Part shown: positions 1 through 64,000 of the stretch, one piece after another
How the letters are laid out: the number at the start of each line of letters is the position of its first letter
Numbering within the stretch: position 1 is the stretch's first letter
IMG/VR virus record: IMGVR_UViG_3300028115_001312
Span: 1-64,000 of that record
From: an uncultured virus (IMG/VR IMGVR_UViG_3300028115_001312)
Taxonomy: Duplodnaviria > Heunggongvirae > Uroviricota > Caudoviricetes
Length of the DNA stretch: 64,000 nt
Strand: one strand, 5' to 3'
Notes under the pieces: model-generated
Databases searched by the model: none
What the model saw: the letters and a program-made list of their open reading frames with translations, nothing else
Told to the model about the DNA's origin: nothing
Position numbers and translations under genes: made by a program

Positions 1-1177
1 TAGCACTATCAATCATATCAAATGCTTTATCAGGTAATCTTTTATCAGTGAGATAACGTACACTTAAATCTACTGCATATTCAATTGCTTCTGCAGTAAT
101 TGTGCAACTGTGAAATTCTTCATAATATTTTGCACTGTTTTTTAGTATTTCTTTTGCAAGTTTAGGTGTAGGCTCATCAACAGTTATGTGATAAAAACGT
201 CTCATTAATGCACGATCTTTTTCAAAACTCTGATTATATTCTTCCCAGGTAGTACTTGCAATTACTTTAAGTTTGCCTCTTCCTAGATATGGCTTTAACA
301 TATTTGCAAAATCTGTACCACCATTACCGCCAGAGCCTGCACCTTTAAGTGTATGTGCTTCGTCTATAAACAATATACATTTTGTTTTTTGTATTAGAGC
401 CTCAAGCACTTCTTTTACACGTTCTTCAAACTGTCCTCTGTACTGTGTACCTGCCAACATATTTGCTACATCAAGGTTGTAAACAGTATGGTCATACAAA
501 TATTCTGGAACTTGTTTGTTTACAATTTTTACTGCAAGTCCTTCTGCGACTGCAGTTTTACCAACTCCAGGATCACCAACCATTAGTACATTGCTTTTAT
601 TTCGTCTTGCAAATGTTTGTGTAATATCATCTATTACATCGTCTCTGCCAACAACAGGATCAAGTTTATTTTCTTCAGCAGCCTTGTTTAAATCTTCACA
701 AAATTCATTTACAATACCATTTAAATATTGCTGCTGTTGTCTACTAATTGCACTGTTTCTATCATTCTTTTTTACAAAGTCTAAAAATTCATCTCTTTCG
801 ATGTTATACTTCATTAAAAAATAACTACTGTAACTACTGTTCTCTTGCATTAGACTTACGAATATATCAACAATTTGTACTTGATCTCTGCCACTAAAAA
901 GAACACTTGTTAATGATCTGTTGAAAACACGTTCTAAACTTTGTGTTTTTACAGGATTGCTATTTGTATATTTGCCATATTGGTTTACAATGTGACTTTC
1001 TAAATCAAGACTCATCTCTTCTAATTGTACACCAAATTTTAATAGTAACTTTGAAAATTGATTATTTTTAAGAATAGCCAGCAACATATGCTCAGTGCTT
1101 ATATAAGAATGACCATACTTAGATGCAATATCTGTTGCAATTTTTAAAACTTTATCAACTTCTTTTGATGTTTTCAT
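1..1177 (-). CDS. clpA: ClpA-type AAA+ chaperone/unfoldase, N-terminal part (runs off window start)
   Basis: Missing from the ORF track. Manual translation from ATG 1177 gives MKTSKEVDKVL..TEHMLLAIL (Clp N domain), LDPVVGRD, Walker A GDPGVGKT, GTQYRGQFEER, Walker B LFIDEAH, DRALMRRF, RLPDKAFD. Confidence 0.9.
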   Translation of the reverse strand, partial: MKTSKEVDKVLKIATDIASKYGHSYISTEHMLLAILKNNQFSKLLLKFGVQLEEMSLDLESHIVNQYGKYTNSNPVKTQSLERVFNRSLTSVLFSGRDQVQIVDIFVSLMQENSSYSSYFLMKYNIERDEFLDFVKKNDRNSAISRQQQQYLNGIVNEFCEDLNKAAEENKLDPVVGRDDVIDDITQTFARRNKSNVLMVGDPGVGKTAVAEGLAVKIVNKQVPEYLYDHTVYNLDVANMLAGTQYRGQFEERVKEVLEALIQKTKCILFIDEAHTLKGAGSGGNGGTDFANMLKPYLGRGKLKVIASTTWEEYNQSFEKDRALMRRFYHITVDEPTPKLAKEILKNSAKYYEEFHSCTITAEAIEYAVDLSVRYLTDKRLPDKAFDMIDSA

Positions 1178-1987
1178 TTATTCGTCTCTTAGTTTCTTGC
1201 ATATATTTAATTGTTGTTCTGATAAATTTTCTGGTATTTTTACAAGTACTTGTACAAGTAAATCACCTCTACTGTCTTTTTTATTATACATTCCATAATT
1301 AGGTAGTTTCAGTATTGTACCAAATTGTGTACCTGCAGGAATATTTAAATTTAATAACTTTTTATCAATTGTTGTAACTTGCACAACAGTACCTATTATA
1401 GCATTCCATGCGTTTATTGTCAAGTGTATTTTGAGATTATCGCCTTCTCTAATGAACACATCGTCTGGAATAATTTTTACAGTAACAGTTAAATCACCCT
1501 GTGGAAGATCAGGATATCTTAAATCTCCTAGGCCTTTATATTTTATTTTTGTACCATCATTAACACTACGAGGTATTTTTAAATTTACTAAATGTCTTGT
1601 ACCATTTGTATGTTTAATACTAACAGTTTTTTCTTGTTCGCTAAAACTTTCTTCTAGTGTGCAATCTATAACAATGCCCAAATTTTTATTTGTTTTTGTT
1701 CTTGTATATTCTCTCTTACTAGGATGAAATCCTGCACTTCCAAACACAGTAAACATATCATCGAAAATATCATTTGTTTTTAGTGTATGTTGTCTAGCAT
1801 TATGCATATCAAATCTTGCACGTTTATGTGGATCTTTAAGGACGTCATATGCTTCACTTATTTCGTGAAACTTTTGTTCATCACCACCTGTATCAGGATG
1901 AAATTCTTTCGCTAGTGTACGATATGCTTTTGTAATATCTTGCGGACTGCAATCAGTTTTTAGTCCTAATACATCATAATAGTTCAT
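1178..1987 (-). CDS. DnaJ/CbpA-type co-chaperone (J domain + C-terminal domain, no Zn finger)
   Basis: NYYDVLG, HPD motif, AYDVLKDP, GDLTVTV, IPAGTQ. Confidence 0.9.
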   Translation of the reverse strand: MNYYDVLGLKTDCSPQDITKAYRTLAKEFHPDTGGDEQKFHEISEAYDVLKDPHKRARFDMHNARQHTLKTNDIFDDMFTVFGSAGFHPSKREYTRTKTNKNLGIVIDCTLEESFSEQEKTVSIKHTNGTRHLVNLKIPRSVNDGTKIKYKGLGDLRYPDLPQGDLTVTVKIIPDDVFIREGDNLKIHLTINAWNAIIGTVVQVTTIDKKLLNLNIPAGTQFGTILKLPNYGMYNKKDSRGDLLVQVLVKIPENLSEQQLNICKKLRDE

Positions 1988-2025
1988 ATGTCTATTTACG
2001 TCATATTAGGACTATAGATAAATTT

Positions 2026-2358
2026 TTACTTTTTCTTAGTATTGCCTACTGCTTGTGCACCAAAAAATGCAGCTACAATAGCAGCAACAGAAACAAAATA
2101 TACTGCAGCCATGTCACCTAATATCTTAGCAGCTTGATCCATGCCAATTATATTTGCTATTAGTACTATTGCAGGATACAACAACATACCAAACAGTGCA
2201 AACCATGCCATGCTACGTTGTGCATCACGCATAGCATCTGCATCTTCTAGTTCTTTGCGTTTGAACTCTAAGTACATTGCCTGTTCTTCTTCGGTTACTT
2301 TTCCGTCACCGTTTGTATCTGCAGGATGAAAACCTGCTTGTTTAATTTCTTCAGCCAT
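2026..2358 (-). CDS. Small membrane protein with EF-hand-like loop (possibly holin-like)
   Basis: DTNGDGKVTEEE EF-hand pattern followed by two hydrophobic helices and a basic C-terminus. Confidence 0.55.
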   Translation of the reverse strand: MAEEIKQAGFHPADTNGDGKVTEEEQAMYLEFKRKELEDADAMRDAQRSMAWFALFGMLLYPAIVLIANIIGMDQAAKILGDMAAVYFVSVAAIVAAFFGAQAVGNTKKK

Positions 2359-2638
2359 TATTTCTCTCCTCTAATTCTTGAATTCTGGCTTCAAGTTCGT
2401 CAATTTTATTTGTTATCTTAGGATATTTTATACGCCAAGCATTTGGATCATTCTGTAGCCAAGTCCAGCCCCAACGTATTGCAAGATATTCTAGTGTAGC
2501 ATCAAACTTTTGTACACCCCATGTAGCCATACGTGTGTCTTTAAACCAAAATAAAAATGCAGCTCCAAATAATGATCCAACTATTGCAGTATAGATCCAT
2601 AGACGGTCATCTGCCATCCTTTCTATCATTTCCCACAT
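2351..2638 (-). CDS. Hypothetical membrane-anchored protein
   Basis: One N-terminal TM helix and a C-terminal coiled coil; overlaps both neighbours. Confidence 0.6.
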   Translation of the reverse strand: MWEMIERMADDRLWIYTAIVGSLFGAAFLFWFKDTRMATWGVQKFDATLEYLAIRWGWTWLQNDPNAWRIKYPKITNKIDELEARIQELEERNNG

Positions 2639-3428
2639 TCTCTCTACTCCTATATACCATTCGTTCTACAGTATCATCTCTATCGACTACTGGTTCTAAC
2701 TTTGTATTTAACTTATATGCAGTACAAACCCAGTTTATAACTCCGTGTTTTGGCCCAAATATATCATCTGTATTATTTTTTTGATTGTTTTTATTATATG
2801 TGCTTACAGGAAACCAATACATACTGTAATTGCAACTTTTTAAAAAGTCATAAGTTTCAGCATATGTTGTTTCGTCTTGCATTTCTATTAGCATGTCTGG
2901 TTTATGTGTATGTAAAATATTACGCATTCCTACTAACACTTTTAATTCTTGACCTTCTACATCAATTTTAACCAGATCAACTTTGGGTAATCCTAGTATA
3001 TCAAGTGGTGCAGATTTTATACCTGTGCCTTGTACTACTTTTGTTTTTCCGTAATCGAATTCTGTATCAACTTCTACTAAAGTATCACCTATTGCCATTT
3101 TAGTGGCAGTAACATTTTTTCTTAATGCACACATGCCTGCTACATTTTTTGATAACAAATCAAAATTAGCATCGTCAGGTTCAAATGCTAGTACTCGTTC
3201 TACATTGTAACTAAGTGGGATTGTATGTGTACCTATATTTGCACCTATATCAACGAACCATGTATTTTTTTTAGATAGGCTTTTAAGTAATTCTATTTCT
3301 GCTTGACAGTACTCGCCGTATAAATCTAAACTACGTCCTATTGTAGGATCGTCTATATAGATTAACATTTTACCACTTATTGTGTCAGTCAGTTTTGATT
3401 GTAGATTTATCTTTTTCGTTTGTTTCAT
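2607..3428 (-). CDS. FkbM-family SAM-dependent methyltransferase
   Basis: DIGANIGTH, AFEP, KIDVEGQE motifs. Confidence 0.88.
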   Translation of the reverse strand: MKQTKKINLQSKLTDTISGKMLIYIDDPTIGRSLDLYGEYCQAEIELLKSLSKKNTWFVDIGANIGTHTIPLSYNVERVLAFEPDDANFDLLSKNVAGMCALRKNVTATKMAIGDTLVEVDTEFDYGKTKVVQGTGIKSAPLDILGLPKVDLVKIDVEGQELKVLVGMRNILHTHKPDMLIEMQDETTYAETYDFLKSCNYSMYWFPVSTYNKNNQKNNTDDIFGPKHGVINWVCTAYKLNTKLEPVVDRDDTVERMVYRSRENVGNDRKDGR

Positions 3429-3810
3429 CCGGTGTCATTGCTTTTTCATAATAGACTATAATCTCATTTTGTTGATTTATGAAACGTCTTAGTTCACTTA
3501 TATTAAGTGCTAGGTTTTCGTATGTGTCAATGCTTAGTGCAACAAAGGCTAGTTCACCATTTTGCTCTGTGAACTCAGCAATAAACGCTTCCAGATTACC
3601 TTTGTTTACAACATATACTTGTGTATCTGTAAGGTTAATCGGCTTTGGTCTGGCTACTATCGGTACTGTCACTTTTTGTACTTGTGTCACTACCTTCACT
3701 TCCGGTTCCGGTTTTAGACCGCTGCAACCAGAAAGGAAGATCGCTAGTACTGCCAGTATTGTTGCCAGTTTCGCCCATGATTTCACGCCACAGTTTAGCT
3801 GTTGCACCAT
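3385..3810 (-). CDS. Outer-membrane lipoprotein, o-spanin (Rz1-like); likely GTG start at 3786
   Basis: Hydrophobic signal ending in lipobox LSGC; overlaps the 3' end of the upstream i-spanin in another frame. Confidence 0.7.
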   Translation of the reverse strand: MVQQLNCGVKSWAKLATILAVLAIFLSGCSGLKPEPEVKVVTQVQKVTVPIVARPKPINLTDTQVYVVNKGNLEAFIAEFTEQNGELAFVALSIDTYENLALNISELRRFINQQNEIIVYYEKAMTPDETNEKDKSTIKTD

Positions 3811-4135
3811 TCATACGTCCTTCTAAATTTTTAGCATTTGAAATAGCATCTGCTAGTAGATCAAGTTTCCTTAATCTATTTCTTAGATCGTCTCCATATG
3901 CTTCTGCTTTTTGTAATTGTACTTGTAAATTTTTACTAAGCTCTGCATTCTTTGCTGCTTCACTTTTTAATAAATTTACACTTTTTTCACTTTGTTCAAT
4001 TGCTACTTCTAGTTTAGCATTATTTTCAGATAGAGTTTGTATTCTTTGTTGTGTACTTGTATAGTACCCGTAGGCGCCGTAACCAACGCCTCCTAGTACA
4101 CCTAAAAGTAATAAAACAAGATACAGTCTAGCCAT
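3635..4135 (-). CDS. Inner-membrane spanin (Rz-like)
   Basis: N-terminal TM helix then long coiled coil; lies between endolysin and lipoprotein. Confidence 0.7.
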   Translation of the reverse strand: MARLYLVLLLLGVLGGVGYGAYGYYTSTQQRIQTLSENNAKLEVAIEQSEKSVNLLKSEAAKNAELSKNLQVQLQKAEAYGDDLRNRLRKLDLLADAISNAKNLEGRMNGATAKLWREIMGETGNNTGSTSDLPFWLQRSKTGTGSEGSDTSTKSDSTDSSQTKAD

Positions 4136-4299
4136 TATTCACTCTTGTAAATTGTCCAAGCACCATAACCTATTGCGATGTAAGCTGCAAGTTTTGCAAA
4201 CGGACCTGCAATTAAAACTATTAGACCTAAGCCTATTAGCATAGCACCGTCCCAGGTTGTTCTTTCTTCTAATCTACTTGTAATAAATTTCTTAATCAT
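4135..4299 (-). CDS. Small two-TM protein, possible holin
   Basis: AAGGAG SD before ATG 4299 (MIKKFITSRLEERTTWDG..); two hydrophobic segments; lysis context. Confidence 0.5.
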   Translation of the reverse strand: MIKKFITSRLEERTTWDGAMLIGLGLIVLIAGPFAKLAAYIAIGYGAWTIYKSE

Positions 4300-4465
4300 C
4301 TGAATCTCCTTTATTACATTTTTCACAACTACAACTTTCGCAAGCCTTGTAGAAGTTATTGCCATCTTGTGGATAGCCTTTATTTTCTAGCCATAGCGGT
4401 TGTCCGCAATGACTATAATGTCCACAAACTACACAACTTGTTGATTTGTAATTTTCTACTGTCAA
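4292..4465 (-). CDS. Small Cys-rich (Zn-binding) protein, 57 aa
   Basis: Manual translation from TTG: MTVENYKSTSCVVCGHYSHCGQP..CESCSCEKC; fills the gap between neighbours. Confidence 0.55.
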   Translation of the reverse strand: MTVENYKSTSCVVCGHYSHCGQPLWLENKGYPQDGNNFYKACESCSCEKCNKGDSDD

Positions 4466-4466
4466 A

Positions 4467-4715
4467 TTATGTCCAACTTTTGTTTATATTAGGACCACTT
4501 ATTGTTAAGTAATATTTGTTACCTGCATCATTAATGCCGTGTTTAATAGTGTGGCCTTTAGGAATACGACTGCTAACATCACGCATAATATATCCGTGTG
4601 CGTCATCCCACCCATGTGCCATTGTTCTATCTTTACTTGCCCACCATGTATCAATATCACTTTCTGACATTGCTTCACTGTATGGGTCTACTGGTGTATC
4701 GAATGCGAATCCCAA
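4467..4715 (-). CDS. Hypothetical protein
   Basis: AGGAG SD upstream; tight packing with neighbours. Confidence 0.55.
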   Translation of the reverse strand: MGFAFDTPVDPYSEAMSESDIDTWWASKDRTMAHGWDDAHGYIMRDVSSRIPKGHTIKHGINDAGNKYYLTISGPNINKSWT

Positions 4716-4725
4716 CTTTTTTCTC

Positions 4726-5250
4726 CTAAATCATGTTAAGTGCTAGTTCTGTAGTTTCATCTACTCGTCGAGTCCATCCTCTGCCAAATGTTTCAAATGT
4801 GCTAAGACTTTCATAGTATTCCTGTCTTGCTTGTTGAAAATTTGTTATGGTATCTGTTAATCCGTTTTCTTCTATATATTCATCTAATTTTTTAAGTGTG
4901 TTTGGACCAATGCCTCCGTCTGCAACTGTACCAATCATTGTTTGTAAGTATTTTGCACTACGTCCTGTACCTGCATTAACACCAAAATCAAAAACACATA
5001 AATCTAATCCTGCTGGTAATTGATCACCTTTCACTCTATCCCAATAGTTCTTTTTGTAAATTGGTGCAACATCTTCAACAATAAGATCACGCATATCTTT
5101 TTGTTCTATATCTTGTTCAGCACACCATGCTTCATAAACTTTTAGTGTAACACCTAAGTTAGTTTCACCACCTGGATCGCTTGGATGATTTACATATCCA
5201 CCTTCATGATGTAGTATTGTTTCTATACATTTATCGTAATTTTCTTGCAT
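4726..5250 (-). CDS. Glycoside hydrolase family 108 endolysin with peptidoglycan-binding domain
   Basis: HEGGYVNHPSDPGGETNLGVT, FDFGVNAG, ADGGIGPNT, FGRGWTRR. Confidence 0.92.
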   Translation of the reverse strand: MQENYDKCIETILHHEGGYVNHPSDPGGETNLGVTLKVYEAWCAEQDIEQKDMRDLIVEDVAPIYKKNYWDRVKGDQLPAGLDLCVFDFGVNAGTGRSAKYLQTMIGTVADGGIGPNTLKKLDEYIEENGLTDTITNFQQARQEYYESLSTFETFGRGWTRRVDETTELALNMI

Positions 5251-5253
5251 TGA

Positions 5254-5793
5254 CTATCTCTCTTTTGGTTGGTAAGGTTTGAATTGTTCTATATCGCCTT
5301 TGCTTCTTGGCACTCTTGCACTGTTTAGAATACTTTCCATTGTTGCTACTGCACGTTTAGCATCTCTATATTTTTTAGGACTAAGTGGAATAGATGATGC
5401 CAACTGTGTTTGTGTTAGAGGAAGTGTTGCATTTTTTCTACTTTCAGGTCTATCAAAATACATAAACTGCCAGTTTTCTACATCTGTAATATTTTTAAGA
5501 TCTTCAATTAGACCCATAAACTTTGCAGGATAATGTGTTCTACGTTCTGCTTCAACGAATACAATATACTTGCCTTCGCTTATTTCACCAGCACTAGTTT
5601 CTGCATCTATTACCCAGTCATATCCTTTTTCAATAAAACTTTCAAGATCCATTGCAGGTTGTTTACCAAACACTTTGAATGTTGCAACTATAATTGCATC
5701 ATCAGTTCCCATCTTAGGCTTGTATTCATCAAAGTGTACAGTTTCCTCAATACGACCTTCTAAATCCTGTTCATCAAGTGGCATCAAATTCAT
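5254..5793 (-). CDS. Hypothetical phage protein
   Basis: 179 aa ORF with typical codon usage, overlapping upstream gene. Confidence 0.7.
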   Translation of the reverse strand: MNLMPLDEQDLEGRIEETVHFDEYKPKMGTDDAIIVATFKVFGKQPAMDLESFIEKGYDWVIDAETSAGEISEGKYIVFVEAERRTHYPAKFMGLIEDLKNITDVENWQFMYFDRPESRKNATLPLTQTQLASSIPLSPKKYRDAKRAVATMESILNSARVPRSKGDIEQFKPYQPKER

Positions 5794-6301
5794 CCTTGTC
5801 TTTATTCAAGTTTGTTAGTTCTGCTTGATCTAAGCCTTCTTCATATGCATCATCAATTTCAGAAACGTCTATTTCTTTACCTTCAATGTCCATATATCCA
5901 TCACGAAATTCTTTTATAAGTTCAATAGGTAATTTAATATTTACTAGCCAAACTGGATCTTCACGTAACTTAGGCTTCTTAGTTCCAGGTCTAAAGTCAC
6001 TGTAATCTTCTACTTTAACTGGTGTAGCAACTGTACTTTCTCTGTATGTAACTTTTGCATTGTACCCAAGCAAACGTTTTGCCCCGTCAGGATCTGGCAT
6101 AAGTTTCTTAGGCCACATAAAGGTTGCTTCAACCCAATGCTTCTTACGTATAGGGCCTTCTACTAGTTCACCTTTTTTCCAATTTTTAAAAGCATATATG
6201 TCTAAACTATCTACAACACGTTCAATGTCCATCATAGTTTCTAGACTGCTCTCACTCATGTAAATACTTTTAGTATTTTTGATAATATCAACTATATCCA
6301 T
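5774..6301 (-). CDS. Hypothetical phage protein
   Basis: 175 aa ORF, translationally coupled (TAATG) to upstream gene. Confidence 0.7.
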   Translation of the reverse strand: MDIVDIIKNTKSIYMSESSLETMMDIERVVDSLDIYAFKNWKKGELVEGPIRKKHWVEATFMWPKKLMPDPDGAKRLLGYNAKVTYRESTVATPVKVEDYSDFRPGTKKPKLREDPVWLVNIKLPIELIKEFRDGYMDIEGKEIDVSEIDDAYEEGLDQAELTNLNKDKDEFDAT

Positions 6302-6987
6302 TACACAATCCTATCATATAACATATTTATCCATTCTATATGTGCAGACTCTTTAGGATGAGTTGTATAAAACTCCTGTTTTGTACGTTTTGCCCAGGTA
6401 AACATTCCTTCCTGGTCAATAAATTTTGACATATCTATATCAGCAATAAGTGTTTTAAGTGTTGTGTCTAATACTAATTGCGACTTAAAAATTGTATGAT
6501 CTACTGTCATAAAAACATATCTGATGTTATGTTTGATAAGATAATTTTGTAACATAACAATTTCACACCAGCTATTATATATTTCCCAATATGGGTCAAT
6601 TGCTATATTTTTGACATAATTGCCTACAAATTCTGTAATACCTTTAGAGTCTGCATTATCTGTATGTGTTTGATTTGTAAATGTTGGAGGTGTAAAAGGA
6701 TTAATACTATACCAAGGACTTTCACGTTGTCCTGTATCGTATGCAAATCTAAACTCATAACGATTAGGAAAACTCCACATAACTGCTACATAAATATCTA
6801 AGTCTTTATATTGATTTACTGCATTCATGACATTACGTCTAATAGCACTATTAGAGTAACCAGGTTTTGCAGTATTACAAATATTCCAACCTTTTCGTTT
6901 TGCTAGTAAATTTGCCCAGGTATGTTCTTGGCTTGGTAGTTCACTACCATATGTAAAACTATCTCCGCCTGCTATTAATACTGTCAT
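6301..6987 (-). CDS. SGNH/GDSL hydrolase-like protein
   Basis: GDSFTYG block I, G-x-SN block, C-terminal HP. Confidence 0.7.
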   Translation of the reverse strand: MTVLIAGGDSFTYGSELPSQEHTWANLLAKRKGWNICNTAKPGYSNSAIRRNVMNAVNQYKDLDIYVAVMWSFPNRYEFRFAYDTGQRESPWYSINPFTPPTFTNQTHTDNADSKGITEFVGNYVKNIAIDPYWEIYNSWCEIVMLQNYLIKHNIRYVFMTVDHTIFKSQLVLDTTLKTLIADIDMSKFIDQEGMFTWAKRTKQEFYTTHPKESAHIEWINMLYDRIV

Positions 6988-7736
6988 ATTTTAAAGATAT
7001 TATCCTTGTTTGCATTATCTAGAATTTCTCTTGTACGATCTGTCTTTAGTCCAGTCATTTGTAATACTGCTCGTGGATGACTACTAGCATTAGCAGTACA
7101 ATGTGGAACATTACTCCAATCAAATACATGTACCTCTCCGGCACGCCATCGATCGTACATACAGTTTCCGTACATATAAAAATGTCCAGGTTGCCAGTCA
7201 TCTAACATAATAGTTATTCGTACTACACGTTCTGGATCGTCTGGACATCTGTCCCATAATTTATCAATGTGCTTGTTAAACATTTGTCCAGTCATTTGTA
7301 TATGTGCTTGCCACTTTACTAAACTAACACCATCACTTGTAAGTTTAAAGTAATCCATCATTTTATATAATGTTGGATAATCTGACCAATCTGAAAAACT
7401 ATTTTTGTTAGTAAGAATTAATCCTTTTGGATCCCCGCCTGCTTGAGCAATATCATATTCTTCCTGAGTAAGCATTTCAGGATCTTTTTTCTTTTGTGCA
7501 AAATGTTTACGTGTTGACCAGTTTACAGGATGTGTTGCTTTGACAAGTCTATCACGTTCCGCTTTCCAATCTCCTTCGAATCTACCAATCACTTCAAACC
7601 AATCACCTGGTTGGTCTTGTATAGTGTCATCAAAATGGTAATCACTATGTGCAACAGTCCAATCCCAACTACTGGCATAGTCGTTAGGATCATCAAGTTT
7701 TTTGTTTACAAATTTTCTCATAATAAGTACATCCAA
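6984..7736 (-). CDS. 2OG/Fe(II) oxygenase, Asp/Asn beta-hydroxylase-like
   Basis: HID ... PHCTAN ... R facial-triad pattern in a DSBH-like C-terminal half. Confidence 0.6.
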   Translation of the reverse strand: MDVLIMRKFVNKKLDDPNDYASSWDWTVAHSDYHFDDTIQDQPGDWFEVIGRFEGDWKAERDRLVKATHPVNWSTRKHFAQKKKDPEMLTQEEYDIAQAGGDPKGLILTNKNSFSDWSDYPTLYKMMDYFKLTSDGVSLVKWQAHIQMTGQMFNKHIDKLWDRCPDDPERVVRITIMLDDWQPGHFYMYGNCMYDRWRAGEVHVFDWSNVPHCTANASSHPRAVLQMTGLKTDRTREILDNANKDNIFKI

Positions 7737-7990
7737 ATTAACATAGGAACTATTATCGCAAACTGTGGTAAAAAGTTAAGAATAATTGCACGTTCATTCC
7801 ATTTAAAACCAACATAAATCCACCCACTAGCACCTATCATTTGCAGTATGCTATTCCATGGAGTTACGCCTGCGACATGCAGTATCATAGCAATAAGTAT
7901 GACCACTGCACTCGCATATTTAACGTAAACTACGATGCCACTATTATTTTTGGGCAAGTAATGTATCCTTATACACAGCTTTAATTCCAA
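7718..7990 (-). CDS. Small multi-TM membrane protein downstream of tctC-like gene
   Basis: About three hydrophobic segments; start codon uncertain. Confidence 0.55.
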   Translation of the reverse strand: MELKLCIRIHYLPKNNSGIVVYVKYASAVVILIAMILHVAGVTPWNSILQMIGASGWIYVGFKWNERAIILNFLPQFAIIVPMLIWMYLL

Positions 7991-9005
7991 ATGCTTCGTT
8001 ATTAAACTTCACAAGTGTACTTAATGCTTCAGGTGTAATAAGTTTCATCAGTGTATCTCTATGAGCATCACCGGCATTGCCAATTAGCCATTGATACTTG
8101 CCAACTTTCTTTTCTACTGCACTGACACTTTCAGGATTTGTAGCAACTTGTTTTAATGCTGCGATTAGTTTCGCTTTATTTGGATTTCCTTTTCCAACCC
8201 ATAGTGCTTTTTGCATACCATCACGGAAACTTTTTACAAGTTTATAGGCGGCATATAAATCACCTTCTGGTTTTGTTCTATTTGCTGCATAGAATAATTG
8301 CTCCATTTGATATCCTGGATAATTTGGATCATCAGCATGTGAACCATCTGCTTGTAGTATCCCATGGTGAAACCATAATCCTGCAACGCCTTGTTCAATA
8401 GTAGGTTGAACATGTTTTTTAAAAGCAGCTGGATTTTCTCTAGTACCGTCTAGTTCGCCACGTTTAAATGCTAAACGTCTTTCGCCACCTGACATACCTT
8501 TTACCCAGTTTACTTTACGTTTGAAACAGTCAATGTATTGTTCTGTAGTAAGTCCTGCTCCACACTTTAGTAATGTCATTGCAATGCCTTCTGGAATCAT
8601 TCCACTACCAGCAGCAAAAGCAGTTTTCTTTCCACCGTATGGATTATGATCCTTACGTGATGCAACAATAATATTTAGATTCATTAATCCTACACTTTCA
8701 TAGTCGGCATAGTTGTAATCTACCTTTTCGTTTAAGAAACTTACACCATTACCACCATGAGATACCATTATTGTTTTTGGATCATTTTGGAGTTCATTGT
8801 GAAACTTGTTGAATCCAGGAATGTCTCTAGCACCTCTAATGTGTTTGATAACAATCTTTTCATCTAAATATTTTTCCATTTCTGTAGCCACGATCTGTGC
8901 CCACACACTTGTACCTCCTCCTGGCTTTTGTGGTACTATCATTGTATAATCAGCAAGTGCTGGTGTACTAAGCATTAAAAATAATGCAATTAAAAATTTA
9001 CGCAT
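7944..9005 (-). CDS. tctC: Tripartite tricarboxylate transporter substrate-binding protein (TctC/Bug-like)
   Basis: Signal peptide (PALA|D), IVPQKPGGGTS resembling the Bug IVPF.PGG.TD motif, GELDG; adjacent to TctA. Confidence 0.7.
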   Translation of the reverse strand: MRKFLIALFLMLSTPALADYTMIVPQKPGGGTSVWAQIVATEMEKYLDEKIVIKHIRGARDIPGFNKFHNELQNDPKTIMVSHGGNGVSFLNEKVDYNYADYESVGLMNLNIIVASRKDHNPYGGKKTAFAAGSGMIPEGIAMTLLKCGAGLTTEQYIDCFKRKVNWVKGMSGGERRLAFKRGELDGTRENPAAFKKHVQPTIEQGVAGLWFHHGILQADGSHADDPNYPGYQMEQLFYAANRTKPEGDLYAAYKLVKSFRDGMQKALWVGKGNPNKAKLIAALKQVATNPESVSAVEKKVGKYQWLIGNAGDAHRDTLMKLITPEALSTLVKFNNEAFGIKAVYKDTLLAQK

Positions 9006-10428
9006 AATCGATTTTTCCTTTCTTTATAAAACTATATGCAAAGATACCTATAATAAAAATAACTAATACCATAAATATCGGTCTTGTAATTAAACTTTCA
9101 ATGTCATACAAAGCAAACATCTGTATGGAAAGTTTTTCTATTTTTTCGGATAATATAAATCCTATTAGTAGAGCAGGTCTACTAAATTTGTAATGTCTGC
9201 AAACAAATCCTATGCAGGAAAATACAGCTAACATTACAAAATCTTCCCAGCCTCCTGTATACTGCATACTACTCCATACAATTACTGCTAGTAAAATAGG
9301 AAAATAATATTTGTAAGGGACACTGGTAATATAACTAATTGGCTTTATTAAAAATATACACAATATTGCAACTATAACTGTTGCACTTAAAAAGCCAAAT
9401 GTCATACTTGTAAAAAATTCTGTGTCGTAGGCTAAATCTGGTGTGCCTAATTCAAAATTTAGATACATAAACAAACTCATTAAAACTGCCGCAAACGGTG
9501 CACCTGGTATACCAAATAAAACTGTTGGAATCATACTTGTTGCTTTCTGTGCATTATTAGCACCTTCTGGTCCTATAACACCTTTAATATTGCCGTTACC
9601 AAAACGTTCATTTGGATTACTAGCGACTGCACTTCCGTATGCCATCCAATCTGCCATAGCACCTCCTAGTCCAGGCAGTAAACCTATAAAAGCACCAATA
9701 AAACCGCCTCGTAGTCCTAACCAACGATTACGCCAAAATTCTTTGACACCTTCTGTTAATTCGCTTTTTACAATAGTGGCAGTCTTAGTTCTATTGAACA
9801 GTCCTTTAATTAATTCTGGAATAGCAAATAGTCCTGCAACTACTGGCATAAGTTGTATACCATCTTCTAAATAAAACCAACTACCAGTAAAACGTGGCTC
9901 ATTTGTTTCTGGGTTAACTCCTACCATGCCTAAAAATATACCAATACAAATTGCACACAAACTACGGAACCAAAATTTTGTACTTATAAATCCAACTGTT
10001 GCTAGTGCAAGTACAGTAAATGCCCAAAGTTCAGGTACACCAATAATCATCAATAAGTTTGTATACCAAGGTAATAATAAGAACACTAAACAACCCCAAA
10101 TTAAACCATTTACTGTTGAAGTGGTAACGGCGGCACTGATTGCATAACTTGCTCTGCCTTGTTGTGCAAGTGGAAAGCCATCTACCATAGTAGCAGCGGC
10201 ACTGTTTGCTCCTGGTATTCCTAACAATATTGAAGTAAAACTATCGCCTGTGGTACTAGCAGCAACCACTGCCATTAAGAATACTACACCTAAATATGGT
10301 TCATGAACAAAGTAACTGATAAAACCAAACAGTGCAACCAAACCTGTAGTAGCACCTGCACTAGGTATTATGCCTATTAGTAATCCATATAGTACGCCAG
10401 CCATTAAAGCTGTAATCATTTCAATCAT
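8998..10428 (-). CDS. tctA: Tripartite tricarboxylate transporter permease TctA
   Basis: SILLGIPG...T..DGFPLAQQGRA, GLFAIPE, GLLPGLG, PEGANNA, GIPG repeats; many TM helices. Confidence 0.9.
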   Translation of the reverse strand: MIEMITALMAGVLYGLLIGIIPSAGATTGLVALFGFISYFVHEPYLGVVFLMAVVAASTTGDSFTSILLGIPGANSAAATMVDGFPLAQQGRASYAISAAVTTSTVNGLIWGCLVFLLLPWYTNLLMIIGVPELWAFTVLALATVGFISTKFWFRSLCAICIGIFLGMVGVNPETNEPRFTGSWFYLEDGIQLMPVVAGLFAIPELIKGLFNRTKTATIVKSELTEGVKEFWRNRWLGLRGGFIGAFIGLLPGLGGAMADWMAYGSAVASNPNERFGNGNIKGVIGPEGANNAQKATSMIPTVLFGIPGAPFAAVLMSLFMYLNFELGTPDLAYDTEFFTSMTFGFLSATVIVAILCIFLIKPISYITSVPYKYYFPILLAVIVWSSMQYTGGWEDFVMLAVFSCIGFVCRHYKFSRPALLIGFILSEKIEKLSIQMFALYDIESLITRPIFMVLVIFIIGIFAYSFIKKGKIDYA

Positions 10429-10436
10429 AGAGAATC

Positions 10437-10519
10437 CACAGTCGCATACATGCGAATGTGCCTTAAAAATTTCCGGGAGTCTACAACTGAACTTCTTTAC
10501 ATTCGAGCGTTAGTTGTAG
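10437..10519 (-). promoter_or_regulatory. Structured 5' leader of tctA (candidate cis-regulatory RNA)
   Basis: Stems CTACAACT/AGTTGTAG and CACA-TCGCAT/ATGCGA-TGTG plus a 7-nt loop complement; TAAATA at 10528-10533. Confidence 0.4.
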
Positions 10520-10526
10520 TATGTTT

Positions 10527-10895
10527 TTATTTATGTTCTTTCCAGACAGATTCAAACTTTTCTGAAGTACGAGGTAAACGTTCACAGTTTCCCCAAAGTC
10601 TTGCGGTATAATTATCAACCATTCTATCTACGTCTTTTTGGCTCCAACTATCAGGTATAAGTTGTCCTTTTACTGCAAAGTATAGTTCATTTGCATCTTT
10701 CCATTTTTGTGCAAAATCTTTTTCCCAATAAGCACGACCACCGTCCCATAGTGTTTTTAACCCAAATCCACATTTTAGTTGATAAATTTGTGATCCATCT
10801 GCATCATATTCCCATAGTCTATCATCTGGGGATAAGCCTACGTTTGTATATTTCTTTTGGAATATTTCCCACTTCATTACTGTTTTGTCCTCCAA
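10527..10895 (-). CDS. Hypothetical protein
   Basis: 122 aa ORF overlapping the upstream gene. Confidence 0.65.
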   Translation of the reverse strand: MEDKTVMKWEIFQKKYTNVGLSPDDRLWEYDADGSQIYQLKCGFGLKTLWDGGRAYWEKDFAQKWKDANELYFAVKGQLIPDSWSQKDVDRMVDNYTARLWGNCERLPRTSEKFESVWKEHK

Positions 10896-11560
10896 ACGAA
10901 GTACAGTCGATTTTTATGACTGTCTGTACGTAGATCCAATATGTCTACACCTAGTTGATTAGCACAATTTACTACAAAGTTGGCGTCCCAGGGATAAAAA
11001 CTAATCCAGTTTGATTCTGTTTTATCATGTGGCAGTCCTGGATTTGCTCTAAAGAATAGTACTGCACCTGGATTGCACAAACTCACTGCATGTTCTAGCT
11101 CAGCAAATATTTTATCTGTACTACCAAAATTTATACTTCCTAGTGCTAGTATTGCATCAAAACGTTCTTCTGGATAGTAATCTAATAGTTTGATTTGTAA
11201 ATCAGCACGATCATTATATGGATCAATCCCTATAATATTGTCTATCTTGCCTTTGAACTCATGGTATCCACATCCAATATCTAGAACATGTCTTGGTTTC
11301 AGTTTGTTTATTTCATCTATTAGTGCTGGACCACTGTATTTGTATTTTGACATTTCTCCTTGCCAAACATTGGCAAAATAATGTCCCAACACTTTATCAT
11401 CAATTCTATCTACTAGTTGTCCAATGTTTTCGTACTCAACATCTTCTACAGTTACATTAAATGTGGCCTGTATTGCTTGACGCATGGTATTTGGATTTCG
11501 TAGAAGTTGAGGTGATACGTGTATCATCTGTTCTAGTTTGTTAAGGATTTTATGATTCAT
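10877..11560 (-). CDS. Class I SAM-dependent methyltransferase
   Basis: VLDIGCG, IGIDP, FDAILA, NPGAVL motifs. Confidence 0.82.
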   Translation of the reverse strand: MNHKILNKLEQMIHVSPQLLRNPNTMRQAIQATFNVTVEDVEYENIGQLVDRIDDKVLGHYFANVWQGEMSKYKYSGPALIDEINKLKPRHVLDIGCGYHEFKGKIDNIIGIDPYNDRADLQIKLLDYYPEERFDAILALGSINFGSTDKIFAELEHAVSLCNPGAVLFFRANPGLPHDKTESNWISFYPWDANFVVNCANQLGVDILDLRTDSHKNRLYFVWRTKQ

Positions 11561-12090
11561 GGTTTACCTTTATATGTAGTAATGAAAATATCACTGTGTT
11601 TATGATGTTGTTTCCATTGTAACTTATGTTTCTGAGCAAAGTCAAGTATAAGTTGATTTTGTTCACATATTCTTTCCCACATAGTATCTATATTTTCATA
11701 CCATTCATAGTTAGGATATGTAATTGTAAAACCTCCGGCTTGTAACCACCAATCCATACTAGGTTGGTCTGCTCTATATATTAGTTGTATCCAAGCATCT
11801 GGATATTGATATTGTATTTCTGAAAAATAATATGGCCACTCATGACTCATTAGTAATTTAGTACCTGTACCTGAAAAAGGTGCATATAGGTTGCTTGCAA
11901 ATAAACTACAATCAAACTCCATGCCTGTGCCAAAATAAGCATCTCGATGTCCTGAGAATTTATTGTGTGTATAAACTCTATGTGGCGCTCTGTCTGTTGT
12001 ATCGTAAGCTGGGTCTTGTTTGATCTCCTGTGCAATACCACTCCAACGACTGCCTGGCACACCTGTAAAAAATATTAATTCTGGAAGCAT
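11557..12090 (-). CDS. P-loop/sulfotransferase-like protein
   Basis: FFTGVPGSRWS resembles a P-loop/PAPS-binding start; K/S-H and IYR elements follow. Confidence 0.45.
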   Translation of the reverse strand: MLPELIFFTGVPGSRWSGIAQEIKQDPAYDTTDRAPHRVYTHNKFSGHRDAYFGTGMEFDCSLFASNLYAPFSGTGTKLLMSHEWPYYFSEIQYQYPDAWIQLIYRADQPSMDWWLQAGGFTITYPNYEWYENIDTMWERICEQNQLILDFAQKHKLQWKQHHKHSDIFITTYKGKP

Positions 12091-12246
12091 AAAATTATTT
12101 ATCCATTATATACGTATATAACTAATATATGGTATTATATCTACTAATAGTGTGATTTAAATACAGTTAGGAAAGGGAGGCAAGAGTCTTCATGAATCAA
12201 TTAAAAAATTTGCTTCTCTATAACATTAACAGGAGATAGCAAATAA

Positions 12247-12990
12247 ATGGCTAGAAAAAACCGTAAGCAGAGACATAGACACGAAACTCATGCTGAATAC
12301 ATCAATAATAACGTTCACTACCTACCACAAGCACAAAAACAAAAACAAGTCCATATACATGGTCGCAACCCAAATCAAAAAGATTACATACAAAAACTAT
12401 TAGATCCGACGCAAACAATTATATTTGCTACAGGACCTGCTGGTACAGGTAAGACAATGTTAGCAGTGTTGGCGGCAGTGAAAGCACTAAAAGAGCAGAC
12501 TATAGATAGGTTAATTATTACGAGACCTGCAGTTGGTGTAGATGATGAAAAACACGGATTTTTACCTGGCGATTTAAATGCAAAAATGGAACCCTGGACA
12601 AAGCCTATATTTGATGTAGTAAGAGAATATTATACTGCAAAACAAATACAAACTATGATTACAGAGGGTATAATAGAAGTTAGTCCACTTGCTTTTATGA
12701 GAGGACGTACATTTAAAAATGCATTTGTTATCGCAGACGAGATGCAAAATGCTACACCTAGTCAAATGAAGATGTTACTCACTCGTATAGGTGATGACAG
12801 TAGAATGGTTGTTACAGGTGATATAGCACAAACAGATCGTAAAGAGTATGAAAATGGCTTATTAGATTTTCAAAAGTTATACGATGCTTATTTAGACAGT
12901 GAATATATATCTGTAAGTAAATTTGATCACGAAGATATCGAAAGACATCCTGCAGTTGCAGAAGTTTTAGACATCTACGGCGATAAATAA
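12247..12990 (+). CDS. phoH: PhoH-family ATPase
   Basis: GPAGTGKT, TRPAV, GFLPGDL, LAFMRGRTF, DEMQN, GDIAQ. Confidence 0.95.
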   Translation: MARKNRKQRHRHETHAEYINNNVHYLPQAQKQKQVHIHGRNPNQKDYIQKLLDPTQTIIFATGPAGTGKTMLAVLAAVKALKEQTIDRLIITRPAVGVDDEKHGFLPGDLNAKMEPWTKPIFDVVREYYTAKQIQTMITEGIIEVSPLAFMRGRTFKNAFVIADEMQNATPSQMKMLLTRIGDDSRMVVTGDIAQTDRKEYENGLLDFQKLYDAYLDSEYISVSKFDHEDIERHPAVAEVLDIYGDK

Positions 12991-13027
12991 TGGTGTTATA
13001 ACATTTTTAAAACCGGAGACTTAATTC

Positions 13028-13558
13028 ATGGATTATAAATTTGCACTAAGGTGTTGGCAAGATAAAGAAGGCAGCGAAAATGCTAAAATAAATGTCTTCG
13101 TAAATGATACTCAAATATTAACAGAAGCAGAAGTTTCTGCTGAATCACGTGATACACCAAGTATTGTTTCTTTTGATGCTACAGGACTACCTGATCCTAA
13201 TAGTGATGGAAGTGTGACATGTACTATTAAAGTAGTTTTAGTAAATGATTATTATGTAGATTCAGATACTGATAGAAATGTACATATAAATGGTATAAGA
13301 TATATTACTAAAGACACAGATGGAATTTTTAAAGCATATAATGGGACAACTGATGTTACAGTTACTGATTTTACAAATTATGATAATTTTCAGGGAAGAA
13401 CTATACCAACTAATGTTACAGGAGATCAAATTCCTGCAGACTGGAACGAAAGTTCTGGGGATTTTTATGATATTATCGTTTGGGGTGGCGATGATGGTGT
13501 TGTTATTACATGTCCTTTAATAGCATTATTCCGTGCACCTAATGGGTTTTTAGAATAA
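13028..13558 (+). CDS. Beta-rich protein with carbohydrate-binding-module-like segment
   Basis: NDYY..DRNVHINGI resembles the ND..DRNL motif of Ca-dependent CBMs; GGAG SD. Confidence 0.45.
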   Translation: MDYKFALRCWQDKEGSENAKINVFVNDTQILTEAEVSAESRDTPSIVSFDATGLPDPNSDGSVTCTIKVVLVNDYYVDSDTDRNVHINGIRYITKDTDGIFKAYNGTTDVTVTDFTNYDNFQGRTIPTNVTGDQIPADWNESSGDFYDIIVWGGDDGVVITCPLIALFRAPNGFLE

Positions 13559-13565
13559 GAAAAAT

Positions 13566-13642
13566 TGGTGCACCAGGAAGGATTCGAACCTCCGACCCTC
13601 GGTTTCGTAGACCGATGCTCTATCCAGCTGAGCTACTGGTGC
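13566..13642 (-). tRNA. tRNA-Arg (ACG)
   Basis: GCACCAG acceptor stem, anticodon arm TCGGT-CTACGAA-ACCGA, GTTCGAATC T loop, encoded CCA. Confidence 0.95.
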
Positions 13643-13648
13643 TAAATT

Positions 13649-14008
13649 TTATTCGTGTTCGCCACCTGGATCATTTTTATCCAGTATGACTTTTTTACCG
13701 TTTACCCACATATAGCCTCTGCTTCTGCTAGGTGTATGGTACCTTTTATCTAAAAAGAATGTAGGACGTCTTTTGGCTAATTCAAACGTGCCCACTGTGA
13801 TTACTATTCCTGCAAGCAGTAGACTATGAGCAACTGCACTGTATGCAAACACTGTAATACTACCTATACTCATTGAAAAAATAATACACCACATCCATGC
13901 TAATACCTGCATTACCATGTGTCTAGTGTTTAGATCAGGAATATTAGCCAGTGGATTACGTTTATCATTCATCACTGCATTCCAACAGTCTGCAATAAAT
14001 TTGTTCAT
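13649..14008 (-). CDS. Hypothetical membrane protein
   Basis: Two TM segments; AAGGA SD. Confidence 0.65.
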   Translation of the reverse strand: MNKFIADCWNAVMNDKRNPLANIPDLNTRHMVMQVLAWMWCIIFSMSIGSITVFAYSAVAHSLLLAGIVITVGTFELAKRRPTFFLDKRYHTPSRSRGYMWVNGKKVILDKNDPGGEHE

Positions 14009-14018
14009 AATGTATTCC

Positions 14019-14600
14019 TTATACTAAGTTCTTATTTACATAGTTGTATATATCTTTCCAATTTTTCATTAATGGAAAGTCTTTATCATGCATATTAAAA
14101 CCATGCTCCATTAGCAACGGTTTCATTCCTTGCTTTAATCCTGCTAAACAATTCTCAGGCTTATCTTCTACCCAAAAGTAACCACTGTCTTTGTAAACTG
14201 AAAGTGCATCATCTTTATCTGCACCAGTGCCTATACAAGTTACAACACTGAATGTATCTTTTCCAAAAAGTTTTGCTAAGTTCATCTTCCTTAGTTTCTG
14301 TGCATATTTGTTTGTTGACAAACTTGTAACACAATGAAAGTCCCAACCTTCTTCAGCCATCTTTGTAACATATTGTACTGCATCTCTAAGTGGAGGAAGG
14401 TAACCAATTGCTGCACTTTCATTAAACTGTTTAATAAGTTTCTTACCTTGTGTTTTATCTACACCGTATCTTTCACCAATGTTGTAAATTAAATTACTAT
14501 CTTTTACTCTCTTAAATCCAAGTTCTGCCATAAAAATATCAAAGGCATATTCCCAATTACATATTACTCCATCACAATCTACAACTATCGTCTTTTTCAT
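14019..14600 (-). CDS. HAD-family 5'(3')-nucleotidase-like protein
   Basis: DCDGV motif I, VTS, K, VEDKPEN motif IV. Confidence 0.8.
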   Translation of the reverse strand: MKKTIVVDCDGVICNWEYAFDIFMAELGFKRVKDSNLIYNIGERYGVDKTQGKKLIKQFNESAAIGYLPPLRDAVQYVTKMAEEGWDFHCVTSLSTNKYAQKLRKMNLAKLFGKDTFSVVTCIGTGADKDDALSVYKDSGYFWVEDKPENCLAGLKQGMKPLLMEHGFNMHDKDFPLMKNWKDIYNYVNKNLV

Positions 14601-14628
14601 CTTCTCTCCGTTTTCTAACTATATTATT

Positions 14629-14656
14629 ACTATAGCACCTTTTTATGTTTTGTCAA
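14629..14656 (-). promoter_or_regulatory. sigma70-type (early) promoter
   Basis: TTGACA-N16-TATAGT with TG extension. Confidence 0.65.
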
Positions 14657-14949
14657 CCTTTTATTTGCGAAACAATATAACGAGTGTATATTTCTAAAGT
14701 ATTACAATCTGCTCTTACAAATTCGTCTCCCATACCTCGTAGAGTCCATCCGCCAACTTGATTTGGATTATTCCATGTTTGATAGTTGTTAACAAGATCT
14801 TTGATTAGTTGTTCACTAGCTTCATAATCTTCTGCTTCTCCTTTTGTATAAAAGATTTTCCCGTCACTTGTTTGGTAAGCTGGCATACTAATTTGTTTAA
14901 CACCTGTAGAGTTGTTGTCGTTTTCAAAAAGATCTAGAATTTGTCCCAT
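14653..14949 (-). CDS. Hypothetical protein
   Basis: AAGGA SD; 98 aa. Confidence 0.6.
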   Translation of the reverse strand: MGQILDLFENDNNSTGVKQISMPAYQTSDGKIFYTKGEAEDYEASEQLIKDLVNNYQTWNNPNQVGGWTLRGMGDEFVRADCNTLEIYTRYIVSQIKG

Positions 14950-14993
14950 TTTATTTTCCTTTAGGTTTGTTAAAGTTTAATAGTAGTGTCTTA

Positions 14994-15659
14994 TTATGCT
15001 TTGTCAACTGTTTTAACATAATTTAATACAGTTTCATTGCCTCTATGAAACTTACTCTTCTGATGTCTTTTTACTTTGCCTTTTATTTTACAACTGGTAC
15101 CCCAATGTTCAGCAGGATGTTTTGTAAAGAAGCAAACTAAGTTACCATCTATCTCTCCATTGACAACATGACATTGTAAACTCTGTATAAAACTACAATT
15201 AAGCACATTTAGTGTACCTGTGAAATCTTGATTTACTACACCTACAAATGTACTGTTAACACTTAAACTTCTTATAGTTTGATCTGTAGCATCTCTCTTA
15301 ATACTTCTAAAATAGGCTTTAGGTAAACTTGCTACAACACCTATATCTCGCATTGTAACTTCACCAGTGTTAATTACATTGAGAACACGTTGCTCAAACT
15401 CATTTATTTTACCACCCAGTGCTTTAAAAGTTAATCCTTTGTAATATGTAATAACTTTATCTGCAAGTTCTGCACAGTCTTCAGCAACAAAATCCACAAA
15501 TGCCATTCTAAAATCATCTAATAGTCCTAAATGACTCTGTATTATAATTTTATTACTAGCAGGTCCATCTGTAACATATTTTTCGTTATTTTGCTTAAAT
15601 GCAGCCACTGCATAAGTCATTACAGTTTTAATATCAAAAATAGTATCGAATTTCTTCAT
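14994..15659 (-). CDS. Hypothetical protein, possible C-terminal OB fold
   Basis: AGGAGG SD; KIKGKVKRH...ETVLNYVK ending suggests an OB fold. Confidence 0.6.
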   Translation of the reverse strand: MKKFDTIFDIKTVMTYAVAAFKQNNEKYVTDGPASNKIIIQSHLGLLDDFRMAFVDFVAEDCAELADKVITYYKGLTFKALGGKINEFEQRVLNVINTGEVTMRDIGVVASLPKAYFRSIKRDATDQTIRSLSVNSTFVGVVNQDFTGTLNVLNCSFIQSLQCHVVNGEIDGNLVCFFTKHPAEHWGTSCKIKGKVKRHQKSKFHRGNETVLNYVKTVDKA

Positions 15660-15695
15660 CTGCTTGGTCCTCCTAGTTAAATACTTTATACTTAC

Positions 15696-15723
15696 ATAAT
15701 AACATAGATGAACAACTTGTCAA
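15696..15723 (-). promoter_or_regulatory. sigma70-type promoter
   Basis: TTGACA-N16-TATTAT with TG extension. Confidence 0.6.
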
Positions 15724-16334
15724 CCTATAATTGGAAAAGATTTAGAGAATATACTGTAGACCGTATACGTAATAGTACTGTTGATTGGGAACCTTATTGG
15801 CATGTTGTAATTGAAAATACACTACATCCTGAACTTTTTGCTCTTGTAGAACAACAATGGCCAGATTTTAAGAGTATAGATTACAATAAAAATCCAGACG
15901 GTTTCAATCAAAACAGAAAATACACACCTTTAGAAACTAGACGTGATTTGCCTTTTTGGCAGGACTATTATAAAAACATAATTGATCATCCTGATATAAT
16001 AGATGCAGTATATAGTTTGGAAAGTTTAGAAAATAATTGCTCTGGAACAACAAGTAGCCTATGGGAAGATTATAGAGGATATGGTGTAAAGAACCATTAT
16101 GATGGTTATACTATAAGTGTTGCTTGGCAATCATATGTTTATTGTGATGGCGGAGAACGCTGGGGAACTAGCATAAATGATGAACACGGAAACGAAATAA
16201 AAAGGTTTCCTTTTAGACCTAATTTATCCTGGTTAATGAGAGTTGATGCAACTAGTTGGCACAGTTGTGATGAAATAGAATGTGACTTACGTAGAAGTAT
16301 AATGGTACGTTTTATGTGTAAGGATAGAGGCTAA
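15708..16334 (+). CDS. 2OG-Fe(II) oxygenase
   Basis: HYD, GTS, PFRPN, SWHS, RRS motifs. Confidence 0.7.
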   Translation: MNNLSTYNWKRFREYTVDRIRNSTVDWEPYWHVVIENTLHPELFALVEQQWPDFKSIDYNKNPDGFNQNRKYTPLETRRDLPFWQDYYKNIIDHPDIIDAVYSLESLENNCSGTTSSLWEDYRGYGVKNHYDGYTISVAWQSYVYCDGGERWGTSINDEHGNEIKRFPFRPNLSWLMRVDATSWHSCDEIECDLRRSIMVRFMCKDRG

Positions 16335-17254
16335 TTAATCTGACTTAATTCTACTAATGTTGCAGATAAGTTTATTTCCTGATCTGCAACCATTGGAATG
16401 TTTCTTAGACCTTTTGCAATAATTAGTATTGCAGCATCCTGTTGTTCTTGTGTCTCTCCCCACAGTTGCAAATTGTCATACATCCATCTAAACAGTTCAT
16501 CCATTTCTTCTGGACGCACCTGACTACATAACATTTTACGAGCTTCTAATATTTTGCCTTGCTTGAACAAATCAACTACTGCAAGTTTATAATCAGCAGT
16601 CGCACTGTCTCCCTCGTTTGGCTTTATAAGTTTACCATCAACAGTATTCATTTGACATAAGTTCAAGCATTTACGTAAGTCAGGATACGTTGCTTTTACA
16701 TAACTGTCCAGTGTATCAATATCTATCTCAACACCTTCTTCAACACATACTGTTGCAATTCTCGCAGTAAACTCTGTGTGATCAATCTTTTCAATATGAA
16801 AGCCTTGACACCTGCTATGGAGTGCAGGTATTATTTTATTAGGGTAATTACAAGTTAGTATAAATCTACTGCTACTTGCATATGTCTCCATAACACCACG
16901 TAATGCCGCCTGACCATTAGGTGATATATAATCTGCTTCATCTAATAGTACAACTTTAAATTCACCAAAAGGCATTGTTTGTACAAAGTTTGTAATTTTA
17001 TCTCTTACATTTTCAACACTATTTTCACGACTAGCATTTATTTCCAGTACATCATATTCATCTATATCTAGCATGTTTATTAAAACTTTTGCTAGTGTAG
17101 TTTTACCTGTACCAGGTGCACCACTAAACAATAAATGAGGTATTGCCTTACTATCTACCCAACCTTGTACTTGTTTACGTTGTGCATCATCTCTGAACAC
17201 ATAGTCAGCAATAGTTTTAGGGCGATACTTTTCAGTCCATAGTTCTTTCATCAT
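16331..17254 (-). CDS. Clamp loader / RFC small-subunit-like ATPase (T4 gp44-like)
   Basis: WTEKYRP, GAPGTGKT, EINAS, LDEAD, SRC motif. Confidence 0.93.
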   Translation of the reverse strand: MMKELWTEKYRPKTIADYVFRDDAQRKQVQGWVDSKAIPHLLFSGAPGTGKTTLAKVLINMLDIDEYDVLEINASRENSVENVRDKITNFVQTMPFGEFKVVLLDEADYISPNGQAALRGVMETYASSSRFILTCNYPNKIIPALHSRCQGFHIEKIDHTEFTARIATVCVEEGVEIDIDTLDSYVKATYPDLRKCLNLCQMNTVDGKLIKPNEGDSATADYKLAVVDLFKQGKILEARKMLCSQVRPEEMDELFRWMYDNLQLWGETQEQQDAAILIIAKGLRNIPMVADQEINLSATLVELSQIN

Positions 17255-17266
17255 ATACCTATTATA

Positions 17267-17806
17267 TTATATTTTTTCGTAAAGGTCAAAATCTTCTTTG
17301 TATAAAGATTCAACACCAGACTCTTCAATGAATAGTGTTATCAGTGCAATTAGTTCTGGATCAGCATTTTCTGGATATAGTTCAAATTTTTCATATCCAT
17401 TTTTTACTGCCCAATTGCTAAAGTCATCTAATTTTATAAACTTCCAATTGATATTCTTATAACGTTCACTTGCACTAGTTTGTGTTTGTAGATGCACTGG
17501 ATTTATATTATACCAATCTTTAGGTTCATCTTCCAGTGTTTCAGTCATTAGTTCTTCAGTATCATTCCATTCAGATAATAGTTCTTTACCATGTGCAGTT
17601 GCAAATCTTTTTGTTACTGTTTGTATCTGTTTAGGTAATCTACCATTAGGATTTCGTACAAGATAAATTGCATCTGCATTTTCAATTTTTTTAACATCTG
17701 CATCACCTAATTGTACAAAGCCATTTGCTTCACCCCAATTAATGATACTTCTTCTAGCACATTTAGGACTAGTCCCTATCAGATGTGTTCCGTTCCATAT
17801 TACCAT
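17267..17806 (-). CDS. Sulfotransferase-family-like protein
   Basis: PKCARRS, VRNP..R, H..Q and Y..DF pattern. Confidence 0.5.
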   Translation of the reverse strand: MVIWNGTHLIGTSPKCARRSIINWGEANGFVQLGDADVKKIENADAIYLVRNPNGRLPKQIQTVTKRFATAHGKELLSEWNDTEELMTETLEDEPKDWYNINPVHLQTQTSASERYKNINWKFIKLDDFSNWAVKNGYEKFELYPENADPELIALITLFIEESGVESLYKEDFDLYEKI

Positions 17807-17948
17807 TTGTTAATTCTGCAATACGCCTATATAAACTATAAACTTGATCTTGCAGTTCCTTTACGTCATGTCTTAATAATCGATTTTCTTCTTGCATTGC
17901 TAAAGAATGTTTACGCCATTCTTCTGCTTTTGTCATCAAGTGGTTCAT
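17769..17948 (-). CDS. Small coiled-coil protein, 59 aa
   Basis: GGAGG SD; MNHLMTKAEEW..ENRLLRHDVKELQDQV (manual translation). Confidence 0.55.
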   Translation of the reverse strand: MNHLMTKAEEWRKHSLAMQEENRLLRHDVKELQDQVYSLYRRIAELTNGNMERNTSDRD

Positions 17949-18332
17949 TTATACCTCCAGTTTTCCTACACTAACTTTACCTTGATACTCTTGTGTTTGG
18001 TGACCAGCACTTGCTTTATAGATGCTTTGTGGTTCTTCGTCTTGTATACCTAACACATCATTTGGATCCACTGTTCTAACAGTTTCACCATTTAGTTCAA
18101 ACCCACGACTCCAACGTCCATGAGCAACTAATACGTATTGTCCTACACTAACATCTTGTTGTTCAGGTCCAATTGCAATTACTTTACCCCAACGAGGATG
18201 AATACCGCCTGACTTCCCGTCATCACTTAATATAATGATTCCGCCTTCAGTACGTTGTTCACCAAATTCCATGTTGTTTACAAGTATTCCATCTCTAAGA
18301 GGCTTAAATGTACCTGTAGTTTTTGTTATCAT
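17949..18332 (-). CDS. groES: Co-chaperonin GroES
   Basis: KPLRDGILV, TEGGII, GKVIAIGP, VSVG, DVLG. Confidence 0.85.
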   Translation of the reverse strand: MITKTTGTFKPLRDGILVNNMEFGEQRTEGGIIILSDDGKSGGIHPRWGKVIAIGPEQQDVSVGQYVLVAHGRWSRGFELNGETVRTVDPNDVLGIQDEEPQSIYKASAGHQTQEYQGKVSVGKLEV

Positions 18333-18341
18333 TAATTACTC

Positions 18342-18548
18342 CTAGTTCTTATTGTGTGGTGGCATTTTTGTTTCTATAAACCAAACATGCTTACGTAATC
18401 CAGGATGATACTTTTTCATTCTTAGTTTTTTACCTTCACGTATCATACTAATACTTTTACGATGAATAAAATGATGAGTTGCATTGTCTCTAGTCTCACC
18501 TTCTGGAACCATCCATGCTTTACTGTCTTTATTCTTTTTTACTGCCAT
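18342..18548 (-). CDS. rpmG: Ribosomal protein bL33-like
   Basis: KKLRMKKYHPGLRKHVWFIETK matches the Zn-free L33 C-terminal signature (KKYDP..RKHV.F.E.K). Confidence 0.75.
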   Translation of the reverse strand: MAVKKNKDSKAWMVPEGETRDNATHHFIHRKSISMIREGKKLRMKKYHPGLRKHVWFIETKMPPHNKN

Positions 18549-19123
18549 TATATCCTCTTTACACCTGGGGTGTTAAGTGTTTTTGTAGTTTGTGATTCTT
18601 GTACTTTATTATCTACCTCTTTAGCCGCCGCCACTGCTGCAGCTAGTCCGCCTGAGGGTACTTTAGTTTTTGAAGTATTATCTATTACTCTATCAGGATT
18701 GTTTTCTACCATTTGTCCTACGTTTGTTCCTTGAACTGTTGGAGTAGGTTCTTCAACTGGTGTTGGAGTAGGTTGTACTGGAGGAGGTGGTGGTGGAGGA
18801 GTAGGAACTGTTGGTTGTATAGGAGCAGGTTCTGTTTTTACAGTTTGTGGCGGAGTCCAATCTTGCCAATCATCGTCAGCAGTAATACCTGTTCCTTCTG
18901 GAATGGCACTATCACTTGGCACCATAGTATTTAATTCATTGTATTCTCGCATAATTTGTTCACGACTCTTTACAATGTTGCCTGCAGGATCTATTTCGTC
19001 ACCACGTGCATTTACATTCATATTTCCTATTGCAGGAGCAGTTTCGTTTGCAAGTAATAATGCACCAAAGTCTACACTCTTGCCACTTGATGTTCTATAT
19101 GTTCTACCCGGCTTTCTTGCCAT
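18548..19123 (-). CDS. Hypothetical protein with Pro/Thr-rich linker
   Basis: GNMNVNARGD N-terminal block, poly-Pro middle region. Confidence 0.7.
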   Translation of the reverse strand: MARKPGRTYRTSSGKSVDFGALLLANETAPAIGNMNVNARGDEIDPAGNIVKSREQIMREYNELNTMVPSDSAIPEGTGITADDDWQDWTPPQTVKTEPAPIQPTVPTPPPPPPPVQPTPTPVEEPTPTVQGTNVGQMVENNPDRVIDNTSKTKVPSGGLAAAVAAAKEVDNKVQESQTTKTLNTPGVKRI

Positions 19124-19157
19124 TTTAGTCTCCTAATTATATACGTATATTATATAC

Positions 19158-19673
19158 TTATCTTAAAAATTCGTCAACATCTAAATCATAATAAATGCTA
19201 TCTATTTTATGAACACCTATTAGATAAAGCACGTAACTTGCTACACTTGATCCTCTGCCTACACCCCAGACAACGTCATTATCTCTCATTGTGTCCACTA
19301 GATATACCAAAAAGCATAATAATTTAAACATATCTCTTTGTTGATAAAGTAATAGCTCTTTGCCTACACGTTGTAGCTCTACGTCAGTTTTACACAAATC
19401 CAATAGATATTTTGCAATATCTAAATTTTTGTATTTGTCAGGCATGTTCCAATCGTCTTGATTTTGTTTATGGAACCGTTGTACATCTATATCTAACTCG
19501 CCCAATTGTTTAAGCATAGTATTATAGTGTAGTTTATTACAGGCGTTATTAAACTTAGATACGTCTTGTAAACATAGATTACTAATATCTAGTTGAGGAT
19601 TTGCATATAGCATCTCAACTGCTTGATCTTCATCTAATATTTGTCTTGAATAGTTATCAAGCATTATTGTCAT
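19158..19673 (-). CDS. Stand-alone fragment of DNA polymerase III alpha (DnaE)
   Basis: RV..EL...Y LVD..R...WGVGRGSSVASYVLYLIGVHKID; only 171 aa. Confidence 0.75.
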   Translation of the reverse strand: MTIMLDNYSRQILDEDQAVEMLYANPQLDISNLCLQDVSKFNNACNKLHYNTMLKQLGELDIDVQRFHKQNQDDWNMPDKYKNLDIAKYLLDLCKTDVELQRVGKELLLYQQRDMFKLLCFLVYLVDTMRDNDVVWGVGRGSSVASYVLYLIGVHKIDSIYYDLDVDEFLR

Positions 19674-20295
19674 TGTCTTTATCAGGTGGCTTCTTTTTGT
19701 ATTGTTTTAAATCTATTACTTTACCTTCAACTAAGTCTACACTCTTTTCATACTTAATGTCAATATCTGAATCTTCCCAACTTTGTTCAACTAGTTTAAG
19801 TCCTTCTTGTAATAGTAATACCTGAGGATGGGGTTTGTACCAATGTGTGATAATGTCAAGAGCTTCTTCATTATCTTTAAATAACTCATGAAGCACTTGT
19901 CCTCCTCCATCCTGATCACCAAAATTATGGCTTACTGTTCTACTTTGTAGACTATTGACTGTAATACTCTCTATAAAAAGTACTTCTTCACAAATTGCAG
20001 TAAGTTTAGTATACAAACACATTGCTACCATATGGTCCCAGGGTTCGTCTGGAAAAACATGAACCTGTGCTCTAAGTGGAATGTTGTTAAGTAGTTGTAA
20101 ATTTTTATATGAAACAAAAATACTGTTCTCTAAAACATCAAAAATATAGTATTGTATACGTTCTACTGCTTTTGTAAAAAAATCTTTGTCTTTTTGTCCA
20201 TTAGGATGAGCTTTAATTTCTATATTCCATGTATTAGGAAGTAAATAATCCTCTAGTACACAAGTACTGTTGAAAGTTTCTTTTATTATTATCAT
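19657..20295 (-). CDS. Hypothetical protein
   Basis: 212 aa ORF, operon-packed. Confidence 0.7.
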   Translation of the reverse strand: MIIIKETFNSTCVLEDYLLPNTWNIEIKAHPNGQKDKDFFTKAVERIQYYIFDVLENSIFVSYKNLQLLNNIPLRAQVHVFPDEPWDHMVAMCLYTKLTAICEEVLFIESITVNSLQSRTVSHNFGDQDGGGQVLHELFKDNEEALDIITHWYKPHPQVLLLQEGLKLVEQSWEDSDIDIKYEKSVDLVEGKVIDLKQYKKKPPDKDNDNNA

Positions 20296-20298
20296 TGA

Positions 20299-20544
20299 TT
20301 ATACATCGATTAACGAGTCCCAGTCTTTGCCTTTGTTATCTTTATTGTTTAATTTTTCGTATCTTTCGTGTTCTCTACGTTGTTGTTCTGCTTTGTAATC
20401 ATCTAACATCATATGTATTTGATTTACAACATGTCCATGGCCACTAGTATGTGCCCATACTAAACGTTTGTTTAGTTCATTTATCTTCTTTGTTAAATCA
20501 CTGTCTGATAATTCAAAAACATTAGGAGTTAGTGGATGGTTCAC
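20299..20544 (-). CDS. Hypothetical helical protein
   Basis: 81 aa; overlaps upstream stop (GTGA). Confidence 0.6.
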   Translation of the reverse strand: MNHPLTPNVFELSDSDLTKKINELNKRLVWAHTSGHGHVVNQIHMMLDDYKAEQQRREHERYEKLNNKDNKGKDWDSLIDV

Positions 20545-20714
20545 ATTTCACCTACCCTTCTTTTTTCACAATACATTAAAAAAGATCTCCAATTCCAATA
20601 TAATAAAAATGCACCAAATAAACTTAATACTGTAGGACTTAGTGTAATCTTAAGACTTATATACATTAATAATGCAAATATTCCACAAACCCAATGATCT
20701 TTTGTTGTAAGCAA
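20541..20714 (-). CDS. Small membrane protein, 57 aa
   Basis: Manual translation from TTG: MLTTKDHWVCGIFALLMYISLKITLSPTVLSLFGAFLLYWNW. Confidence 0.45.
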   Translation of the reverse strand: MLTTKDHWVCGIFALLMYISLKITLSPTVLSLFGAFLLYWNWRSFLMYCEKRRVGEM

Positions 20715-20717
20715 ATA

Positions 20718-21401
20718 CTATTCTCTATTTCCTAGTAGTGCTAATAACATTTGGAATAAGTTGATAAAATTAAGATATAAACTTAATGCAAACTGTACTC
20801 CGTATCTTTCATCGCCACCACATTCGTTATAAATTTGTTTAGCTCTTTGTGTGTCCCAGGCAGTCAAACCTGTAAATATAAGTACACCAATAATACTAAT
20901 TGCAAAATGTAATCCACTGCTTGCTAAGAAGATATTTACAATACTAGCAATTATTATTCCAATTAGTCCTATTATTAAAAAACTACCCATTGAAGTTAGA
21001 TCTTTTTTAGTACTATATCCATATATACTTGCACCAGCAAAAGTTGCACTTGTAATGAAGAAAACTTGAACTAAACTATAGGCAGTATAAACTGCAAATA
21101 ATGCACTTAATCCTATACCCATTACGGCAGTAAATGCATAGTAAAAGTTCTTTGTAGTAGATAGTTCCCAATTACGTCCTGCAAAACTATACCAAAAAAT
21201 CATACCCAATGGTGCTAACATTACTACCCATGCTAGTGGACCACTCATTAATGAGTATACTAATCCTGTTGCATAAACAAAATAAGCAACAACACCACTT
21301 ACTGCTAATCCCATAGCAGTGTGGTTAAACATATTCAACATAAATTTACGTAAACCTTCATCATACTGATAACTAGTTGTCGCATATGCTGATCTATTCA
21401 T
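20718..21401 (-). CDS. Bax inhibitor-1/YccA family membrane protein
   Basis: DEGLR.FM, TKKDLTS.G, FTGLTAWDTQ, ALSLYLNFINLF. Confidence 0.9.
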   Translation of the reverse strand: MNRSAYATTSYQYDEGLRKFMLNMFNHTAMGLAVSGVVAYFVYATGLVYSLMSGPLAWVVMLAPLGMIFWYSFAGRNWELSTTKNFYYAFTAVMGIGLSALFAVYTAYSLVQVFFITSATFAGASIYGYSTKKDLTSMGSFLIIGLIGIIIASIVNIFLASSGLHFAISIIGVLIFTGLTAWDTQRAKQIYNECGGDERYGVQFALSLYLNFINLFQMLLALLGNRE

Positions 21402-21808
21402 TATAAATCTCCGTCTTTTCTATTCTCACTATAGAAAGCATCAAAACTACCACCTGGGTAACGTGCTTCTAACTTTTTAACATTTTCTGCTATTACTTCG
21501 TTTGGATCAAGATTCAATGCACGGCATGAATTTATCCAATACCACATAATATCACCTAGTTCTCTTTTAGCATGATACTGTGTTTCTTCGTTAAGTGGTT
21601 TGCCTTGAAATATACACTTCTTTACAATTTCCATAAACTCACCACCTTCTGCACTGATACCTACTGCACCAGTCAGTAGTAAACTTACATTTACACCACT
21701 GTCTTCAAGATTGTCTACCGCAGTTTTCATGTCACCCACATTGTTGGATTCAGCACTTGTAACTGCTTGTACGAATTCTTTGTATTTGTTTAAATCGATT
21801 TGTTTCAT
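21401..21808 (-). CDS. MazG-like NTP pyrophosphohydrolase
   Basis: EGGEFMEIVKK, ELGDIMWY, N..KL..RYP. Confidence 0.88.
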   Translation of the reverse strand: MKQIDLNKYKEFVQAVTSAESNNVGDMKTAVDNLEDSGVNVSLLLTGAVGISAEGGEFMEIVKKCIFQGKPLNEETQYHAKRELGDIMWYWINSCRALNLDPNEVIAENVKKLEARYPGGSFDAFYSENRKDGDL

Positions 21809-21832
21809 TTATACCTCTAATAATAAGTTTAT

Positions 21833-21860
21833 ATTATAGCAGATATAATTTAATAGTCAA
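21833..21860 (-). promoter_or_regulatory. sigma70-type promoter
   Basis: TTGACT-N16-TATAAT with TG extension. Confidence 0.6.
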
Positions 21861-21863
21861 CTG

Positions 21864-22592
21864 TTAAATTGCTTGTAGAACTAATTTTTTCCAAATAACT
21901 GTAGAACCATCATATGTACCTGTACAAACATACAAGTTTGTAGCATCTGCGGCAATATCACCTGCAGCATCACCAGCTTGGCCTGCAGCAGTTGCAGTTC
22001 TAACTTCTATGGCTCTATTGTTTCTGAGGCAATCTATTACTGCAATACTTGTACCTGCATCATCAGTTACAAATTCAAATATATGAACACCTGTTCTATC
22101 CGGAGTAATTACACGAGCACCATTTGAACCAATTAATTGATCTTGTCCTATATCTACTGCACTTGGTAATGTAATAGTATGAGCTACACTTGCCACGTTT
22201 ATTTCAACTCTAAGTGTACCAACTTTTCCTGAAGCAGGAAAGTTACTAAATGCTAGAGTGACACTACCACTAGTTGTAAGTGTTTGGTACGGGCCTGCAC
22301 TAAAATCAAATGTTTGAGTACCTGAAACTGTGCCTTTAGCAATACGTGTTTCGCTTATGTCTTTAAGTTCAAAATCTTCAAGCACTGCACCTGCACCGTC
22401 GTTGCTTAGTGAGTCTCCACTTAACGCACTCTTTAGTACTGCTTTTGCTTCTAAGTCTGTTATCTCTGATTTAGCAGTATCAAGTGCAGTTTTTAAATTT
22501 GTAAAATTATCACGAAAGCCTTGACTATCGTTGTCCTGTCCTGCTACTGGATATGCTGTATCAATACCTGTTGTTACAATTGAACTTGCCAT
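21864..22592 (-). CDS. Putative virion structural (tail/baseplate) protein
   Basis: YPVAGQDNDSQGFRDNF N-terminus, coiled coil, beta-rich body; structural gene cluster. Confidence 0.6.
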   Translation of the reverse strand: MASSIVTTGIDTAYPVAGQDNDSQGFRDNFTNLKTALDTAKSEITDLEAKAVLKSALSGDSLSNDGAGAVLEDFELKDISETRIAKGTVSGTQTFDFSAGPYQTLTTSGSVTLAFSNFPASGKVGTLRVEINVASVAHTITLPSAVDIGQDQLIGSNGARVITPDRTGVHIFEFVTDDAGTSIAVIDCLRNNRAIEVRTATAAGQAGDAAGDIAADATNLYVCTGTYDGSTVIWKKLVLQAI

Positions 22593-22628
22593 TATCTTTT
22601 TTCTCCGTCTTGGAAATTATGTATATAT

Positions 22629-25169
22629 TTATCTTTCAGTATAAGGCAACCTATCAAAAACTCCAACTTGTGGAAACTTGATATATAAATCGCCTTCATC
22701 TTTGTCTGTATACGTATCTATTGTTGCAAAAAATCTTGTACCATCACCATCAAATGAAGTTACTGTTGTAGTTACATCAAAACTAGTTTCAGAAGTAGAA
22801 GTAAACATATTAGAAGTTTTATCAAAATTTTTGGATAAGTTATTATCTAATATAAATCTATCTATTTCAAAACTTATCTTTTTAATGTCTAAATTATCAT
22901 TTTTAATTCGTTCTTCTAACCTGTATTTTATTTTATCTGCAGTCCCTGGTTTACAATATACAACAGGTGCTGCCAATGTCCAACCTAAAACTGTATCGTC
23001 AGTCTGTTTATCCTGCATCCAATTTGGAAGAACTTTACGTTCTAATATTTGATGACCTATTCCTGTTCCTAATCTGCTTCTCATATTTTCTATACTATTA
23101 GGATAAGCAAAGTACATATTGTCCTGAGATGCAAGATATTGACTATGACTGACATCAGGCATTGTTTCACTTACATGAAATGGATTTGTCCAGGTAGTTG
23201 CACTACGTAGATCCTGTCTTAACGCAGGACTATCACTAAGTCCTGTAGTTGGATTTACCCCTTGCATATTATCTACTAATTCTATATATACTATTTCATA
23301 TTTTACAGTATCATCTGAATTAAGTGCTCTTGCAGTTTTAAACCCTCCAAAACGTAATGTATTATTGTAAAAGTTTCTATTCATTGCACTTATATAATCT
23401 GTTTCATTACTAGGAGTAAGTCCTGTAATTATTAATGATCTTATATCTGTTTGTACACCAAAAGCATAATCACTTATTCTGTAAATATCTTGTGTAGGGA
23501 TATCATCACTATTTTGTATTATACTCTCATAAATTTCTCTTTGTGATTGGCTAGGCAATGCTAGTGCATATACACTATCATAAGGCCTATCTGTATCTGC
23601 AGTAAGTGTAATTGTAAACTTTTTATATGTATCTACACTACCATCAGTACTGAATACTCTTGCTACAAAACTATAAACAGATTCAAATGTTGTTTCGTTT
23701 GTGTATAGATCTTCTAAATCAAAAGTAGTTGTACCTGTATCGAACATTAATGTTTCGAAACTTACTCTACCTACTATAAATCCATCACTGTTTAATTTTA
23801 AACCCTGTGGAAGTTTGTTTGTTCCTAAACTTGCAGTACCTGTGCCTGATCCTATTCCTGTTGCAGTAAATTTTGTTCCTACTTTGTTATCAAAACTTCC
23901 TATTGCAATAAAATCTGTAGTACCGGCAGTTACTATTGTATATTCTTCACCTACTACAAAATTTCCTGCAGGTATAGTTGTAACACCACTTTTTAATTCA
24001 TATTGTACAGGTGTCCCATCACTTATTGTAGCAATTACGTCTAGTTGACTTTGCTCTCCTGTCTTTATAGTTAAGTTGTTACTAGGCCATGTAATATTAC
24101 TTACTTCTGATCCTACAACAGTAATTGTAAAACTTGTCTCGGTACTAATATATTCTGTTAAATCTCGTTTTTGTACTTTTATACCAAAGGTAAAATTTGT
24201 TTCAATAGCACTAAAACTTGGAATTGTACCTGTTAACCAGCCACTTTGACTGTTAAGAGATAGTCCTGTTGGTAATGATCCGCTTGAAAGTATATAATCA
24301 ATAGTATCGCCATCAAAGTCTTTGCCTAAAAATTGGAAATTAAAGACATTATTATCTTTGATGCGTCCTAGTCCTGTACTTTGTGTTAGTAATGCAGGAA
24401 CTCTTAAATTTGTTTCACTTGCATCTAATAATTGACTTATGTCAATGTTTGTATTTGAATCATTAATATTATCTGCAGTTACTAAGTCCATATCTGCAGT
24501 AACGGCGTTTCTACTTACTGCATATAACGTATATGTTTTGAAATCTACATCTTTGCCATCAGTAACTTGTACAGTAAATTCATAATTTTTGTTTATTGCT
24601 TTCGTTCTAAAATCCCACTCACTCATATCAAAGTTTGTATCATCAAAACCTGGTGTACCATCTATATCAGCAAAAGGATCTATATATCCGTAAATTCTGC
24701 CTGTGCTAGAAACTGTAACACCACTAGGTATTTGACCACTTTGTAATGACCAAGTTAGTGTATCTAGAGGATCTGGATCTGTAGCAGTTAGTTGTACATC
24801 TACTAACTCACCATCTAAGTATGCGCCTAAATTACTTGCAGGTGTCGAATCAATTGTGGGAGCATCCTGTCCAGTGACAGTCATCTCAAAAACACGATCT
24901 GCAACTGTGCCATCTAAACTTACTGCTCTAACAACAAATTTACTAGTGACGTCTTTTGCTACTTCTGCTGGCACACCCTGTATATAATCATAGTTTTTAG
25001 GATTGCCTTCAATAACACCATTTGTAGTAACTCTTATACCTACAGGAAGAACGCCACTAAGGTATTTGTAACTATTTGCATTGTCTGCATTAAGTTGAAT
25101 TTGATAGAATTCGCCTTCTACTACTGTGCCCAAATCGCCTGGTGGTGTGATCCATACTGGAGCCGCCAT
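22629..25169 (-). CDS. Large Ig/cadherin-repeat structural protein (baseplate wedge-like)
   Basis: Repeated SG.LP.GL.L...G.I.G putative-Ig motifs; 846 aa. Confidence 0.7.
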   Translation of the reverse strand: MAAPVWITPPGDLGTVVEGEFYQIQLNADNANSYKYLSGVLPVGIRVTTNGVIEGNPKNYDYIQGVPAEVAKDVTSKFVVRAVSLDGTVADRVFEMTVTGQDAPTIDSTPASNLGAYLDGELVDVQLTATDPDPLDTLTWSLQSGQIPSGVTVSSTGRIYGYIDPFADIDGTPGFDDTNFDMSEWDFRTKAINKNYEFTVQVTDGKDVDFKTYTLYAVSRNAVTADMDLVTADNINDSNTNIDISQLLDASETNLRVPALLTQSTGLGRIKDNNVFNFQFLGKDFDGDTIDYILSSGSLPTGLSLNSQSGWLTGTIPSFSAIETNFTFGIKVQKRDLTEYISTETSFTITVVGSEVSNITWPSNNLTIKTGEQSQLDVIATISDGTPVQYELKSGVTTIPAGNFVVGEEYTIVTAGTTDFIAIGSFDNKVGTKFTATGIGSGTGTASLGTNKLPQGLKLNSDGFIVGRVSFETLMFDTGTTTFDLEDLYTNETTFESVYSFVARVFSTDGSVDTYKKFTITLTADTDRPYDSVYALALPSQSQREIYESIIQNSDDIPTQDIYRISDYAFGVQTDIRSLIITGLTPSNETDYISAMNRNFYNNTLRFGGFKTARALNSDDTVKYEIVYIELVDNMQGVNPTTGLSDSPALRQDLRSATTWTNPFHVSETMPDVSHSQYLASQDNMYFAYPNSIENMRSRLGTGIGHQILERKVLPNWMQDKQTDDTVLGWTLAAPVVYCKPGTADKIKYRLEERIKNDNLDIKKISFEIDRFILDNNLSKNFDKTSNMFTSTSETSFDVTTTVTSFDGDGTRFFATIDTYTDKDEGDLYIKFPQVGVFDRLPYTER

Positions 25170-25200
25170 ACTATATACTCCTCGTTATACAGTATTTATC

Positions 25201-26061
25201 TTACGGTGCTGACGATTTATATGGGTGATCAACTGGTAAGTTGGCGGTTAAGCCCCATTTGTGAGCAAGATAACCTTCTGCTTTTTCAAAATCTGTTATG
25301 TCTGTGCCGCCTGTACCCGGAATGGCAGCAACACAAAAAAATTCTGCTACTCTGCCATCCAGTCTCTCGTTAGCCCTGTTACGCATGATTCTCACGTCTT
25401 GGTCAGTGTTGATTGAGTTGTCGTAGTCGTTCACAGGAGTAAATGCGTTTGAACCATCTACCCTGGCGGCGATTTGGTTACCAGTTTTGTTAAATATAGT
25501 GCCTACCAGATGAAATGCGTCAAGGCTGACTGCTGAGTCAAAGGCTTCGAGGTTACCTATGGTTGATGAAATTCTGTTTGAACTTAATCCATCTAGGTCT
25601 AACTCACCGTTGAATGCACTGGCGTTACCAGAACTGACAGCATAGCCTCTTTTGCTGGTTGCTGCTACTGTGTTGTTTGTAAAACTGTAGAAACTGTCCT
25701 GCGTGTCATTTACGGTGTCCGCCAGAAACACGCCTATGGCCCAGTGATTACCACTGGATGCTACTGCCTGTTCGTCTGATGTAGTAAAGTCCTCACCAGA
25801 TCCGCTAAAGTCCCATACGTTAAGACTGTTTAATCCACTGGTAACTCTGGTTGGTGTACCGTTGACTGTGATTGAGAAATTACTTGCCTTGTCGGTGACT
25901 GCTGTAACTGTGCTACCACTCAATGTATAACTGCCTGTGTCTGAGGCATCTATCCAAAATGCAGTAGTTATATCTGTTGAAGGATCCCACGCCGCACCAC
26001 TGTAAGCAGTTGATCTACGTCCTGCAAAAAAACTACCGTTTACTGTTCCAATTATTGGCAT
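25201..26061 (-). CDS. LamG/concanavalin-like beta-sandwich protein, candidate receptor-binding module
   Basis: FWIDASD...DK, G.VAEF, EGYLAHKWGL...LP..HPY pattern. Confidence 0.6.
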   Translation of the reverse strand: MPIIGTVNGSFFAGRRSTAYSGAAWDPSTDITTAFWIDASDTGSYTLSGSTVTAVTDKASNFSITVNGTPTRVTSGLNSLNVWDFSGSGEDFTTSDEQAVASSGNHWAIGVFLADTVNDTQDSFYSFTNNTVAATSKRGYAVSSGNASAFNGELDLDGLSSNRISSTIGNLEAFDSAVSLDAFHLVGTIFNKTGNQIAARVDGSNAFTPVNDYDNSINTDQDVRIMRNRANERLDGRVAEFFCVAAIPGTGGTDITDFEKAEGYLAHKWGLTANLPVDHPYKSSAP

Positions 26062-28976
26062 TATGTAAAGTCTACCATCTGTCCAAGAACAACATAAGAA
26101 CCGCCATCATTTAGTATTGTAAATGAAAAACTATCAATACCGTTAGCATTTCCTGTAGGTGCTGAACCACCTTGCCAGTTTAGTGTTTGTGCCGCACCAC
26201 CTATTTGAACAGCAGTAATTTCGTAAGGTGTGCCACCTTGATTAATTATTACTGTTAGGTTTGTGGCATATTCTTGAGTAAGTGTTAAATTTGTAAAGTT
26301 TGCAGTTATATCACCACTTGCACCTGTAAGATAATGTATATGTCCAGTACTACAATCTAAAGCAGTAACACCTGTTGCACCTGTTGTTGTTTCAAACTTT
26401 TCTTCAATGCCTTCATTAATCTGTATTGGTGCTCTGAAAACAATTTGTCCGGTACCATTAGCATCAAGTGTAAGGTCATCATTACTTCTATCTGAACTTA
26501 TATTGTTGTCTACAATCTGTATACCATCTGTGTTTAAACTGCCACTAACAGTAATACTTGTTACACCTGAGATATCATCTGCTAAACTAAATGATAATGC
26601 ACTACCGGCGGCATTGACATCAATTTCATTTGTTGTACCTAGTGCCTGTAGTGTATCTCCTACACCAATGCTTCCTGAGCCTGTGTTACCAGCAGTTGCT
26701 ATTGCACCTTGTGAATTAGTATCAACATAATCTTTTACTGCTGCCGATGTAGGTAAAGTTGTATCATTGTCGTTACTTCCAATACCTTCACTTTCAATAA
26801 CTATTGCCGCCGCTTTAAAATCTGCAACATCAATATTACTAATACTATTTCCTGTACCTTCAACATCAAATGTTTTATTAGTAAATGTCATCGAATCAGA
26901 AGCAACATTTCCTGTTTCCGTATCAACATATGCTTTAATACTTTGTTGTGTTGCAAGTTGTGTATCACTATCACTTGCAAAATTATCTTCATCAAGGATT
27001 GCAGTACCACTTACACCAGTATTAATAACTGGACTTGTTAATGTTTTGTTTGTTAATGTTTGTGTACCAGAATCTGACACTAAAGTTGCGTCACCATTTC
27101 CAATTGTAGTACCACCTGGTAATGTTAATGTATTTGTAGCACCTGCTGAATGAGGTTGAGAAGCAATTACTTGGCCATGTGAATTAACATGACAATTTAA
27201 TTGTAATTGACCAACTACTGATGAACCATCACCTCTAACTTCAACAATATTGGTTGCTGGTTCTAAAATAATGTTACCTGAAGCACTTGTTGTAGTGCCA
27301 CCGACAATAGGTGATGTCAAGGTTTTGTTTGTTAGTGTTTGTGTATCTGTTAATGTTGCTACAGTTGAATCAATAGAAATGTCATCTGCGTTTGCATCAA
27401 TACCTGTACCGCCAACCACATTTAATGTTACTGCACCAGATACTCCACCACCAGTTAAACCATCACCTGCAGTAACCGAAGTTATATCTCCACTAGCAGT
27501 TATTTGTGAATCCACATATGCTTTGATACTCTGCTGAGTAGCAAGATGAACAGCACTGTCACTTGCCATATTATCTTCATCTAGTACGCCTGTGCCTGTT
27601 ACTGTTCCGTTTATATTGATACTTCCTGTACCACTTGATGAAAGTATTAGATCATCATTAGTTCTATTTGCACTAATATTATTGTCTACAAGTGTTAAGC
27701 CGTCTGTAGTTATAGTATCAAAGTCAGTGGAACCTGTAAATGTTCCAACTAAATTTGTTGCAGTTACAGTTCCAGTTATATTAATATCACCTGTGCCTGT
27801 GATATCGTTACCATTTAAATCTAAATTACCGCCTAGTTGTGGGGTTGTGTCTTCAACAATACTTGTTATTGCTCCACCACCGCCTGCATTGGCTTCTAAT
27901 CTTATAGTACCTGATGCATCATCATACGTTAAAACATAGTTGTCCTGACTAGATCCTACTACTTGATCTGCATCAAAAACTAAATTTCCTAATGCTACGT
28001 TTCCTGTACCGTTTGGTATTAAATTAATATTATCATTACTACGAGAACCTTGTATGTTATTATCTACAATAGTTAATCCATCTGTAGTAATGGTATCAAA
28101 GTCACTTGACCCAGAAACAGTTAACCCACCATTTAATGTAGTATCACCAGCAACTATAAAAGTTCCTGTTCCTTGTGGATTTATAGTTATGTCACTATTA
28201 GTTGATATACTTTGAATAGTATTACTAATTGTTTGTAAACCACCAATCTCTGAACTTGTGCCTGTGTATGTAGTTGCAAAAACATCTCTATAATATTTTG
28301 TAGTACTTCCTATATCAAATGTGTTATGTGTATTGGGTATTAAGTTACTGTTTAAATCTGCATTAATGCTAATACTGTCAGTGGTAGCATCACCTATTGT
28401 AATGTTTCCACCAATAGTAACATCACCACTTGCATCTAAGTCTGTTACATATGCAGTTGCAAATCTTAGTGAACTAGATCCTAAATTATAAGTTGCAGTT
28501 GCATCTGGAACAATACTGCTGTCAATGCGTCCTGTAATTGTAACTGTATCTGCACTACTATCACCTAAGTCTACTGTACCATTTGCGACAAACGCACCTG
28601 ATACTGTAATACTACTAGGAGTAAATGCACCTGCAGTCATTGAACCATCAACGATTATATCGCCATCTATGTTTGCATTGCCATCTACTTGTAGGGTAGC
28701 ACCTCTAATTTGTCCTGTTGCTACTGTGTCTCCACGAAATAAACTATCTCCTTCAACTTCTACTTTACCAGTGCCATTAGGGTCTAAAATAATATTTGTA
28801 TTGGTATTGTCAGTTGTTATCTTATTAGAAGTTAATTTAAGTTCACTTAGACTATCGCCGCCTATTTCGTTGTAAACTTCTGTAAAGTTTTCATTTACCT
28901 TTACAAAAGCAGCACGTAGACTATCACCTGTGCCGTCGTCACTAGCAGTACCTACATTAATAGTTTGCTTGCTCAT
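26061..28976 (-). CDS. Long repetitive tail fibre/baseplate-associated protein
   Basis: N-terminal DGTGDSLRAAF.K.N.NF (T4 gp9/gp10-like anchor); internal repeats DNNI...ND....NGTG, ATQQSIKAYVD, TQTLTNKTLTSP. Confidence 0.75.
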   Translation of the reverse strand: MSKQTINVGTASDDGTGDSLRAAFVKVNENFTEVYNEIGGDSLSELKLTSNKITTDNTNTNIILDPNGTGKVEVEGDSLFRGDTVATGQIRGATLQVDGNANIDGDIIVDGSMTAGAFTPSSITVSGAFVANGTVDLGDSSADTVTITGRIDSSIVPDATATYNLGSSSLRFATAYVTDLDASGDVTIGGNITIGDATTDSISINADLNSNLIPNTHNTFDIGSTTKYYRDVFATTYTGTSSEIGGLQTISNTIQSISTNSDITINPQGTGTFIVAGDTTLNGGLTVSGSSDFDTITTDGLTIVDNNIQGSRSNDNINLIPNGTGNVALGNLVFDADQVVGSSQDNYVLTYDDASGTIRLEANAGGGGAITSIVEDTTPQLGGNLDLNGNDITGTGDINITGTVTATNLVGTFTGSTDFDTITTDGLTLVDNNISANRTNDDLILSSSGTGSININGTVTGTGVLDEDNMASDSAVHLATQQSIKAYVDSQITASGDITSVTAGDGLTGGGVSGAVTLNVVGGTGIDANADDISIDSTVATLTDTQTLTNKTLTSPIVGGTTTSASGNIILEPATNIVEVRGDGSSVVGQLQLNCHVNSHGQVIASQPHSAGATNTLTLPGGTTIGNGDATLVSDSGTQTLTNKTLTSPVINTGVSGTAILDEDNFASDSDTQLATQQSIKAYVDTETGNVASDSMTFTNKTFDVEGTGNSISNIDVADFKAAAIVIESEGIGSNDNDTTLPTSAAVKDYVDTNSQGAIATAGNTGSGSIGVGDTLQALGTTNEIDVNAAGSALSFSLADDISGVTSITVSGSLNTDGIQIVDNNISSDRSNDDLTLDANGTGQIVFRAPIQINEGIEEKFETTTGATGVTALDCSTGHIHYLTGASGDITANFTNLTLTQEYATNLTVIINQGGTPYEITAVQIGGAAQTLNWQGGSAPTGNANGIDSFSFTILNDGGSYVVLGQMVDFT

Positions 28977-28986
28977 GTACTACTCC

Positions 28987-29571
28987 TTAACTAACTGCGT
29001 ATGCTGGTACTACGTAATTTACACCGTTGATTTTGATTTGAAAATATGTTGATGGTGTAGCCGGTAAGGCATCAGCACCACCTGCAGCTCCTACTGTTGT
29101 TTGAGCAGTTGTAATATAATTTATTTTACCTGTACCATTTGGATCAATATCAATATCATCGTTAGTTGTTTGTGTTGTAATTCTGTTATCTTCTAGTAAT
29201 AATCTTGTATTAACACTTATATTTCCTGTAGTTGCTACATTTGTTCCATCGAAAGTAAATGCACCACTTGTTTGTATATCGCCATCAGCATCAACGTATG
29301 CAACTCCATTGTCGGTATGGTCTGTTAATCTAATTTCTGCACCTGTTGCTATTACTAGTCTACCTGTACCATTTGGATCAATAATAACATTACCATTTGT
29401 ATTATCACTAGCAATAGTGTTGCCAGTTATTGTAATATTGTTGCCACTTGCAGCAGTACTGTATAGATAAAGTTCATCAAAATTATCGTTGATTTTATCA
29501 AAGGCAGTACGTAACGGATCACCTGTACCGTCGTTTGCACTACTACCTAAGTTTACGGTTTGTTTTGCCAT
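28987..29571 (-). CDS. Short tail/baseplate-associated protein, paralogous N-terminus to the downstream gene
   Basis: ANDGTGDPLRTAFDKINDNF; DPNGTG repeats. Confidence 0.72.
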   Translation of the reverse strand: MAKQTVNLGSSANDGTGDPLRTAFDKINDNFDELYLYSTAASGNNITITGNTIASDNTNGNVIIDPNGTGRLVIATGAEIRLTDHTDNGVAYVDADGDIQTSGAFTFDGTNVATTGNISVNTRLLLEDNRITTQTTNDDIDIDPNGTGKINYITTAQTTVGAAGGADALPATPSTYFQIKINGVNYVVPAYAVS

Positions 29572-29597
29572 CTTGTTTAGACTCCTAATTTATAGTG

Positions 29598-29605
29598 TAT
29601 TTATA
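29598..29605 (-). promoter_or_regulatory. T4-like late promoter TATAAATA
   Basis: Full TATAAATA upstream of the structural gene run; core TAAATA recurs upstream of many operons. Confidence 0.6.
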
Positions 29606-29640
29606 ACCTGTTTTAATCTAGCCGTGTGCTAAATATTTTT

Positions 29641-29904
29641 ATGATACTGGAAACTGTAAAAGAATACAGAACTTACAATAGAACACGTCGTGGTAAAAAA
29701 GAAGAATGTACAATAGGTTATACGGTGTACATTTTACGTTGCGATAATTGTGGACATGACTTTACAAGGACCAGTAAAACGTTTGATAAAAGAAGTTCTG
29801 CTCATGTATGCAGTAATTGCAATCAAAAAAAATTTGCTCAAAAGCAAAGTAGTATACTAAGACAATATAACAGATATGATGCTAGTAGCAGTAGAAAAAT
29901 TTAA
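29641..29904 (+). CDS. Zn-ribbon protein
   Basis: CDNC and CSNC pairs; basic; ATG 29641 just downstream of TAAATA. Confidence 0.6.
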   Translation: MILETVKEYRTYNRTRRGKKEECTIGYTVYILRCDNCGHDFTRTSKTFDKRSSAHVCSNCNQKKFAQKQSSILRQYNRYDASSSRKI

Positions 29905-30209
29905 ACTGCGAAGCTTTCTCCACAACCACAACTGGCAACGGCATTTGGATTGATAACTTTTAGATAGTTACCTCCTAGTTCGTTGACCCAATCAACTGTG
30001 CATCCTAGCACAAACATTTCTGCTATAGGATCAACAACCAATATGTCGTTGATAGGCTCGCTCCACTTTACATCTGGCCATTTTGATTTATGATCCCAAA
30101 CATATGTAAAGCCTGAACATCCTCCACCTTTAACACCAAGTGTAACATAGTCACCATCAGGAGTAACTGACTTTAAATATTCTGTTGCTTTTTCTGTAAG
30201 TTTTAACAT
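29901..30209 (-). CDS. iscA: IscA/HesB Fe-S cluster carrier
   Basis: GVKGGGCSGFTY and NPNA..SCGCGESF. Confidence 0.9.
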   Translation of the reverse strand: MLKLTEKATEYLKSVTPDGDYVTLGVKGGGCSGFTYVWDHKSKWPDVKWSEPINDILVVDPIAEMFVLGCTVDWVNELGGNYLKVINPNAVASCGCGESFAV

Positions 30210-30231
30210 AAAAATATTTATCTGTAAAAAT

Positions 30232-30320
30232 TGGCGGACAGTGTAGGATTCGAACCCACGGTACCTTTTGGGTACAACGGATTAGTAATCCGCCGCTTTA
30301 AGCCACTCAGCCAACTGTCC
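30232..30320 (-). tRNA. tRNA-Ser with anticodon ACT (unusual A34)
   Basis: GGACAGT acceptor, anticodon arm GCGGA-TTACTAA-TCCGT, long variable arm GTACC-CAAAA-GGTAC, GTTCGAATC, G73 plus CCA. Confidence 0.9.
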
Positions 30321-30327
30321 GTATTAG

Positions 30328-30477
30328 TTAATAAGAGTATTCGTATCTTTTTGTAATAGCATTTTTTGCAGTTGCATAATCACAACCTGCCATCTTCATA
30401 ATAAATTTAATTGTTTGTTCTTGTGTCAATTGCATTGTACGAGCTTCTTGTACTGCAAATTCTATTTCCTGTTGCAT
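30328..30477 (-). CDS. Small protein, 49 aa
   Basis: AGGAGG SD and own sigma70 promoter; MQQEIEFAVQEARTM.. (manual translation). Confidence 0.6.
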   Translation of the reverse strand: MQQEIEFAVQEARTMQLTQEQTIKFIMKMAGCDYATAKNAITKRYEYSY

Positions 30478-30502
30478 AAAATCCTCCTATTAATTACTAA
30501 TC

Positions 30503-30531
30503 AGTATACTACTAATTAATAGGAGTGTCAA
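30503..30531 (-). promoter_or_regulatory. sigma70-type promoter embedded in a 13-bp inverted repeat
   Basis: TTGACA-N17-TATACT. Confidence 0.65.
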
Positions 30532-30699
30532 CTACTTTATACTAGAATTTTTGTTTTCACGGAAATTTTCATGTCCATAGATTTCTGCCCATTCCATAGG
30601 ATCTATCTCTCTTTTAATTCCATATTGATCTAAATTTTTAGGATTTATAACTTGTGTACTTGTAGTTGAAGATTTTGTTGATGTGTCCTGATTTGACAT
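30532..30699 (-). CDS. Small protein, 55 aa
   Basis: AGGAG SD; MSNQDTSTKSS..IDPMEWAEIYGHE (manual translation). Confidence 0.5.
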   Translation of the reverse strand: MSNQDTSTKSSTTSTQVINPKNLDQYGIKREIDPMEWAEIYGHENFRENKNSSIK

Positions 30700-30727
30700 A
30701 ACTTTTCTCCTGCTGACTACTTACTTA

Positions 30728-31789
30728 TCAATGTAATAAACAAATTTGTGTGTTACTATAATTTTCATCGTCCCATCTATAATCAAATACACACTCAGCA
30801 TCACTTGTTTTAATTTTATATACATCAAGATTTTTTATTAACTTGTCCTGTACGTCTTTGTAATTGTTTGAGCCAAAACTTTTTTCTAAATCAACCTTTG
30901 CTACAACAGGATGTCCCAGTGTTAAACTAGGATCTTCTGGATCCAAGTTATTTCTTTTCAACCATTCAATAAATCGTTTTACAGTAGGAGACATACTAAG
31001 ATCTGTTTGACTCCAGCGGACATCAAAATCTCCACTGCCTTGCCATTGTGATGTTAATGCAATAGTAGTTGTATTATCTAGATCAACATCTCCTTCATCA
31101 TTGAAAACTTCCCAATGACTTTTGCCTACACTCTTATCGATACCCATTGTAACATCACCTTGTTTTCGTATAAGAGTATGGACACCAAATGCATCAAAGT
31201 CTGTATTTGGATCTAAATTAAAAGTTGGAGTGTTTAGAAAACAAAACAGTTGGTTATACTGTTGCCACTCAGGTGCATATTTGGATTTCCTTAAACTTAA
31301 TGCACGAGATTCAAATTCATGACATAATAAATTAAGTTGTCTTATGTGCCAACGTATTTCTTTAGGTGCACGTTGATAGTAAGGAGATATTCTTCCTGCT
31401 TGTCCTTGTAGCTCTTCGAAATGCCTATGTAAATTATTGAACATGTCGTGATTCACATGTCCACCTGGTAGTCCAGGTCCTATGTCACCTTTTACTATTG
31501 TATTTTCTGCAGTAAAATGTTCTGGAATGTCATATTGGGCAAGTCCTACATTTTCCCAATTAAACATTTTTATTGTATTACAACTAAAGTTAATTTTATC
31601 ACATAGTACATGCAAATCTCTTTCAGAAAATCCCATCCAATGGTAATTTTTTTCCAAATGGTATTCTTGTCTTAATAGTGTATTAAGTGATGTTAACCAT
31701 TTTGTAGATAAACTACTTTCAATTACATCTATGAAAACATCTAATAGTTCATTGCTTCTGTTTCTGAGTGTAACTGTAATTTGATCCAT
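30728..31789 (-). CDS. Hypothetical protein
   Basis: 353 aa ORF; N.LHRHFE and LN.LCHEFE His/Glu helices. Confidence 0.7.
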   Translation of the reverse strand: MDQITVTLRNRSNELLDVFIDVIESSLSTKWLTSLNTLLRQEYHLEKNYHWMGFSERDLHVLCDKINFSCNTIKMFNWENVGLAQYDIPEHFTAENTIVKGDIGPGLPGGHVNHDMFNNLHRHFEELQGQAGRISPYYQRAPKEIRWHIRQLNLLCHEFESRALSLRKSKYAPEWQQYNQLFCFLNTPTFNLDPNTDFDAFGVHTLIRKQGDVTMGIDKSVGKSHWEVFNDEGDVDLDNTTTIALTSQWQGSGDFDVRWSQTDLSMSPTVKRFIEWLKRNNLDPEDPSLTLGHPVVAKVDLEKSFGSNNYKDVQDKLIKNLDVYKIKTSDAECVFDYRWDDENYSNTQICLLH

Positions 31790-31792
31790 ATG

Positions 31793-32011
31793 TTAGAGAA
31801 TCTCTTTGGAAAAATATTTTTCAATCATATCAATACGATCTTGTGCTGAAGCCAATTTATCAAGTTCTGCAATGACTGCTTCAGTAACATCTGAATGTTC
31901 ACCAATACCTGCTGGCATTGTTTTATAAACTTCAATGTTTGCTAAATGAACTGCAATTTCGCCTTCTGCTTGTTTCTTAGCTGCAAGTATTATTTGATCG
32001 CCTACTTTCAT
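31793..32011 (-). CDS. Small helical phage protein
   Basis: NIEVY...PAGIGEHSD; GGAG SD. Confidence 0.7.
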   Translation of the reverse strand: MKVGDQIILAAKKQAEGEIAVHLANIEVYKTMPAGIGEHSDVTEAVIAELDKLASAQDRIDMIEKYFSKEIL

Positions 32012-32030
32012 TTTTATCTCCCAAGTTTAA

Positions 32031-32106
<76 letters not shown>

Positions 32107-32113
32107 TTTGTTA

Positions 32114-33265
32114 TTACATATTAACTTCATAGAAGTCAATACTTTCTTCAATTAATTCATCTTTTGATTTAAAGATTACTTTATTTTGGTACTTTTCTGT
32201 AAGTATTTTTTTAAATTCTGTAGGCAAGTATTTACTTGGATTTACATATACTGTATTGCCTAGTTCTAAAAGTTTACAACAACATTCAAACTGCTGACTT
32301 TCATCAGTAATAGTTACTCCTGGCTTGTATGTAACGTAATCAAAATAGTAAGGGTTTTCATCTACATTTTCACCAATAAGATAATCTGCTAGAAATTTGC
32401 TATGATCATTGTTGAATTTATCTACAATATCACCAAACACATAATCACTATCTATACTACGTGCATAAGCAACCATTGCTCTATTATCTCTAGGTAGACA
32501 CGGTCCGCCAAATCCAAAACCAAAACCTAGATCCATATCATTGAACCTATTAATAGCACTGTCTATCTCTTGTAGATCTTCAGCAACTCCAGATTGTATT
32601 GCCAGTTCACCTATTTGGTTATAAAAACTAATACGTAAAGTCATCAAGCAATTAAAAGTTAATTTTAGTATTTCTGCAGTGGTTTGATTTACTATACTTA
32701 AAGGAGCATTGTTCTTTTGAATCTTACTCCAAATCTTTTGGCACTCTTTACCAATATCTATATGCTCTGTACCAAATAATACACCAGGCGGATTATATAT
32801 TCTGTCTATTACATTTCCTTGTGCAACGAAAGTAGGACTGTATACAACCTTGACACCAAGAGGAGTTAACATATTTTGTATACGTTTTGTATCTCCTGGA
32901 TTCATTGTGCAACCTATTATTAATTTTCTGTTACGTACATCACCTTCATAATTTAGAAAGTCTTTTGCTACTGTTTCTACTGCACTAATATCATAGTTTC
33001 CTGCAGGTAGACTAGGTGTTGGCACCATAACATAAATGTATTCACATTGAGTAATTACTCTATAGTTATCTGTTGTAAAAATAATATTTTTGCTATTTTG
33101 TAGTCTGTCTTTAATGCCAGGCTCAACTGTATCTACAATTTTATTCTGTAGCAATTCAACATATTCCTGTTTATAACTACTTGCAAATACATTAAATCCT
33201 GATTCTTCAAACACTAATGCATAAGATAAACCTAGTTTGCCTACGCCTATTATACCAATGTTCAT
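32114..33265 (-). CDS. ugd: UDP-glucose/GDP-mannose dehydrogenase family
   Basis: GVGKLG, EPG, VPTP, AEILKL..N, GFGFGGPCLPRD, YKP. Confidence 0.85.
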   Translation of the reverse strand: MNIGIIGVGKLGLSYALVFEESGFNVFASSYKQEYVELLQNKIVDTVEPGIKDRLQNSKNIIFTTDNYRVITQCEYIYVMVPTPSLPAGNYDISAVETVAKDFLNYEGDVRNRKLIIGCTMNPGDTKRIQNMLTPLGVKVVYSPTFVAQGNVIDRIYNPPGVLFGTEHIDIGKECQKIWSKIQKNNAPLSIVNQTTAEILKLTFNCLMTLRISFYNQIGELAIQSGVAEDLQEIDSAINRFNDMDLGFGFGFGGPCLPRDNRAMVAYARSIDSDYVFGDIVDKFNNDHSKFLADYLIGENVDENPYYFDYVTYKPGVTITDESQQFECCCKLLELGNTVYVNPSKYLPTEFKKILTEKYQNKVIFKSKDELIEESIDFYEVNM

Positions 33266-34122
33266 TATATTCCAATCATATCTGTAAAAGATTTGTTATT
33301 AATTGCAAATTCAAATGCAACTTTATTTGCACTTTCTAAAGGGTGTTTGTTAGGACCAAGTTCTAAATTATTTTCTTGACACCAATGTTTTAAACCAGTT
33401 GTATATGGTTCTTCCTCCCAATGCCACCAATTATATTTTTCTATGTTTTCCCACATCAAATGTAAGTTTGCAGTTGTTGTAGGACAATCATATCCCCTAA
33501 CACCATATTTTTTAAGTTTTGTACTTTCATTACAATTTAAATCTTTGTATATATCATCTAGTGCTTCAAAAATTACTTGATCTTTACGATGTCCTTCTAC
33601 AAATTGACTTTTAAATACTGGTTTGTCTTTCCAACTATGAGCTAAACAATTTATAACATTATAGTTTTGTGCTGACAAATTTGCATGTTCTACAACACGA
33701 GTTGTTTCATAAAACAAACTTGAATCATCAAATAATTTATAAAAACTATGAGCCCAATTAGTAACTTCTGTATTATCACTTGCATTAAAGATTTCTACGT
33801 ATGTACGAATGTAAGGAAAATCTTCACATACATTGTAAGCACATTCAGCAATAGTTTCATAACGATGATATTGTGACCACTGTAAAATAAACAGTGGATT
33901 TAGATTTCTTCTTTTACAATAGTCTATTGCAATTTGTAATTTCCTTAAAATTGTTTGATTACTTGCACCTGGAACACTACAATTATAAACAGGCAAATCC
34001 ATATGTTCACCAATAAGATCTACCCATGTGTGTTTACTTGGATTTGTCAGATTATTTGTGCTTTCATGTTCAGCGCCATACATATGGCTACATCCTATTG
34101 GAATTATGCAATCGTACATCAT
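33265..34122 (-). CDS. SGNH hydrolase-like protein
   Basis: GCSHMYG, PGASN, QWS...RYE, C-terminal HP. Confidence 0.6.
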   Translation of the reverse strand: MMYDCIIPIGCSHMYGAEHESTNNLTNPSKHTWVDLIGEHMDLPVYNCSVPGASNQTILRKLQIAIDYCKRRNLNPLFILQWSQYHRYETIAECAYNVCEDFPYIRTYVEIFNASDNTEVTNWAHSFYKLFDDSSLFYETTRVVEHANLSAQNYNVINCLAHSWKDKPVFKSQFVEGHRKDQVIFEALDDIYKDLNCNESTKLKKYGVRGYDCPTTTANLHLMWENIEKYNWWHWEEEPYTTGLKHWCQENNLELGPNKHPLESANKVAFEFAINNKSFTDMIGI

Positions 34123-34295
34123 TATAATCTTTTGGAAATGTCTTTAATCCTATTTACCATCCATTTCTCTATGGCTTTGGATTCCGATTCATTTATATCC
34201 CAACGAGCTTTTTTATCTGCTACTTTAAAAGTCGCTAGTTCGTATTTTAGTGCATGTAATAATGCAAGCTCAATGCCATCAGGAGTTTTAGTCAT
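34122..34295 (-). CDS. Small protein, 57 aa
   Basis: GAGG SD; MTKTPDGIELALLHALKYE..; TAATG coupling to next gene. Confidence 0.55.
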   Translation of the reverse strand: MTKTPDGIELALLHALKYELATFKVADKKARWDINESESKAIEKWMVNRIKDISKRL

Positions 34296-34307
34296 CAAAT
34301 CCTCAAA

Positions 34308-34337
34308 TGAAAAGAGAGGACATTTCTGTCCTCTCTT
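34308..34337 (-). terminator. Intrinsic terminator
   Basis: AAGAGAGGACA-GAAA-TGTCCTCTCTT followed by T run. Confidence 0.7.
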
Positions 34338-34343
34338 ATAGTT

Positions 34344-34622
34344 TTATAAAGAAACTTGCTTGGAAGCTAGAGCTTTGTAACCAGCAGCAATAACTTTTCT
34401 GCTTGGTGTACCTAAAGTATATCTCATACTCTTTCTACCTGTAGTAGACTTTACTTCATTTAAGTAAATTGGGTTACCAGCAAAACGTAATGCTTGGATA
34501 ACTGCCTGCGGATTTCCTGCTTTAAATTTATTACGGATATCTGCACTTGTTAATCGGTTTCCATCTTTAAGAGCATTTAATACTCTTGCTTGTTTAGTCA
34601 TTTTAGTTTTTGTATTAGACAT
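34344..34622 (-). CDS. Basic winged-helix DNA-binding protein
   Basis: Q.RVL.AL..G..LT..I..F....P.A.I..LR..G..I wHTH pattern; own promoter TTGACA-N17-TATAAT at 34657-34685 and terminator. Confidence 0.7.
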   Translation of the reverse strand: MSNTKTKMTKQARVLNALKDGNRLTSADIRNKFKAGNPQAVIQALRFAGNPIYLNEVKSTTGRKSMRYTLGTPSRKVIAAGYKALASKQVSL

Positions 34623-34684
34623 AATATTCCTTTCTGTCTTTTAAATGTATAGGCACATTATATAATAATTTTGTACCCATGTCA

Positions 34685-34806
34685 ATAAAAAGATTACCTT
34701 CTATCATTTAAGTGTGTAAGGCAATCTTTTTTATTATGTGTATGTTTTTGAACCTAGACCTCTATGGGCGATCCACGAACTTTCGTTACCTGCGGAATCA
34801 ATTTAT
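34685..34806 (-). ncRNA. Candidate small RNA between a sigma70 promoter and a terminator
   Basis: Promoter 34813-34840, GC-rich core with GAAA-capped hairpin, terminator inverted repeat 34684-34735. Confidence 0.4.
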
Positions 34807-34958
34807 ACAGTTATAATAGCATATAATAGGATTGTGTCAACCAGAAAATGTGTATTTTTTGTATCTAGAACCATATAGCATATGTTTATAAAGAAAAGTT
34901 GTAGTCTAAATAAAACACGATTTTAAAAATCGTTTAATTGCTAGGAAGGAGATCTATT

Positions 34959-35192
34959 ATGGATATCGTAAAAAGCATAAAAACATGGGCAGGAGCACTA
35001 ACTGAAATTGGTGTTAGCCTTATAGCACTAGGCATTGTACTAGAAGTATTGTTTAGTGGACAAAACATTCCGTTTTGGCCAAACATTACTATCATAGACA
35101 ATATCACAGGTATAATCACTGCACTTTCAGCTCAGGGATTAATTGGTCTAGTGGCAGTTTGGATTCTATATCATATATACAATAAAAAGTAA
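34959..35192 (+). CDS. Small two-TM membrane protein
   Basis: AAGGAG SD before ATG 34959; two hydrophobic helices. Confidence 0.7.
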   Translation: MDIVKSIKTWAGALTEIGVSLIALGIVLEVLFSGQNIPFWPNITIIDNITGIITALSAQGLIGLVAVWILYHIYNKK

Positions 35193-35202
35193 AATAGTAT
35201 AG

Positions 35203-35256
35203 AAAACCGCTTATAGTTGTTGAGCGGTTTTGTCTTGGCGGATTTGCCGCTCAACA
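35203..35256. terminator. Terminator region between convergent genes (two overlapping hairpins)
   Basis: AAAACCGCT/AGCGGTTTT and GTTGAGCGG/CCGCTCAAC share one arm. Confidence 0.55.
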
Positions 35257-36312
35257 CTATTTAAATAAATTAGCACTTATATTCTGTTGGTACATTTGAT
35301 TGTAAAAGTCAATTGATGCTACTTGTTTGAACTTGCTTTCACACATAATGTCAAATTCTTTGTTAAATTGTATTGCCCATTCATTAACTGCAGAATTCCA
35401 GTACATGTCACTGTGGGCTCTTAGTTTAGCTTTTTTGTAATTGTCTTCAAGTAGAGTATTGTAATTAGGTTTTGTTATTGAACAATGATCAACTAGGTAA
35501 TCTTCTCTGCTGACACTGTAATGTATGACAGGCCTTACACCTCGCCAACTGTCTTTTATGCGAGATACTCTTTCGTCCAGGGGCGAGATGTATTCACCCG
35601 TTTTAACCCAGTGGTGGTGTATATCGAGAACGAGGGCACAGTGTTCCGTAAGTTCGAGACTCGCATCCAGTCCCCATGAATTCTCATCATTCTCGATTGT
35701 AAGGACATTTCTCGATTCCGGAGAAAGTCTTGGGAGGATTGAAATGATGCCTTGTGGACCTTTTCTACCTGCGATATGTACGTTGCATTTGGCGTCCTGG
35801 AAGGACTTGCCATATCCCATGTACCTGAGGACATCGGTGTGATATTCATATTCTTCTATGCTCCTATCAACAATATCTGGATTATCGCTTGCAAGCACAG
35901 TAAACTGACCAGGGTGCATACTAATCCGTACATCAAGAGCACGAGCTTTATCCCCGACAGGTGCAAGATGTGTTTCGAGATACTGGCGTACATCAGGTAA
36001 CTGCCAATAGTAACTCCAACTAGACTCAGTGTAAGCAGGCAATATGCTACTGCCCAATCGAACCATTCGTAACTCATTAGGTAAACTCCCTACGTAAGTA
36101 ATTAGTCTTTCAACACTTTTAATATTGTGTTGCATAATATCCCACAAACGTTGTTCTGCAACTTCTTTAGTCTGTCTGTTAAGCCATGTAATAGTTGTAG
36201 TACGTTCATTAAGTGGACGTTCTATTTCTTCTAACTGTTTTTTCTTTAGTGTACGGTCTGGATGAAAATACTTACATGCAAACCCAATACGATGTATACT
36301 GTTATCAAACAT
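35257..36312 (-). CDS. uvsE: UV damage endonuclease UvsE/UVDE
   Basis: RIGFACK, RLGS, SMHPGQFTVLAS, NVH, IENDE, LDIHHH, HYS, AHSD, MCESK. Confidence 0.92.
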   Translation of the reverse strand: MFDNSIHRIGFACKYFHPDRTLKKKQLEEIERPLNERTTTITWLNRQTKEVAEQRLWDIMQHNIKSVERLITYVGSLPNELRMVRLGSSILPAYTESSWSYYWQLPDVRQYLETHLAPVGDKARALDVRISMHPGQFTVLASDNPDIVDRSIEEYEYHTDVLRYMGYGKSFQDAKCNVHIAGRKGPQGIISILPRLSPESRNVLTIENDENSWGLDASLELTEHCALVLDIHHHWVKTGEYISPLDERVSRIKDSWRGVRPVIHYSVSREDYLVDHCSITKPNYNTLLEDNYKKAKLRAHSDMYWNSAVNEWAIQFNKEFDIMCESKFKQVASIDFYNQMYQQNISANLFK

Positions 36313-36355
36313 ATACTTAATATAGCATATAAACTAGGTATGTCAACCTATCAAA

Positions 36356-36412
36356 CCGTCAATTTTTTGTACCAAAAATCGGTACAAATTATTGTTCCGT
36401 CAATTTTTTGTA
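36356..36412. repeat. 16-bp direct repeat CCGTCAATTTTTTGTA x2 with overlapping inverted repeat
   Basis: Copies at 36356-36371 and 36397-36412; TTTGTACC/GGTACAAA inverted repeat. Confidence 0.8.
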
Positions 36413-36523
36413 TCGCTGGAAAATACGACAAACAACCTATAAATATTTGTATAAATTTATTAAAAGAGAGGCTTACATAAATATTATTACATATGACAAT
36501 ATTGTCTTACAAAGAGAGAATCT

Positions 36524-37069
36524 ATGATTAGAAAAATATTTATTTACAGCCTAGCTGTATTCTTCATTGGCATGGCTAATGCAGAAACAATAGTAACAGA
36601 AAGCACAACGAACAGTAAAATTATTACTGAAGGAAATATGGAAACAACTGTAAAATCACCACCACCGAGTGCTATTAGTCCGCAGTTTAGTAGTGGCAGT
36701 AATAGTGATTTATGTACAATTGGTGTTGCCGGTGCAGTACAAACACAGATATTAGGTATAAGTGCAGGTACTACATTTACAGAAGACAACTGTATAAGAT
36801 TAAAAAATGCAAAGACACTATATGACATGGGCATGAAAGTTGCTGCAGTTAGTGTAATGTGTCAGGATAAGAAAGTATTTGATGCTATGATGATGGCAGG
36901 TACACCATGTCCTTATGAAGGTAAAATTGGAGAGGCAGCCAAGATTGGTTGGGAATCACACGAAGATAAAAAGAAACATGAAAAGAACGGTAAGGAAGAA
37001 CAAGTAGATGTTAAAAAAGCTGCTACTTGGAGTATTGGTGGGATTTTATCCCTACTATTGTTACTCTGA
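36524..37069 (+). CDS. Exported Cys-containing protein with hydrophobic C-terminal tail
   Basis: Signal peptide ANA|E; four Cys; ends WSIGGILSLLLLL. Confidence 0.75.
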   Translation: MIRKIFIYSLAVFFIGMANAETIVTESTTNSKIITEGNMETTVKSPPPSAISPQFSSGSNSDLCTIGVAGAVQTQILGISAGTTFTEDNCIRLKNAKTLYDMGMKVAAVSVMCQDKKVFDAMMMAGTPCPYEGKIGEAAKIGWESHEDKKKHEKNGKEEQVDVKKAATWSIGGILSLLLLL

Positions 37070-37901
37070 TAACATTGCACCATATTATGGTACGACTGGT
37101 AATGCTGCTCAAAGCGGACACAGTTGGAGTATGAAAGATGTACTACCTGCACCACCTGGCTTAGATATTAATGGAGTATTTTATAGATACACTGCAAATA
37201 AAAATCCTGAAGATGATATGAAAGTTCATGTACAAAATAAAAATGCAAACGGTACTGGATATGTTTTTAGAGATACAGAAGACTGGTCAGGTGCACCAGG
37301 AGGAATAGAAGTTAGAAAGGTTATTGGAATAGGTGATATCCCTAGAGAAGCATGGGGAGATGGTTCTATAGAAGTAGAGGGTACAGGTACTGTAGATGAT
37401 GCGAGTGTTATCTACAGTTACAAAGTTGATCCTTGTTATGACCCACAATTTAGTCCAAGTTGTCCAGGGTATAAGACACCAGTGCCTGTTGTACCTACAG
37501 TTAATCTAGATGATTTATATGATGCTACAAAAGATGAGTTTGTTAATTTAAACGATGAGGAAAAATTATCTATAGAAGAAAATGAAGAAAGACTAGCTGA
37601 GGAAGAAGAAAAAGAAAAAGAAGAAGCTGAAGAAAAGAAGAGAAAGTATAGATTAGAAAAATTAATGTCAGCATCTGATACTGCAGCACTTTTTGCAGAA
37701 AATCAAAGAATAGAACAAATGAATAATATTATGCAAAATCAGATTAATAATACGTATCTTGCCGCAACTATACCAGGTGGTCAGTACAAAGAAACAATTA
37801 GATTGGTAGATGCTAAACTACCAGATAGCAAAGCCGGGTTGAGAAACGGCTTAGCACAACAGATATTGCATGAGAAAATGATTTCTCAGCAATACAAATA
37901 G
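37008..37901 (+). CDS. Exported protein: beta-rich domain, Cys pair, charged coiled coil
   Basis: Signal-like N-terminus; DPCYDPQFSPSCPGY; E/K-rich helix. Confidence 0.75.
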   Translation: MLKKLLLGVLVGFYPYYCYSDNIAPYYGTTGNAAQSGHSWSMKDVLPAPPGLDINGVFYRYTANKNPEDDMKVHVQNKNANGTGYVFRDTEDWSGAPGGIEVRKVIGIGDIPREAWGDGSIEVEGTGTVDDASVIYSYKVDPCYDPQFSPSCPGYKTPVPVVPTVNLDDLYDATKDEFVNLNDEEKLSIEENEERLAEEEEKEKEEAEEKKRKYRLEKLMSASDTAALFAENQRIEQMNNIMQNQINNTYLAATIPGGQYKETIRLVDAKLPDSKAGLRNGLAQQILHEKMISQQYK

Positions 37902-37910
37902 GAGAGAAAA

Positions 37911-38414
37911 ATGCTCAAAAAGGCAAGTATAATAGTTGCTATGAGTTTATTCACATTATCAGCACAAGCTGTTGATGTACCAATAAGTGGAACTGTGCAA
38001 TCACGTTGTGTAATAACAACTGATACACCAGGTACATATGGAAACCCAAATGCTTATACACTAACAACAGCTGCCGCCGACGGTGGTGTACAGCCTATTG
38101 TAAGATATGATGTAACATTGGCTGATGCTTATTATGCACAAATTACTACACCAACTTCATTTAGTACTAGCCCGTCACTTAATGATACAGTATCATGGAC
38201 AGGCTCTACAGAAGTTAGTAGCGTAAGTGATGCAACAGGCATGGCAGGTTATGAAAGTGCAAAGACAGTATCTGGACAAACTACACAGTTTGATCTAACC
38301 GCAACTGGTTCTACATGGTTTAAGTCTACTTCGGTTGCTACAAATGGTGGAAACAAAGCATTTCCAGGTGGTAACTATTCAGCAACAATTGAAGCGGTGT
38401 GTGTAGCAAAGTAA
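37911..38414 (+). CDS. Exported fimbrial-subunit-like (pilin-like) protein
   Basis: AGGAG SD; signal AQA|V; ISGTVQSRC near N-terminus; Thr/Ser/Gly-rich beta strands; C-terminal G.Y.A strand. Confidence 0.6.
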   Translation: MLKKASIIVAMSLFTLSAQAVDVPISGTVQSRCVITTDTPGTYGNPNAYTLTTAAADGGVQPIVRYDVTLADAYYAQITTPTSFSTSPSLNDTVSWTGSTEVSSVSDATGMAGYESAKTVSGQTTQFDLTATGSTWFKSTSVATNGGNKAFPGGNYSATIEAVCVAK

Positions 38415-38798
38415 ATGTATAAATATTTTATAACATTATGGTTGATTCTGTTTTCTCATGGTGCTTTTAGTCATGAGATGACTCCAACTTATCCTAAATG
38501 GAGTTATGCATATATGGATGATTTAATTGTCACCCGTATGCAAATTTTCAATAAAAGGAATGATGTTGAATATTATGAGATAGGAGTGTTCGATAAAGAC
38601 TGGAGACCTATTCCATTTGTATCTCAATATACAATATTGAATATAAAATATTTGGAACGTGCAGAAGTAGATGTTTATATTAGAGAAGTTGACAAATACA
38701 ATGCTGAATACGTATGTAGTAGGTCAAAGATGAGGAATGAGGATTTAAAATCTTCAAGTATATCATCTAAAATATGTTCTAGATTCAAGCATGAATAG
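38415..38798 (+). CDS. Exported protein resembling a single-domain pilus chaperone
   Basis: Signal AFS|H; MTP..., IFNKR...YEIGVFD..W..IPF Ig-like pattern; Cys pair. Confidence 0.5.
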   Translation: MYKYFITLWLILFSHGAFSHEMTPTYPKWSYAYMDDLIVTRMQIFNKRNDVEYYEIGVFDKDWRPIPFVSQYTILNIKYLERAEVDVYIREVDKYNAEYVCSRSKMRNEDLKSSSISSKICSRFKHE

Positions 38799-38800
38799 GT

Positions 38801-39232
38801 ATGAAAAAATTTGTATTTACAACACTAACACTTACAGTTTTATCTAGCACAGCATTCGCCAATAGCAGTTCATTAAATCTTCAATTACCAAACGCATCGG
38901 GTAATTATTCTAGCGATAAATTTAAAGCAGGCGATTTAGATTGCCAAAATGCTATTGGTGGTAGTACCAATTTGGAATTTGGTGTGACTGGTATAATAGA
39001 CAACTATCAAAGTCCTTTTGACGACAATACAACTATAGGCAACAGTACTAAGGATGTTGGAGTATATGCAAGAATCACAATACCGCTTGACGGTCCTAAA
39101 GAACGTATTAACTGTAACACACTCTATCAATTAGAATTAAAGAAGAAAAGATTGGAAGTTTTAAAATTAGAGCAAGAACTTAAAAAGTTAAGAGAATTAC
39201 AAAGCCAATCTAAACAAGGTTTGGAGAAATAA
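38801..39232 (+). CDS. Exported protein with amphipathic beta hairpin and C-terminal coiled coil
   Basis: Signal AFA|N; NLEFGVTG and VGVYARITIPL strands; Cys pair; LELKKKRLEVLKLEQEL. Confidence 0.72.
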   Translation: MKKFVFTTLTLTVLSSTAFANSSSLNLQLPNASGNYSSDKFKAGDLDCQNAIGGSTNLEFGVTGIIDNYQSPFDDNTTIGNSTKDVGVYARITIPLDGPKERINCNTLYQLELKKKRLEVLKLEQELKKLRELQSQSKQGLEK

Positions 39233-39233
39233 C

Positions 39234-39767
39234 ATGGCAAAAGATTTAGGTGAAGAAATTGAAAACATGGAAGAAGGTATAGAGAACTTAAAGAATAAAC
39301 AGTTCCGTATCCTTGGCTTCAAAGTTAGTTTTATGTCAATATCTGCTCTTATTGCAGTTATTGGTAGTGTACTTGGTGCATTGTATGGTGGCTTTTTAAT
39401 GTATCAAAAAGTAGAACAGGCTATAGAATTTGTAGAACAACAAGAAGAATACGAAGCAAAAATCAATGCATATGACAAACGTATGCAAATCATGGAATCC
39501 AAAATGGAAGACACTGTAGAATATACACGTGACATCAAAGGCGGGTTGCGTGATGATATACTACGTATTGAACAACAAGCAGACAGAACAGAAGACATGG
39601 TTCGTAAAAGTGTGGACGATGTCCGTAACATGATAACTGATGCCGAAAGTAGATTTGAAACTAAAAGAGATAGTTTGAGAGAAACAGTGAATCGTGATAC
39701 TAAAGAACTAGAAGATAGACTTATGCGTAAAATACAACGGGCATTAGACAATCCGTTAGCAAATTAA
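39234..39767 (+). CDS. Membrane-anchored coiled-coil protein
   Basis: GGAG SD; one TM helix then long coiled coil ending ALDNPLAN. Confidence 0.72.
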   Translation: MAKDLGEEIENMEEGIENLKNKQFRILGFKVSFMSISALIAVIGSVLGALYGGFLMYQKVEQAIEFVEQQEEYEAKINAYDKRMQIMESKMEDTVEYTRDIKGGLRDDILRIEQQADRTEDMVRKSVDDVRNMITDAESRFETKRDSLRETVNRDTKELEDRLMRKIQRALDNPLAN

Positions 39768-41137
39768 TAAGTTCCACTATAATTGGCTAAAAAATGTGTA
39801 AGATCTTCAGGTGTACCTAATCCCCACATTCCTTCTGGATTAATATGCTTAATCCTTACTTTACCTCCACCTTGTATAAATTCATTAAACACAGGACATA
39901 CATAAAATTCGTTATTAGTTCTAATGTTCTTATCAATCATCTGAAGTGCAGAACTAACGTAATCACAACCACGTGCCCAATAATAGATACCAACAGTGGC
40001 GTTAATCGAAATAGGTTGTTTTTCAGCAACTTGGGTAACCCATCCATTTTGGTCTGTACGTGCATAACTCCATTTTGGATGTGTGCTTTCAAACGTGAGG
40101 ATGCCACCTCCCACGCCCTCTGTTGAAAATGCATAAAGGACTTCGTTTGAGTTCCATTCGACGAATTGGTCCGAGTTCGCGATGATGAGCGGGTCTTCAT
40201 TGTCTATATACTCCTTTGCTAAAAGCGTTGTACAGGCAGCGCCTTCAGTTACACCTTCAACTTGTACAATGGTACAATCAGGTTTTACTAGATTTAAAAC
40301 TGTTTCTAAATTATACTTTTCGTAATGTTCTTTTTGCACTATAAAAATGTAGTTTGCTTCAATATTTAAATTGTCTACTACAACTTGTATCATAGGCTTA
40401 TTACCTACTTCTATAAGAGGTTTAGGAAATGTGTATCCTTGTTCAGCAAATCTACTTCCTGCACCTGCCATTGGTATTAGTACATTCATTTTTTTACTCT
40501 TCCATGGTATATTACGTTTAGGTTCTTCATATTCTTCTATAGCATCTAGCACTTTGCTCAAGTAAATATCTTTAGTATCCTCTACTGCTAGTAAATTTGC
40601 ACCACTATCTAATACTGCTTGTCTACCTATATGACTGTCTTCTATTATAAGTGTTTCGCTAGGCTTACAGTTTGCAGTAAGCATACATTTAAAATACATT
40701 TCAAAGTGTGGTTTAGGTTTTTCAACATCTTCATTACTATACCAAAAATCAAAATATTCTATAAGGTTTAATTTAAGCAAACTCATTTTTACTGTGTCGC
40801 GAACTGCATTGCTTGCACAGGCTAGTGTATAACCTCTGTCTTTCAACTCGCGACACATGTCCGTAAAATCGTCTCGAGGTTCAACAGTCTCTTTTAGTAT
40901 ATCAACTGTTGCCTTTTGTTTGGCCCTGGCGATTGACGCATGACGATCCGTGGGCAAGCCTTTACGTTCTGATAGCATATTTAATTTGGACCTGGTAGGC
41001 AAACCATCATAGTTTGCTAAATGTTCTTCTATACTAATGGCATACTCATCACCCAAAGCACGGTTAAGAGCTTCGTAATGAATCTGCTTGCTATCTATAA
41101 GGACACCATCTAAGTCAAATATGACTAATTTAATCAT
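39764..41137 (-). CDS. HAD phosphatase fused to nucleotidyltransferase (NTP transferase)
   Basis: FDLDGVL, KPKP, IEDS..G; then IPMAGAGSRF, PKPLIEV, GAACT, NSDQ, EK, NEFYV, LGTPEDL. Confidence 0.88.
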   Translation of the reverse strand: MIKLVIFDLDGVLIDSKQIHYEALNRALGDEYAISIEEHLANYDGLPTRSKLNMLSERKGLPTDRHASIARAKQKATVDILKETVEPRDDFTDMCRELKDRGYTLACASNAVRDTVKMSLLKLNLIEYFDFWYSNEDVEKPKPHFEMYFKCMLTANCKPSETLIIEDSHIGRQAVLDSGANLLAVEDTKDIYLSKVLDAIEEYEEPKRNIPWKSKKMNVLIPMAGAGSRFAEQGYTFPKPLIEVGNKPMIQVVVDNLNIEANYIFIVQKEHYEKYNLETVLNLVKPDCTIVQVEGVTEGAACTTLLAKEYIDNEDPLIIANSDQFVEWNSNEVLYAFSTEGVGGGILTFESTHPKWSYARTDQNGWVTQVAEKQPISINATVGIYYWARGCDYVSSALQMIDKNIRTNNEFYVCPVFNEFIQGGGKVRIKHINPEGMWGLGTPEDLTHFLANYSGTY

Positions 41138-41562
41138 TTATATTGTCCGATATAATCACTACATACACCTGCATATTCACTTACATCTAAATGTGTTGCT
41201 GGCATGACTGCAATACAATTATGACCTGCGTTAGGTTTACCAGGATAAGCCCAGGTCCAGCCTTGACTTGTAATTGTGTAATCATCATCCTGATGCCAAA
41301 ACCAATGTATACCCCAACCATTTAAATTATCAATTGCTAACTTATTTTTACAATGCACAACTATTTTAGGATGATTTAAAAAACGACTATCTGTTTTATA
41401 TTGTGGAGCATCATGCCCTAACCAAAGTTCTCCGTTTACTTTTCCCCATATATCTACTTCACAATAATAGCCAGATTTAATTGCTTCAATTATGTACCCT
41501 TGATTATTTTCCCTTTCAGGATCTCTTCCCTCAATGTTCCCTCTATGACTGATTAAGTACAT
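41134..41562 (-). CDS. GDPD/PLC-like phosphodiesterase-fold protein
   Basis: ISHRG, EN, EVDIW, LGHD, HCKN, GVCSD. Confidence 0.7.
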   Translation of the reverse strand: MYLISHRGNIEGRDPERENNQGYIIEAIKSGYYCEVDIWGKVNGELWLGHDAPQYKTDSRFLNHPKIVVHCKNKLAIDNLNGWGIHWFWHQDDDYTITSQGWTWAYPGKPNAGHNCIAVMPATHLDVSEYAGVCSDYIGQYK

Positions 41563-42166
41563 CTATCAATTCTCCTAATTCTTGAAATTGTAAATTTGGG
41601 AATACCTCATTACTCCAACCCATAGGTTTTTGCCAATTACCTATATTTGGCTGGCAAAATACAAACTGTGTAGTAGTATATTTTTGAAAAAACATTACAA
41701 ACTGTTTTATCCAAAAACTAGGATCTACTGCAGGAGCAATTACATCTGCATAGTTTTCTGTGCCTTTATATAGATTATTATGTTTAGATCCACTACTCCA
41801 AAAGTCATGTCCTATGACAATAATAATATTAGGTTTGTGTTGTAGTGCAACATTTACTGCATGTAATCCACTGCCCATATGGAAACTTTGTGTATGCTTT
41901 TCTTTTTCTTCCCAGGGCAGTTCTGGTAGTTGTCTAAAGTTATCATAAGGAAAGAAACTGTACCAATCTTTGCGTGTATAGACTAAACCTTTATAACCTT
42001 TGCTTACTGTTTCCATAGCCATACGTCTATCACAACATATTAAATGATCTACTTCTGTATCTCTAAAAACTGCATTGGCTCCGTATAGCTCTCCATATTG
42101 TTTTAACTTTGCTAAATTAAAACCTGCACGACTTTCACCATTACCTATACAGAAAACAATTTTCAT
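41543..42166 (-). CDS. Hypothetical protein with GNGES motif (glycosyltransferase/MptE-like fold possible)
   Basis: IGNGESR, YGANA, SG..A, IGHDF. Confidence 0.6.
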   Translation of the reverse strand: MKIVFCIGNGESRAGFNLAKLKQYGELYGANAVFRDTEVDHLICCDRRMAMETVSKGYKGLVYTRKDWYSFFPYDNFRQLPELPWEEKEKHTQSFHMGSGLHAVNVALQHKPNIIIVIGHDFWSSGSKHNNLYKGTENYADVIAPAVDPSFWIKQFVMFFQKYTTTQFVFCQPNIGNWQKPMGWSNEVFPNLQFQELGELIDVLNQS

Positions 42167-43281
42167 TATTCTATTTTACCAAATCCAGCCCAACGTATTC
42201 CATCCAAACAAACCCATCCAATGTATTTGCCTACTTGAGGATTAGTATTGAAAACTATATCACCCTGTTTACTTGCATGATTAGGAAAATCACGGCTACT
42301 AGATATAATTTTACCCTGTAGTTGTAGTTTATCTATAATTACTGTTCCTTCACTATTAACAGTAATACCAACTTTATTATTAGCACCTATGTTTATACTC
42401 TGTCTGCGGCGTGTTCCTATATATCCTTCTTGTTTTTTGTGTTTTCCTATTACTACTTCTGCTTCTTGATCCCATACAGTAAGTGCATCACTAGGCTCTA
42501 GTGTATTAATACCCACACGATTATTACCCGGAGTTGTATATAGTACATCACTAAGCAATGCTTCGCCACTAACTTCTAGTTGTTTTAAATGCCCGCCACG
42601 CTCTTCATTTACTTTGATACGTGCTTCCATTTCTGCAACTTTAAAACTCCAGTCTTTAGGAGCAACAGGTTTAGGGATACTTTCTATGAAATCTTTTTTA
42701 AGAGCTGAAACCCAGGGTTGAGTTTTGTCTATGTCTTTAGTAACTAAATTGTCTGTAACAATAGAATTTGTATTGATTTGGTTTGTAATAATTTTGTTCT
42801 CAATAACAACTGCATCATTCATAATGGTAAGTTGTACATTGTCTGCAATGTCTTCTATACCTGCAGTATTACCAAAATCCTCAATGTTTTCTCTTTTAAT
42901 TTTTAACTTCCGTGTATCAATTAACTTTGGATCTATGCTACGTTCTGGAAATTGTATGTCTCTTAGTTTTTGATTAACAACATCACTCATAACTGCATCA
43001 ATTCTATCAGTTATTACTTGAATAACTCTAGGCATGTTTTGTTGTATTAATACATTGCCATTTTCTTCTAACTTTTTTAGTGCAGGGCCTGTAATATTAA
43101 TCTGGTTTACATGTTGTCTTAGTGTGCTATTAATGTAATCTTGAAAAGAGCCGCTATCTAACCGTTCCTGTACTGTATGGTTTACTTCGGCACTTATATC
43201 AATGTTTTCTAATGCTTCGTCAATAAGACGTTTGACTTGTGTATTGAACTCCTGCTCAAACACCTGTTGCAACTTGTCCAT
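42166..43281 (-). CDS. Hypothetical protein, possibly virion-associated
   Basis: Helical N-terminal half; RVGINTLEP, GDIVFNTNP, GWVC motifs as seen in tail-type proteins. Confidence 0.65.
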   Translation of the reverse strand: MDKLQQVFEQEFNTQVKRLIDEALENIDISAEVNHTVQERLDSGSFQDYINSTLRQHVNQINITGPALKKLEENGNVLIQQNMPRVIQVITDRIDAVMSDVVNQKLRDIQFPERSIDPKLIDTRKLKIKRENIEDFGNTAGIEDIADNVQLTIMNDAVVIENKIITNQINTNSIVTDNLVTKDIDKTQPWVSALKKDFIESIPKPVAPKDWSFKVAEMEARIKVNEERGGHLKQLEVSGEALLSDVLYTTPGNNRVGINTLEPSDALTVWDQEAEVVIGKHKKQEGYIGTRRRQSINIGANNKVGITVNSEGTVIIDKLQLQGKIISSSRDFPNHASKQGDIVFNTNPQVGKYIGWVCLDGIRWAGFGKIE

Positions 43282-43316
43282 TGTTGCTCCTTGAATTATA
43301 TACTACTATATTTATT

Positions 43317-44048
43317 TTAGAATTTTATGGTAACTATGTATTCGAATGTTTTACTAAATGCAGGTTTATACATAATCTTTTTGTCTACAGTATAACTTTT
43401 ACTGCCTAGATCACTGCTAAATTTTGCAAGTTGTTTAAAATACATTGTACGTCTATTTCTAGGCTCACAAATTATCAACTCGTCATTATGTATAATATAG
43501 TTTTCTTGTATCCATGCTTGTCTATCAACTTGATCCCATTCACGTTTTCTTATAACTATTGCACTTCCTTGACTGGTCCTTAGTGTAAAGGGTTCCTCAA
43601 AGTAACGTTGATTGGCGTACATATTTTTGTAATCTTTGATTGTAGTAACAAACGCTTTATCTGAAATTTTACTTATTATACTTAACATTTGTTTTTGTTC
43701 AGTCTCGGTGTGAGCATATGTAAGTAATTCATCAGGTGCTATTACATAATCAAACTTTATTCCTTGTGCAACAAAGTCTGCTATTTCTCCGTCATAGTGT
43801 TTGCATTCACACTCAACATCACCATAGTTTTTTATACCATCTATCACAGTGACGTCACCACCCATTTTGTATAATCCCCAAGGAATTATATTAGGACCAA
43901 TTACGAGAAATCTATTTTGAGAAACATCTATTTCTGGAAAATTAGATAACATACTTTTTGTTTTTATTTCTGCAATATTATTGAAGTTCTTACCTATTTC
44001 TGTTATACTAGCAAGATAAGAATTACAGGACTTAATTTTCTTTGACAT
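43317..44048 (-). CDS. Hypothetical protein (degenerate methyltransferase-like fold possible)
   Basis: LVIG, FDYVIA elements; GAGGAG SD. Confidence 0.6.
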   Translation of the reverse strand: MSKKIKSCNSYLASITEIGKNFNNIAEIKTKSMLSNFPEIDVSQNRFLVIGPNIIPWGLYKMGGDVTVIDGIKNYGDVECECKHYDGEIADFVAQGIKFDYVIAPDELLTYAHTETEQKQMLSIISKISDKAFVTTIKDYKNMYANQRYFEEPFTLRTSQGSAIVIRKREWDQVDRQAWIQENYIIHNDELIICEPRNRRTMYFKQLAKFSSDLGSKSYTVDKKIMYKPAFSKTFEYIVTIKF

Positions 44049-44118
44049 GTCTCTCCTCTGGGGTACTGTATTTATTTTCTCAAAACGAGAATTATACTAG
44101 TATAAATATACGCATATA

Positions 44119-45246
44119 ATGGAACCTTATACACTAATCAATCACATTACAGAAGATATAATTAGCAATCAGTTTAAAGATGATTATTGCTTAATGTATT
44201 TTCCTGACAATATAAGATACAATCATAATTTACAAGAGCATTGGAAGTTTTTGCATGACAAGCATCTAGAAGCGTTACCTCTTCCAAGATGGCATAAAAC
44301 TCCAGATATATTTGAGAAAGGTTCAAAAAAATATTTTTTCCATAACGAAAAATGGATATATGGATTACATAATCCAGATAAATTACGAAAATACACAAAC
44401 TATAACTTTTACCAACACAGTTGGGAACCAATAGATGTTAATCTCGATAAGTTTTTTTGGGATTTTTTACAAGCATTCAATGATAATAGACACACAATTG
44501 TTTTACATAGTGAACTTAATAGTAAGGACATAGCTAAACTAGCAGGAAGAAACATCAAAAACGTACACTGGTTTGCACATGCATACATCTGTAGTGAATT
44601 TTATTTTAAACATTATAAAAAATTAAAAATGTTTACACACTACAAATCAAGACCTATAAAATATAGATGGTTAAGTGCAAACAGACTTTTACGTCAACAT
44701 AGAACAGATTTGTTAGAGTTGTTAGATTTGAAACGAGGATGTTATAGTTTAGCAAATCCAGATCCTAATGGATTGATATATACTGGTCCTGTACAAGCAC
44801 ATAGTTTTGATACTCATGAAAATCAAAGTGCCGAGATAAGTATTGACGATTTAAATCCTTGGAATACAAGTTTTTTACATGTTGTAAATGAAACAGTATG
44901 GCAAGATAAAATACATTTTACAGAAAAAATATTTAAACCTGTAGTAATGCATCAACCATTTGTAGTAGTTCAAGCACCAGGCAGTTTGAAATATTTACAA
45001 AGTTATGGTTTTAAAACATTTGGTGATTGGTGGGACGAAAGTTATGATGGTATAGAAGACCCTACACAACGTTTACAGGCTATTGCAAAAATTATAAATG
45101 ATATTGGCGGTAAAGATATAAGTGAGTTAGAAAAATTACGTATGGAAATGGCGGGAGTTCTCGAACATAACTTTCATCATTTTTACGAAAACATACCCGC
45201 CATTGTCCTAGGGGAATTAGAAAATAATATTAGGCTTTTAAGTTAA
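44119..45246 (+). CDS. Hypothetical glycosyltransferase-like protein
   Basis: NR..R.HR, VVNET, FTEKIFKP, GFKTF..WWDESYD; TATAAATA at 44101-44108. Confidence 0.55.
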   Translation: MEPYTLINHITEDIISNQFKDDYCLMYFPDNIRYNHNLQEHWKFLHDKHLEALPLPRWHKTPDIFEKGSKKYFFHNEKWIYGLHNPDKLRKYTNYNFYQHSWEPIDVNLDKFFWDFLQAFNDNRHTIVLHSELNSKDIAKLAGRNIKNVHWFAHAYICSEFYFKHYKKLKMFTHYKSRPIKYRWLSANRLLRQHRTDLLELLDLKRGCYSLANPDPNGLIYTGPVQAHSFDTHENQSAEISIDDLNPWNTSFLHVVNETVWQDKIHFTEKIFKPVVMHQPFVVVQAPGSLKYLQSYGFKTFGDWWDESYDGIEDPTQRLQAIAKIINDIGGKDISELEKLRMEMAGVLEHNFHHFYENIPAIVLGELENNIRLLS

Positions 45247-45478
45247 GTTTTTCTCTTTCTTTAGCATATTGTGCTTCTCTTTGTTCACTTTCAACTTGAC
45301 TAACACTCATTGACCAGGTAAACCAAATAAAAACTAAACCAAGCATTCCTATTAGTCCATAATATGGATCTCCAAAGTACATAGATGTTAGTTTTATAAC
45401 ACCTAAAAACAATGCACCACCTATTAATGCGCCTAACATGTAACTTGAAAATTTCTTTAAAACTGCTATATTTTTCAT
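45230..45478 (-). CDS. Small two-TM protein
   Basis: AAGGA SD; promoter TTGACA-N17-TATTAT at 45530-45558. Confidence 0.65.
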   Translation of the reverse strand: MKNIAVLKKFSSYMLGALIGGALFLGVIKLTSMYFGDPYYGLIGMLGLVFIWFTWSMSVSQVESEQREAQYAKEREKLNLKA

Positions 45479-45572
45479 ATTTTTGGTCCTTATACTATAT
45501 GTTGTTATTTATTTTTTTATTATGTTTATATAATACTATATGTTGTATGTTCTGTCAACCCTTTTATAAAAA

Positions 45573-45956
45573 TTAATTTATATTACTTTTGTGTGCTAGT
45601 ACTTCCTCAAATGTATATTTACATTGCATAGAAACACCATATTTTGTAGGTTCCATATTCTCAACCATATCAGGAGTAATACCATAAAACTCTGTCCAAT
45701 CCTTTATATCGATTTGGTCACCTTTTGCAATTTTTAACATCATTACTTGCTTAGGTGTTAAACACATTATATCGTTTAAACTTAAATCGTTGAACACTAC
45801 CGCATAACAACGTCTACCTTTTGGATCTTTATATTTGCTATCAAAGTGGACATATCTATTACCATCAAAATGAACTTTTGTAGTAACTTTATAATTTACT
45901 GAAGACATATACACCCTCCCATTTTTCTCTTCCTTCTTTACGATCATTGCCCACAC
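45573..45956 (-). CDS. Hypothetical protein (true start probably internal MSSVNY)
   Basis: GGAGGG SD precedes the internal ATG. Confidence 0.55.
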   Translation of the reverse strand: MWAMIVKKEEKNGRVYMSSVNYKVTTKVHFDGNRYVHFDSKYKDPKGRRCYAVVFNDLSLNDIMCLTPKQVMMLKIAKGDQIDIKDWTEFYGITPDMVENMEPTKYGVSMQCKYTFEEVLAHKSNIN

Positions 45957-47016
45957 CAGGTCTTGTAGTAAGCATCATCTTAATTGTTTGTATGTGTTTG
46001 AATCCTAGTTTTTCTGCAGTGTTGATCCATCTTTGTGTAACCTCGTAGGGTTCTTTTCTGTCGTAACTTTTGTAGTCAGCGATGTTAGTTGCGAAAAGTC
46101 CTTCTCTATTGAGTCCTCTATGTATGTGTTCCATGGTCGGTACAACGTATCCGTCAAACCATTCATCTTCTGTTTTAAATTGTACCATACACTGTGTCTC
46201 TTCATCTGAATATTTCTCCAAGTTAAAATAAGGAGGACTACTAAATGCTAAATCTATGTCCTCAGGTTGATATTCTTCGCTTACACTTTGTACGATAGTA
46301 CCTCTTACACCTGTTGCTTCATCGACGATATCATTTAAATAATTAAGATATTTTACAGTTTCAGTATTAGGTTCTACGCCTATATAATCATATTTGAAAT
46401 TACTTGAACCTATACCTAACAATCTTCCACCATAGCCACAACTGTAATCATACACTCTGCCCCAAAGCACAGGACACAAGTGTTCCGCTATTGCTTTAGC
46501 ATTCTGTGCTTTAAAATTGGTAACATTTTCACCAGTCACTAGTTCAAGTGCAGTTCTTAATTGTGTAGGTCTTAATAACTTATCACCAGTTCTAAATTCA
46601 AAACAAATACGAATTGCACGTTTTAGTTTAGCATCGTTCCAAAACCTATCACGTAAACTGTTACTACCTCTACCTTTAGGCTCTGCAGTCATCATATTAG
46701 GAAATAAGAACCTGTTTATAGTTTGTCCTCGATTATTTCCTAATCCTATTACACTATTGTTCACACCATTGTAAGACTGTTGTGAAAATGTTTTTACTGC
46801 TTGTACTAGCCCTGCTTGAGTATAATATACAATAGGTACTAAACCTATACTTCTATACAGTTCGAAAACTTCATCTATTACTGCTTGTGGATCTTTATCG
46901 TACTGCTCTTTTGTGTAACTGTCAAGTTTATTATAGATACTTTCATATCCAGTAAACTGATCTGCTACAACGTATTGATCTTTTATATTCCAAATTTTAT
47001 ATAAGTGATCTATCAA
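45889..47016 (-). CDS. DNA amino-methyltransferase (N4C/N6A type)
   Basis: DYSCGYGGR SAM-binding motif and FSSPPYF catalytic motif. Confidence 0.85.
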   Translation of the reverse strand: MIDHLYKIWNIKDQYVVADQFTGYESIYNKLDSYTKEQYDKDPQAVIDEVFELYRSIGLVPIVYYTQAGLVQAVKTFSQQSYNGVNNSVIGLGNNRGQTINRFLFPNMMTAEPKGRGSNSLRDRFWNDAKLKRAIRICFEFRTGDKLLRPTQLRTALELVTGENVTNFKAQNAKAIAEHLCPVLWGRVYDYSCGYGGRLLGIGSSNFKYDYIGVEPNTETVKYLNYLNDIVDEATGVRGTIVQSVSEEYQPEDIDLAFSSPPYFNLEKYSDEETQCMVQFKTEDEWFDGYVVPTMEHIHRGLNREGLFATNIADYKSYDRKEPYEVTQRWINTAEKLGFKHIQTIKMMLTTRPGVGNDRKEGREKWEGVYVFSKL

Positions 47017-47384
47017 CCTCGACGCATCCTCGCAATTTCTTTTGCATCATTACTGTCTTTACGTACAGGAACCATATTGCTCTTATGTAGCATGCCAATA
47101 CCTGCAAGTTGATCACCAGTATACTGTTGTTCAGGTTTCTTAGCAGTACTGCCCACAACGTTATTACTACATTGTGCAGTACCTTGATGTTCTCTATAGT
47201 TGGGAATTTTATTGCCAGCATTAGTATTTGCTTTTGTTCTCTGGCTAGGATGGGCACCCATCTTTTTAAGCCACTTGTCATGCTCTGAACGAGATTGTAA
47301 TTCTCGTTCACCGGGTGTACGTTTATTCTTTTTACGATTATATTTTGTAGTGGTCATCCAAGGACCAAGTAAATGCATACTCAT
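47013..47384 (-). CDS. Basic hypothetical phage protein
   Basis: AAGGAG SD; YTGD.L.GIG.LHKSNMVPV; promoter TTGACA-N16-TATACT at 47408-47435. Confidence 0.7.
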   Translation of the reverse strand: MSMHLLGPWMTTTKYNRKKNKRTPGERELQSRSEHDKWLKKMGAHPSQRTKANTNAGNKIPNYREHQGTAQCSNNVVGSTAKKPEQQYTGDQLAGIGMLHKSNMVPVRKDSNDAKEIARMRRG

Positions 47385-47435
47385 GTCAACTCCTTAACTA
47401 TATAAAGAGTATATACTAATTTATAGATTTGTCAA

Positions 47436-48605
47436 CTATCTATATGAGTAAAAAGGTCCATTGTAGCCTCTAATTTTTTCTACAATTGTTTGTGCAGTAT
47501 AAGCACTCAAAGTCCAACCCAAATGACCATGTCCTGTATTATACCATACATTTGATCTTGTTTTACTTTGTTTGACTATAGGCATCATACTAGGTGTCAT
47601 AGGTCTTAGCCCTGCCCAGGGTTTTATATCTTCTGTGTTTATATCTTGAAACATACGTTCTGACCAACGTATTAATGGTCTTATTCTTGCTTGTACTATA
47701 TCTGTATTATACCCATTAAATTCTGCAGTACCTGCTACTCGTAATCTATTCTTGCCCAGTCTCGCAGTAACTATTTTGGCTTCATCGTCTAATAAACTTA
47801 CCCACGGAGCATTACCTGGATTGTTTATTGTAATTGAATAACCTTTTACAGGATAAATTGGTAAATCCTCTTCTATAGTGTTTGCAAGTTTCCTACTACC
47901 AACGCCTGCACATACAACTACTGGCCCATTATAATCTAATCTATTAACAGGTTTACTTGTAAATACTACACTGTATTTGTTTTTTAAAACTTTTGTCAGT
48001 TCAACACAGAACTTGTGTATATCACCTGTAAAATCACTAGTGTTATAATATCCACCAATTATATCAGGATTACTTAGTGCAGGTTCTATCTTGTTGATTT
48101 CTTGTGGACTTACTTCCCATCTGTCTAACCCTGCACGTCTGTATAAGTCATTTGTTTTTTTAGCAAGGTTAAATTCTTCATCTTTAGTATATACATGAAG
48201 TATACCTTTTTCTACTTTATCAAATTTAATACCTTCTTCGTCTGCAATATCCTTATAAAGTTTGTGTGCTTCTAAAGCCATCCGACAAGTTTCAATAGAG
48301 TTAACTTCTCGATTTTTTATTTCAAGCATAAACTTTACAAACCAACTATATTTGTCTAACTCAGGAGTTAAGTTTATTTTTAAAGGAGCATCAGGTTGTG
48401 TTAACCACTTTATGCCTTTTTTAATATTACGCCAGCTATTCCATGTTTCAGCATTGCTTGCACTTAGTTGTCCACCATTAGCATAACTGGTAGCCATAGC
48501 TGGATATTTTCTTTCATCACATATAGTGACATCATAGTCTGCTCGTGCTAGATAGTAAGCGGTAGTAACTCCGGTTATACCTGCACCAATGACTAATGCT
48601 TTCAT
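47436..48605 (-). CDS. dadA: D-amino acid dehydrogenase (FAD)
   Basis: GAGITG, TSYANGGQLS, PIYPVKGYSIT, RVAGTAEF, WAGLRPMTP, NTGHGHLGWT. Confidence 0.92.
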   Translation of the reverse strand: MKALVIGAGITGVTTAYYLARADYDVTICDERKYPAMATSYANGGQLSASNAETWNSWRNIKKGIKWLTQPDAPLKINLTPELDKYSWFVKFMLEIKNREVNSIETCRMALEAHKLYKDIADEEGIKFDKVEKGILHVYTKDEEFNLAKKTNDLYRRAGLDRWEVSPQEINKIEPALSNPDIIGGYYNTSDFTGDIHKFCVELTKVLKNKYSVVFTSKPVNRLDYNGPVVVCAGVGSRKLANTIEEDLPIYPVKGYSITINNPGNAPWVSLLDDEAKIVTARLGKNRLRVAGTAEFNGYNTDIVQARIRPLIRWSERMFQDINTEDIKPWAGLRPMTPSMMPIVKQSKTRSNVWYNTGHGHLGWTLSAYTAQTIVEKIRGYNGPFYSYR

Positions 48606-48826
48606 TTGCTATCCATTATTTTTTGCATTTGTAGTTCTTTGCCAACTATTTCACGCAGTTGTAATCCGTTGCCTATTGGATCCATGTTTTCGTAACGTGT
48701 TAAACAATCACGTGCATTGATATCTTTCCAGATTTCCTTTTTGCCACTAGGCCAGGTAACCTCATAAACACGTAAACTTTTATCCCAACTTTTAGGTGAA
48801 CCTTCTTTCATATATGTTACTGTCAT
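48602..48826 (-). CDS. Hypothetical protein
   Basis: Operon-packed 74 aa ORF. Confidence 0.6.
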   Translation of the reverse strand: MTVTYMKEGSPKSWDKSLRVYEVTWPSGKKEIWKDINARDCLTRYENMDPIGNGLQLREIVGKELQMQKIMDSK

Positions 48827-48830
48827 TGTT

Positions 48831-49970
48831 TTATCCTAGTATTGTACAAATTTTTCCTGCTAAGTTAATAAAGAAATCTTCTTTATGACCTTTTGTAGTT
48901 TCAGCGGCAGTGCCTATTCTTATACCACTTGTTTCTACAAAACTACGTGGATCATTTGGTACACCATTTTTATTAACAGTAATACCATTTTCTTCCAGTA
49001 AGTCTGCAGCTTGTCTACCACTATGCTTACTTTTGCTTAAATCCATTAATATAATATGACTATCTGTGCCACCTGTTTGTACAGGAAAACCACGTGCTTC
49101 AAATACCTCGCACATTACTTTTGCATTTTTGATCACTTGGTGTGCATACTGTTCAAAACTAGGAAGTAATGCTTCACTGTAACATTGTGCTTTTGCAGCA
49201 ATTATGTTCATAAGTGGTCCACCTTGTGTGCCTGGAAATATTGCACTATTAATACGTTTGCACCATTTAGGATCATCCCATAAGATCATGCCACCTCTAG
49301 GTCCACGAAGTGTTTTATGTGTAGTGCTTGTCACTACATCTGCATAACCAAATGGACTATCATATACTTGACCAGCGACTAGTCCACTATAGTGTGCCAT
49401 ATCAACTAATAATATTGCACCTACACTGTCAGCAATTTGTCTAAATGCACTCCAATCTATCTGTCTTGGATATGCACTTGCTCCTGCAACAATTAACTTA
49501 GGCATATTAAGTTTTGCAATACCTTCTATTTTATCGTAGTCAAGTAAACCATTATCATCAACACCATAAGTGACTGCATTGTAAAACTTACCACTTAGAG
49601 TAGGAGGTGCACCGTGTGATAAGTGTCCGCCACTTGCTAGATCCATACCCATAAGTACATCACCAGGTTTCATAAATGCTTGATAAACTGCAGTGTTTGC
49701 ATTTACACCTGAATGTGGTTGCACGTTTGCATACTCACAACCATAAAGTTCGCAAACTAAATCTATTGCAAGTTGCTCAACCTCATCCATATACTCGCAA
49801 CCATTATAGTAACGTTTACGTGGATAACCTTCTGCATACTTGTTAGTAAAAATACTACCACACAAGTCCATTACTGCTTGACTTGCATAGTTCTCACTAG
49901 CAATTAATTCTATAGTTGTATCTTGTCTTAGTTGTTCTTTGTCTAGTATTAACTTTATGTCTTCATACAT
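48831..49970 (-). CDS. glyA: Serine hydroxymethyltransferase
   Basis: LIASENY, NKYAEGYP, GGHLSHG, TTHKTLRGPRGG, FPGTQGGP. Confidence 0.96.
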   Translation of the reverse strand: MYEDIKLILDKEQLRQDTTIELIASENYASQAVMDLCGSIFTNKYAEGYPRKRYYNGCEYMDEVEQLAIDLVCELYGCEYANVQPHSGVNANTAVYQAFMKPGDVLMGMDLASGGHLSHGAPPTLSGKFYNAVTYGVDDNGLLDYDKIEGIAKLNMPKLIVAGASAYPRQIDWSAFRQIADSVGAILLVDMAHYSGLVAGQVYDSPFGYADVVTSTTHKTLRGPRGGMILWDDPKWCKRINSAIFPGTQGGPLMNIIAAKAQCYSEALLPSFEQYAHQVIKNAKVMCEVFEARGFPVQTGGTDSHIILMDLSKSKHSGRQAADLLEENGITVNKNGVPNDPRSFVETSGIRIGTAAETTKGHKEDFFINLAGKICTILG

Positions 49971-50199
49971 TTTGTACTATATCCAATCCATATTTCATTT
50001 TAAGCATGAATAAATCTTTTTCATTTCCTAGTCTAACTCTCAAACCTGCTTGTAATACATCCTCATGTCCGCTAGTCCAAGGACCTTTACATACTCTATT
50101 TACATAATCACGTATTTCATTTGCATACTGAAATATATTATGTTCATCACCCATTTCAGGATACGTCATTCCGTTTGGATATGGTAAAAGTACAACCAT
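49963..50199 (-). CDS. Hypothetical protein
   Basis: Operon-packed. Confidence 0.55.
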   Translation of the reverse strand: MVVLLPYPNGMTYPEMGDEHNIFQYANEIRDYVNRVCKGPWTSGHEDVLQAGLRVRLGNEKDLFMLKMKYGLDIVQNV

Positions 50200-50403
50200 T
50201 TACTTAATTGCTTGTTTTGCACGTAATTCTTTAATGGTTTTCTTAGCGACTCTGTATGCTATTCTAGCGGCACGTCTTAGTTCTGGTCTGTAATGAGCAG
50301 TAGGACGTGGACCACTATCTGTTGGAGCTCTATAGTATCTTTCCATAAAGTCTGATACCTTGTTAAATTGGTTATTCCAAATATGTCCTTTACCTTGATA
50401 CAT
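50200..50403 (-). CDS. Small basic protein
   Basis: Operon-packed. Confidence 0.55.
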   Translation of the reverse strand: MYQGKGHIWNNQFNKVSDFMERYYRAPTDSGPRPTAHYRPELRRAARIAYRVAKKTIKELRAKQAIK

Positions 50404-51369
50404 TTATATTATTTCCTTTTCTTTTTTTGTTATAAATTTATATATATGATCTGCAAAAATAATGTGTTGTTTAGGACCAGGATGACAGTTGTCAGTACCA
50501 TAATCTACAAAGTCCCAATTGTTTTGATAATTATTATAACTATATGAGATATCTAAAAAATTATTATAGTCCTTAAATATAATAGGGGTAAGGCCATCTT
50601 CTAAAAAATTTATAAGGTACAACTTAGCACCTAACTTACTGCAGAAGTTTATAACATTCAAAATATCTCTGTAGTAAAGTATTTTGTTTGTTGTTGAATC
50701 AAAATAGTCTGGATTCCAGTTGTACTCTTTCACTAAATTGATTGCCATATACGGCTTTAATTCCCAATCTTTTGAATACTCGCCTCTGTACATACTAGTA
50801 AGTCCCCAAACAACTATGTCACCTTTTTTTATATCAGATCTTAATATTTGACTTGCTGCCCAACTATTACAAGAAGCACTTCTAGATAAATTTATCTCAT
50901 GAATGTTAAGATATTCCGATAATAGGTGTCCATACCTTTGATTGTTTTCTATACCTTCACCTGCAGTAAAACTACAACCAACTGTCCATAAAACTTTTTC
51001 TGTAGTATTTCTTATATTCTGTAAACTATTAAATTTTTGTAGATTTACATCTTGTACACAATCATCTAATCCACTTACTTTGTGTTTTACTTTATATAAA
51101 CAATTTATAAGAGTACTTAAATTGTAATTAAAATTTGAATCTGTATAATCATGGTTACACATTTCATATAAGTTTAAATCTTTTATTATAATTTTTTCAG
51201 CAGCATTACAAACTTTTTTAATATTTTTTTCTTTAACATCTACTATGCTTGTAAAATAATCTTTGTATTCTTTACCGGATATTGCTTTATCTAAATTTTT
51301 GTAGTTTAACAGATTACTGCCATTATTCCAATTATAATCTTCATGACTAATGTATAGGTTGTTAATCAT
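50404..51369 (-). CDS. SGNH hydrolase-like protein
   Basis: GCSFTAG, WGLT...R, D..HPG; very AT-rich. Confidence 0.65.
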   Translation of the reverse strand: MINNLYISHEDYNWNNGSNLLNYKNLDKAISGKEYKDYFTSIVDVKEKNIKKVCNAAEKIIIKDLNLYEMCNHDYTDSNFNYNLSTLINCLYKVKHKVSGLDDCVQDVNLQKFNSLQNIRNTTEKVLWTVGCSFTAGEGIENNQRYGHLLSEYLNIHEINLSRSASCNSWAASQILRSDIKKGDIVVWGLTSMYRGEYSKDWELKPYMAINLVKEYNWNPDYFDSTTNKILYYRDILNVINFCSKLGAKLYLINFLEDGLTPIIFKDYNNFLDISYSYNNYQNNWDFVDYGTDNCHPGPKQHIIFADHIYKFITKKEKEII

Positions 51370-51710
51370 TTTGTAATAATATAATCCCAGGGATCACTTT
51401 TAGGTTGTTTCATCCTTGCAAATAGTTCAGTATAGAAACTGTCAACATTTCCACCAAACTTACCTTGTAAATGTTCAATCATTTGCTCTACAAAATCAAG
51501 ATTGCCTATTTTATAGTTTTTAATTAAGTTTTCATGTTGAGTTTTAAAGTGATCAAGTTGTGTCATTTCTGCTAATGGAATATCACCAGCATCTATTATA
51601 CACCAACTGGGTACTATTTGATCTTCGATACGAAAAGTATCTAATTCTAAAACTAAGTATCTATCCTTAACAGGCTTGATATCCTGTTCCGTTGCTAAAA
51701 CAATTTTCAT
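51366..51710 (-). CDS. Hypothetical protein
   Basis: LELDT motif; promoter TTGACA-N17-TATTAT at 51717-51745. Confidence 0.65.
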   Translation of the reverse strand: MKIVLATEQDIKPVKDRYLVLELDTFRIEDQIVPSWCIIDAGDIPLAEMTQLDHFKTQHENLIKNYKIGNLDFVEQMIEHLQGKFGGNVDSFYTELFARMKQPKSDPWDYIITK

Positions 51711-51760
51711 AAACTAATAATACTATGTGTTGAATTATCTGTCAAGTTATTTATTGAAAT

Positions 51761-51785
51761 AAAAAAGAGGGCCTAAGCCCTCTTT
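51761..51785 (-). terminator. Intrinsic terminator
   Basis: AAAGAGGGC-TTAG-GCCCTCTTT followed by T run. Confidence 0.75.
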
Positions 51786-51787
51786 AA

Positions 51788-52048
51788 TTAAATTGCTACG
51801 TCACCCGTTGCATTTCGCATTTCTTCTAGCAATCGTTTCAGTGCTTTTTCCTCTGCACAGTATATATTATCTACAGGTCTGCCTTGATATGCCTCTGAAG
51901 CACCTAGTACTAATCCATTGGCCTCTGCTTGAACAAATGCTATACAAGCACTTGCACTACCAAAAGTTGGCTCTTCGTAAATATATAAATCTTCTGTAGG
52001 GTATTGTTGACTCATTAACATAACGACTACTATAAAAAATGTCTTCAA
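51788..52048 (-). CDS. Small exported/hypothetical protein with Cys pair
   Basis: Hydrophobic N-terminus, F.S...C and C near the end. Confidence 0.55.
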   Translation of the reverse strand: MKTFFIVVVMLMSQQYPTEDLYIYEEPTFGSASACIAFVQAEANGLVLGASEAYQGRPVDNIYCAEEKALKRLLEEMRNATGDVAI

Positions 52049-52086
52049 TTATAAAATTCTCTTTCCTCTTCCGTATAAGGCCACAT
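52045..52086 (-). CDS. Micro-ORF MWPYTEEEREFYN (13 aa)
   Basis: AAGGT SD; stop overlaps the next TTG start. Confidence 0.35.
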   Translation of the reverse strand: MWPYTEEEREFYN

Positions 52087-52096
52087 AATATTTACC

Positions 52097-52192
52097 TTAT
52101 GCTATAATCGGAAAAGTACTTACAATACCAACTGCGCCTACTACTACGAGCAGTGCTAATACGCCTGTAGTTGCTTGTAAAAAATCTTTCAT
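52097..52192 (-). CDS. Single-TM microprotein (31 aa)
   Basis: AAGGA SD; MKDFLQATTGVLALLVVVGAVGIVSTFPIIA. Confidence 0.45.
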   Translation of the reverse strand: MKDFLQATTGVLALLVVVGAVGIVSTFPIIA

Positions 52193-52194
52193 TT

Positions 52195-52371
52195 TTATTT
52201 TCCTTCTCTTAATGTCTTTGCTATATCATAGTGACCATAGCACTCTAATGTTTGAGCTGCTCTTACTCTACCTATTCTTTCGCAAGTTTTATTAATTTTT
52301 CCTGTGGCTAAACTCCAGCCTACTAAAAAATCTTGTAAAAAAGTTCTTGTTCCTAATACTAATGCAGTCAT
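52195..52371 (-). CDS. Small protein, 58 aa
   Basis: ATG 52371 directly after the upstream stop; RVRAAQTL..YG.YDIAK. Confidence 0.6.
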   Translation of the reverse strand: MTALVLGTRTFLQDFLVGWSLATGKINKTCERIGRVRAAQTLECYGHYDIAKTLREGK

Positions 52372-52372
52372 T

Positions 52373-52531
52373 TTATATACCAAACCTTCCGTATGTTGTG
52401 TGTAATTTTTTCATTCTATTTTCTAAGTCACAAATATCTGTGCTTTGTGATAAGTATTTCTCTTGAGCACTTTTCGTTTCAAACATGTTACGAAACATTG
52501 TCACAAGAGTATTGGATAGCTTCTTAGCCAT
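52373..52531 (-). CDS. DUF3563-like small protein, 52 aa
   Basis: AGGAG SD; EKYLSQSTDICDLENRMKKL resembles the YL..A.D..DLE.R.R motif. Confidence 0.6.
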   Translation of the reverse strand: MAKKLSNTLVTMFRNMFETKSAQEKYLSQSTDICDLENRMKKLHTTYGRFGI

Positions 52532-52554
52532 TTTTGGTCTCCTATTAATGTTAT

Positions 52555-52695
52555 ATGCTTGAGGGAAGCAATACCGCGGTCTTTTCCGCCGTCAGTAATC
52601 TTTGATTACCGTCATTCGCTTGATAAGGCTGTCTGCGCCAGCCCTAGTCTTTCCTAGTGCCACTCATTTTTATTGAGCTGAGGACGCTCCTGTCT
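52555..52695 (-). ncRNA. Multi-hairpin structured leader / candidate ncRNA
   Basis: About six hairpins including two GAAAGA/AAAAGA-loop stems; TATAAATA at 52703-52710. Confidence 0.5.
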
Positions 52696-52840
52696 ACACT
52701 TTTATTTATATTATTATACCGCCTTTCTAGGGCATTTGCAACACGGTTTTGGGAAAAACACTATTGCTTTTTTAGCAACAATGAATAAATTTTTTATAAT
52801 ATTATTAAGTATTAAGCAATAATGTAATTTTATTAGTCAT

Positions 52841-52868
52841 AAAAAAAGCACGTTTAAAAACGTGCTTT
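52841..52868 (-). terminator. Intrinsic terminator
   Basis: AAAGCACGTT/AACGTGCTTT followed by T run. Confidence 0.7.
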
Positions 52869-52884
52869 ATTGAGTGTTTTTTTA

Positions 52885-53850
52885 TTAGTATCCGTTTGGA
52901 ACTATAACATAATGTATTGCTAACACAATACCTAAACTTGCTCCTAATCCAATCATCATCTTCATAAAGTCTCTTCCTACAATAGGAAACACATTCTTTA
53001 ATCTGTATGAACCATTGCTCATTGTGCTTATTGCTAGTTCTCTACCACATAATAATCCAACGAATACCCAAGTAGTTGACATTGGAATATTGTTTAGTTC
53101 TTTAAAGAAGTATAAACATAAAAAATATGCCGCATCAATGATACAGGCACTACGTACATACCTAGTGTGTTGTTTCTCCAACACAATCTTCTGTATCTTA
53201 CCACCGCCTTCTCGAAACATAAAACCTAAACCTAAAACAAATATTGCACTAATTGCAATCATCATATCAAATGGCACTTGCCTTGGTAAAAACACTGCTA
53301 TGTTTGCAACATCATGACTTAGCCATGTCCACCATAGGAAACCTGTAGTAACCCATTGTCCTATACGCCAGTATCGTTTGTGTTCTTCTTTAACTGGGTC
53401 ATTACGTTCATTTAACCATCGTGCTATAAGTATCCATAAACAGTAAGCAAATACACCTGCGACAGCATATCCCATGATTGACTTTACTAGCATCTTCTCC
53501 AGCACAAAAGTACTAGCAAAGGCACTTAAAACTAAAAAAGACGTACTAACTGGTACGCCTATCCTTGTGAGCAGTAATAATACCAACGGTGCCATAGCAT
53601 GATACCATTGTATTTCTTGAAATGGAATCTTAGTAAGTCTACCGTAACTGATGTCTCCACCATTTACTGTCCATCCATACCAGAGTGCCCAAAGTAAAAC
53701 CGCACTAGCGGCGGCCCACATTGTTGTCCATTTAAATCTTTGATTGTTACTTGCTATCCATGTACCCAGTGTTTGTACACTATCGTTAGCAATAACTGAA
53801 TAGCCAGCAAATAAAAAGCCTAACGCCATCCAAAGTGTTAGTTGATCCAT
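52885..53850 (-). CDS. Multi-pass membrane protein, PiT-like phosphate transporter fold
   Basis: IANDS, G.PVSTS, HDVAN, PMSTTW repeats resemble the PiT GAND and P.STT motifs; lies downstream of pstS. Confidence 0.6.
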   Translation of the reverse strand: MDQLTLWMALGFLFAGYSVIANDSVQTLGTWIASNNQRFKWTTMWAAASAVLLWALWYGWTVNGGDISYGRLTKIPFQEIQWYHAMAPLVLLLLTRIGVPVSTSFLVLSAFASTFVLEKMLVKSIMGYAVAGVFAYCLWILIARWLNERNDPVKEEHKRYWRIGQWVTTGFLWWTWLSHDVANIAVFLPRQVPFDMMIAISAIFVLGLGFMFREGGGKIQKIVLEKQHTRYVRSACIIDAAYFLCLYFFKELNNIPMSTTWVFVGLLCGRELAISTMSNGSYRLKNVFPIVGRDFMKMMIGLGASLGIVLAIHYVIVPNGY

Positions 53851-53859
53851 AATTTTTCC

Positions 53860-54081
53860 TTATATTTTTTTGCCGCAATGAGGACATGTTTCAGTCTTCA
53901 TGTGTGCTTGCATTTCTCGTAAGTGATCTCGCATATCTTTTGCATCAGCTATCTGTTGTTTCAACCATGCTTTACGCCTATCACTTTTGGCTTTTTTATA
54001 TTCTTCTTTTAAAGATTGTTTTTGATTCTGTAACTGTTGTTCAAAAACACTATAAAAAGATGTTAACACTTGTACCTCCAT
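53860..54081 (-). CDS. Small coiled-coil protein with C-terminal CPHC (likely GTG start a few codons in)
   Basis: GGAGG before GTG; promoter TTGACA-N17-TATAAT at 54102-54130. Confidence 0.6.
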   Translation of the reverse strand: MEVQVLTSFYSVFEQQLQNQKQSLKEEYKKAKSDRRKAWLKQQIADAKDMRDHLREMQAHMKTETCPHCGKKI

Positions 54082-54145
54082 AAAAATAGCACTATTTTTG
54101 TATTATAGTGCTATTCATATTTTTTGTCAAGTGTAATAAAAAATA

Positions 54146-55180
54146 TTACTTCTTAAGCATGTCTGCAGTAAGCACTGGTAATTCTTTCATTGCTTTAGCA
54201 TACTTTGCTCTTTCTTCTTTTGGCATTGGAATCATACCAGCATCAGATAATATGCCTTCTTCGTTCCAATTCTTTTTCCAACTAACCATATACTCTTCGA
54301 TACCAGGTACAACACCTATGTGCTGATGCTTGACATAAAAGAACAAGGCTCTTGAAACTGCATAGTCACCATCTGCAATTGCTTCAAATGTTGGCTCACC
54401 ACCATCTATGATTGCACCATTGAGAGTATCACTGTTTTGATCTAGGTAACTGAAGCCAAAAATACCATAAGCTGTTGGATCTTCAATTAACTTTTGTACA
54501 ATCAAGTTGTCCTGTTCACCTGCTTCAATGAATGCACCGTCAGTTCTCATGGCTCTACACTTTTTGCCTTTTTTATCACCTCTTGCTTTAGATGCTGCTT
54601 TTGCAATTTTGTCTTTGCCACAATAACCTTTTTGATTTACCATTTCTGCATAACTTGCTCTTGTACCTGAAGTTGTTGGTGGCCCATAAACTCTAATGTC
54701 CAAATTAGGAAGTGCAGGATTTATATCACTCCACTTTTTGTATGGATTGTCTATCCATGTTCCGTCTGCTTGTGGTATTTTTGCAGTTAGTGCTCGTGCT
54801 AAATCTGCTTTACTAATGTTTAATTGAATACCTTTTTTACTGCTTGCAACAACAATACCATCATAACCTACTTTAATTTCAGTTACCTTTACACCGTTCT
54901 TTTCACAGTATTCTAATTCTTTTGTTTTCATTCTTGAACTTGCATTTCCAATGTCTATGAACTGTGTTCCTACACCATCACATACACCTTTCTTACCAAC
55001 ACTACTACCACCTGATTCTACAACTGGTGTTGGTATACTTGGATTCTTTCCTACTTGTTCAGCGATTATTCTCGCAAATGGAAGTACAGTACTTGAGCCT
55101 GCAATACTTAACTGATCTCTCGCAACTGCCACATTAGAAGCCATTGCTAATGCTACTAATGCAATTAACATTTTATACAT
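54146..55180 (-). CDS. pstS: Phosphate-binding protein PstS
   Basis: Signal peptide, GSSTVLP, GGSSVG, ASSR, GYDGI, SGTR, GFSY, Y..SR.LFFY. Confidence 0.93.
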   Translation of the reverse strand: MYKMLIALVALAMASNVAVARDQLSIAGSSTVLPFARIIAEQVGKNPSIPTPVVESGGSSVGKKGVCDGVGTQFIDIGNASSRMKTKELEYCEKNGVKVTEIKVGYDGIVVASSKKGIQLNISKADLARALTAKIPQADGTWIDNPYKKWSDINPALPNLDIRVYGPPTTSGTRASYAEMVNQKGYCGKDKIAKAASKARGDKKGKKCRAMRTDGAFIEAGEQDNLIVQKLIEDPTAYGIFGFSYLDQNSDTLNGAIIDGGEPTFEAIADGDYAVSRALFFYVKHQHIGVVPGIEEYMVSWKKNWNEEGILSDAGMIPMPKEERAKYAKAMKELPVLTADMLKK

Positions 55181-55240
55181 TTCGATTTTTTCCTTATGTT
55201 ATTAATATAAAATTTTTAATTCAATTTTATTTAATATTCT

Positions 55241-55284
55241 TAGTATTACAGTTTTGTTACATTTACATTAAATTTTTGTTACAT
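55241..55284 (-). promoter_or_regulatory. Pho-box-like array (four 11-bp units)
   Basis: ATGTAACAAAA/ATTTAATGTAA/ATGTAACAAAA/CTGTAATACTA about 60 nt upstream of pstS. Confidence 0.7.
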
Positions 55285-55290
55285 TGTAAT

Positions 55291-55512
55291 TTAATATACT
55301 GTAGTCTTTTTAGGATCCACCTTACGTGGCTCACACACTGCTGTATAAAATTGTGTTTTAGGATCTCCATCGCCTGCACGTGGATTTGGTACACCAGGTT
55401 GTTTATTAAGTCGCTCAGCATAATACTTACAACTATCAATACTACGAAAATACATATTTTGATTAATTATATTTTGTCCAAGATATACTATAAGTAGAAA
55501 TGCATGTGTCAT
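55291..55512 (-). CDS. Small hypothetical protein with Cys pair
   Basis: MYFRSIDSC...TAVCEP; TAATG coupling. Confidence 0.6.
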   Translation of the reverse strand: MTHAFLLIVYLGQNIINQNMYFRSIDSCKYYAERLNKQPGVPNPRAGDGDPKTQFYTAVCEPRKVDPKKTTVY

Positions 55513-55985
55513 TACGTGTAAAATATAATGCCAACAACTGCAGCACCTATTGCCAATATAACACCAAGTACTATTAACACCATCTTAAGATCTGCCCAAA
55601 GTTCAGCATCTGCTTTTGCTTTTGCTATTCTTGCTTGACGTTGTGCTTCTTTATGTTCAGCGATACGTTTAGCACGTTCTTCTAGAATACTTGCCCAAGT
55701 TCCAGGACCAAAACGTAAATTAATTAATGTTGATATTTCTTGTAGTGCTTCTGCAGCAAGTTTAGCATCAATAGCTTCTTGTGCAATATGAGCAGTGTCA
55801 AATTGTTCTTTGACACCCATAGTTCTACTATTGACTTTTTTATCTAGGTCTTGTTTACCTCGTAATAGGTTGTCAATTTGACCTCCTAATTCGCTGATAT
55901 CTTGACATGTTTGTATATTTGATTTTATGAATTCTACACTAGATTTGACTAGTGCAATACCCGCTAGTATCTCTGCTACTGGCAT
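55512..55985 (-). CDS. Hypothetical protein with C-terminal TM anchor
   Basis: GAGG SD; helical; RFG..TW..I. Confidence 0.7.
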   Translation of the reverse strand: MPVAEILAGIALVKSSVEFIKSNIQTCQDISELGGQIDNLLRGKQDLDKKVNSRTMGVKEQFDTAHIAQEAIDAKLAAEALQEISTLINLRFGPGTWASILEERAKRIAEHKEAQRQARIAKAKADAELWADLKMVLIVLGVILAIGAAVVGIIFYT

Positions 55986-56023
55986 AGACTATCCTCTCAA
56001 CTTGACTCTCTATACGTATTTAG

Positions 56024-56170
56024 CTACTTAGAGTTATTGAGGCGTTGCCACAGTTTTCGTACACCATAGTTTTGGTGTTTTACATACATTATTTGAGGTT
56101 TTTGTGCTTCTAATAGCAAAGGACTATCTTTTGCTAGTTGGTCAACTATACTAGAAATATCCTTTGCCAT
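56024..56170 (-). CDS. Small protein, 48 aa
   Basis: MAKDISSIVDQLAKDSPLLLEAQKPQ.. (manual translation); weak SD. Confidence 0.4.
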   Translation of the reverse strand: MAKDISSIVDQLAKDSPLLLEAQKPQIMYVKHQNYGVRKLWQRLNNSK

Positions 56171-56287
56171 TATAATATCTTCTAATCTACTTGTACAATC
56201 TCATCCTGCATATCTTATGGGATAACCGATGGACCTTATTGCACAAACGTTGTGCCCTTTACAGGATTACTTGTTAAAAGTATTTAG

Positions 56288-56962
56288 TTATATACCTATC
56301 TTTCCACTACATGTATAATAATAAAAATCATCATCTGCACAACAAAAGAAGTCTCCTACGAGATAGAAAAACTTACTTTGTGTTAGGTAATGGTCAAATA
56401 AGTCTATTAATGGATTCCTATATTCTAGTGTAAACTGTACTGCTTTATCATCTTCAGTTTTAAACCAATGATTGTATTTTATTTCAGGACCGTATCTTGT
56501 AGTAGTGCTTCTTAGGTATTCTACTTTAAGTTTTTTACCATAAATGGTCATGTTAAAAGGAGTACTAGTATCACAAAGATCTTGTATTTCTTTTTTTACT
56601 ATATCCTGTATATAAAATTCTGGTAATTTTGTAAGCATGCCTACTTCAGTAAAATGCACTAAATGTTTGCTTTCTCTTTCTAGTGCCTGTTGTAAATGTT
56701 TCCTAAAAGTTGAGAAATGATATTCTTTTTTAAAAGTTCCTAAGAATAGGTTTTGCTTATAAAATTTACGAATATCTTCTGCACGTTCTAAATAATCACC
56801 TTGTGCAATTATTTCTTTTGTACGTGTAGCATTATCTATGTCTTTTAAGTCAACATGGTAATCTGTGCCTTCATTTCTTATTATGGCTATTGCTATAGGA
56901 TCATGATTAAATTCTATAAAACCGTCTTGTCCTGGTTGTAAAAACTCTAGTTGTTCCTGCAT
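56288..56962 (-). CDS. Hypothetical protein
   Basis: 224 aa; coupled to guaC. Confidence 0.65.
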   Translation of the reverse strand: MQEQLEFLQPGQDGFIEFNHDPIAIAIIRNEGTDYHVDLKDIDNATRTKEIIAQGDYLERAEDIRKFYKQNLFLGTFKKEYHFSTFRKHLQQALERESKHLVHFTEVGMLTKLPEFYIQDIVKKEIQDLCDTSTPFNMTIYGKKLKVEYLRSTTTRYGPEIKYNHWFKTEDDKAVQFTLEYRNPLIDLFDHYLTQSKFFYLVGDFFCCADDDFYYYTCSGKIGI

Positions 56963-58083
56963 TACTCATATACTCTATTGTGTGTATCCTGACAACGAAT
57001 AAATGTTGTACATTTAGGTAAGTGTTTTAATTTTTCTGCACCCACATATGTACATGCACTACGTAAACCACCTAGCATGTCCTGCACTGTGTTTGTAATA
57101 GCACCTTTGTATGGCACCAATACTTCTCTACCTTCGCTTGCACGGTAGTCTTTAAGCCCTCCAAAGTGCTTTGTATTGGCAGCATCACTGCTCATGCCAT
57201 AAAACTGTACAAAATGTTTTTCTTCATAAACTGGCTCAAGCCATCCTTTATCATCTTTAAGGACTTCGTTAGTTTCATAAACTTTAGTAATTACTTCACC
57301 GCCACCTTCATCGTGTCCAGCAAGCATACCACCTAGCATAACAAAATCTGCACCACCAGCGAATGCTTTTGCTACATCACCAGGGCAAGTACAACCTCCA
57401 TCAGCAATAATGTGTCCACCTAATCCATGAGCTGCATCAGCACATTCCATTACTGCACTTAGCTGTGGATAACCTACTCCTGTTTGTATACGAGTTGTAC
57501 ACACACTACCAGGTCCTATACCAACTTTTACTACATCTGCACCACGAAGTATCAACTCCTGTGTTTGATCTGCGGTTACTACGTTTCCTGCAATAATGAC
57601 TAAACCAGGATATTCTTCTCTGATACTTGCAACATAGTTTAGGAAACGTTCACTATATCCATTTGCAACATCAATACATACATACTTAATACCTTTACTA
57701 CCTGCATATACTGCCCTAAACTTACTAGCATCATCTTCTGTGATGCCCATGCTATATGCTACATGTTCTCTTGCAATTGTACTTGTGTTAAAGAAATCAA
57801 CTAATTCTTTTATACTGTATGTTTTTACAAGGCAAGTAAACAAACCAAGTTTGCCCAGTGCTTCTGCCATATCAAATGTACCCACACCATCCATGTTAGC
57901 AGCCATAATTGGAACTGCATTAAAATCATAATCTCTTTGTGTGTTTATAGGGTAACTTGGATTGTAATTTCTAAAACTGTGTCTACGTGTAAGTTGTACT
58001 TCTTTACGTGAACCTAGTGTGCTACGTTTAGGACGCAACAGAACACTATTGTAATCTAACTTGACTTCATTCTCGATATTCAT
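56962..58083 (-). CDS. guaC: GMP reductase
   Basis: [47 protein letters not shown]. Confidence 0.95.
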
Positions 58084-58098
58084 ATATGCCTCTTTTGG

Positions 58099-58404
58099 CT
58101 AGTTTGATTCTAATTTAATCTCTAATGGGTAACCTTGATTTCTTGCACTAAGCAATACTTCTACACCTTTTTGTTCTGCTACTTCAAAAGGAAGTAGGGC
58201 AACAACACCAGAACCTTTTTCATTTATTTCCATTGCTTTTTTGTCTGCATCTGTAGGTTTGTATGAAAATTTATCTACTAAACTTCCTGTAACAAAATCA
58301 AATGTAGTTACATTGTCATTTAAATAAATGATTTTGTAATCTTTAGGTGGTTCAATATCGTCTAATATTGGTCTGAACTTTTGTTTGATTTCTGTTCCAC
58401 TCAT
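58099..58404 (-). CDS. clpS: ClpS adaptor
   Basis: PP..YKIIYLNDNVTTFDFV, G.GVV, E.AEQK, AR..GYPL. Confidence 0.88.
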   Translation of the reverse strand: MSGTEIKQKFRPILDDIEPPKDYKIIYLNDNVTTFDFVTGSLVDKFSYKPTDADKKAMEINEKGSGVVALLPFEVAEQKGVEVLLSARNQGYPLEIKLESN

Positions 58405-58462
58405 GTAAACTCCTGTTATGTTTGGGGAGTATCACTACTCCCCTCACTAGTATTTACTCGTA

Positions 58463-58900
58463 TTACTTGTTAATTGTAATTTTACGAGGCTTCTTCTCTT
58501 CTGGAACTATTCTTTCAAGTTCAATGAAAAGCATACCATTTTCAAGTTTAGCATCTTGAACAACGATATCATCATTTAGTGTAAACTTACGAGTAAACTT
58601 TCTACGTGAAATACCTCTGTGTAATATTTCACCAGCAAAGTTATTTTCATCAAGTTCTACTGGATTATGGCTAATTGTCATAACATTTTCTGCTACTTCA
58701 ATGTCCAAGTCTTCCATTTTTACACCTGCTAGAGCCATTTCAATTTGAAATTTATCTCCGTCTCTTACAATGTTGTAAGGTGGATAGCCAGTACTCTGAG
58801 TCTGATGTTCAACATAGTTAAACATATTATCAAAGATTCTGTCGAATCCGACGGCATATGGTGTAAGTTTATTGATATCGAGTGAGGTTAATCTTGTCAT
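58463..58900 (-). CDS. Small heat-shock protein (Hsp20/IbpA-like)
   Basis: VGFDR.F, YPPYNI, EMALAG, LHRGIS.R.F, ENGML, PEEKKPR.I.I. Confidence 0.93.
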   Translation of the reverse strand: MTRLTSLDINKLTPYAVGFDRIFDNMFNYVEHQTQSTGYPPYNIVRDGDKFQIEMALAGVKMEDLDIEVAENVMTISHNPVELDENNFAGEILHRGISRRKFTRKFTLNDDIVVQDAKLENGMLFIELERIVPEEKKPRKITINK

Positions 58901-58990
58901 TTTGTATCTCCTTTATTAAGCAAGATTTAATTTATGAGACCCATAATAGGCATCTCTGTTGTTTTGAGGACTAACCATGATCCTCACGAG
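58901..58990 (-). promoter_or_regulatory. ROSE-like RNA thermometer
   Basis: Three hairpins; the last, ATCTTGCTT-AATA-AAGGAGAT, pairs UUGCU with the SD. Confidence 0.65.
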
Positions 58991-59115
58991 TTATTTAAGG
59001 TTACTATCCATTCTTGGCCCACGAAATATATTGACTATATTTGACCCTAAGATTGTTTTAGGATGTTTTGTCAAAGTTCCTAACAATCTATTCATATTTA
59101 TTTATTAAAGAAGTT

Positions 59116-59349
59116 CTAATAATTTTCTATTTCACGTTGTTTTTTTAACCATCTGGCTCTACCCGCCGCTTTTGCTTTAGCACGTTTTTCGCTAGGCTTA
59201 ACATAATACTTACGTTTCCTCATTTCTAAAATAATGCCTTCATCCTGCATTAATCTTTTTAGTTTGCGAATTGCACGAGAAACATCATTGTTTCTTACTT
59301 GGACATATAGTCCTTGTTTTTCTCTAGTTGGTCTTTGTGGTCTTGCCAT
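59116..59349 (-). CDS. rpsU: Ribosomal protein bS21
   Basis: VQVRNNDVSRAIRKLKR..EG..EMRKRKYYVKPSEKR. Confidence 0.88.
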   Translation of the reverse strand: MARPQRPTREKQGLYVQVRNNDVSRAIRKLKRLMQDEGIILEMRKRKYYVKPSEKRAKAKAAGRARWLKKQREIENY

Positions 59350-59702
59350 TTAGTCATCCATTTTATTAGCGGATCTATAGGATCCTTAACTTCATTTAAA
59401 TTAAATCGTTTGTACGATTGTTTATTATTATAGTAGTAAACTTGTGATTTGTCAATAAAGAAACCTAAAAAAGTTTCATTATATGCACAGTTTAATATAC
59501 TTATGTCTGCTTGATGGTAAGCAGTAGAAATCCATTCTAAATCTTCTTGTTTGTTAGTAGTATATAAAGTAACTTCTATGGGTAATCTTCTAATGTTATC
59601 TACTATATTTTCTATATAATCATCACATCCTATGCAAAGAATACTTGGTGCTTTTGCATAGTATATATCAGGAGGAGTTACTACTGTAACATTATGGTGC
59701 AT
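59295..59702 (-). CDS. Hypothetical protein
   Basis: VVTPPD N-terminus; operon-packed. Confidence 0.65.
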   Translation of the reverse strand: MHHNVTVVTPPDIYYAKAPSILCIGCDDYIENIVDNIRRLPIEVTLYTTNKQEDLEWISTAYHQADISILNCAYNETFLGFFIDKSQVYYYNNKQSYKRFNLNEVKDPIDPLIKWMTKWQDHKDQLEKNKDYMSK

Positions 59703-60561
59703 TTAATTTTATCCATTGTTTCTTTGTAATTACATTTGCTTTGTGATCTAAAATACTATCTTTATCTTTTTTTGTAGGACACATAGTGCAAATTTTATGT
59801 GGTTTACCAAAATTTTTTATAAACATAACAATCTCATGCAAAGGACTTTCAATTGATATACCCTGGTAATCTGTATATGGTTTCCATTCTTGATTAATAG
59901 GTTGTTTCCAGTCATTAAGAACTTTATTTAATAAGGCAATACTACTGCATTTGTATATCTTACCTTCATAAAGTAAAGGGCAGGTCTGTTGAATACACAT
60001 ATCAAATGCATCCTTAGGATTATTATTGTGTGGCCACATATTTCCAAAAGTACCTTTATAGGTTTTAAAAAATTGTGTTGGACTGTTAATTTGGAATCTA
60101 GTATTATTAGGGCCTATCCAGCGATTTATACCATATTCAGTAACAGGTTTCCATTCATACTTTTTAAAAATATATTCTATTATCGACTTAGCATATGGTT
60201 TATCTTCATGTATTGTAAACTTAAACACGGTATTTCCAACATCAATACACCAATCTAAAACTTCAGGACATTTATGAAAGTTAACTCCGTTTGTTGTAAA
60301 CCTTATTTGACTATTAGGTAGTAACTGTCTTACACCATATATCCATTTCTCACAATCTGGGTTAAGAGTTGGTTCTCCTCCCATTATACCAAAATCAGAA
60401 ATATCTAACCTGTCTATCCATTTTTCTATCCAAGACTTACCGTTTTGCCAACTTATACTGCCTTTCATATTATAATCACTATAATTTGAACACCCTGCAC
60501 AACTTAAATTGCAAGCATATGTAATCATAGTTTCAACAAAAGGAAGTATAGGCTTACTCAT
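59692..60561 (-). CDS. Radical SAM protein
   Basis: CNLSCAGC, GGEP, TNG, SPASM/twitch-like C...GKIYKC...CTMC. Confidence 0.88.
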   Translation of the reverse strand: MSKPILPFVETMITYACNLSCAGCSNYSDYNMKGSISWQNGKSWIEKWIDRLDISDFGIMGGEPTLNPDCEKWIYGVRQLLPNSQIRFTTNGVNFHKCPEVLDWCIDVGNTVFKFTIHEDKPYAKSIIEYIFKKYEWKPVTEYGINRWIGPNNTRFQINSPTQFFKTYKGTFGNMWPHNNNPKDAFDMCIQQTCPLLYEGKIYKCSSIALLNKVLNDWKQPINQEWKPYTDYQGISIESPLHEIVMFIKNFGKPHKICTMCPTKKDKDSILDHKANVITKKQWIKLNAP

Positions 60562-60869
60562 AACTTAAATTTAACTTCTTCTTGTTCTTGCTCTGTAAGA
60601 TCATCTATTTCAATATGACCCTGTTTTACCAACCAAGTAAGATGTGTTATGTAATCTTCATTTAAGTAAGTATCGGTTGTTTCTTTATCTAATTGCATCC
60701 AGTTTGAACCTGTCCAGCGAAATAATTTATTAGGTAGTGCATCTACTCTTACAAACAAATCACCTTTATCAGGATACTTGGGAAAAGCAGTACCAAAGTC
60801 TGCTTGAGCCGCCTTTTCTAAATCCAGATCCGCTACAACGGCTAAATTCGGGGTAGGGATCGTTATGCT
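60558..60869 (-). CDS. -1 frame C-terminal extension of the upstream gene (likely reached by programmed frameshift)
   Basis: Frame open from the A7 run to 60558 with no ATG/GTG/TTG before 60758; encodes ..ADFGTAFPKYPDKGDLFVRVD.LPNKLFRW.G..W. Confidence 0.7.
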   Translation of the reverse strand, partial: SITIPTPNLAVVADLDLEKAAQADFGTAFPKYPDKGDLFVRVDALPNKLFRWTGSNWMQLDKETTDTYLNEDYITHLTWLVKQGHIEIDDLTEQEQEEVKFKL

Positions 60870-62626
60870 TTTTTTGGCTCTTCAGGGGTTTCGGTGTTAG
60901 CTTCTGCTTCTAAACCTTGTGCAAATTCGTCTTTTTCAACTAATTGATACTTCTCTGCCATTTTAATAACAACTGCATCACGTCTTTCTATCTCTGCTTC
61001 CTGTTCAGCTATCTTCTTTAATAGTTCTTCTTCACGAGTTTTAAGACCTTCTGCACCTTGTGCTATTTCATCCAGTGTCTTTTTGTAGTTGTCACGTTCT
61101 GCTTCTGTTGCAACTACTTTATCAACTAGTGCATCACTTTCTGCTTTTGCTTCTGCGAGTTGTGCTTCTAAACCAGCAATTTTTTCTACTAGTTCATCAC
61201 GTTCTTTTTGTAGTTCTGCAAACTTCGCAGGATCTACATTAGCAAGATTACCATCTAATAGTTTTTCTATTTCTGCTAAGACTTCATTATGTTTTTTAAG
61301 TTCCATTTCTAGTTCCTCTACTCTTGGATCAGTAACTCTTACGATTTGTTCTTTTACTTTTGGTTTATTTTTTTGGCGGTCTTCTCTCCACCATCCTATT
61401 GTCATAGTACCTGCTAGTACTAAACAAACTGCAAGTGGATCAAATACTGCAACAATAATTATAATAACCCAACGTACTGCATCTTCTAATAAGTTACGAT
61501 CTGCTTCACCATATATAAGTTCTGCAATATATTTTACAGGACCAACTTCAGCTTCAAACTGTCTATATTCTTTTTCAAATACAAACTTTTCTTCTCTTAA
61601 TTTGTCTAACTCTGGTTGTACACTTTCTATATTTTTTTCTAACTGTACAATCTTTTCATCTACACTATCATTAGTAGTACCTGCTTCTGTAGTATATTTT
61701 GCAATATTTGAATTTGCACTATCAATAGTGCCTTTTATACTGTCACGTATTTTTTGTATACGAACTTCTACTTGGTTAATTTGTTCAGCAAGTTTTTTGT
61801 TAATCTCTGTAATTTGTCTTTGTACTCTACTTGCGACACCAATCTCATTTTGTTTTGCTTTTGCAATATCAGCATTAAGTTTATCACGTTCAGGCTTTTG
61901 TTCTTTACGTAATTGATTACCTTTTGCAACATTATCTACATCAGCAGTAAACACACCACCCTTAGTTGTGCCTTGTTTTAAATATGCTTCAACATCTTTG
62001 TCCAGTACTGCTAAACGTTTTTCTGCTTGTGCTATGTCTGCCTTTGTACGATTCTGTGCATCACTTAATCGTTTGTTTTGTTGTGCAATTTCTTTATCTG
62101 CTTGTGCTTGTAGGCCAGGTATCTTCGCATTTTCTGCATCTATTTGTGGTTGTATTCTATTGTTTGCTTCTTTAATACGATCACGTTCACGTTTTATTAA
62201 TACATCTAATCTAGTGCTTGTTTCACCCTGGTTAAGTCTTTTAATATCTTCTGTCCAGCGATTGACTTTGGCTTGTATACGTGCCATCTTTTTGTCAATT
62301 ACTTCAACTTGTGCAATTTGTTCTGTACCCATTGCACTTTGTTCAATATGGGACTTAGATAGGAAACCAAATACACCCATGCTTGTGATAAACATAAGAA
62401 CAACTACTGCAATTACTAGATAACTTTTTATTACCATAGGTGCACGATGCCAGTTTTGATGTAACCATACTGTTGCTAGTAGTTTACCTACTTCTAATAC
62501 ACTACCCATTAGGACAATTGGTAAGAAAGCCGCTGCAAATATTGCAGTAAGTCCAATAATACTATAATACGCAGCAATTATACTGATTGATATAGCAACA
62601 AATAATGTGAGGATACCTAAAAACAT
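60863..62626 (-). CDS. Membrane protein with long coiled coils
   Basis: Three N-terminal TM helices (LEVGKL, ITSMGVFGFLSK), coiled coil, EVGPVKYIA, TM with FDPLA, second coiled coil. Confidence 0.8.
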   Translation of the reverse strand: MFLGILTLFVAISISIIAAYYSIIGLTAIFAAAFLPIVLMGSVLEVGKLLATVWLHQNWHRAPMVIKSYLVIAVVVLMFITSMGVFGFLSKSHIEQSAMGTEQIAQVEVIDKKMARIQAKVNRWTEDIKRLNQGETSTRLDVLIKRERDRIKEANNRIQPQIDAENAKIPGLQAQADKEIAQQNKRLSDAQNRTKADIAQAEKRLAVLDKDVEAYLKQGTTKGGVFTADVDNVAKGNQLRKEQKPERDKLNADIAKAKQNEIGVASRVQRQITEINKKLAEQINQVEVRIQKIRDSIKGTIDSANSNIAKYTTEAGTTNDSVDEKIVQLEKNIESVQPELDKLREEKFVFEKEYRQFEAEVGPVKYIAELIYGEADRNLLEDAVRWVIIIIVAVFDPLAVCLVLAGTMTIGWWREDRQKNKPKVKEQIVRVTDPRVEELEMELKKHNEVLAEIEKLLDGNLANVDPAKFAELQKERDELVEKIAGLEAQLAEAKAESDALVDKVVATEAERDNYKKTLDEIAQGAEGLKTREEELLKKIAEQEAEIERRDAVVIKMAEKYQLVEKDEFAQGLEAEANTETPEEPKKA

Positions 62627-62651
62627 CTTTGTATTATACTACCTTTAGCTT

Positions 62652-63506
62652 CTAATTGTCAACTAACAAAATATCAAATGTACAGGTATATCTACCATTA
62701 TTACTAAATGTTATCATCCTTGCATCTAAGTCAGATTTTTCAGTCAGTGCTTGTGGTATAGGGTACTCAAGTTGATAAGGTCCACCTACACCATTTACTT
62801 CTGCAATGTGCTTGGTTTGAAAACTACCTGTACCACTTGGACGAACCATAAGTTTAAAGCTACCTGTCGCCGTACCTTGTGCAGTTACATCTAATCTCAT
62901 TAGATAACCTGTTTTTCCTGCAGGAATAGTATATATACTCATTAAGGTTTGACCTATATTCTCTAGTATTTTTGCTACAGTTGTACCGCTTGACTTAATT
63001 AAAATACGTTTTGTGTTAGGTTCAAAACTTCCACCGTCAGTAAATTTTGCTCTAAAAACTCTTTTGAAATTATTTGAAGTTGTGCCACTAGATCCTGATA
63101 TAGTTACTGTTTCTGTTTGTAAAGCATAGTCGCCATCTAATCCTTGTATTTCAACAGTATCGCCATTATGTGCAGTACTAGTGGATGCTTCATTATTTGG
63201 TTCTACAACTGTAACTGTGAGGACACCATTGCTATCTATAGTACTCCAAGGATATATAGTATCATCTTCATCCCATATTGTACCTTCTGTATTTTGGCTC
63301 ATTGAAGGGACTGCACCAAACTTGTGAATTTCACCAAACCCTGAAGGCAGTTGGATATTTGTTATTACACTACTACCCGTGGTCCTTAATACAGGTTCAC
63401 CACCTAAATTATACTCCATTGCTTTATGTACATTAAGTAGATTAGTTTCTTGTGGATGCACATAACTTGTAGAGTTTTGTCTACTAGTATCTGAATAGTC
63501 AGCCAT
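62652..63506 (-). CDS. Beta-rich hypothetical (possible virion) protein
   Basis: IHKFG, IQGLD, F.RVFRA, YTIPAGKTGYL, EKSDL. Confidence 0.7.
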   Translation of the reverse strand: MADYSDTSRQNSTSYVHPQETNLLNVHKAMEYNLGGEPVLRTTGSSVITNIQLPSGFGEIHKFGAVPSMSQNTEGTIWDEDDTIYPWSTIDSNGVLTVTVVEPNNEASTSTAHNGDTVEIQGLDGDYALQTETVTISGSSGTTSNNFKRVFRAKFTDGGSFEPNTKRILIKSSGTTVAKILENIGQTLMSIYTIPAGKTGYLMRLDVTAQGTATGSFKLMVRPSGTGSFQTKHIAEVNGVGGPYQLEYPIPQALTEKSDLDARMITFSNNGRYTCTFDILLVDN

Positions 63507-63509
63507 TTA

Positions 63510-63971
63510 TTATGTCCAAGGACGACTTGCAGTTAGGTTGCCACTATCGCCTGTGTTATCAGTTACAGTATCGTTCACATAACGTGTAGGTAACAGTGTT
63601 CTGTCATGTGTATTCCCACTACGATAATATGGTTTTGTTGTATCGCCACCAGCAGTACGTTTTAATGCAGCAATGTCAAGCATCATAAGTTGACTGCGTT
63701 CTCTTGTAGTCTGGTTTCTGTCTGTTGCTACAGTTATAATATCACCTGCTATTATACCAGCATTTACTAATGTAGTACTTGCACTATCTGTACTATCTAC
63801 AACTGTTCCATTTTTATGAATACTAACTGGACCATAGTAATAACTTTGTAATCCTTCATCAGCAATAATAGCAGTACGAAGTTGCGCCATTGTTTGCCCA
63901 TTGTCAATTGTAAGGTCGTTGTGTAATCCTGTTAGGCCTTTATATTTTATATTAATGTTTGCCACGTTCAT
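63510..63971 (-). CDS. Protein with N-terminal ubiquitin-like beta-grasp domain (likely GTG start 63965)
   Basis: IKYKGLTG..LTID..TMAQLRTAI..DEGL...TL...GI..GD.I aligns by eye to ubiquitin. Confidence 0.6.
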   Translation of the reverse strand: MNVANINIKYKGLTGLHNDLTIDNGQTMAQLRTAIIADEGLQSYYYGPVSIHKNGTVVDSTDSASTTLVNAGIIAGDIITVATDRNQTTRERSQLMMLDIAALKRTAGGDTTKPYYRSGNTHDRTLLPTRYVNDTVTDNTGDSGNLTASRPWT

Positions 63972-64000
63972 GCTCCAGTTGTGTTATGTAATGATATAAA

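What the first reader, a model, noticed from the sequence alone, without database searches (positions are those of the whole stretch)
35556..36092. Two tandem +1-frame genes apparently nested inside uvsE
Seen: the +1 frame of uvsE is open for 73 codons (36077-35856) and then 97 codons (35849-35556). The ATGs are preceded by AGGGAG (8 nt) and AGGAG (11 nt), built from codons rare here (GGG, AGG). Over this span uvsE uses CGA, CGC, CGG, CTC, GTC and ATC at positions where usual NTA-purine pairs would create +1 stops. GC is 31/60 at 35581 versus 21/60 at 35401. Inference: a hidden two-gene operon (a two-TM protein and a Ser/Thr-rich protein) overprinted on a UV-repair gene. Caveat: +1 shadow frames of T-ending codons look hydrophobic by default.
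Basis: partly seen in the sequence, partly recalled or inferred. Interest (0 to 1): 0.8.

Follow-up and report, generated by a model that had tools for sequence, protein, structure and literature searches.

The report
Two hidden genes inside phage uvsE
A UV-repair gene of a large uncultured aquatic phage keeps two extra reading frames open inside it across most of about a hundred diverged relatives, so one stretch of DNA very likely also makes a small membrane protein and a predicted floppy, basic protein that annotation misses and that likely act on the host early in infection.

Summary
Confirmed. Inside an intact uvsE (36312-35257) the +1 frame holds ORF A (73 aa) and ORF B (97 aa). Of 103 diverged homologues, B's core is stop-free in 91 and A in 72; codons are avoided specifically where they would make a +1 stop. 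B's ribosome site and start codon switch together between layouts on the tree. UvsE-silent change is cut by 30-70% only in lineages where the ORF is open. A is selected for membrane helices, B for a Ser/Thr-rich, non-hydrophobic, predicted disordered chain. B-like proteins that cannot overlap an intact UvsE exist in protein databases (their DNA not found). A GC-rich donor patch does not explain the pattern. A and B are lost separately, so they are not an obligate pair; a sister lineage has a third nested ORF. Translation is unproven and function is inferred: most likely early host-interaction proteins, not lysis genes. Nested phage genes are known (phiX174 E, levivirus sgl); my searches found no paper on this case. 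This scan noted the same thing on another genome (e1-6030039).

The parts
35257..36312 (-). uvsE/uvdE, UV-damage endonuclease, 351 aa; the older, overprinted gene; intact
   Evidence: Pfam UvdE E 1.5e-38, PHROG 8420, PDB 3bzj/2j6v; H133, H179, E207, D230, H233, H264, H300, E325 invariant in 113 of 113 representatives (their role as metal ligands is recalled)
36319..36346 (-). Sigma-70-type promoter (TTGACA at 36346-36341, TATATT at 36324-36319, 11 of 12 matches, TG before -10); predicted start at uvsE's ATG, i.e. a likely leaderless mRNA that also carries ORFs A and B
   Evidence: same promoter-at-ATG layout in 24 of 99 relatives with enough upstream DNA; transcription start not measured
36086..36091 (-). 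Shine-Dalgarno site of ORF A (AGGGAG, 8 nt before ATG), written in UvsE codons V74-G75-S76
   Evidence: GGAG here plus ATG at codon 79 in 54 of 103 representatives, 52 of these with A open
35856..36077 (-). ORF A, 73 aa, +1 frame of UvsE codons 79-152: small membrane protein, predicted helical hairpin
   Evidence: open in 72 of 103; silent divergence 0.117 vs 0.195 outside; AlphaFold helices 3-34 and 41-72, pLDDT 72; no Pfam or PHROG family
35988..36053 (-). ORF A membrane segment 1 (about residues 9-30), the part kept in all A-open lineages
   Evidence: more hydrophobic than the synonymous-recoding null in 51 of 52 and 20 of 20 A-open representatives (mean z 2.35, 2.52), not in A-lost ones (15 of 24, z 0.23)
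35874..35942 (-). ORF A membrane segment 2 (about residues 46-68); replaced by a polar tail in the lineages that start A at codon 73
   Evidence: 50 of 52 above null (z 1.55) versus 7 of 20 (z -0.71)
35861..35865 (-). Shine-Dalgarno site of ORF B (AGGAG, 11 nt before ATG), in UvsE codons R150-S151, inside the end of ORF A
   Evidence: this layout in 29 of 103, never together with the alternative site at E153-E154 (52 of 103, always with ATG at codon 158)
35556..35849 (-). ORF B, 97 aa, +1 frame of UvsE codons 155-252 (over the ENDE and DxHHH motifs): basic, Ser/Thr-rich, predicted disordered, one short helix (residues 39-50)
   Evidence: core open in 91 of 103; 4 stops seen vs 108 expected in 41 representatives; S/T 27.5% vs 12% null; mean net charge +5.5; AlphaFold pLDDT 47.7

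Best explanation
The phage uvsE gene carries two further, conserved reading frames in its +1 frame that are very likely translated from their own ribosome sites into a small membrane protein (A) and a basic, predicted disordered protein (B), which likely serve as early host-interaction factors. How it would work: (shown) UvsE is intact and older than the nested frames, which are missing from its distant relatives; (shown) each nested frame has a ribosome site and start codon held by selection, and A's stop sits on B's ribosome site; (inferred) host sigma-70 polymerase makes one early mRNA starting at uvsE's ATG, UvsE is read leaderless, and ribosomes also start internally at A and, coupled to A's stop, at B; (inferred) A inserts into the host inner membrane by its first helix and binds a membrane target, most plausibly to block entry of a second phage's DNA or to modulate a host membrane protein, as T4 Imm does; (inferred) B stays in the cytoplasm and binds a host protein or nucleic acid through its short helix and basic, Ser/Thr-rich chain. 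The two arose de novo by overprinting, are kept or lost separately, and B appears to have escaped as a free-standing gene in some lineages. Odds: that they are real, selected protein-coding genes about 0.92; that their role is early host interaction of this sort about 0.5.
For: Stop avoidance specific to +1: in 41 representatives NTA codons before a purine (which make a +1 stop) are 3 of 283 in B's core and 34 of 297 in A, against 60 of 203 and 118 of 261 before a pyrimidine and 184 of 444, 184 of 469 outside; stops seen/expected 4/108 (B core), 36/120 (A), 190/170 and 183/158 outside. Start-site covariation: GGAG at E153-E154 goes with ATG158 in 52 of 52; GGAG at R150-S151 in 29, never with ATG158, and then TTG/ATG at 155 or ATG at 153; a third layout uses ATG160. 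The first site and ATG158 share 8 changes on the tree against a mean of 1.7 (max 4) for 92 control sites. A site-plus-start pair is found in 86 of 91 B-open and 3 of 12 B-closed representatives. Purifying selection in 60 disjoint close pairs, with I/L/V/M/W codons left out so stop avoidance cannot cause it: silent divergence inside/outside 0.117/0.195 (A open, 32 of 41 pairs lower), 0.135/0.192 (B core, 41 of 54), 0.052/0.184 (B tail where B is long, 35 of 36); controls 0.200/0.190 (A closed, 8 of 19), 0.212/0.207 (B closed, 3 of 6), 0.190/0.207 (same tail region where B ends early, 10 of 18). Protein-property selection: hydrophobic TM1, polar B. B-like proteins lacking the obligatory shadow of UvsE's ENDE motif (present in 91 of 91 nested B): P0002/P0007, the six-member P0023 cluster seen by several sources, and P0033. 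Early promoter at uvsE's start. De novo overprinted viral proteins are mostly accessory and disorder-rich (PMC8227390, passages).
Against: No ribosome or peptide data. RNA runs hold the region only as assembled contigs, which show neither strand, start nor level. Accepted +1 changes were not more conservative by BLOSUM62 inside than outside (A p 0.83, B p 0.083). Much of the amino-acid similarity among A or B copies is forced by UvsE. No family, fold or Atlas hit gives a function, so the host-interaction role rests on anatomy, promoter type and analogy. The DNA of the free-standing B-like proteins was not found, so they could be remnants of decayed or mis-assembled uvsE. Homologues recombine, and the start-site block is more alike within a layout (0.88-0.90) than its flanks (0.64-0.70), so some switches may be block transfers, not independent events. 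B's core is also stop-free, without a ribosome site, in two distant sequences (L240, L243). The membrane orientation of A is not settled: charge bias is partly present in A-lost controls.
Confidence: 0.5

Rival explanations
1. A is a lysis or membrane-damaging protein (a class II holin-like or phiX174 E/levivirus Sgl-like inhibitor), with B as a partner or regulator.
For: A has the size and two-helix shape of class II holins (family features recalled); single-gene lysis genes evolve de novo mostly in the +1 frame of a conserved gene and carry a membrane helix (PMC7693330, passages); A's stop is coupled to B's start.
Against: The only promoter found is sigma-70 type at uvsE; no endolysin or spanin lies near (nearest lysozyme-like gene at 4726-5250); A ends right after helix 2 with no charged tail; helix 2 is absent in 20 of 72 A-open lineages; A is lost in 31 of 103 relatives, which an essential holin would not be; no holin family hit (one Foldseek holin row at E 4.4 is noise).
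Confidence: 0.15
2. The nested frames are translated but their job is regulatory (ribosome traffic tuning UvsE output or mRNA stability); the peptide sequences matter little.
For: Start sites are more strictly conserved than the peptides; B's length varies from about 60 to 97 aa; BLOSUM test negative; UvsE is likely leaderless while A and B have strong sites.
Against: Silent divergence is lowered along the whole length of the open frames and not beyond their stops; third-base choice tracks peptide chemistry, T in membrane segments and C in B; B-like proteins exist that cannot overlap UvsE.
Confidence: 0.12
3. A and B work with UvsE itself (B as a DNA- or UvsE-binding cofactor or inhibitor, A as a membrane anchor, sometimes fused) in UV repair.
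For: Same mRNA; B is basic; two database proteins join A and B in one chain (P0009, P0012).
Against: UvsE works without them in distant phages; both fusions are singletons with Q exactly at the usual TAG, so they may be gene calls under a TAG=Gln code or errors, and 0 of 183 distinct sequences here lack a stop between A and B; B-like proteins occur that cannot lie in an intact uvsE.
Confidence: 0.15
4. B is reached by +1 ribosomal frameshifting from UvsE, or A and B form one protein by TAG read-through.
For: An SD-like GAGGAG sits just before TTT-GAA in the commonest layout; TAG alone separates A and B in 50 of 72 A-open lineages.
Against: Site-to-start spacing stays about 10-11 nt across three layouts, and TTG155 turned into ATG in the window's subclade and in L287 at the cost of a UvsE change; TAA is among the stops in 22 of 72; no suppressor tRNA in the 75-kb contig (3 tRNAs; genome incomplete).
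Confidence: 0.04
5. No hidden genes: the open frames are a by-product of UvsE's amino acids, codon bias, an RNA/DNA element or a GC-rich donor.
For: Some of B's core is hard to close (expected stops 1.2-4.9 per sequence); homologues recombine.
Against: as above; other frames are not kept open (antisense ORF 35525-35842 frame open in 14 of 103); a second SD+ATG nested ORF in the same genome failed the same test (open in 2 of 44), so the test discriminates.
Confidence: 0.04

Closest known systems
phiX174 gene E nested in gene D (Microviridae)
   Same: Small membrane-protein gene wholly inside a larger gene in a shifted sense frame (nesting stated in PMC8227390, passages; own ribosome site and +1 frame recalled).
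   Different: Here two genes in tandem (three in a sister lineage) lie in the catalytic core of a DNA-repair enzyme in a large dsDNA phage with no evident shortage of space; no sequence link; a lysis role is not supported.
Levivirus single-gene lysis (sgl) genes embedded in rep
   Same: De novo, +1 frame, SD plus membrane helix, missed by annotation (21 of 33 active ones lie in rep in +1; PMC7693330, passages).
   Different: Those are recent and scattered, mostly in variable parts of Rep; here the frames are conserved across about a hundred representatives at 60-91% UvsE identity and B overlaps invariant catalytic motifs; dsDNA phage.
Lambda Rz1 inside Rz (embedded o-spanin)
   Same: +1 nested gene in a dsDNA phage (recalled).
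   Different: B has no signal peptide or lipobox at its start, the host gene is not an i-spanin, and the locus is not a lysis cassette.
T4 Imm (superinfection exclusion)
   Same: Small (9.3 kDa) inner-membrane helical phage protein that blocks genome entry (bioRxiv 10.64898/2026.03.06.709160, passages): a functional analogue for A.
   Different: No sequence or family match; Imm is a free-standing gene with four helices in that paper's model; exclusion by A is untested.
UvsE/UVDE (Pfam PF03851; Thermus thermophilus 2j6v/3bzj; phage NCTB, Erwinia phage Yoloswag)
   Same: The host gene is a member: family hit and invariant motifs.
   Different: The cultured-phage homologues examined (NCTB, Yoloswag, JA13, SNUABM_32, Aeh1) have stops in A's frame and, except Yoloswag, in B's core, and only NCTB shows the start layout, with four stops after it.

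Membership tests
Overprinted (nested, de novo) viral genes | Second ORF inside an older gene, open beyond chance | tested here: met
   0 of 20,000 recodings; 4 vs 108 and 36 vs 120 stops
Overprinted (nested, de novo) viral genes | Purifying selection on the second frame (reduced silent change in the older gene) | tested here: met
   with closed-lineage and same-region controls
Overprinted (nested, de novo) viral genes | Conserved translation start signals | tested here: met
Overprinted (nested, de novo) viral genes | Narrower distribution than the older frame | tested here: met
   no intact A+B in the 10 distant or excluded sequences; no named homologues
Overprinted (nested, de novo) viral genes | Translation shown by ribosome profiling or proteomics | not testable with these tools
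   RNA contigs only
UvsE/UVDE endonuclease | PF03851 match above cut-off and conserved His/Glu/Asp motifs | tested here: met
   133 bits vs cut-off 24; motifs invariant in 113 of 113
Class II holin (ORF A) | Two membrane helices, about 70 aa | tested here: met
   (window's lineage; one helix in 20 of 72 A-open lineages)
Class II holin (ORF A) | Charged C-terminal tail and place in a late lysis cassette (features recalled) | tested here: not met
   A ends after helix 2; sigma-70 promoter, no neighbouring endolysin
Class II holin (ORF A) | Timed membrane permeabilisation | not testable with these tools
   needs expression test
Embedded o-spanin Rz1 (ORF B) | N-terminal signal peptide with lipobox; nested in an i-spanin (recalled) | tested here: not met
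   B's start is polar and varies between codons 153-160; host gene is UvsE
T4 Imm superinfection-exclusion family (ORF A) | Family profile match | tested here: not met
   no such hit for any of 26 A copies in Pfam at E 0.1, none in PHROGs for the window's A
T4 Imm superinfection-exclusion family (ORF A) | Blocks DNA entry of a second phage | not testable with these tools
   needs a cultured phage-host pair

The most novel reading that the evidence does not exclude
A widespread clade of aquatic jumbo phages uses the +1 frame of uvsE as a gene nursery: a whole second operon of two to three de novo genes (A, B, and C in a sister lineage) runs through the enzyme's catalytic core, renews its ribosome sites by compensating changes, is read more strongly than the leaderless host gene, and has released gene B as a free-standing gene; A and B are new host-takeover or exclusion factors with no relatives among known proteins.
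Probability: 0.4. Interest if true: 0.85.

Novelty: new variant of a known kind. Interest (0 to 1): 0.7.

Why it matters
Nested genes are usually tied to tiny genomes or to lysis cassettes. Here a large dsDNA phage keeps a multi-gene second layer in the most constrained part of an enzyme, with presence, loss, start-site turnover and probable escape all visible among living relatives. That makes it an unusually complete natural series for how genes are born by overprinting, shows that standard annotation misses conserved genes in abundant aquatic phages, and gives two small new proteins that can be tested directly.

Tried and rejected
GC-rich donor: rejected (third-base shifts differ by segment; same nearest clade inside and outside). 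Antisense gene as the cause: rejected (frames open in 6-24 of 103); +2 frame is full of stops. Default hydrophobic shadow: rejected for TM1/TM2 by lost-lineage controls, but it does hold at codons 249-268, which look hydrophobic in all groups. BLOSUM conservativeness test gave no support. The position-1 NN/NS ratio leaned the expected way inside A but was also low in one outside region, so it is not used. All-against-all silent divergence at about 70% identity was nearly saturated and showed nothing for A. Family and fold searches gave nothing: Pfam, PHROGs, Foldseek viral, 0 hits at E 0.001, ESM Atlas leads only; B's model was too poor to search. DNA of free-standing B-like proteins not found in viral contigs or cultured phages. 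Several profile hits (P0003, P0013-P0016, P0018, P0020, P0021, P0025-P0027) are UvsE/+1 chimeras, most likely frameshift errors, and P0017, P0022, P0024 are repeat noise. RNA runs: four of 24 laid; contigs cover the region but cannot rank genes or show strand. Second nested candidate at 40200-39937 not conserved. An IQ-TREE run timed out; trees are FastTree. No complex was predicted because the report claims no binding pair. Rows dropped: of 347 loci 14 were partial or held a stop or N; 183 distinct sequences gave 113 representatives below 90% nucleotide identity; 10 were set aside as distant, two of which (L221, L262) fall inside the tree and lack both ORFs, so with them the counts are 91 and 72 of 105.

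Full report
Setting. The window is part of a 75,429-base contig (G000) of a large uncultured aquatic phage: 34% GC, clamp loader, PhoH, baseplate and virion genes. The closest cultured matches are Pseudomonas jumbo phages PA5oct/Paride for the clamp loader (56% identity) and phage NCTB for UvsE (46.7%); related contigs reach 200-380 kb. The host is unknown. The gene at 36312-35257 is a UvsE/UVDE endonuclease whose His/Glu/Asp motifs are invariant in 113 of 113 representatives, so it is not a pseudogene.

Observation. ORF A (36077-35856, 73 aa) and ORF B (35849-35556, 97 aa) are in the +1 frame, with AGGGAG 8 nt and AGGAG 11 nt before their ATGs; the GC counts are as stated. With UvsE fixed and codons redrawn, 0 of 20,000 draws keep codons 79-251 this open, and the genome has 4 SD+ATG nested ORFs of 60 codons or more against 0.19 expected.

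Homologues. Five scans and several annotated records gave 347 loci; 14 were dropped as partial or holding a stop or N; 183 distinct uvsE sequences reduced to 113 representatives below 90% nucleotide identity, of which 10 distant ones were set aside. In the other 103 (60-91% UvsE identity to the window), B's core (codons 158-218) has no +1 stop in 91 and A (79-146) in 72. A ends at codon 147, 148 or 152 in 70 of 72, B at 252 in 60 of 91 or at 219-229 in 31. Counting L221 and L262, which lack both ORFs and fall inside the tree, the figures are of 105. In the first 41 representatives, taken without regard to whether the frames are open, stops seen/expected were 4/108 in B's core, 36/120 in A and 34/90 in B's tail, against 190/170 and 183/158 outside; NTA codons are shunned only before a purine, where they would make a stop (3 of 283 vs 60 of 203 in B's core). 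Between members of 60 close pairs a +1 stop is gained or lost at 0.0015 per codon in B's core and 0.0042 in A, against 0.019 and 0.024 outside. No other frame behaves so. Distant relatives have stops in A's frame in all 10 cases and in B's core in 8 of 10.

Start signals. B uses alternative layouts. In 52 representatives Glu153-Glu154 give GGAG and all 52 have ATG at codon 158 (GAG at these two sites 26 of 35 and 32 of 41 Glu codons, against 96 of 435 outside). In 29, including the window, Arg150-Ser151 give GGAG, none has ATG158, and the start is TTG or ATG at 155 or ATG at 153; three use GGAG at Met155-Glu156 with ATG160. Spacing stays at about 10-11 nt in the main layouts. The first site and ATG158 share 8 changes on the tree against 1.7 on average (max 4) for 92 control sites; in 11 independent contrasts the member with the site always has ATG158 and its partner lacks it in 9. 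Caveat: the block is more alike within a layout than its flanks are, so short recombination may have moved it. For A, GGAG plus ATG79 occurs in 54 representatives, 52 with A open; 20 other A-open lineages mostly start at codon 73 behind a weaker AAGG-type site. A's stop lies on or next to B's ribosome site, the layout of translational coupling (inference).

Selection on the proteins. In 60 disjoint pairs at 80-99% nucleotide identity, leaving out codons that could create stops, UvsE-silent divergence inside/outside is 0.117/0.195 for A (32 of 41 pairs lower, p 2e-4), 0.135/0.192 for B's core (41 of 54, p 9e-5) and 0.052/0.184 for B's tail where B is long (35 of 36). It is flat in the controls: A closed 0.200/0.190, B closed 0.212/0.207, and the tail region in lineages whose B ends earlier 0.190/0.207. 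Third-base choice follows the chemistry of the +1 product: T-rich in A's two segments, making them more hydrophobic than the null (TM1 in 51 of 52 and 20 of 20; lost lineages 15 of 24), and C-rich in B, giving 27.5% Ser/Thr against 12% and 21% F/I/L/M/V against 43%; lineages that lost B are near the null. Against: accepted +1 changes were not more conservative by BLOSUM62.

The products. A folds as a helical hairpin (pLDDT 72); only its first helix is common to all A-open lineages. B is predicted disordered apart from residues 39-50 (pLDDT 47.7), has a mean net charge of +5.5 and no signal peptide. Neither matches Pfam, PHROGs, viral folds or a named Atlas cluster. They are lost separately: both open 69, B only 22, A only 3, neither 9. 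Protein searches found B-like sequences with insertions and deletions that lack the [KR][TM][TM][KNRS] pattern forced by UvsE's ENDE motif (present in 91 of 91 nested copies): P0002/P0007, the six-member P0023 cluster held by several sources, and P0033. They cannot lie inside an intact uvsE and are most simply free-standing descendants, but six searches did not return their DNA, so this is a lead. Two singleton proteins join A and B (P0009, P0012); both read Gln at the usual TAG and none of my 183 sequences is fused, so they may be artefacts of the gene caller.

Expression. A sigma-70-type promoter with 11 of 12 matches ends 6 nt before uvsE's ATG, pointing to a leaderless, early or middle transcript; 24 of 99 relatives share this layout. 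Metatranscriptome contigs hold the region (24 runs listed, 4 laid), but contigs show neither strand nor level.

Mechanism. Shown: intact host gene, conserved open frames, co-varying start signals, selection on peptide properties. Inferred: translation by internal initiation with A-to-B coupling; early timing; A in the inner membrane acting on a membrane target, with superinfection exclusion in the manner of T4 Imm (bioRxiv 10.64898/2026.03.06.709160, passages) as the best analogue; B binding a host protein or nucleic acid. I put the genes' reality at about 0.92 and this role at about 0.5; lysis 0.15, UvsE cofactor 0.15, purely regulatory translation 0.12, recoding 0.04, no genes 0.04.

Comparison and novelty. 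Nested phage genes are known: phiX174 E in D (PMC8227390, passages), levivirus sgl genes in the +1 frame of rep (PMC7693330, passages), lambda Rz1 in Rz (recalled). De novo overprinted proteins tend to be accessory and disordered, which fits B. What differs is a tandem of two genes, three in a sister lineage (ORF C, codons about 245-297: open in 20 of 31 short-B representatives against 0 of 60 long-B; weaker silent-site signal in 10 pairs), in the catalytic core of an enzyme in a jumbo dsDNA phage, with start-site turnover and probable escape. Searches for a published description (listings and abstract openings only) found none; subscription journals and bioRxiv supplements are not covered. 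Verdict: real, new variant of a known kind, interest 0.7.

Noticed in passing
short-B lineage, e.g. L015 (uvsE 554-1600) and L049 (1263-2339), UvsE codons about 245-297, +1 frame; closed in the window: A third nested ORF (C, about 52 aa, one membrane segment and a basic tail): open in 20 of 31 short-B representatives vs 0 of 60 long-B, ATG at codons 243-247 in 24 of 31 vs 5 of 60; NTA before purine 14 of 175 vs 61 of 118. Its hydrophobicity is a default shadow, and silent-site support is weak (0.192 vs 0.236 and 0.293 in 10 pairs).
   Followed up: partly
window 40200-39937 (-), inside the HAD/nucleotidyltransferase gene 41137-39764: SD+ATG nested +1 ORF of 87 aa; open in only 2 of 44 homologue representatives, so not conserved; could be lineage-specific or chance.
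   Followed up: yes
window, inside 46695-45889 (-), codons 164-230 of the methyltransferase-like gene: Fourth SD+ATG nested +1 ORF, 66 aa; homologues not checked.
   Followed up: no
proteins P0023/P0028-P0032, P0002/P0007, P0033 (no locus held): B-like proteins that cannot overlap an intact UvsE; probable free-standing copies; DNA context not found.
   Followed up: partly
proteins P0009 and P0012: A+B in one chain, with Gln where relatives have TAG; real fusion or TAG=Gln gene call unresolved.
   Followed up: partly
window 36346-36312 (-): Near-consensus sigma-70 promoter predicting a leaderless uvsE mRNA; shared by 24 of 99 relatives.
   Followed up: partly
L031, L187: A runs on to codon 159 and B's usual start is closed by stops at 159 and 161, with a possible new start at codon 167.
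   Followed up: no
L241, L242, L243 (genome contigs): Phage-type uvsE (54-59% identity) on contigs of bacterial metagenome-assembled genomes; L241/L242 lack both ORFs, L243 (55% GC) has an open B core without a ribosome site.
   Followed up: no
window 13566-13642, 30232-30320, 32031-32106: Three tRNA genes (Arg-ACG, Ser-ACT, Thr-TGT) by ARAGORN; the ACG and ACT anticodons are unusual; no suppressor tRNA.
   Followed up: no
window 36524-39767 (+): Six-gene cluster on the opposite strand upstream of uvsE, mostly with signal-peptide-like starts and no known family; relatives of it appear in the RNA runs.
   Followed up: no

Follow-up and report, generated by a model that had tools for sequence, protein, structure and literature searches.

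What would a tailed phage do with six consecutive genes whose products look exported and in part recall the machinery of pilus assembly? The question is raised by a stretch of 64,000 nucleotides (positions 1 to 64,000 of IMG/VR record IMGVR_UViG_3300028115_001312; the window), whose phage origin is borne out by its source in IMG/VR and by its T4-like genes. An earlier note, made from the letters alone, had read the region as an operon for an usher-less surface fibre, and we find this interpretation partly supported. As the note had described, the six genes (A to F in the list below) are tightly coupled on the plus strand, and all of them are open reading frames; the spacings from A to F are -62, 9, 0, 2, and 1 nt.

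36438-36445, plus strand: TATAAATA, T4-type late-promoter word, 86 nt upstream of A
36524-37069, plus strand: gene A, ORF of 181 aa
37008-37901, plus strand: gene B, ORF of 297 aa
37911-38414, plus strand: gene C, ORF of 167 aa
38415-38798, plus strand: gene D, ORF of 127 aa
38801-39232, plus strand: gene E, ORF of 143 aa
39234-39767, plus strand: gene F, ORF of 177 aa

Among the matches listed, no cassette protein matched Pfam or NCBIfam, and none carried a functional PHROG name or a name from any other source. Proteins C, D, and E gave nothing in Pfam at an E-value of 1 or less, and protein A matched neither Pfam nor NCBIfam; the NCBIfam search with A to E returned nothing save one chance-level match of B (E-value 0.2), and with F only low-scoring coiled-coil matches far under the cut-offs. 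The PHROG families matched were phrog_20531 by A (E-value 8e-15), phrog_37374 by E, and phrog_18138, of no known function, as the sole match of F (E-value 0.004). Profiles of A, C, D, and E, searched against PDB sequences, found nothing below an E-value of 0.4, an ESM Atlas search with E found unnamed viral clusters only, and 50,697 phage records searched by tblastn with C contained no match. A description of the cassette was likewise not found in a literature search, judged from the result listings.

That the genes might not keep company elsewhere, which the earlier note had counted against its reading, is not what we found: the order A-B-C-D-E-F recurs in 79 IMG/VR phage loci. In tblastn searches of these related viral loci, C was present in 79, D in 78, B and E in 77 each, F in 76, and A in 70, the order being constant; most of the missing genes fall where a locus is cut. 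Of the genes that flank the cassette in the window, UvdE was found in 8 of the 79 loci and the HAD-NTP transferase in 2. This arrangement is far beyond chance. The T4-like genomes that carry it range from 150 to 330 kb.

The cassette is not the single six-gene system that had been supposed; it consists of two separable modules, C-D-E and A-B-F. C-D-E occurs alone, and in the same order, in the T5-like Vibrio phage Brizo (hhalign probabilities of 91% for C, which is gp138, with an E-value of 1e-6; 71% for D; and 97.7% for E, with an E-value of 2e-12) and in L093, a distant T4-like contig. The Pelagibacter podophage HTVC115P has A, a B-like protein, and F alone: gp54 is the homologue of A (E-value 1.5e-48) and gp49 that of F (E-value 9e-25), and gp53, unscored in the profile search, is B-like by eye, with an acidic middle and an end reading ELVDMQYR.

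The cassette is probably confined to phages, as judged from searches of genome contigs and of Gammaproteobacteria genomes for a bacterial origin. A search of genome contigs with the profile of protein E gave six loci, all in metagenome-assembled genomes (MAGs) of inconsistent taxa (Saprospiraceae, Rhodobacteraceae, a Methanobacteriota archaeon, Polaribacter, and Gammaproteobacteria). Neighbouring cassette genes were present wherever the DNA reached, and one bin held four copies; given this and the inconsistent taxa, these loci are most likely mis-binned phage contigs. The same profile was found in one of 400 scored Gammaproteobacteria genomes, that one being the centre MAG itself.

The exported look of the products, claimed earlier, holds for A to E, whose N-termini, read by eye, run from a basic to a hydrophobic stretch and on to a small-x-small motif; the five proteins are therefore putatively exported to the host envelope. 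Protein A is ultra-conserved in a core of four invariant cysteines (64, 90, 113, and 129), with 61 invariant columns in its alignment (A4), and it ends in a hydrophobic tail, GGxGxLxLLLLL. Protein B (alignment A5) has a beta-rich N-terminal part holding the pair Cys143 and Cys152, both at least 90% conserved (Cys18 sits within the signal peptide), then an acidic, Glu-rich middle and a conserved C-terminal end, LAQQxLHxxMxxxQY. Protein F is the membrane-anchored coiled coil that had been recognised as the sixth product: it is free of cysteine, has one hydrophobic stretch at about residues 26-56, is heptad-rich in the remainder, and has an invariant C-terminus of the NPLAN type (QxxLxNPL end). 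Its homologues are 144-236 aa long (alignment A6), the coiled coil varying in length, and the sequence predicts a bitopic inner-membrane protein with its N-terminus inside and its coiled coil in the periplasm.

Protein C follows the strong Shine-Dalgarno sequence reported earlier (AGGAGAG at 37900-37906), contains the ISGTVQSRC also noted there, and ends in GGNYSATIEAVCVAK. Cys33 and Cys164 are invariant (alignment A1). AlphaFold models C, with a pLDDT of 83.3 overall and of about 60 over residues 21-30, as an Ig-like beta-sandwich in which residues 21-32, conserved and strand-like, are unplaced; structure comparison of the model aligned residues 30-167 to complete sandwiches. Among the matches listed, MSCRAMM, CBM, and Gram-positive pilin domains score best, and the best 50 rows of either of two fold lists contain no chaperone-usher pilin. 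The pattern hydrophobic-x-hydrophobic-x-small-x-hydrophobic-x-S-x-C, read from the alignments, is kept in the C proteins of the window, Brizo, and L093.

The gene after C had been likened to a one-domain periplasmic chaperone, and the modelled fold agrees: protein D is predicted to adopt the PapD-like fold seen in MSP domains and in the N-terminal domains of chaperone-usher chaperones, in a single domain that measures about 108 residues in the mature protein. None of the 165 family representatives exceeds 181 aa, and Cys101 and Cys121 are invariant in the alignment, which leaves out L016 (a row with an internal stop). The likeness is one of fold: PF00345 gave nothing in the record at an E-value of 10 or less, and hhalign of D against FimC gave a probability of 0.1%, with controls as low (3.3% for D against Fim pilins and 0.3% for C against FimC). 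P0250, a distant member of the family, matched PapD_N at an E-value of 0.0096, below the cut-off. For two other distant relatives of D, the context search led only to another six-gene locus (L092, from P0252) or returned nothing (P0267). The first mature residue of D is histidine in at least 90% of 34 sequences, with leucine in its place in two members, Brizo and P0250. No chaperone model accounts for this nearly invariant N-terminal histidine.

Protein E has invariant cysteines at 48 and 105 (alignment A3, from which L012 and L032, rows with internal stops, are left out) and a C-terminal heptad helix. The two amphipathic strands previously proposed, NLEFGVTGII and VGVYARITIPL, are present, and a beta-moment analysis places the strongest beta-amphipathic 10-mers at 85-97. 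The absence of an usher was confirmed as well: a six-frame search for PF00577 (about 800 aa) at an E-value of 1 or less found it in none of five records (the window's own; complete carriers of 328, 173.5, and 152.7 kb; and Vibrio phage Brizo), and the E. coli control matched. The SCPU domain PF05229, in a six-frame search at the same threshold, was also found in none of the five. The window has two ORFs longer than 800 aa, one with a He_PIG domain and the other matching a baseplate or tail-fibre connector.

The cassette can be compared with chaperone-usher pili (FimC-FimA/FimD, PapD-PapK/PapC, SafB-SafA, FaeE, CfaA, and the archaic CsuC-CsuA/B). As in those systems, a gene for a putatively exported Ig-like subunit (C) is followed directly by a gene for a protein with the fold of a chaperone N-domain (D), the subunit has an alternating N-terminal strand and a C-terminal G-x-Y strand, and C and D each have a putative periplasmic disulfide. 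Unlike those systems, the cassette has no usher in any of the five records, a single subunit gene, lytic-phage carriers, and putatively late expression; D is one domain, whereas the pilus chaperones have two (PapD_N and PapD_C), and the sequences resemble neither PapD_N nor Fimbrial nor SCPU. The disulfide also differs, linking the first and last strands in C (C33-C164) but strands A and B in Fim pilins (invariant Cys columns 44 and 84). MSP / VAP domains, also of the PapD-like superfamily, are eukaryotic and cytosolic and have no sequence similarity to D, which instead is probably exported and disulfide-bonded; MSCRAMM DEv-IgG domains and CBM2/CBM3 sandwiches are also among the closest known systems.

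When, and beside what, might these proteins act? Of the 56 distinct regions upstream of A, 34 contain the word TATAAATA, which we take to be the T4 late-promoter consensus, no more than 250 nt from the gene; chance alone would give 0.04 per 250 nt. This suggests late expression of the cassette; where the word is absent, A often lies directly 3′ of lysis genes. A wall hydrolase or spanin lies within 6 kb in 52 of the 79 loci, which are not 52 independent events because related loci share ancestry. The hydrolases near the cassette are of three unrelated types (Hydrolase_2 in 31 loci, Phage_lysozyme in 7, and CHAP in 6), and a spanin pair is nearby in 15 loci and a lipase in 7. In Brizo, C-D-E sits just 5′ of the holin and endolysin, and the E-like gene overlaps the gene of a 67-aa lipoprotein just upstream of them. 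The window's own cassette is 31 kb away from its endolysin and spanins, so that the link with lysis genes is frequent, not obligatory. Weak evidence comes from contigs of four metatranscriptome libraries, which bridge B-C-D and C-D-E. Contigs from RNA libraries have no run over 36205-36405, which proves nothing.

The explanation that we favour, though we consider it possible rather than probable, is that the locus is a late, phage-only cassette of envelope-exported proteins whose two separable modules make a lysis-associated assembly using half of the chaperone-usher logic. In the core module, C would be an Ig-like subunit whose N-terminal beta-strand is free, D a single domain folded like a pilus chaperone's N-terminal half, and E a small disulfide-stapled beta-hairpin with a coiled coil; in the second module, A would be a Cys-rich protein of the periplasm anchored by its tail, B an acidic protein of the same compartment, and F an inner-membrane-anchored coiled coil. 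After Sec export, C may be held by D through beta-strand augmentation, as PapD-like/MSP domains hold their partners, and passed on to oligomeric E in the outer membrane region, with A, B, and F forming a periplasmic scaffold anchored in the inner membrane. As infection ends, the assembly would work on the envelope together with the lysis enzymes; it would not be a classical adhesive fimbria, which the evidence does not support. What speaks against this explanation is that no sequence link ties C or D to the chaperone-usher families, that the N-terminal histidine of D has no place in a chaperone model, and that the window's cassette is distant from its lysis genes. A further reading, to which we give a rather slim chance, is that lytic phages carry a minimal usher-independent donor-strand assembly: the PapD-like domain would prime C, and a 120-residue protein of one transmembrane beta-hairpin and a coiled coil would oligomerise into an outer-membrane conduit, laying a fibre or coat on the dying cell.

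The surface fibre of the earlier note, in which C polymerises by donor-strand exchange with D as its chaperone and an oligomeric barrel of E as usher substitute, and which was to serve adhesion, aggregation, or exclusion, can draw on the fold of D, on the two amphipathic strands of E where an usher is absent, and on the N-terminus of C, which alternates, has a small residue at the fourth alternate position and a cysteine just after, and so resembles FimA/F/G. hhalign of C with Fim pilins gave 56% over 33 columns, comprising only the signal peptide and N-terminus, and Foldseek lists the PapG pilin domain, AggA, FimG, FimF, CsuA/B, and CsuE at E-values of 0.03-0.07. However, the complete sandwiches heading the fold lists fit C better, its disulfide joins other strands than in Fim pilins, it is the product of a sole and highly conserved subunit gene, and the pore built from two-strand hairpins is pure inference. 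With a late promoter and lysis genes nearby, an adhesive organelle would have little time to serve; given these and the repeated links with wall hydrolases, spanins, and lipase, the main role is unlikely to be adhesion or aggregation, and we consider the fibre as a whole unlikely. The same sandwich of C could instead bind a ligand: matured by D and set at the outer membrane via E, it would cover a receptor or envelope glycan, so that fewer progeny would be lost on debris or neighbouring infected cells, or other phages would be excluded. We see only a small chance of this: exclusion proteins such as T4 Imm and Sp and T5 Llp are products of early genes, and the cassette is conserved across phages with differing neighbouring tail genes.

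The lysis neighbourhood also invites the thought that the cassette breaches the envelope, F and E bridging the periplasm in the manner of spanins and, with A, B, C, and D, destroying or opening the outer membrane at lysis. Like the inner-membrane member of the Rz/Rz1 two-component spanins, F is predicted to be N-in and bitopic with a periplasmic coiled coil, here of variable length; E ends in a heptad helix; the cassette adjoins spanins, holin-like genes, endolysins, and lipase in many phages; and the overlapping lipoprotein gene in Brizo fits this picture. Yet the Rz/Rz1 spanins have a lipoprotein partner, which the cassette lacks (no lipobox ORF was found on the plus strand of 36400-39900), neither E nor F matched a spanin PHROG, and C-D-E is found without F and F without E. 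The canonical o-spanin phrog_812 is found elsewhere in all five carrier records, this one included, and lies immediately beside the cassette in 15 loci. The cassette is therefore not itself the spanin, and the idea that it replaces the spanins is rejected; we judge a breaching machine improbable. The chaperone likeness of D might, alternatively, reflect a shared Ig fold only, with D a periplasmic metal-binding protein (for example with a copper histidine brace at its N-terminal His) that has a redox or metal role on envelope polymers. PCuA and the only-Cu SOD do occur in the fold lists of D, level with many Ig-like domains, but the top rows hold more chaperone N-domains than metal proteins, Pfam gave no match of D to the CopC, YcnI, or LPMO families, no further conserved His was seen in the alignments, the close group has no second conserved His/Met ligand beyond M22, and Brizo and P0250 have the leucine noted above; this reading is very improbable.

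Uncultured marine phages carry the cassette very often, protein C alone having relatives in 1663 cluster representatives (E-value of 0.001 or less), and its halves extend to T5-like Vibrio phages and Pelagibacter podophages. If D acts as a half-chaperone, viruses would have reused the strand-complementation principle of pili without an usher; if the lysis link is functional, the cassette would be a widespread further component of, or around, Gram-negative phage lysis besides holin, endolysin, and spanin. A true usher-independent conduit would mean a new secretion or assembly route and a living example of a single-hairpin outer-membrane barrel. The question is directly testable, since Vibrio phage Brizo, its relatives, and HTVC115P are carriers available in culture.

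The cassette had also been described as an island in a minus-strand region. This stands for the window, where it is on the plus strand and both its neighbours are on the minus strand, but it is particular to this genome and does not extend to the relatives: in most of the 17 related loci examined for flanks, the flanking ORFs are on the same strand as the cassette. The GC skew of the window changes sign only over 36-40 kb.

All six plus-strand open reading frames (ORFs) that the earlier note had reported were found exactly where it placed them:
36524-37069, plus strand, ORF A
37008-37901, plus strand, ORF B
37911-38414, plus strand, ORF C
38415-38798, plus strand, ORF D
38801-39232, plus strand, ORF E
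39234-39767, plus strand, ORF F
The intergenic spacings from A to F are, in order, -62, 9, 0, 2, and 1 nt; the flanking genes on both sides lie on the minus strand and GC skew is positive only over 36-40 kb, confirming a plus-strand island. The word TATAAATA, which we take to be the T4 late-promoter consensus, occurs at 36438-36445, 86 nt 5′ of A, and recurs in the related loci, where 34 of the 56 distinct upstream regions have it at most 250 nt 5′ of A (0.04 expected); among the other 22 regions, several carry CATAAATA in its place or have A directly adjoining the gene before it. A 457-aa fusion of HAD phosphatase and nucleotidyl-transferase (39764-41137, minus strand) converges on the 3′ end of F, and UDP-glucose dehydrogenase (32114-33265) and UvdE (35257-36312) are encoded nearby.

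Of the 1759 candidates in a search with C, 1663 cluster representatives reached E ≤ 0.001; among the 120 matches listed, none was named beyond “hypothetical protein”. In IMG/VR a relative of C is encoded in 79 loci, and tblastn of the six proteins against them (C found in 79, D in 78, B and E in 77 each, F in 76, and A in 70, most misses being at the end of the fetched DNA) bears out the proposed linkage of the genes. The order A-B-C-D-E-F is invariable across the 79 loci, and the window's own neighbours are rare there (UvdE in 8, HAD-NTP transferase in 2); since the order is kept while flanking genes change, the cassette is a conserved unit moving between genomic contexts. The complete carrier genomes are 328, 173.5, and 152.7 kb long.

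Close relatives in the “genomes” data are six loci, in metagenome-assembled genomes (MAGs) of mutually incompatible taxa, with neighbouring cassette genes present wherever the DNA extends and four copies in one bin; the cassette in MAGs is most simply mis-binned phage DNA. The E profile was positive in one of 400 scored Gammaproteobacteria genomes, namely the centre MAG itself. Contigs of four metatranscriptome libraries, which can contain DNA, match the cassette, and some of them run across B-C-D, over 894 nt without differences, or across C-D-E, over 815 and 772 nt. The bin with four copies (G002, labelled Rhodobacteraceae) has four different copies of E on contigs C64, C76, C105, and C121, which suggests that contigs of several phages ended up in one bacterial MAG by binning; another cassette is in a “Methanobacteriota archaeon” MAG (L086).

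The cassette consists of two modules, of which C-D-E is a separable core. tblastn with E gave matches in 42 T5-like Vibrio phage records, and Vibrio phage Brizo has the three genes in cassette order (positions are those of locus L082):
4139-4609, C-like ORF (hhalign 91%, E 1e-6)
4594-5001, D-like ORF (hhalign 71%, E 4e-5)
4917-5294, E-like ORF (hhalign 97.7%, E 2e-12)
An overlapping 67-aa lipoprotein gene, a holin, and an M15 endolysin follow the trio, and profiles of A, B, and F had no match in Brizo. The other module is seen in the Pelagibacter podophage HTVC115P, which encodes A as gp54 (E 1.5e-48) and F as gp49 (E 9e-25), and its gp53, unscored by profile search, is B-like by eye (same acidic middle, same ...ELVDMQYR end); the C, D, and E profiles matched none of the ORFs in the 10-kb region of its genome that was searched. 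In a distant T4-like contig (L093), the gene-32 protein is encoded immediately after C-D-E, on the opposite strand, and F is absent.

In the Brizo annotation (MK895508), gp139 (4699-5001) and gp140 (5091-5294) apparently start too late, the longer ORFs that match D and E (4594-5001 and 4917-5294) including signal peptides; gp141, the 67-aa lipobox ORF (5242-5445), begins inside the E-like gene, an arrangement known from overlapped spanin genes. Around the F homologue of HTVC115P (6788-8152 of the fetched locus) are two further small proteins (127 and 69 aa), each combining one TM segment with a coiled coil, as well as a very basic protein of 45 aa, all annotated as hypothetical; the three are flanked by tail-fibre-like genes on one side and a 685-aa Gln/Asn/Ala-rich protein on the other.

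A to E have signal-peptide-like N-termini, as read from the sequence, and the cysteines that the earlier note saw in the exported products are conserved in the alignments of each: four invariant in A, C143 and C152 in B, C33 and C164 in C, C101 and C121 in D, and C48 and C105, an invariant staple, in E. F has a single hydrophobic segment (about 26-56), no Cys, a heptad-rich remainder of variable length, and an invariant C-terminal end, Q..L.NPL. A to E had no match in Pfam at E ≤ 1 or in NCBIfam, except one chance-level match each for B (E 0.2 in NCBIfam); F had coiled-coil matches only, all sub-threshold. PHROG matches were obtained for four of the six proteins, each to a PHROG of unknown function, and searching PDB sequences with profiles yielded no match below E 0.4. 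The cassette is a conserved operon with a late-promoter word, encoding proteins with putative export signals.

C is predicted to be an Ig-like subunit whose N-terminal strand is conserved and free: its model (pLDDT 83.3) has a beta-sandwich at residues 33-167 and leaves residues 21-30 (pLDDT ~60) unplaced. Foldseek found nothing at E ≤ 0.001, and among its weak matches MSCRAMM adhesins stand together with the PapG pilin domain, AggA, FimG, FimF, CsuA/B, and CsuE (chaperone-usher pilins, at E 0.03-0.07); hhalign against FimA, FimI, FimF, and FimG aligned the signal peptide and N-terminal extension only (33 columns, probability 56%). The pilin-like features of C are local only. Its mature N-terminus, VDVPISGTVQSRC, alternates hydrophobics, the fourth alternate position being taken by a small residue and closely followed by a Cys, a pattern shared with the Fim N-termini compared and kept in the distant Brizo and L093 homologues, and its last strand reads G-G-N-Y-S-A-T-I-E-A-V-C-V; this much of the likeness to chaperone-usher pilins stands, but the disulfide links the first strand to the last, only one subunit gene is present, and conservation is the second highest of the six (69% mean column identity), after A.

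For D, proposed to be a one-domain periplasmic chaperone, the model (pLDDT 80.5) has a predicted PapD-like fold, but a sequence link to chaperones fails: PF00345 found nothing in the whole record at E ≤ 10, and hhalign of a 34-sequence D alignment with FimC gave a probability of 0.1%. The top 28 matches of a structural search against representatives include SafB (8.0), YadV (7.6), PapD and FaeE (7.3 each), CfaA (7.0), CsuC (6.9), and CupB2 (6.8), all covering the chaperone first domain only and equalled by unrelated Ig-like domains (e.g., an exo-chitosanase domain, 8.4). Foldseek gave PapD (TMq 0.51), DraB (0.45), and only-Cu SOD (0.50), and the closest Pfam-bearing cluster in the ESM Atlas is PapD_N (0.83), graded by the tool as a lead only. 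No more than 165 relatives, every one ≤181 aa, emerged when 1.84 billion representatives were searched exhaustively with a profile; given this and the failed sequence link, D is a family of its own, always single-domain.

E has the highest beta-amphipathic moment of the protein in two strands (85-97) and a heptad helix at its C-terminus, and no search used gave it a named relative. Neither an usher, whose absence here the earlier note had observed, nor SCPU is present in any of the five carrier records (the window's own record, the three complete genomes, and Brizo). The likeness of the cassette to a chaperone-usher pathway extends to half of that pathway at most, and it is not a member of the family: D is not a two-domain chaperone, the usher is missing, and none of the parts belongs to the family by sequence. 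No such phage cassette is described in the titles and abstract openings of the literature searched.

The cassette is frequently linked to envelope-degrading genes. We scanned 147 flanking ORFs (14 loci) against PHROGs and then ran tblastn over the 79 loci, and a further domain check confirmed the neighbours' domains; 52 of the 79 loci have a lysis-type gene in their 6-kb flanks. Because the loci share ancestry, these counts are not independent events. The neighbours, whose identity and position vary between loci, are:
Hydrolase_2 wall hydrolase, signal-peptide-bearing, 31 of 79 loci
Rz-like spanin pair, 15 of 79 loci
Phage_lysozyme, 7 of 79 loci
CHAP lipoprotein, 6 of 79 loci
phrog_32327 tail-anchored protein, 34 of 79 loci
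class-3 lipase, 7 of 79 loci
The window itself lacks this linkage, its endolysin and spanins being 31 kb from the cassette:
4726-5250, minus strand, GH108 endolysin with PG_binding_3
3635-4135, minus strand, coiled-coil i-spanin-like ORF
3406-3759, minus strand, phrog_812 o-spanin match, overlapping the i-spanin-like ORF
A canonical o-spanin is present in all five carrier records, which rules out the cassette as a spanin substitute.

The phrog_32327 protein (~157 aa; e.g., L040:4136-4609 and L010:8896-9381) adjoins the cassette in those 34 loci; it had no match in the window's own record. Its N-terminal part is amphipathic and its C-terminus carries a single hydrophobic tail, so it may be a holin or lysis regulator.

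Our tentative reading, which we consider quite possible, is that D would bind C by strand augmentation, an oligomer of E would be located at or within the outer membrane, an inner-membrane-anchored periplasmic part would be made up of A, B, and F, and, as infection ends, the whole assembly would act on the envelope. The true surface fibre of the earlier note seems unlikely. We are similarly doubtful of a spanin-like accessory complex that breaches the envelope, and masking of receptors or glycans, whether protecting progeny or excluding rival phages, is improbable too. The first mature residue of D, a His, is retained in distant members (H-x-x-[GST]-P) and is left unexplained by the chaperone reading; that D binds metal, with only a generic Ig likeness, is very unlikely.

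The IMG/VR record holding the window (75,429 bp, CheckV completeness 22%) has T4-type genes in the window (clamp loader, baseplate wedge proteins, PhoH, MazG, Hsp20), which is also rich in host-like metabolic genes. Host-like genes include:
2-1177, ClpB-like AAA protein, truncated at the edge of the window
8998-10428, TctA transporter subunit
48831-49970, serine hydroxymethyltransferase
54146-55180, PstS-like phosphate-binding protein
56962-58083, IMPDH/GMP-reductase family enzyme
58463-58900, Hsp20
59116-59349, ribosomal protein S21
ARAGORN also predicted a tRNA-Ser with the unusual anticodon ACT (30232-30320, minus strand), and the window has further tRNAs, tRNA-Arg(ACG) and tRNA-Thr(TGT).

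Follow-up and report, generated by a model that had tools for sequence, protein, structure and literature searches.

Introduction

Among the described systems that come closest to the locus analysed here is E. coli dnaX, the source of the tau and gamma proteins, in which ribosomes shift by −1 on A_AAA_AAG or A_AAA_AAA with tandem Lys tRNAs and a 3′ RNA structure a few nucleotides further on. Translation of one dnaX product ends only a few codons from the slip site, and the isoforms differ in their C-terminal domains. In dsDNA phages, the conserved −1 frameshift of the tail assembly chaperones, lambda G/GT being the example, gives a C-terminal extension to a shared N-terminal part (Xu, Hendrix and Duda 2004, as cited in PMC8163748 and PMC5009743). 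RNA viruses (IBV 1a/1b, retroviral gag-pro) and bacterial IS3-family elements make use of an X_XXY_YYZ heptamer, a spacer of 6-7 nt and a two-stem pseudoknot whose stem 2 draws on the loop of stem 1. Bacterial systems offer few well-supported pseudoknot signals for −1 frameshifting, and those known from phages belong mostly to tail chaperones. Most G/GT sites are not known to have a strong pseudoknot.

The locus lies on the minus strand of a 64,000-nucleotide stretch of DNA from an uncultured virus (the window) and concerns a membrane protein, not a structural one, in a group of uncultured marine phages. An earlier note had proposed a programmed −1 frameshift with an H-type pseudoknot, yielding two isoforms, and both the comparison of homologues and the A7 run support this proposal. 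Because the heptamers are conserved, the stems covary, synonymous variation is suppressed, in-frame homologues exist and the run is A7, we regard programmed −1 ribosomal frameshifting, with considerable confidence, as the best explanation of the arrangement.

The features shared with dnaX are those given above. In contrast to dnaX, where the shifted frame stops and the frameshift product is the short form, the shifted frame here adds a domain; and whereas dnaX has a stem-loop with an upstream Shine-Dalgarno-like element, this locus has a pseudoknot and, by eye, nothing of that kind upstream at a suitable spacing. The dnaX proteins are unrelated to the phage membrane protein. The protein was also considered as a tail chaperone, an identity rejected because it is a multi-pass membrane protein with no tail match and is not encoded between the tail tube and tape measure genes. 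Compared with the RNA-virus and IS3 signals, this one operates in bacterial host translation, from a DNA genome and in another gene class, and its loop 1, at 9 nt, is long in relation to a stem 2 of 7 bp.

The locus and its two reading frames

The 0-frame ORF (60863..62626, minus strand) encodes the short isoform of 587 aa, is the only ORF that gene callers report at the locus, and ends GAG CCA AAA AAA GCA TAA. The slippery heptamer A_AAA_AAA (60869..60875, minus strand) lies in phase with this frame, X being the last base of CCA, and the stop TAA (60863..60865, minus strand) follows one sense codon past it. This spacing, with the stop exactly one codon past the heptamer, is shared by 42 of the 44 distinct junctions. 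The −1 frame becomes open at 60881, behind a TGA and two codons ahead of Lys-Lys, and has 107 codons from stop to stop. After a slip, it would be read (60558..60875, minus strand) as KK plus 103 codons up to a TGA (60560-60558), with a predicted product of 586+103 = 689 aa and the junction ..EEPKK|SITIPTPNL... Its first ATG/GTG/TTG is the TTG at 60758, within the conserved GDLF motif, and the tryptic peptide SITIPTPNLAVVADLDLEK lies upstream of every start codon in this frame. Re-reading the sequence bore out the earlier note on the end of the ORF with its in-phase heptamer (60875-60869), on a −1 frame of 103 codons that is start-less until mid-domain and leads to a 689-aa fusion, and on the positions of the pseudoknot stems and 7-nt spacer. 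An open shifted frame behind a long ORF is common in the window (17 of 114 cases), and is thus no argument for a frameshift by itself. Recognition of the frameshift would correct the annotation, since current calls give only the 587-aa protein, and about 100 codons are left without assignment or with a wrong start.

The slippery heptamer

An in-phase X_XXY_YYZ heptamer occurs in the short overlap at all 58 of the 58 junction-holding loci, a figure that is partly ascertainment because peptide patterns taken from the extension, one of them encoded by the pseudoknot itself, guided the first two locus scans. These loci represent 44 distinct junctions (21 A_AAA_AAA, 21 A_AAA_AAG and 2 C_CCA_AAG). 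A pattern-independent locus scan brought in a single new lineage, L062; with L062 (AAG) and L143 (AAA) added, 46 of 46 distinct junctions carry a heptamer (22 A_AAA_AAA, 22 A_AAA_AAG, 2 C_CCA_AAG), so that the conservation among homologues named in the earlier note as a check is found. In E. coli, A_AAA_AAG is described as the classic example of a site highly prone to shifting (PMC5009743). Around the heptamer, the 0-frame tail differs between relatives (EEPKKA, TEPKKD, DSEKKE, NDPK), and the heptamer is kept as a property rather than as a fixed sequence. L057, the most divergent relative, has an A9 run without a comparable structure, and L089 also has a run of 9 A; the junctions of L057, L089 and L137 are single-contig cases each.

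At the site itself, contigs from four public runs (two DNA and two RNA libraries) show zero indels. The A7 run is spanned with 0 gaps by contigs of both DNA runs and of one RNA-library run (X11), those of the other RNA run (X13) ending short of it; as contigs drop rare variants, minor heterogeneity of the A run in mRNA could hide in this count. The question of A7 or A8, on which the earlier note had made its reading depend, is answered by A7 in independent contigs.

A run of this kind could act on RNA polymerase instead of the ribosome. In transcriptional slippage, the polymerase would add one A within A7, and a share of the mRNAs would carry the fusion in one frame with no ribosome shifting. 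Polymerase slippage is known in bacteria (reviewed in PMC5009743) at runs of 9 A, the run length found in L057 and L089, and one extra A in the 7-A run of the window would produce the same fusion. However, 22 of the 46 distinct junctions are A_AAA_AAG, mostly with just 6 A, and in the two C_CCA_AAG junctions there are only 3 A, where slippage is not expected and re-pairing of tandem tRNAs still works. Slippage by the polymerase also gives no role to the structure that is conserved and covaries 7 nt past the heptamer, and the RNA-library contig over the site reads A7, within the limit that contigs hide minor variants. We consider transcriptional slippage very unlikely, and return to programmed ribosomal frameshifting and the RNA structure on which it would depend.

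The downstream pseudoknot

The heptamer is separated from stem 1 by a spacer of 7 nt (60862..60868, minus strand), a length shared by most relatives and reduced to 6 nt in L062. The two arms of stem 1, placed by the ViennaRNA fold and covariation, are GAUCCCUAC (5′ arm, 60853..60861, minus strand) and GUAGCGGAUC (3′ arm, 60827..60836, minus strand, with a bulged C at 60832). Between them lie loop 1 (60844..60852, minus strand), whose 9 nt vary among the aligned relatives, and, inside the loop of stem 1, the 5′ arm of stem 2 (AGCCGUU, 60837..60843, minus strand), which has a well-supported core at 60838-60842. Loop 3 (60814..60826, minus strand; 13 nt) then leads to the 3′ arm of stem 2 (GGCGGCU, 60807..60813, minus strand; duplex energy −9.3 kcal/mol), both arms of stem 2 being placed by covariation. 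In terms of codon entropy, the synonymous sites of the loop 3 codons vary freely, unlike those of the stems. The predicted pseudoknot has 9 pairs in stem 1, 5 Watson-Crick and 2 G-U pairs in stem 2, and loops of 9, 0 and 13 nt.

The ViennaRNA minimum-energy fold of the 69 nt past the heptamer is exactly stem 1. Against dinucleotide shuffles, the nested-fold energy shows no excess stability (z +0.23), and a two-round fold of 43 relatives gives a mean z of −0.44 with only 3 below −1.64, both being weak tests as ViennaRNA cannot score pseudoknots. An Rfam search over 60500-61000 gave no family match.

The relatives carry the case for the structure. The covariation set holds 44 mutually related sequences, 37 of them distinct. 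In these 37, 100% of the stem 1 cells are paired, with double changes at 3 of the 9 pairs: 21-55 (GC/AU), 22-54 (GC 18, AU 16, GU 3) and 27-48 (UA/AU). Pair 42-72 of stem 2 varies by silent changes at the third bases of two Ala codons (CG 31, UA 3, AU 2, UG 1) and pair 44-70 is UG in 19 and CG in 18, with the outer pairs 39-75 and 45-69 unpaired in many sequences. Overall, 92% of cells are paired, as against 30-50% when the partners are slid, and the covariation score of 0.235 compares with 0.165 ± 0.008 in shuffles, with 0 of 500 as high. The peptide encoded here by L062 and L143 is another one (VVEDSANIVAANAHFG), yet both keep the same pairing register. Only some five to seven independent compensatory events stand behind these figures. 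Across codons 5-25, which encode the structure, synonymous codon entropy is 0.33, versus 0.61 across codons 26-95; the codons of the stems are invariant and those of loop 3 variable. The covariation that the earlier note had proposed to check in homologues is present in both stems, in stem 1 as compensatory changes at three pairs and in stem 2 within its core. We read the downstream structure as supported by covariation for stem 1 and the core of stem 2, and as weak for the outer pairs of stem 2. The signal does not exceed chance by folding energy, but by comparison with relatives it clearly does.

Coding in the −1 frame

Differences in the −1 frame fall most often on the third codon position, then the first, then the second (1271/609/364), a pattern that points to a coding frame under purifying selection. 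The conservation of the protein sequence reaches right back to the heptamer.

The latter bears on a two-gene arrangement, in which the domain would be made alone, whether by initiation at the TTG at 60758 or at a non-canonical start, or by reinitiation past the TAA. Short proteins of little more than the domain (P0011 and P0027 in the protein library) are consistent with such an arrangement, as are the lone 587-aa call of the gene callers and the frequency of open shifted frames in the window. Against it, 42 of 44 junctions have no ATG/GTG/TTG between the frame opening and the conserved FG; the Leu that the TTG at 60758 specifies in GDLF has 5 different codons among 35 relatives, and a start at this TTG would cut off the first strand of the domain. 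Conservation of the protein as far as the heptamer and the in-frame fusion of the two parts in relatives count against separate synthesis as well, and we hold it to be highly improbable. That the arrangement is an artefact (a homopolymer miscall of a true A8) or a recently broken gene, as the error-prone nature of homopolymers and the single added A needed to restore one frame might suggest, is refuted for the frameshift clade, leaving aside the single-contig L057, L089 and L137, and is scarcely credible for the window, given A7 without indels in contigs of independent runs and studies, the recurrence of the arrangement, with three heptamer kinds, at 46 distinct junctions whose identity goes down to about 62%, and purifying selection on the −1 frame.

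By structure model and profile search, the extension would contain a folded C-terminal domain (residues 22-105; 60561..60812, minus strand) of four short strands followed by two helices, with the motif FG..FP..P.KGDLF.RVD.LPNKL..W.G..W. Model confidence was poor at first (pLDDT 57) and reached 69 in a second model from a deeper alignment; 10-residue blocks from residue 21 average 67-82, while residues 1-5 and 7-21 are below 50. A profile search with the domain found 581 cluster representatives at E <= 1e-10. Searches of the PDB found nothing by Foldseek with the extension model (best E 0.59) and no match by sequence profile, and tblastn of the extension against cultured phages found nothing. 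The ESM Atlas returned only unnamed viral clusters, and BFVD one homologue with weak fibre and receptor-binding rows, to be taken as a lead only. PHROG 11591, labelled "virion structural protein", matches the extension only at profile positions 413-484 of 497 (E 7e-6); what is shared is the C-terminal module alone, and the "structural" label therefore cannot be transferred. Our guess is that the added domain serves in binding or oligomerisation, as a module akin to a hairpin repeat of phage fibre proteins.

Proposed mechanism

In the mechanism that we propose, the majority of ribosomes would read CCA AAA AAA GCA and stop at TAA, releasing the short 587-aa isoform. For the remainder, the pseudoknot 7 nt downstream would resist unwinding at the mRNA entrance while two Lys tRNAs occupy A_AAA_AAA, and a fraction of ribosomes would move one base back, re-pair on AAA AAA and go onward in the −1 frame. 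The shifted ribosomes would translate about 20 linker codons, which also form the pseudoknot, and then the domain of about 85 residues. The long isoform of 689 aa would thereby equal the short isoform with an added C-terminal module. We infer that the slipping is done by the ribosome and not by RNA polymerase, and the two products may be made at the fixed ratio put forward in the earlier note.

Our literature searches found no published report of a frameshift in this gene family. The novelty of context put forward in the earlier note thus holds as far as these searches reach: the mechanism very probably at work here is familiar, and the gene family is one for which no report of it was found. 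The natural variants differ in heptamer (three types), in compensated stem pairs and by a deletion in a loop, and together with relatives that are in-frame or short-only they come near to a ready-made mutational analysis.

Protein family and gene neighbourhood

Hydropathy places hydrophobic stretches of the 587-aa protein at residues 1-55, 61-92 and 379-412, and suggests an inner-membrane location. The charged, Ala/Leu-rich regions between and after them are read as probable coiled coil, and by the positive-inside rule the N-terminus and the C-terminal part would be cytoplasmic. Residues 1-416 are homologous to the single-ORF proteins P0024 (632 aa; E 1e-78) and P0124 (727 aa). These two, like L065 and L081, match the architecture: a membrane part at the N-terminus, a coiled-coil linker, and the FG..FP..GDLF..W domain at the C-terminus. 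Unlike the frameshift forms, they have no frameshift, and the roughly 20 residues ahead of the domain, nearly invariant in the frameshift forms, are variable.

Natural in-frame fusions, another check that the earlier note had proposed, are at hand in P0024 and P0124; of the best 150 domain-bearing cluster representatives, 65 have the N-terminal membrane part in one ORF with the domain, 46 of the 65 covering it from residue ~1. A word-index search had turned up no fused forms of greater length, a result overturned by the exhaustive profile search. Among 80 IMG/VR loci, 12 are single long ORFs and 59 are without the domain. In the tree, 37 of 38 frameshift tips fall into a single clade (support 0.90), which takes in 0 of 60 in-frame tips. 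The occurrence of short, long and dual frameshifted forms in the family suggests that possession of both isoforms matters, and the dual forms offer a handle on a widespread phage protein.

Cultured phages have relatives of only the N-terminal ~45% of the protein; the closest cultured relative found is a Pelagibacter phage, and Pelagibacter phage Mosig is without the domain. The 587-aa window protein has no match to Pfam DUF4407, a family of membrane coiled-coil proteins, and no tail match in PHROG or Pfam. DUF4407 is matched by 9 of 40 full-length relatives, with E down to 9.5e-6; P0092 scores 16.3 bits, below the curated cut-off of 31.3, and a distant relation of the family to DUF4407 is possible.

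The gene neighbours are S21, Hsp20, ClpS, radical SAM, DNA ligase, DNA polymerase and UvsX, a setting of replication and host-takeover genes, not tail genes. The phage-encoded ribosomal protein bS21, whose gene lies 1-2 genes downstream in the same conserved cluster, might be imagined to change the way ribosomes of the infected cell treat the slip site, to tune the frameshift ratio and so shift the isoform balance during infection, an idea we regard as most improbable. A tblastn hint that S21 synteny is specific to the frameshift clade was set aside when a PHROG scan placed S21 beside in-frame and short relatives too, and its presence next to relatives without the frameshift argues against a specific bS21 link.

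Slip site and reading frames

The 587-aa ORF of the membrane coiled-coil gene (62626..60863, minus strand) ends GAG CCA AAA AAA GCA TAA, where seven A's form a slippery A_AAA_AAA heptamer (60875-60869, minus strand) in phase with the ORF. A TGA two codons before the Lys-Lys pair closes the -1 frame upstream, and this frame is then open for 107 codons, up to the TGA at 60560-60558 (minus strand) that overlaps the ATG of the next gene, encoding a radical-SAM protein. The earliest ATG, GTG or TTG in the open -1 frame is a TTG at 60758. The earlier note read this arrangement as a programmed -1 frameshift giving a 689-aa product, with coordinates and counts that all proved correct when we rechecked the window sequence. 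The frameshift itself is borne out by conserved heptamers, covarying stems, a coding -1 frame and in-frame fusions in relatives, and on this comparative evidence we regard a real, unannotated -1 frameshift as well supported. Literature searches, with text from PMC5009743, PMC10885494, PMC8163748 and PMC6375957, found no report of this frameshift.

Contigs of two DNA and two RNA-library runs show no inserted or deleted letter over 60450-61150, in keeping with a run of seven rather than eight A's. Contigs of both DNA runs and of RNA-library run X11 span the A-run with 0 gaps, while those of RNA-library run X13 end short of it; the comparison is one of contigs, in which rare A-run variants would stay invisible. 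The arrangement is not a sequencing error, since it recurs in many diverged relatives, a far stronger ground than the run contigs.

Conservation of the junction

Scanning IMG/VR and metagenome contigs with the -1 frame peptide returned 60 loci, a sample biased to loci having the pseudoknot because the pseudoknot itself encodes one search pattern. The junction is off the contig in two; the remaining 58 include the window and a few duplicate contigs. In all 58, a long upstream ORF ends 0-3 codons past an in-phase X_XXY_YYZ heptamer and a homologous domain follows in the -1 frame, and the peptide-pattern scan found both parts in one frame in 0/58. These loci comprise 44 distinct 140-nt junctions (21 A_AAA_AAA, 21 A_AAA_AAG and 2 C_CCA_AAG), with the 0-frame stop exactly one codon past the heptamer in 42. 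Across them the slippery property is kept while the surrounding 0-frame peptide varies.

Given the bias of the first pattern set, a second scan was made with patterns for the N-terminal part and the domain core, and the best 80 of 567 related loci were classified. The N-terminal part alone occurs in 59, one long ORF that includes the domain in frame in 12, and a frameshift junction in three (L062, which is new, and L063 and L064, contigs already in the first set); three loci are cut by the contig end. The domain lies far downstream in the -1 frame in two (L089, L137) and in the +1 frame in one (L067). With L062 and its relative L143 there are 46 distinct junctions (22 A_AAA_AAA, 22 A_AAA_AAG, 2 C_CCA_AAG), all of which carry an in-phase X_XXY_YYZ, so the heptamer is conserved in homologues. 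At L067 the domain begins about 560 nt past the end of the N-terminal ORF and may be a separate gene. At another locus, L049 (1507-1740), the extension frame stops at 78 codons (..YLNEIMSNI), probably through an indel in that contig.

The pseudoknot

Two stems begin seven nt past the heptamer in the window. Stem 1 pairs 60861-60853 with 60836-60827 (minus strand, one bulged C) and is exactly the minimum-energy nested fold of the 69 nt past the heptamer, while stem 2 pairs 60843-60837 with 60813-60807 (minus strand), its 5′ arm lying inside the stem 1 loop. The earlier note had proposed an H-type pseudoknot, and the covariation counted on an alignment of relatives supports it. This alignment holds 44 junctions, 37 of them distinct, and leaves out two loci, L057, where the downstream sequence differs, and L060, where the contig ends. 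Among the 37 distinct sequences, 100% of stem 1 cells are paired, with exchanges at pairs 21-55 (GC 35, AU 2), 22-54 (GC 18, AU 16, GU 3) and 27-48 (UA 35, AU 2), and three more pairs vary via G-U. In stem 2, where 82% of cells pair, the five central pairs are firm and the two outer ones often unpaired, with variation at pairs 42-72 (CG 31, UA 3, AU 2, UG 1) and 44-70 (UG 19, CG 18). Since positions 42 and 72 each fall on the third base of an Ala codon, their joint change goes beyond what protein coding explains. Sliding the partners as a control lowers pairing to 30-50%, and the covariation score of 0.235 is reached in 0/500 shuffles (0.165 +/- 0.008). L062 and L143 differ from the rest both in the encoded peptide and in stem sequence, yet pair in the same columns. 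A natural 9-nt deletion at L044 (1495-1581) takes away the upper end of stem 1 along with most of loop 1, leaving lower stem 1 (GGUUC/GGACC) and stem 2 intact; L060 is likewise affected.

Synonymous-codon entropy is 0.33 over codons 5-25 versus 0.61 over codons 26-95, and among relatives the loop-3 codons vary while the stem codons are invariant; such low entropy at the stems is what an RNA element within coding sequence should show. It also forms a GC island (0.51 versus 0.34 in the window), and Rfam returned no match to it. Folding energies are unremarkable both for the window (z = +0.23) and in a two-round fold of 43 relatives (mean z -0.44, only 3 below -1.64), and so lend the structure no support, though both are weak tests as pseudoknots are not scored.

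The -1 frame as a coding continuation

Differences from the window fall at codon positions 3 > 1 > 2 (1271/609/364) in the 33 of 43 relatives compared without gaps. No ATG, GTG or TTG lies between the -1 frame opening and the conserved FG in 42 of 44 junctions, the exceptions being one with a TTG and one lacking the FG motif. The TTG at 60758 is a Leu codon, and relatives write the same Leu with 5 different codons.

A profile of 38 extension sequences matches 1038 cluster representatives at E <= 0.001 and 581 at E <= 1e-10. Natural in-frame fusions were found in homologues: 65 of the best 150 representatives have the N-terminal membrane part joined to the domain in one ORF, 46 of them from residue ~1. 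One such representative, P0024 (632 aa), aligns with the 587-aa protein at 39% identity (E 1e-78) and with the extension at 45% (E 9e-25), and P0124 likewise matches both parts. Judged from these single ORFs carrying both parts, fusion is the ordinary arrangement for many members of the family. In a domain tree made without the later-found L062, 37 of 38 frameshift sequences fall in one clade (support 0.90) that also includes one 72-aa fragment and 0/60 in-frame tips, with L057 outside; from this tree the frameshift appears to have arisen within a family of long forms read in frame.

Ribosomal versus transcriptional slippage

An RNA polymerase adding one A would yield the same protein, and could contribute at A7, more so at L057 and L089 with nine A's. 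Half of the junctions, however, have six A's then G, and two lineages have C_CCA_AAG, where homopolymer slippage is not expected, and the conserved structure that begins 6-7 nt downstream makes sense for the ribosome only; polymerase slippage is thus very improbable as the main mechanism. Under ribosomal frameshifting, tandem tRNA re-pairing at C_CCA_AAG would move Pro CCA to CCC and Lys AAG to AAA. The slip site would work like dnaX and IS3-type signals and is built like those of the viral heptamer-plus-pseudoknot class; it is not of the tail chaperone kind.

In other lineages of the family, L057 (1474-1500), L089 (5112-5145) and L137, each known from one contig, the domain follows an in-phase A-rich heptamer in the -1 frame, without a pseudoknot. 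L057 and L089 have a nine-A run, and in L089 and L137 the junction precedes the domain by 250-290 nt. Each may be an independent recoding site, a case of transcriptional slippage or a homopolymer miscall.

Protein, domain and family

Hydropathy marks hydrophobic stretches at residues 1-55, 61-92 and 379-412 of the 587-aa protein, and we read the charged Ala/Leu-rich regions between and after them as coiled coil. By the positive-inside rule, the basic stretch that follows the third of these segments (7 K/R in 23 residues) would place the C-terminal part in the cytoplasm, and the added domain with it. The 587-aa protein has no match in Pfam or PHROGs; DUF4407 gives weak hits, E 9.5e-6 at best, in 9 of 40 full-length relatives. 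The extension matches PHROG 11591 over the final ~70 positions of that profile only. In its predicted structure, the first ~21 residues of the extension, encoded by the pseudoknot, are disordered, and the remainder is modelled with moderate confidence as four strands followed by two helices. Profile and structure searches of the PDB gave no match to the extension, and the weak BFVD rows for its model belong to proteins of the fibre and receptor-binding kinds.

Among the best 150 representatives, proteins of > 800 residues repeat the core motif 5-18 times. In the giant proteins P0002-P0009 and P0012 (900-2900 aa), the ~40-residue core (consensus FG..FP..GDLF.R.D....LY.W.G..W) is repeated in tandem 8-18 times. 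P0002 also has matches to DUF2793 and to a prophage tail endopeptidase domain, a sign that the module may be common to fibre-like proteins. The family comprises short, long (in-frame fused) and dual (frameshifted) forms, and their coexistence hints at an optional C-terminal add-on whose dose matters. Cultured relatives, Pelagibacter phage Mosig and several jumbo phages, have the short form only.

Genomic setting

The frameshift gene is surrounded by non-structural genes, in the window radical SAM, bS21, Hsp20, ClpS and a GMP-reductase-like gene, and in relatives among others DNA ligase, a Clp-like ATPase, S21 and Hsp20. The window carries tRNA genes for Arg(ACG), Ser(ACT) and Thr(TGT) (13566-13642, 30232-30320 and 32031-32106, minus strand) and no tRNA-Lys, in a 75,429-base record that CheckV rates 22% complete. 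The radical-SAM gene (59692-60561, minus strand), whose ATG overlaps the extension stop (ATGA), lies between the extension and a conserved 135-aa ORF; most relatives are without it, and their extension ends ..EEVENAIQRR.., overlapping the start of the 135-aa ORF by ~35 nt. Downstream of the frameshift gene lies the gene for phage-encoded ribosomal protein bS21 (59116-59349, minus strand; PF01165, E 1e-15), and tblastn places an S21 gene ~320-420 nt past the extension in 38 of 44 related loci with sufficient downstream sequence. This synteny is not specific to the frameshift, as a PHROG scan finds S21 beside in-frame and short relatives too.

Among 15 short forms examined, 7 have the gene between DNA polymerase and UvsX/DnaB. 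Short forms of 265-580 aa that lack the C-terminal domain (L071, L079, L092, L112, L118 and also L101 and L123) follow a T4-like order of polymerase, gene and UvsX/DnaB helicase; in L101 and L123 the polymerase and recombinase are present only as pieces.
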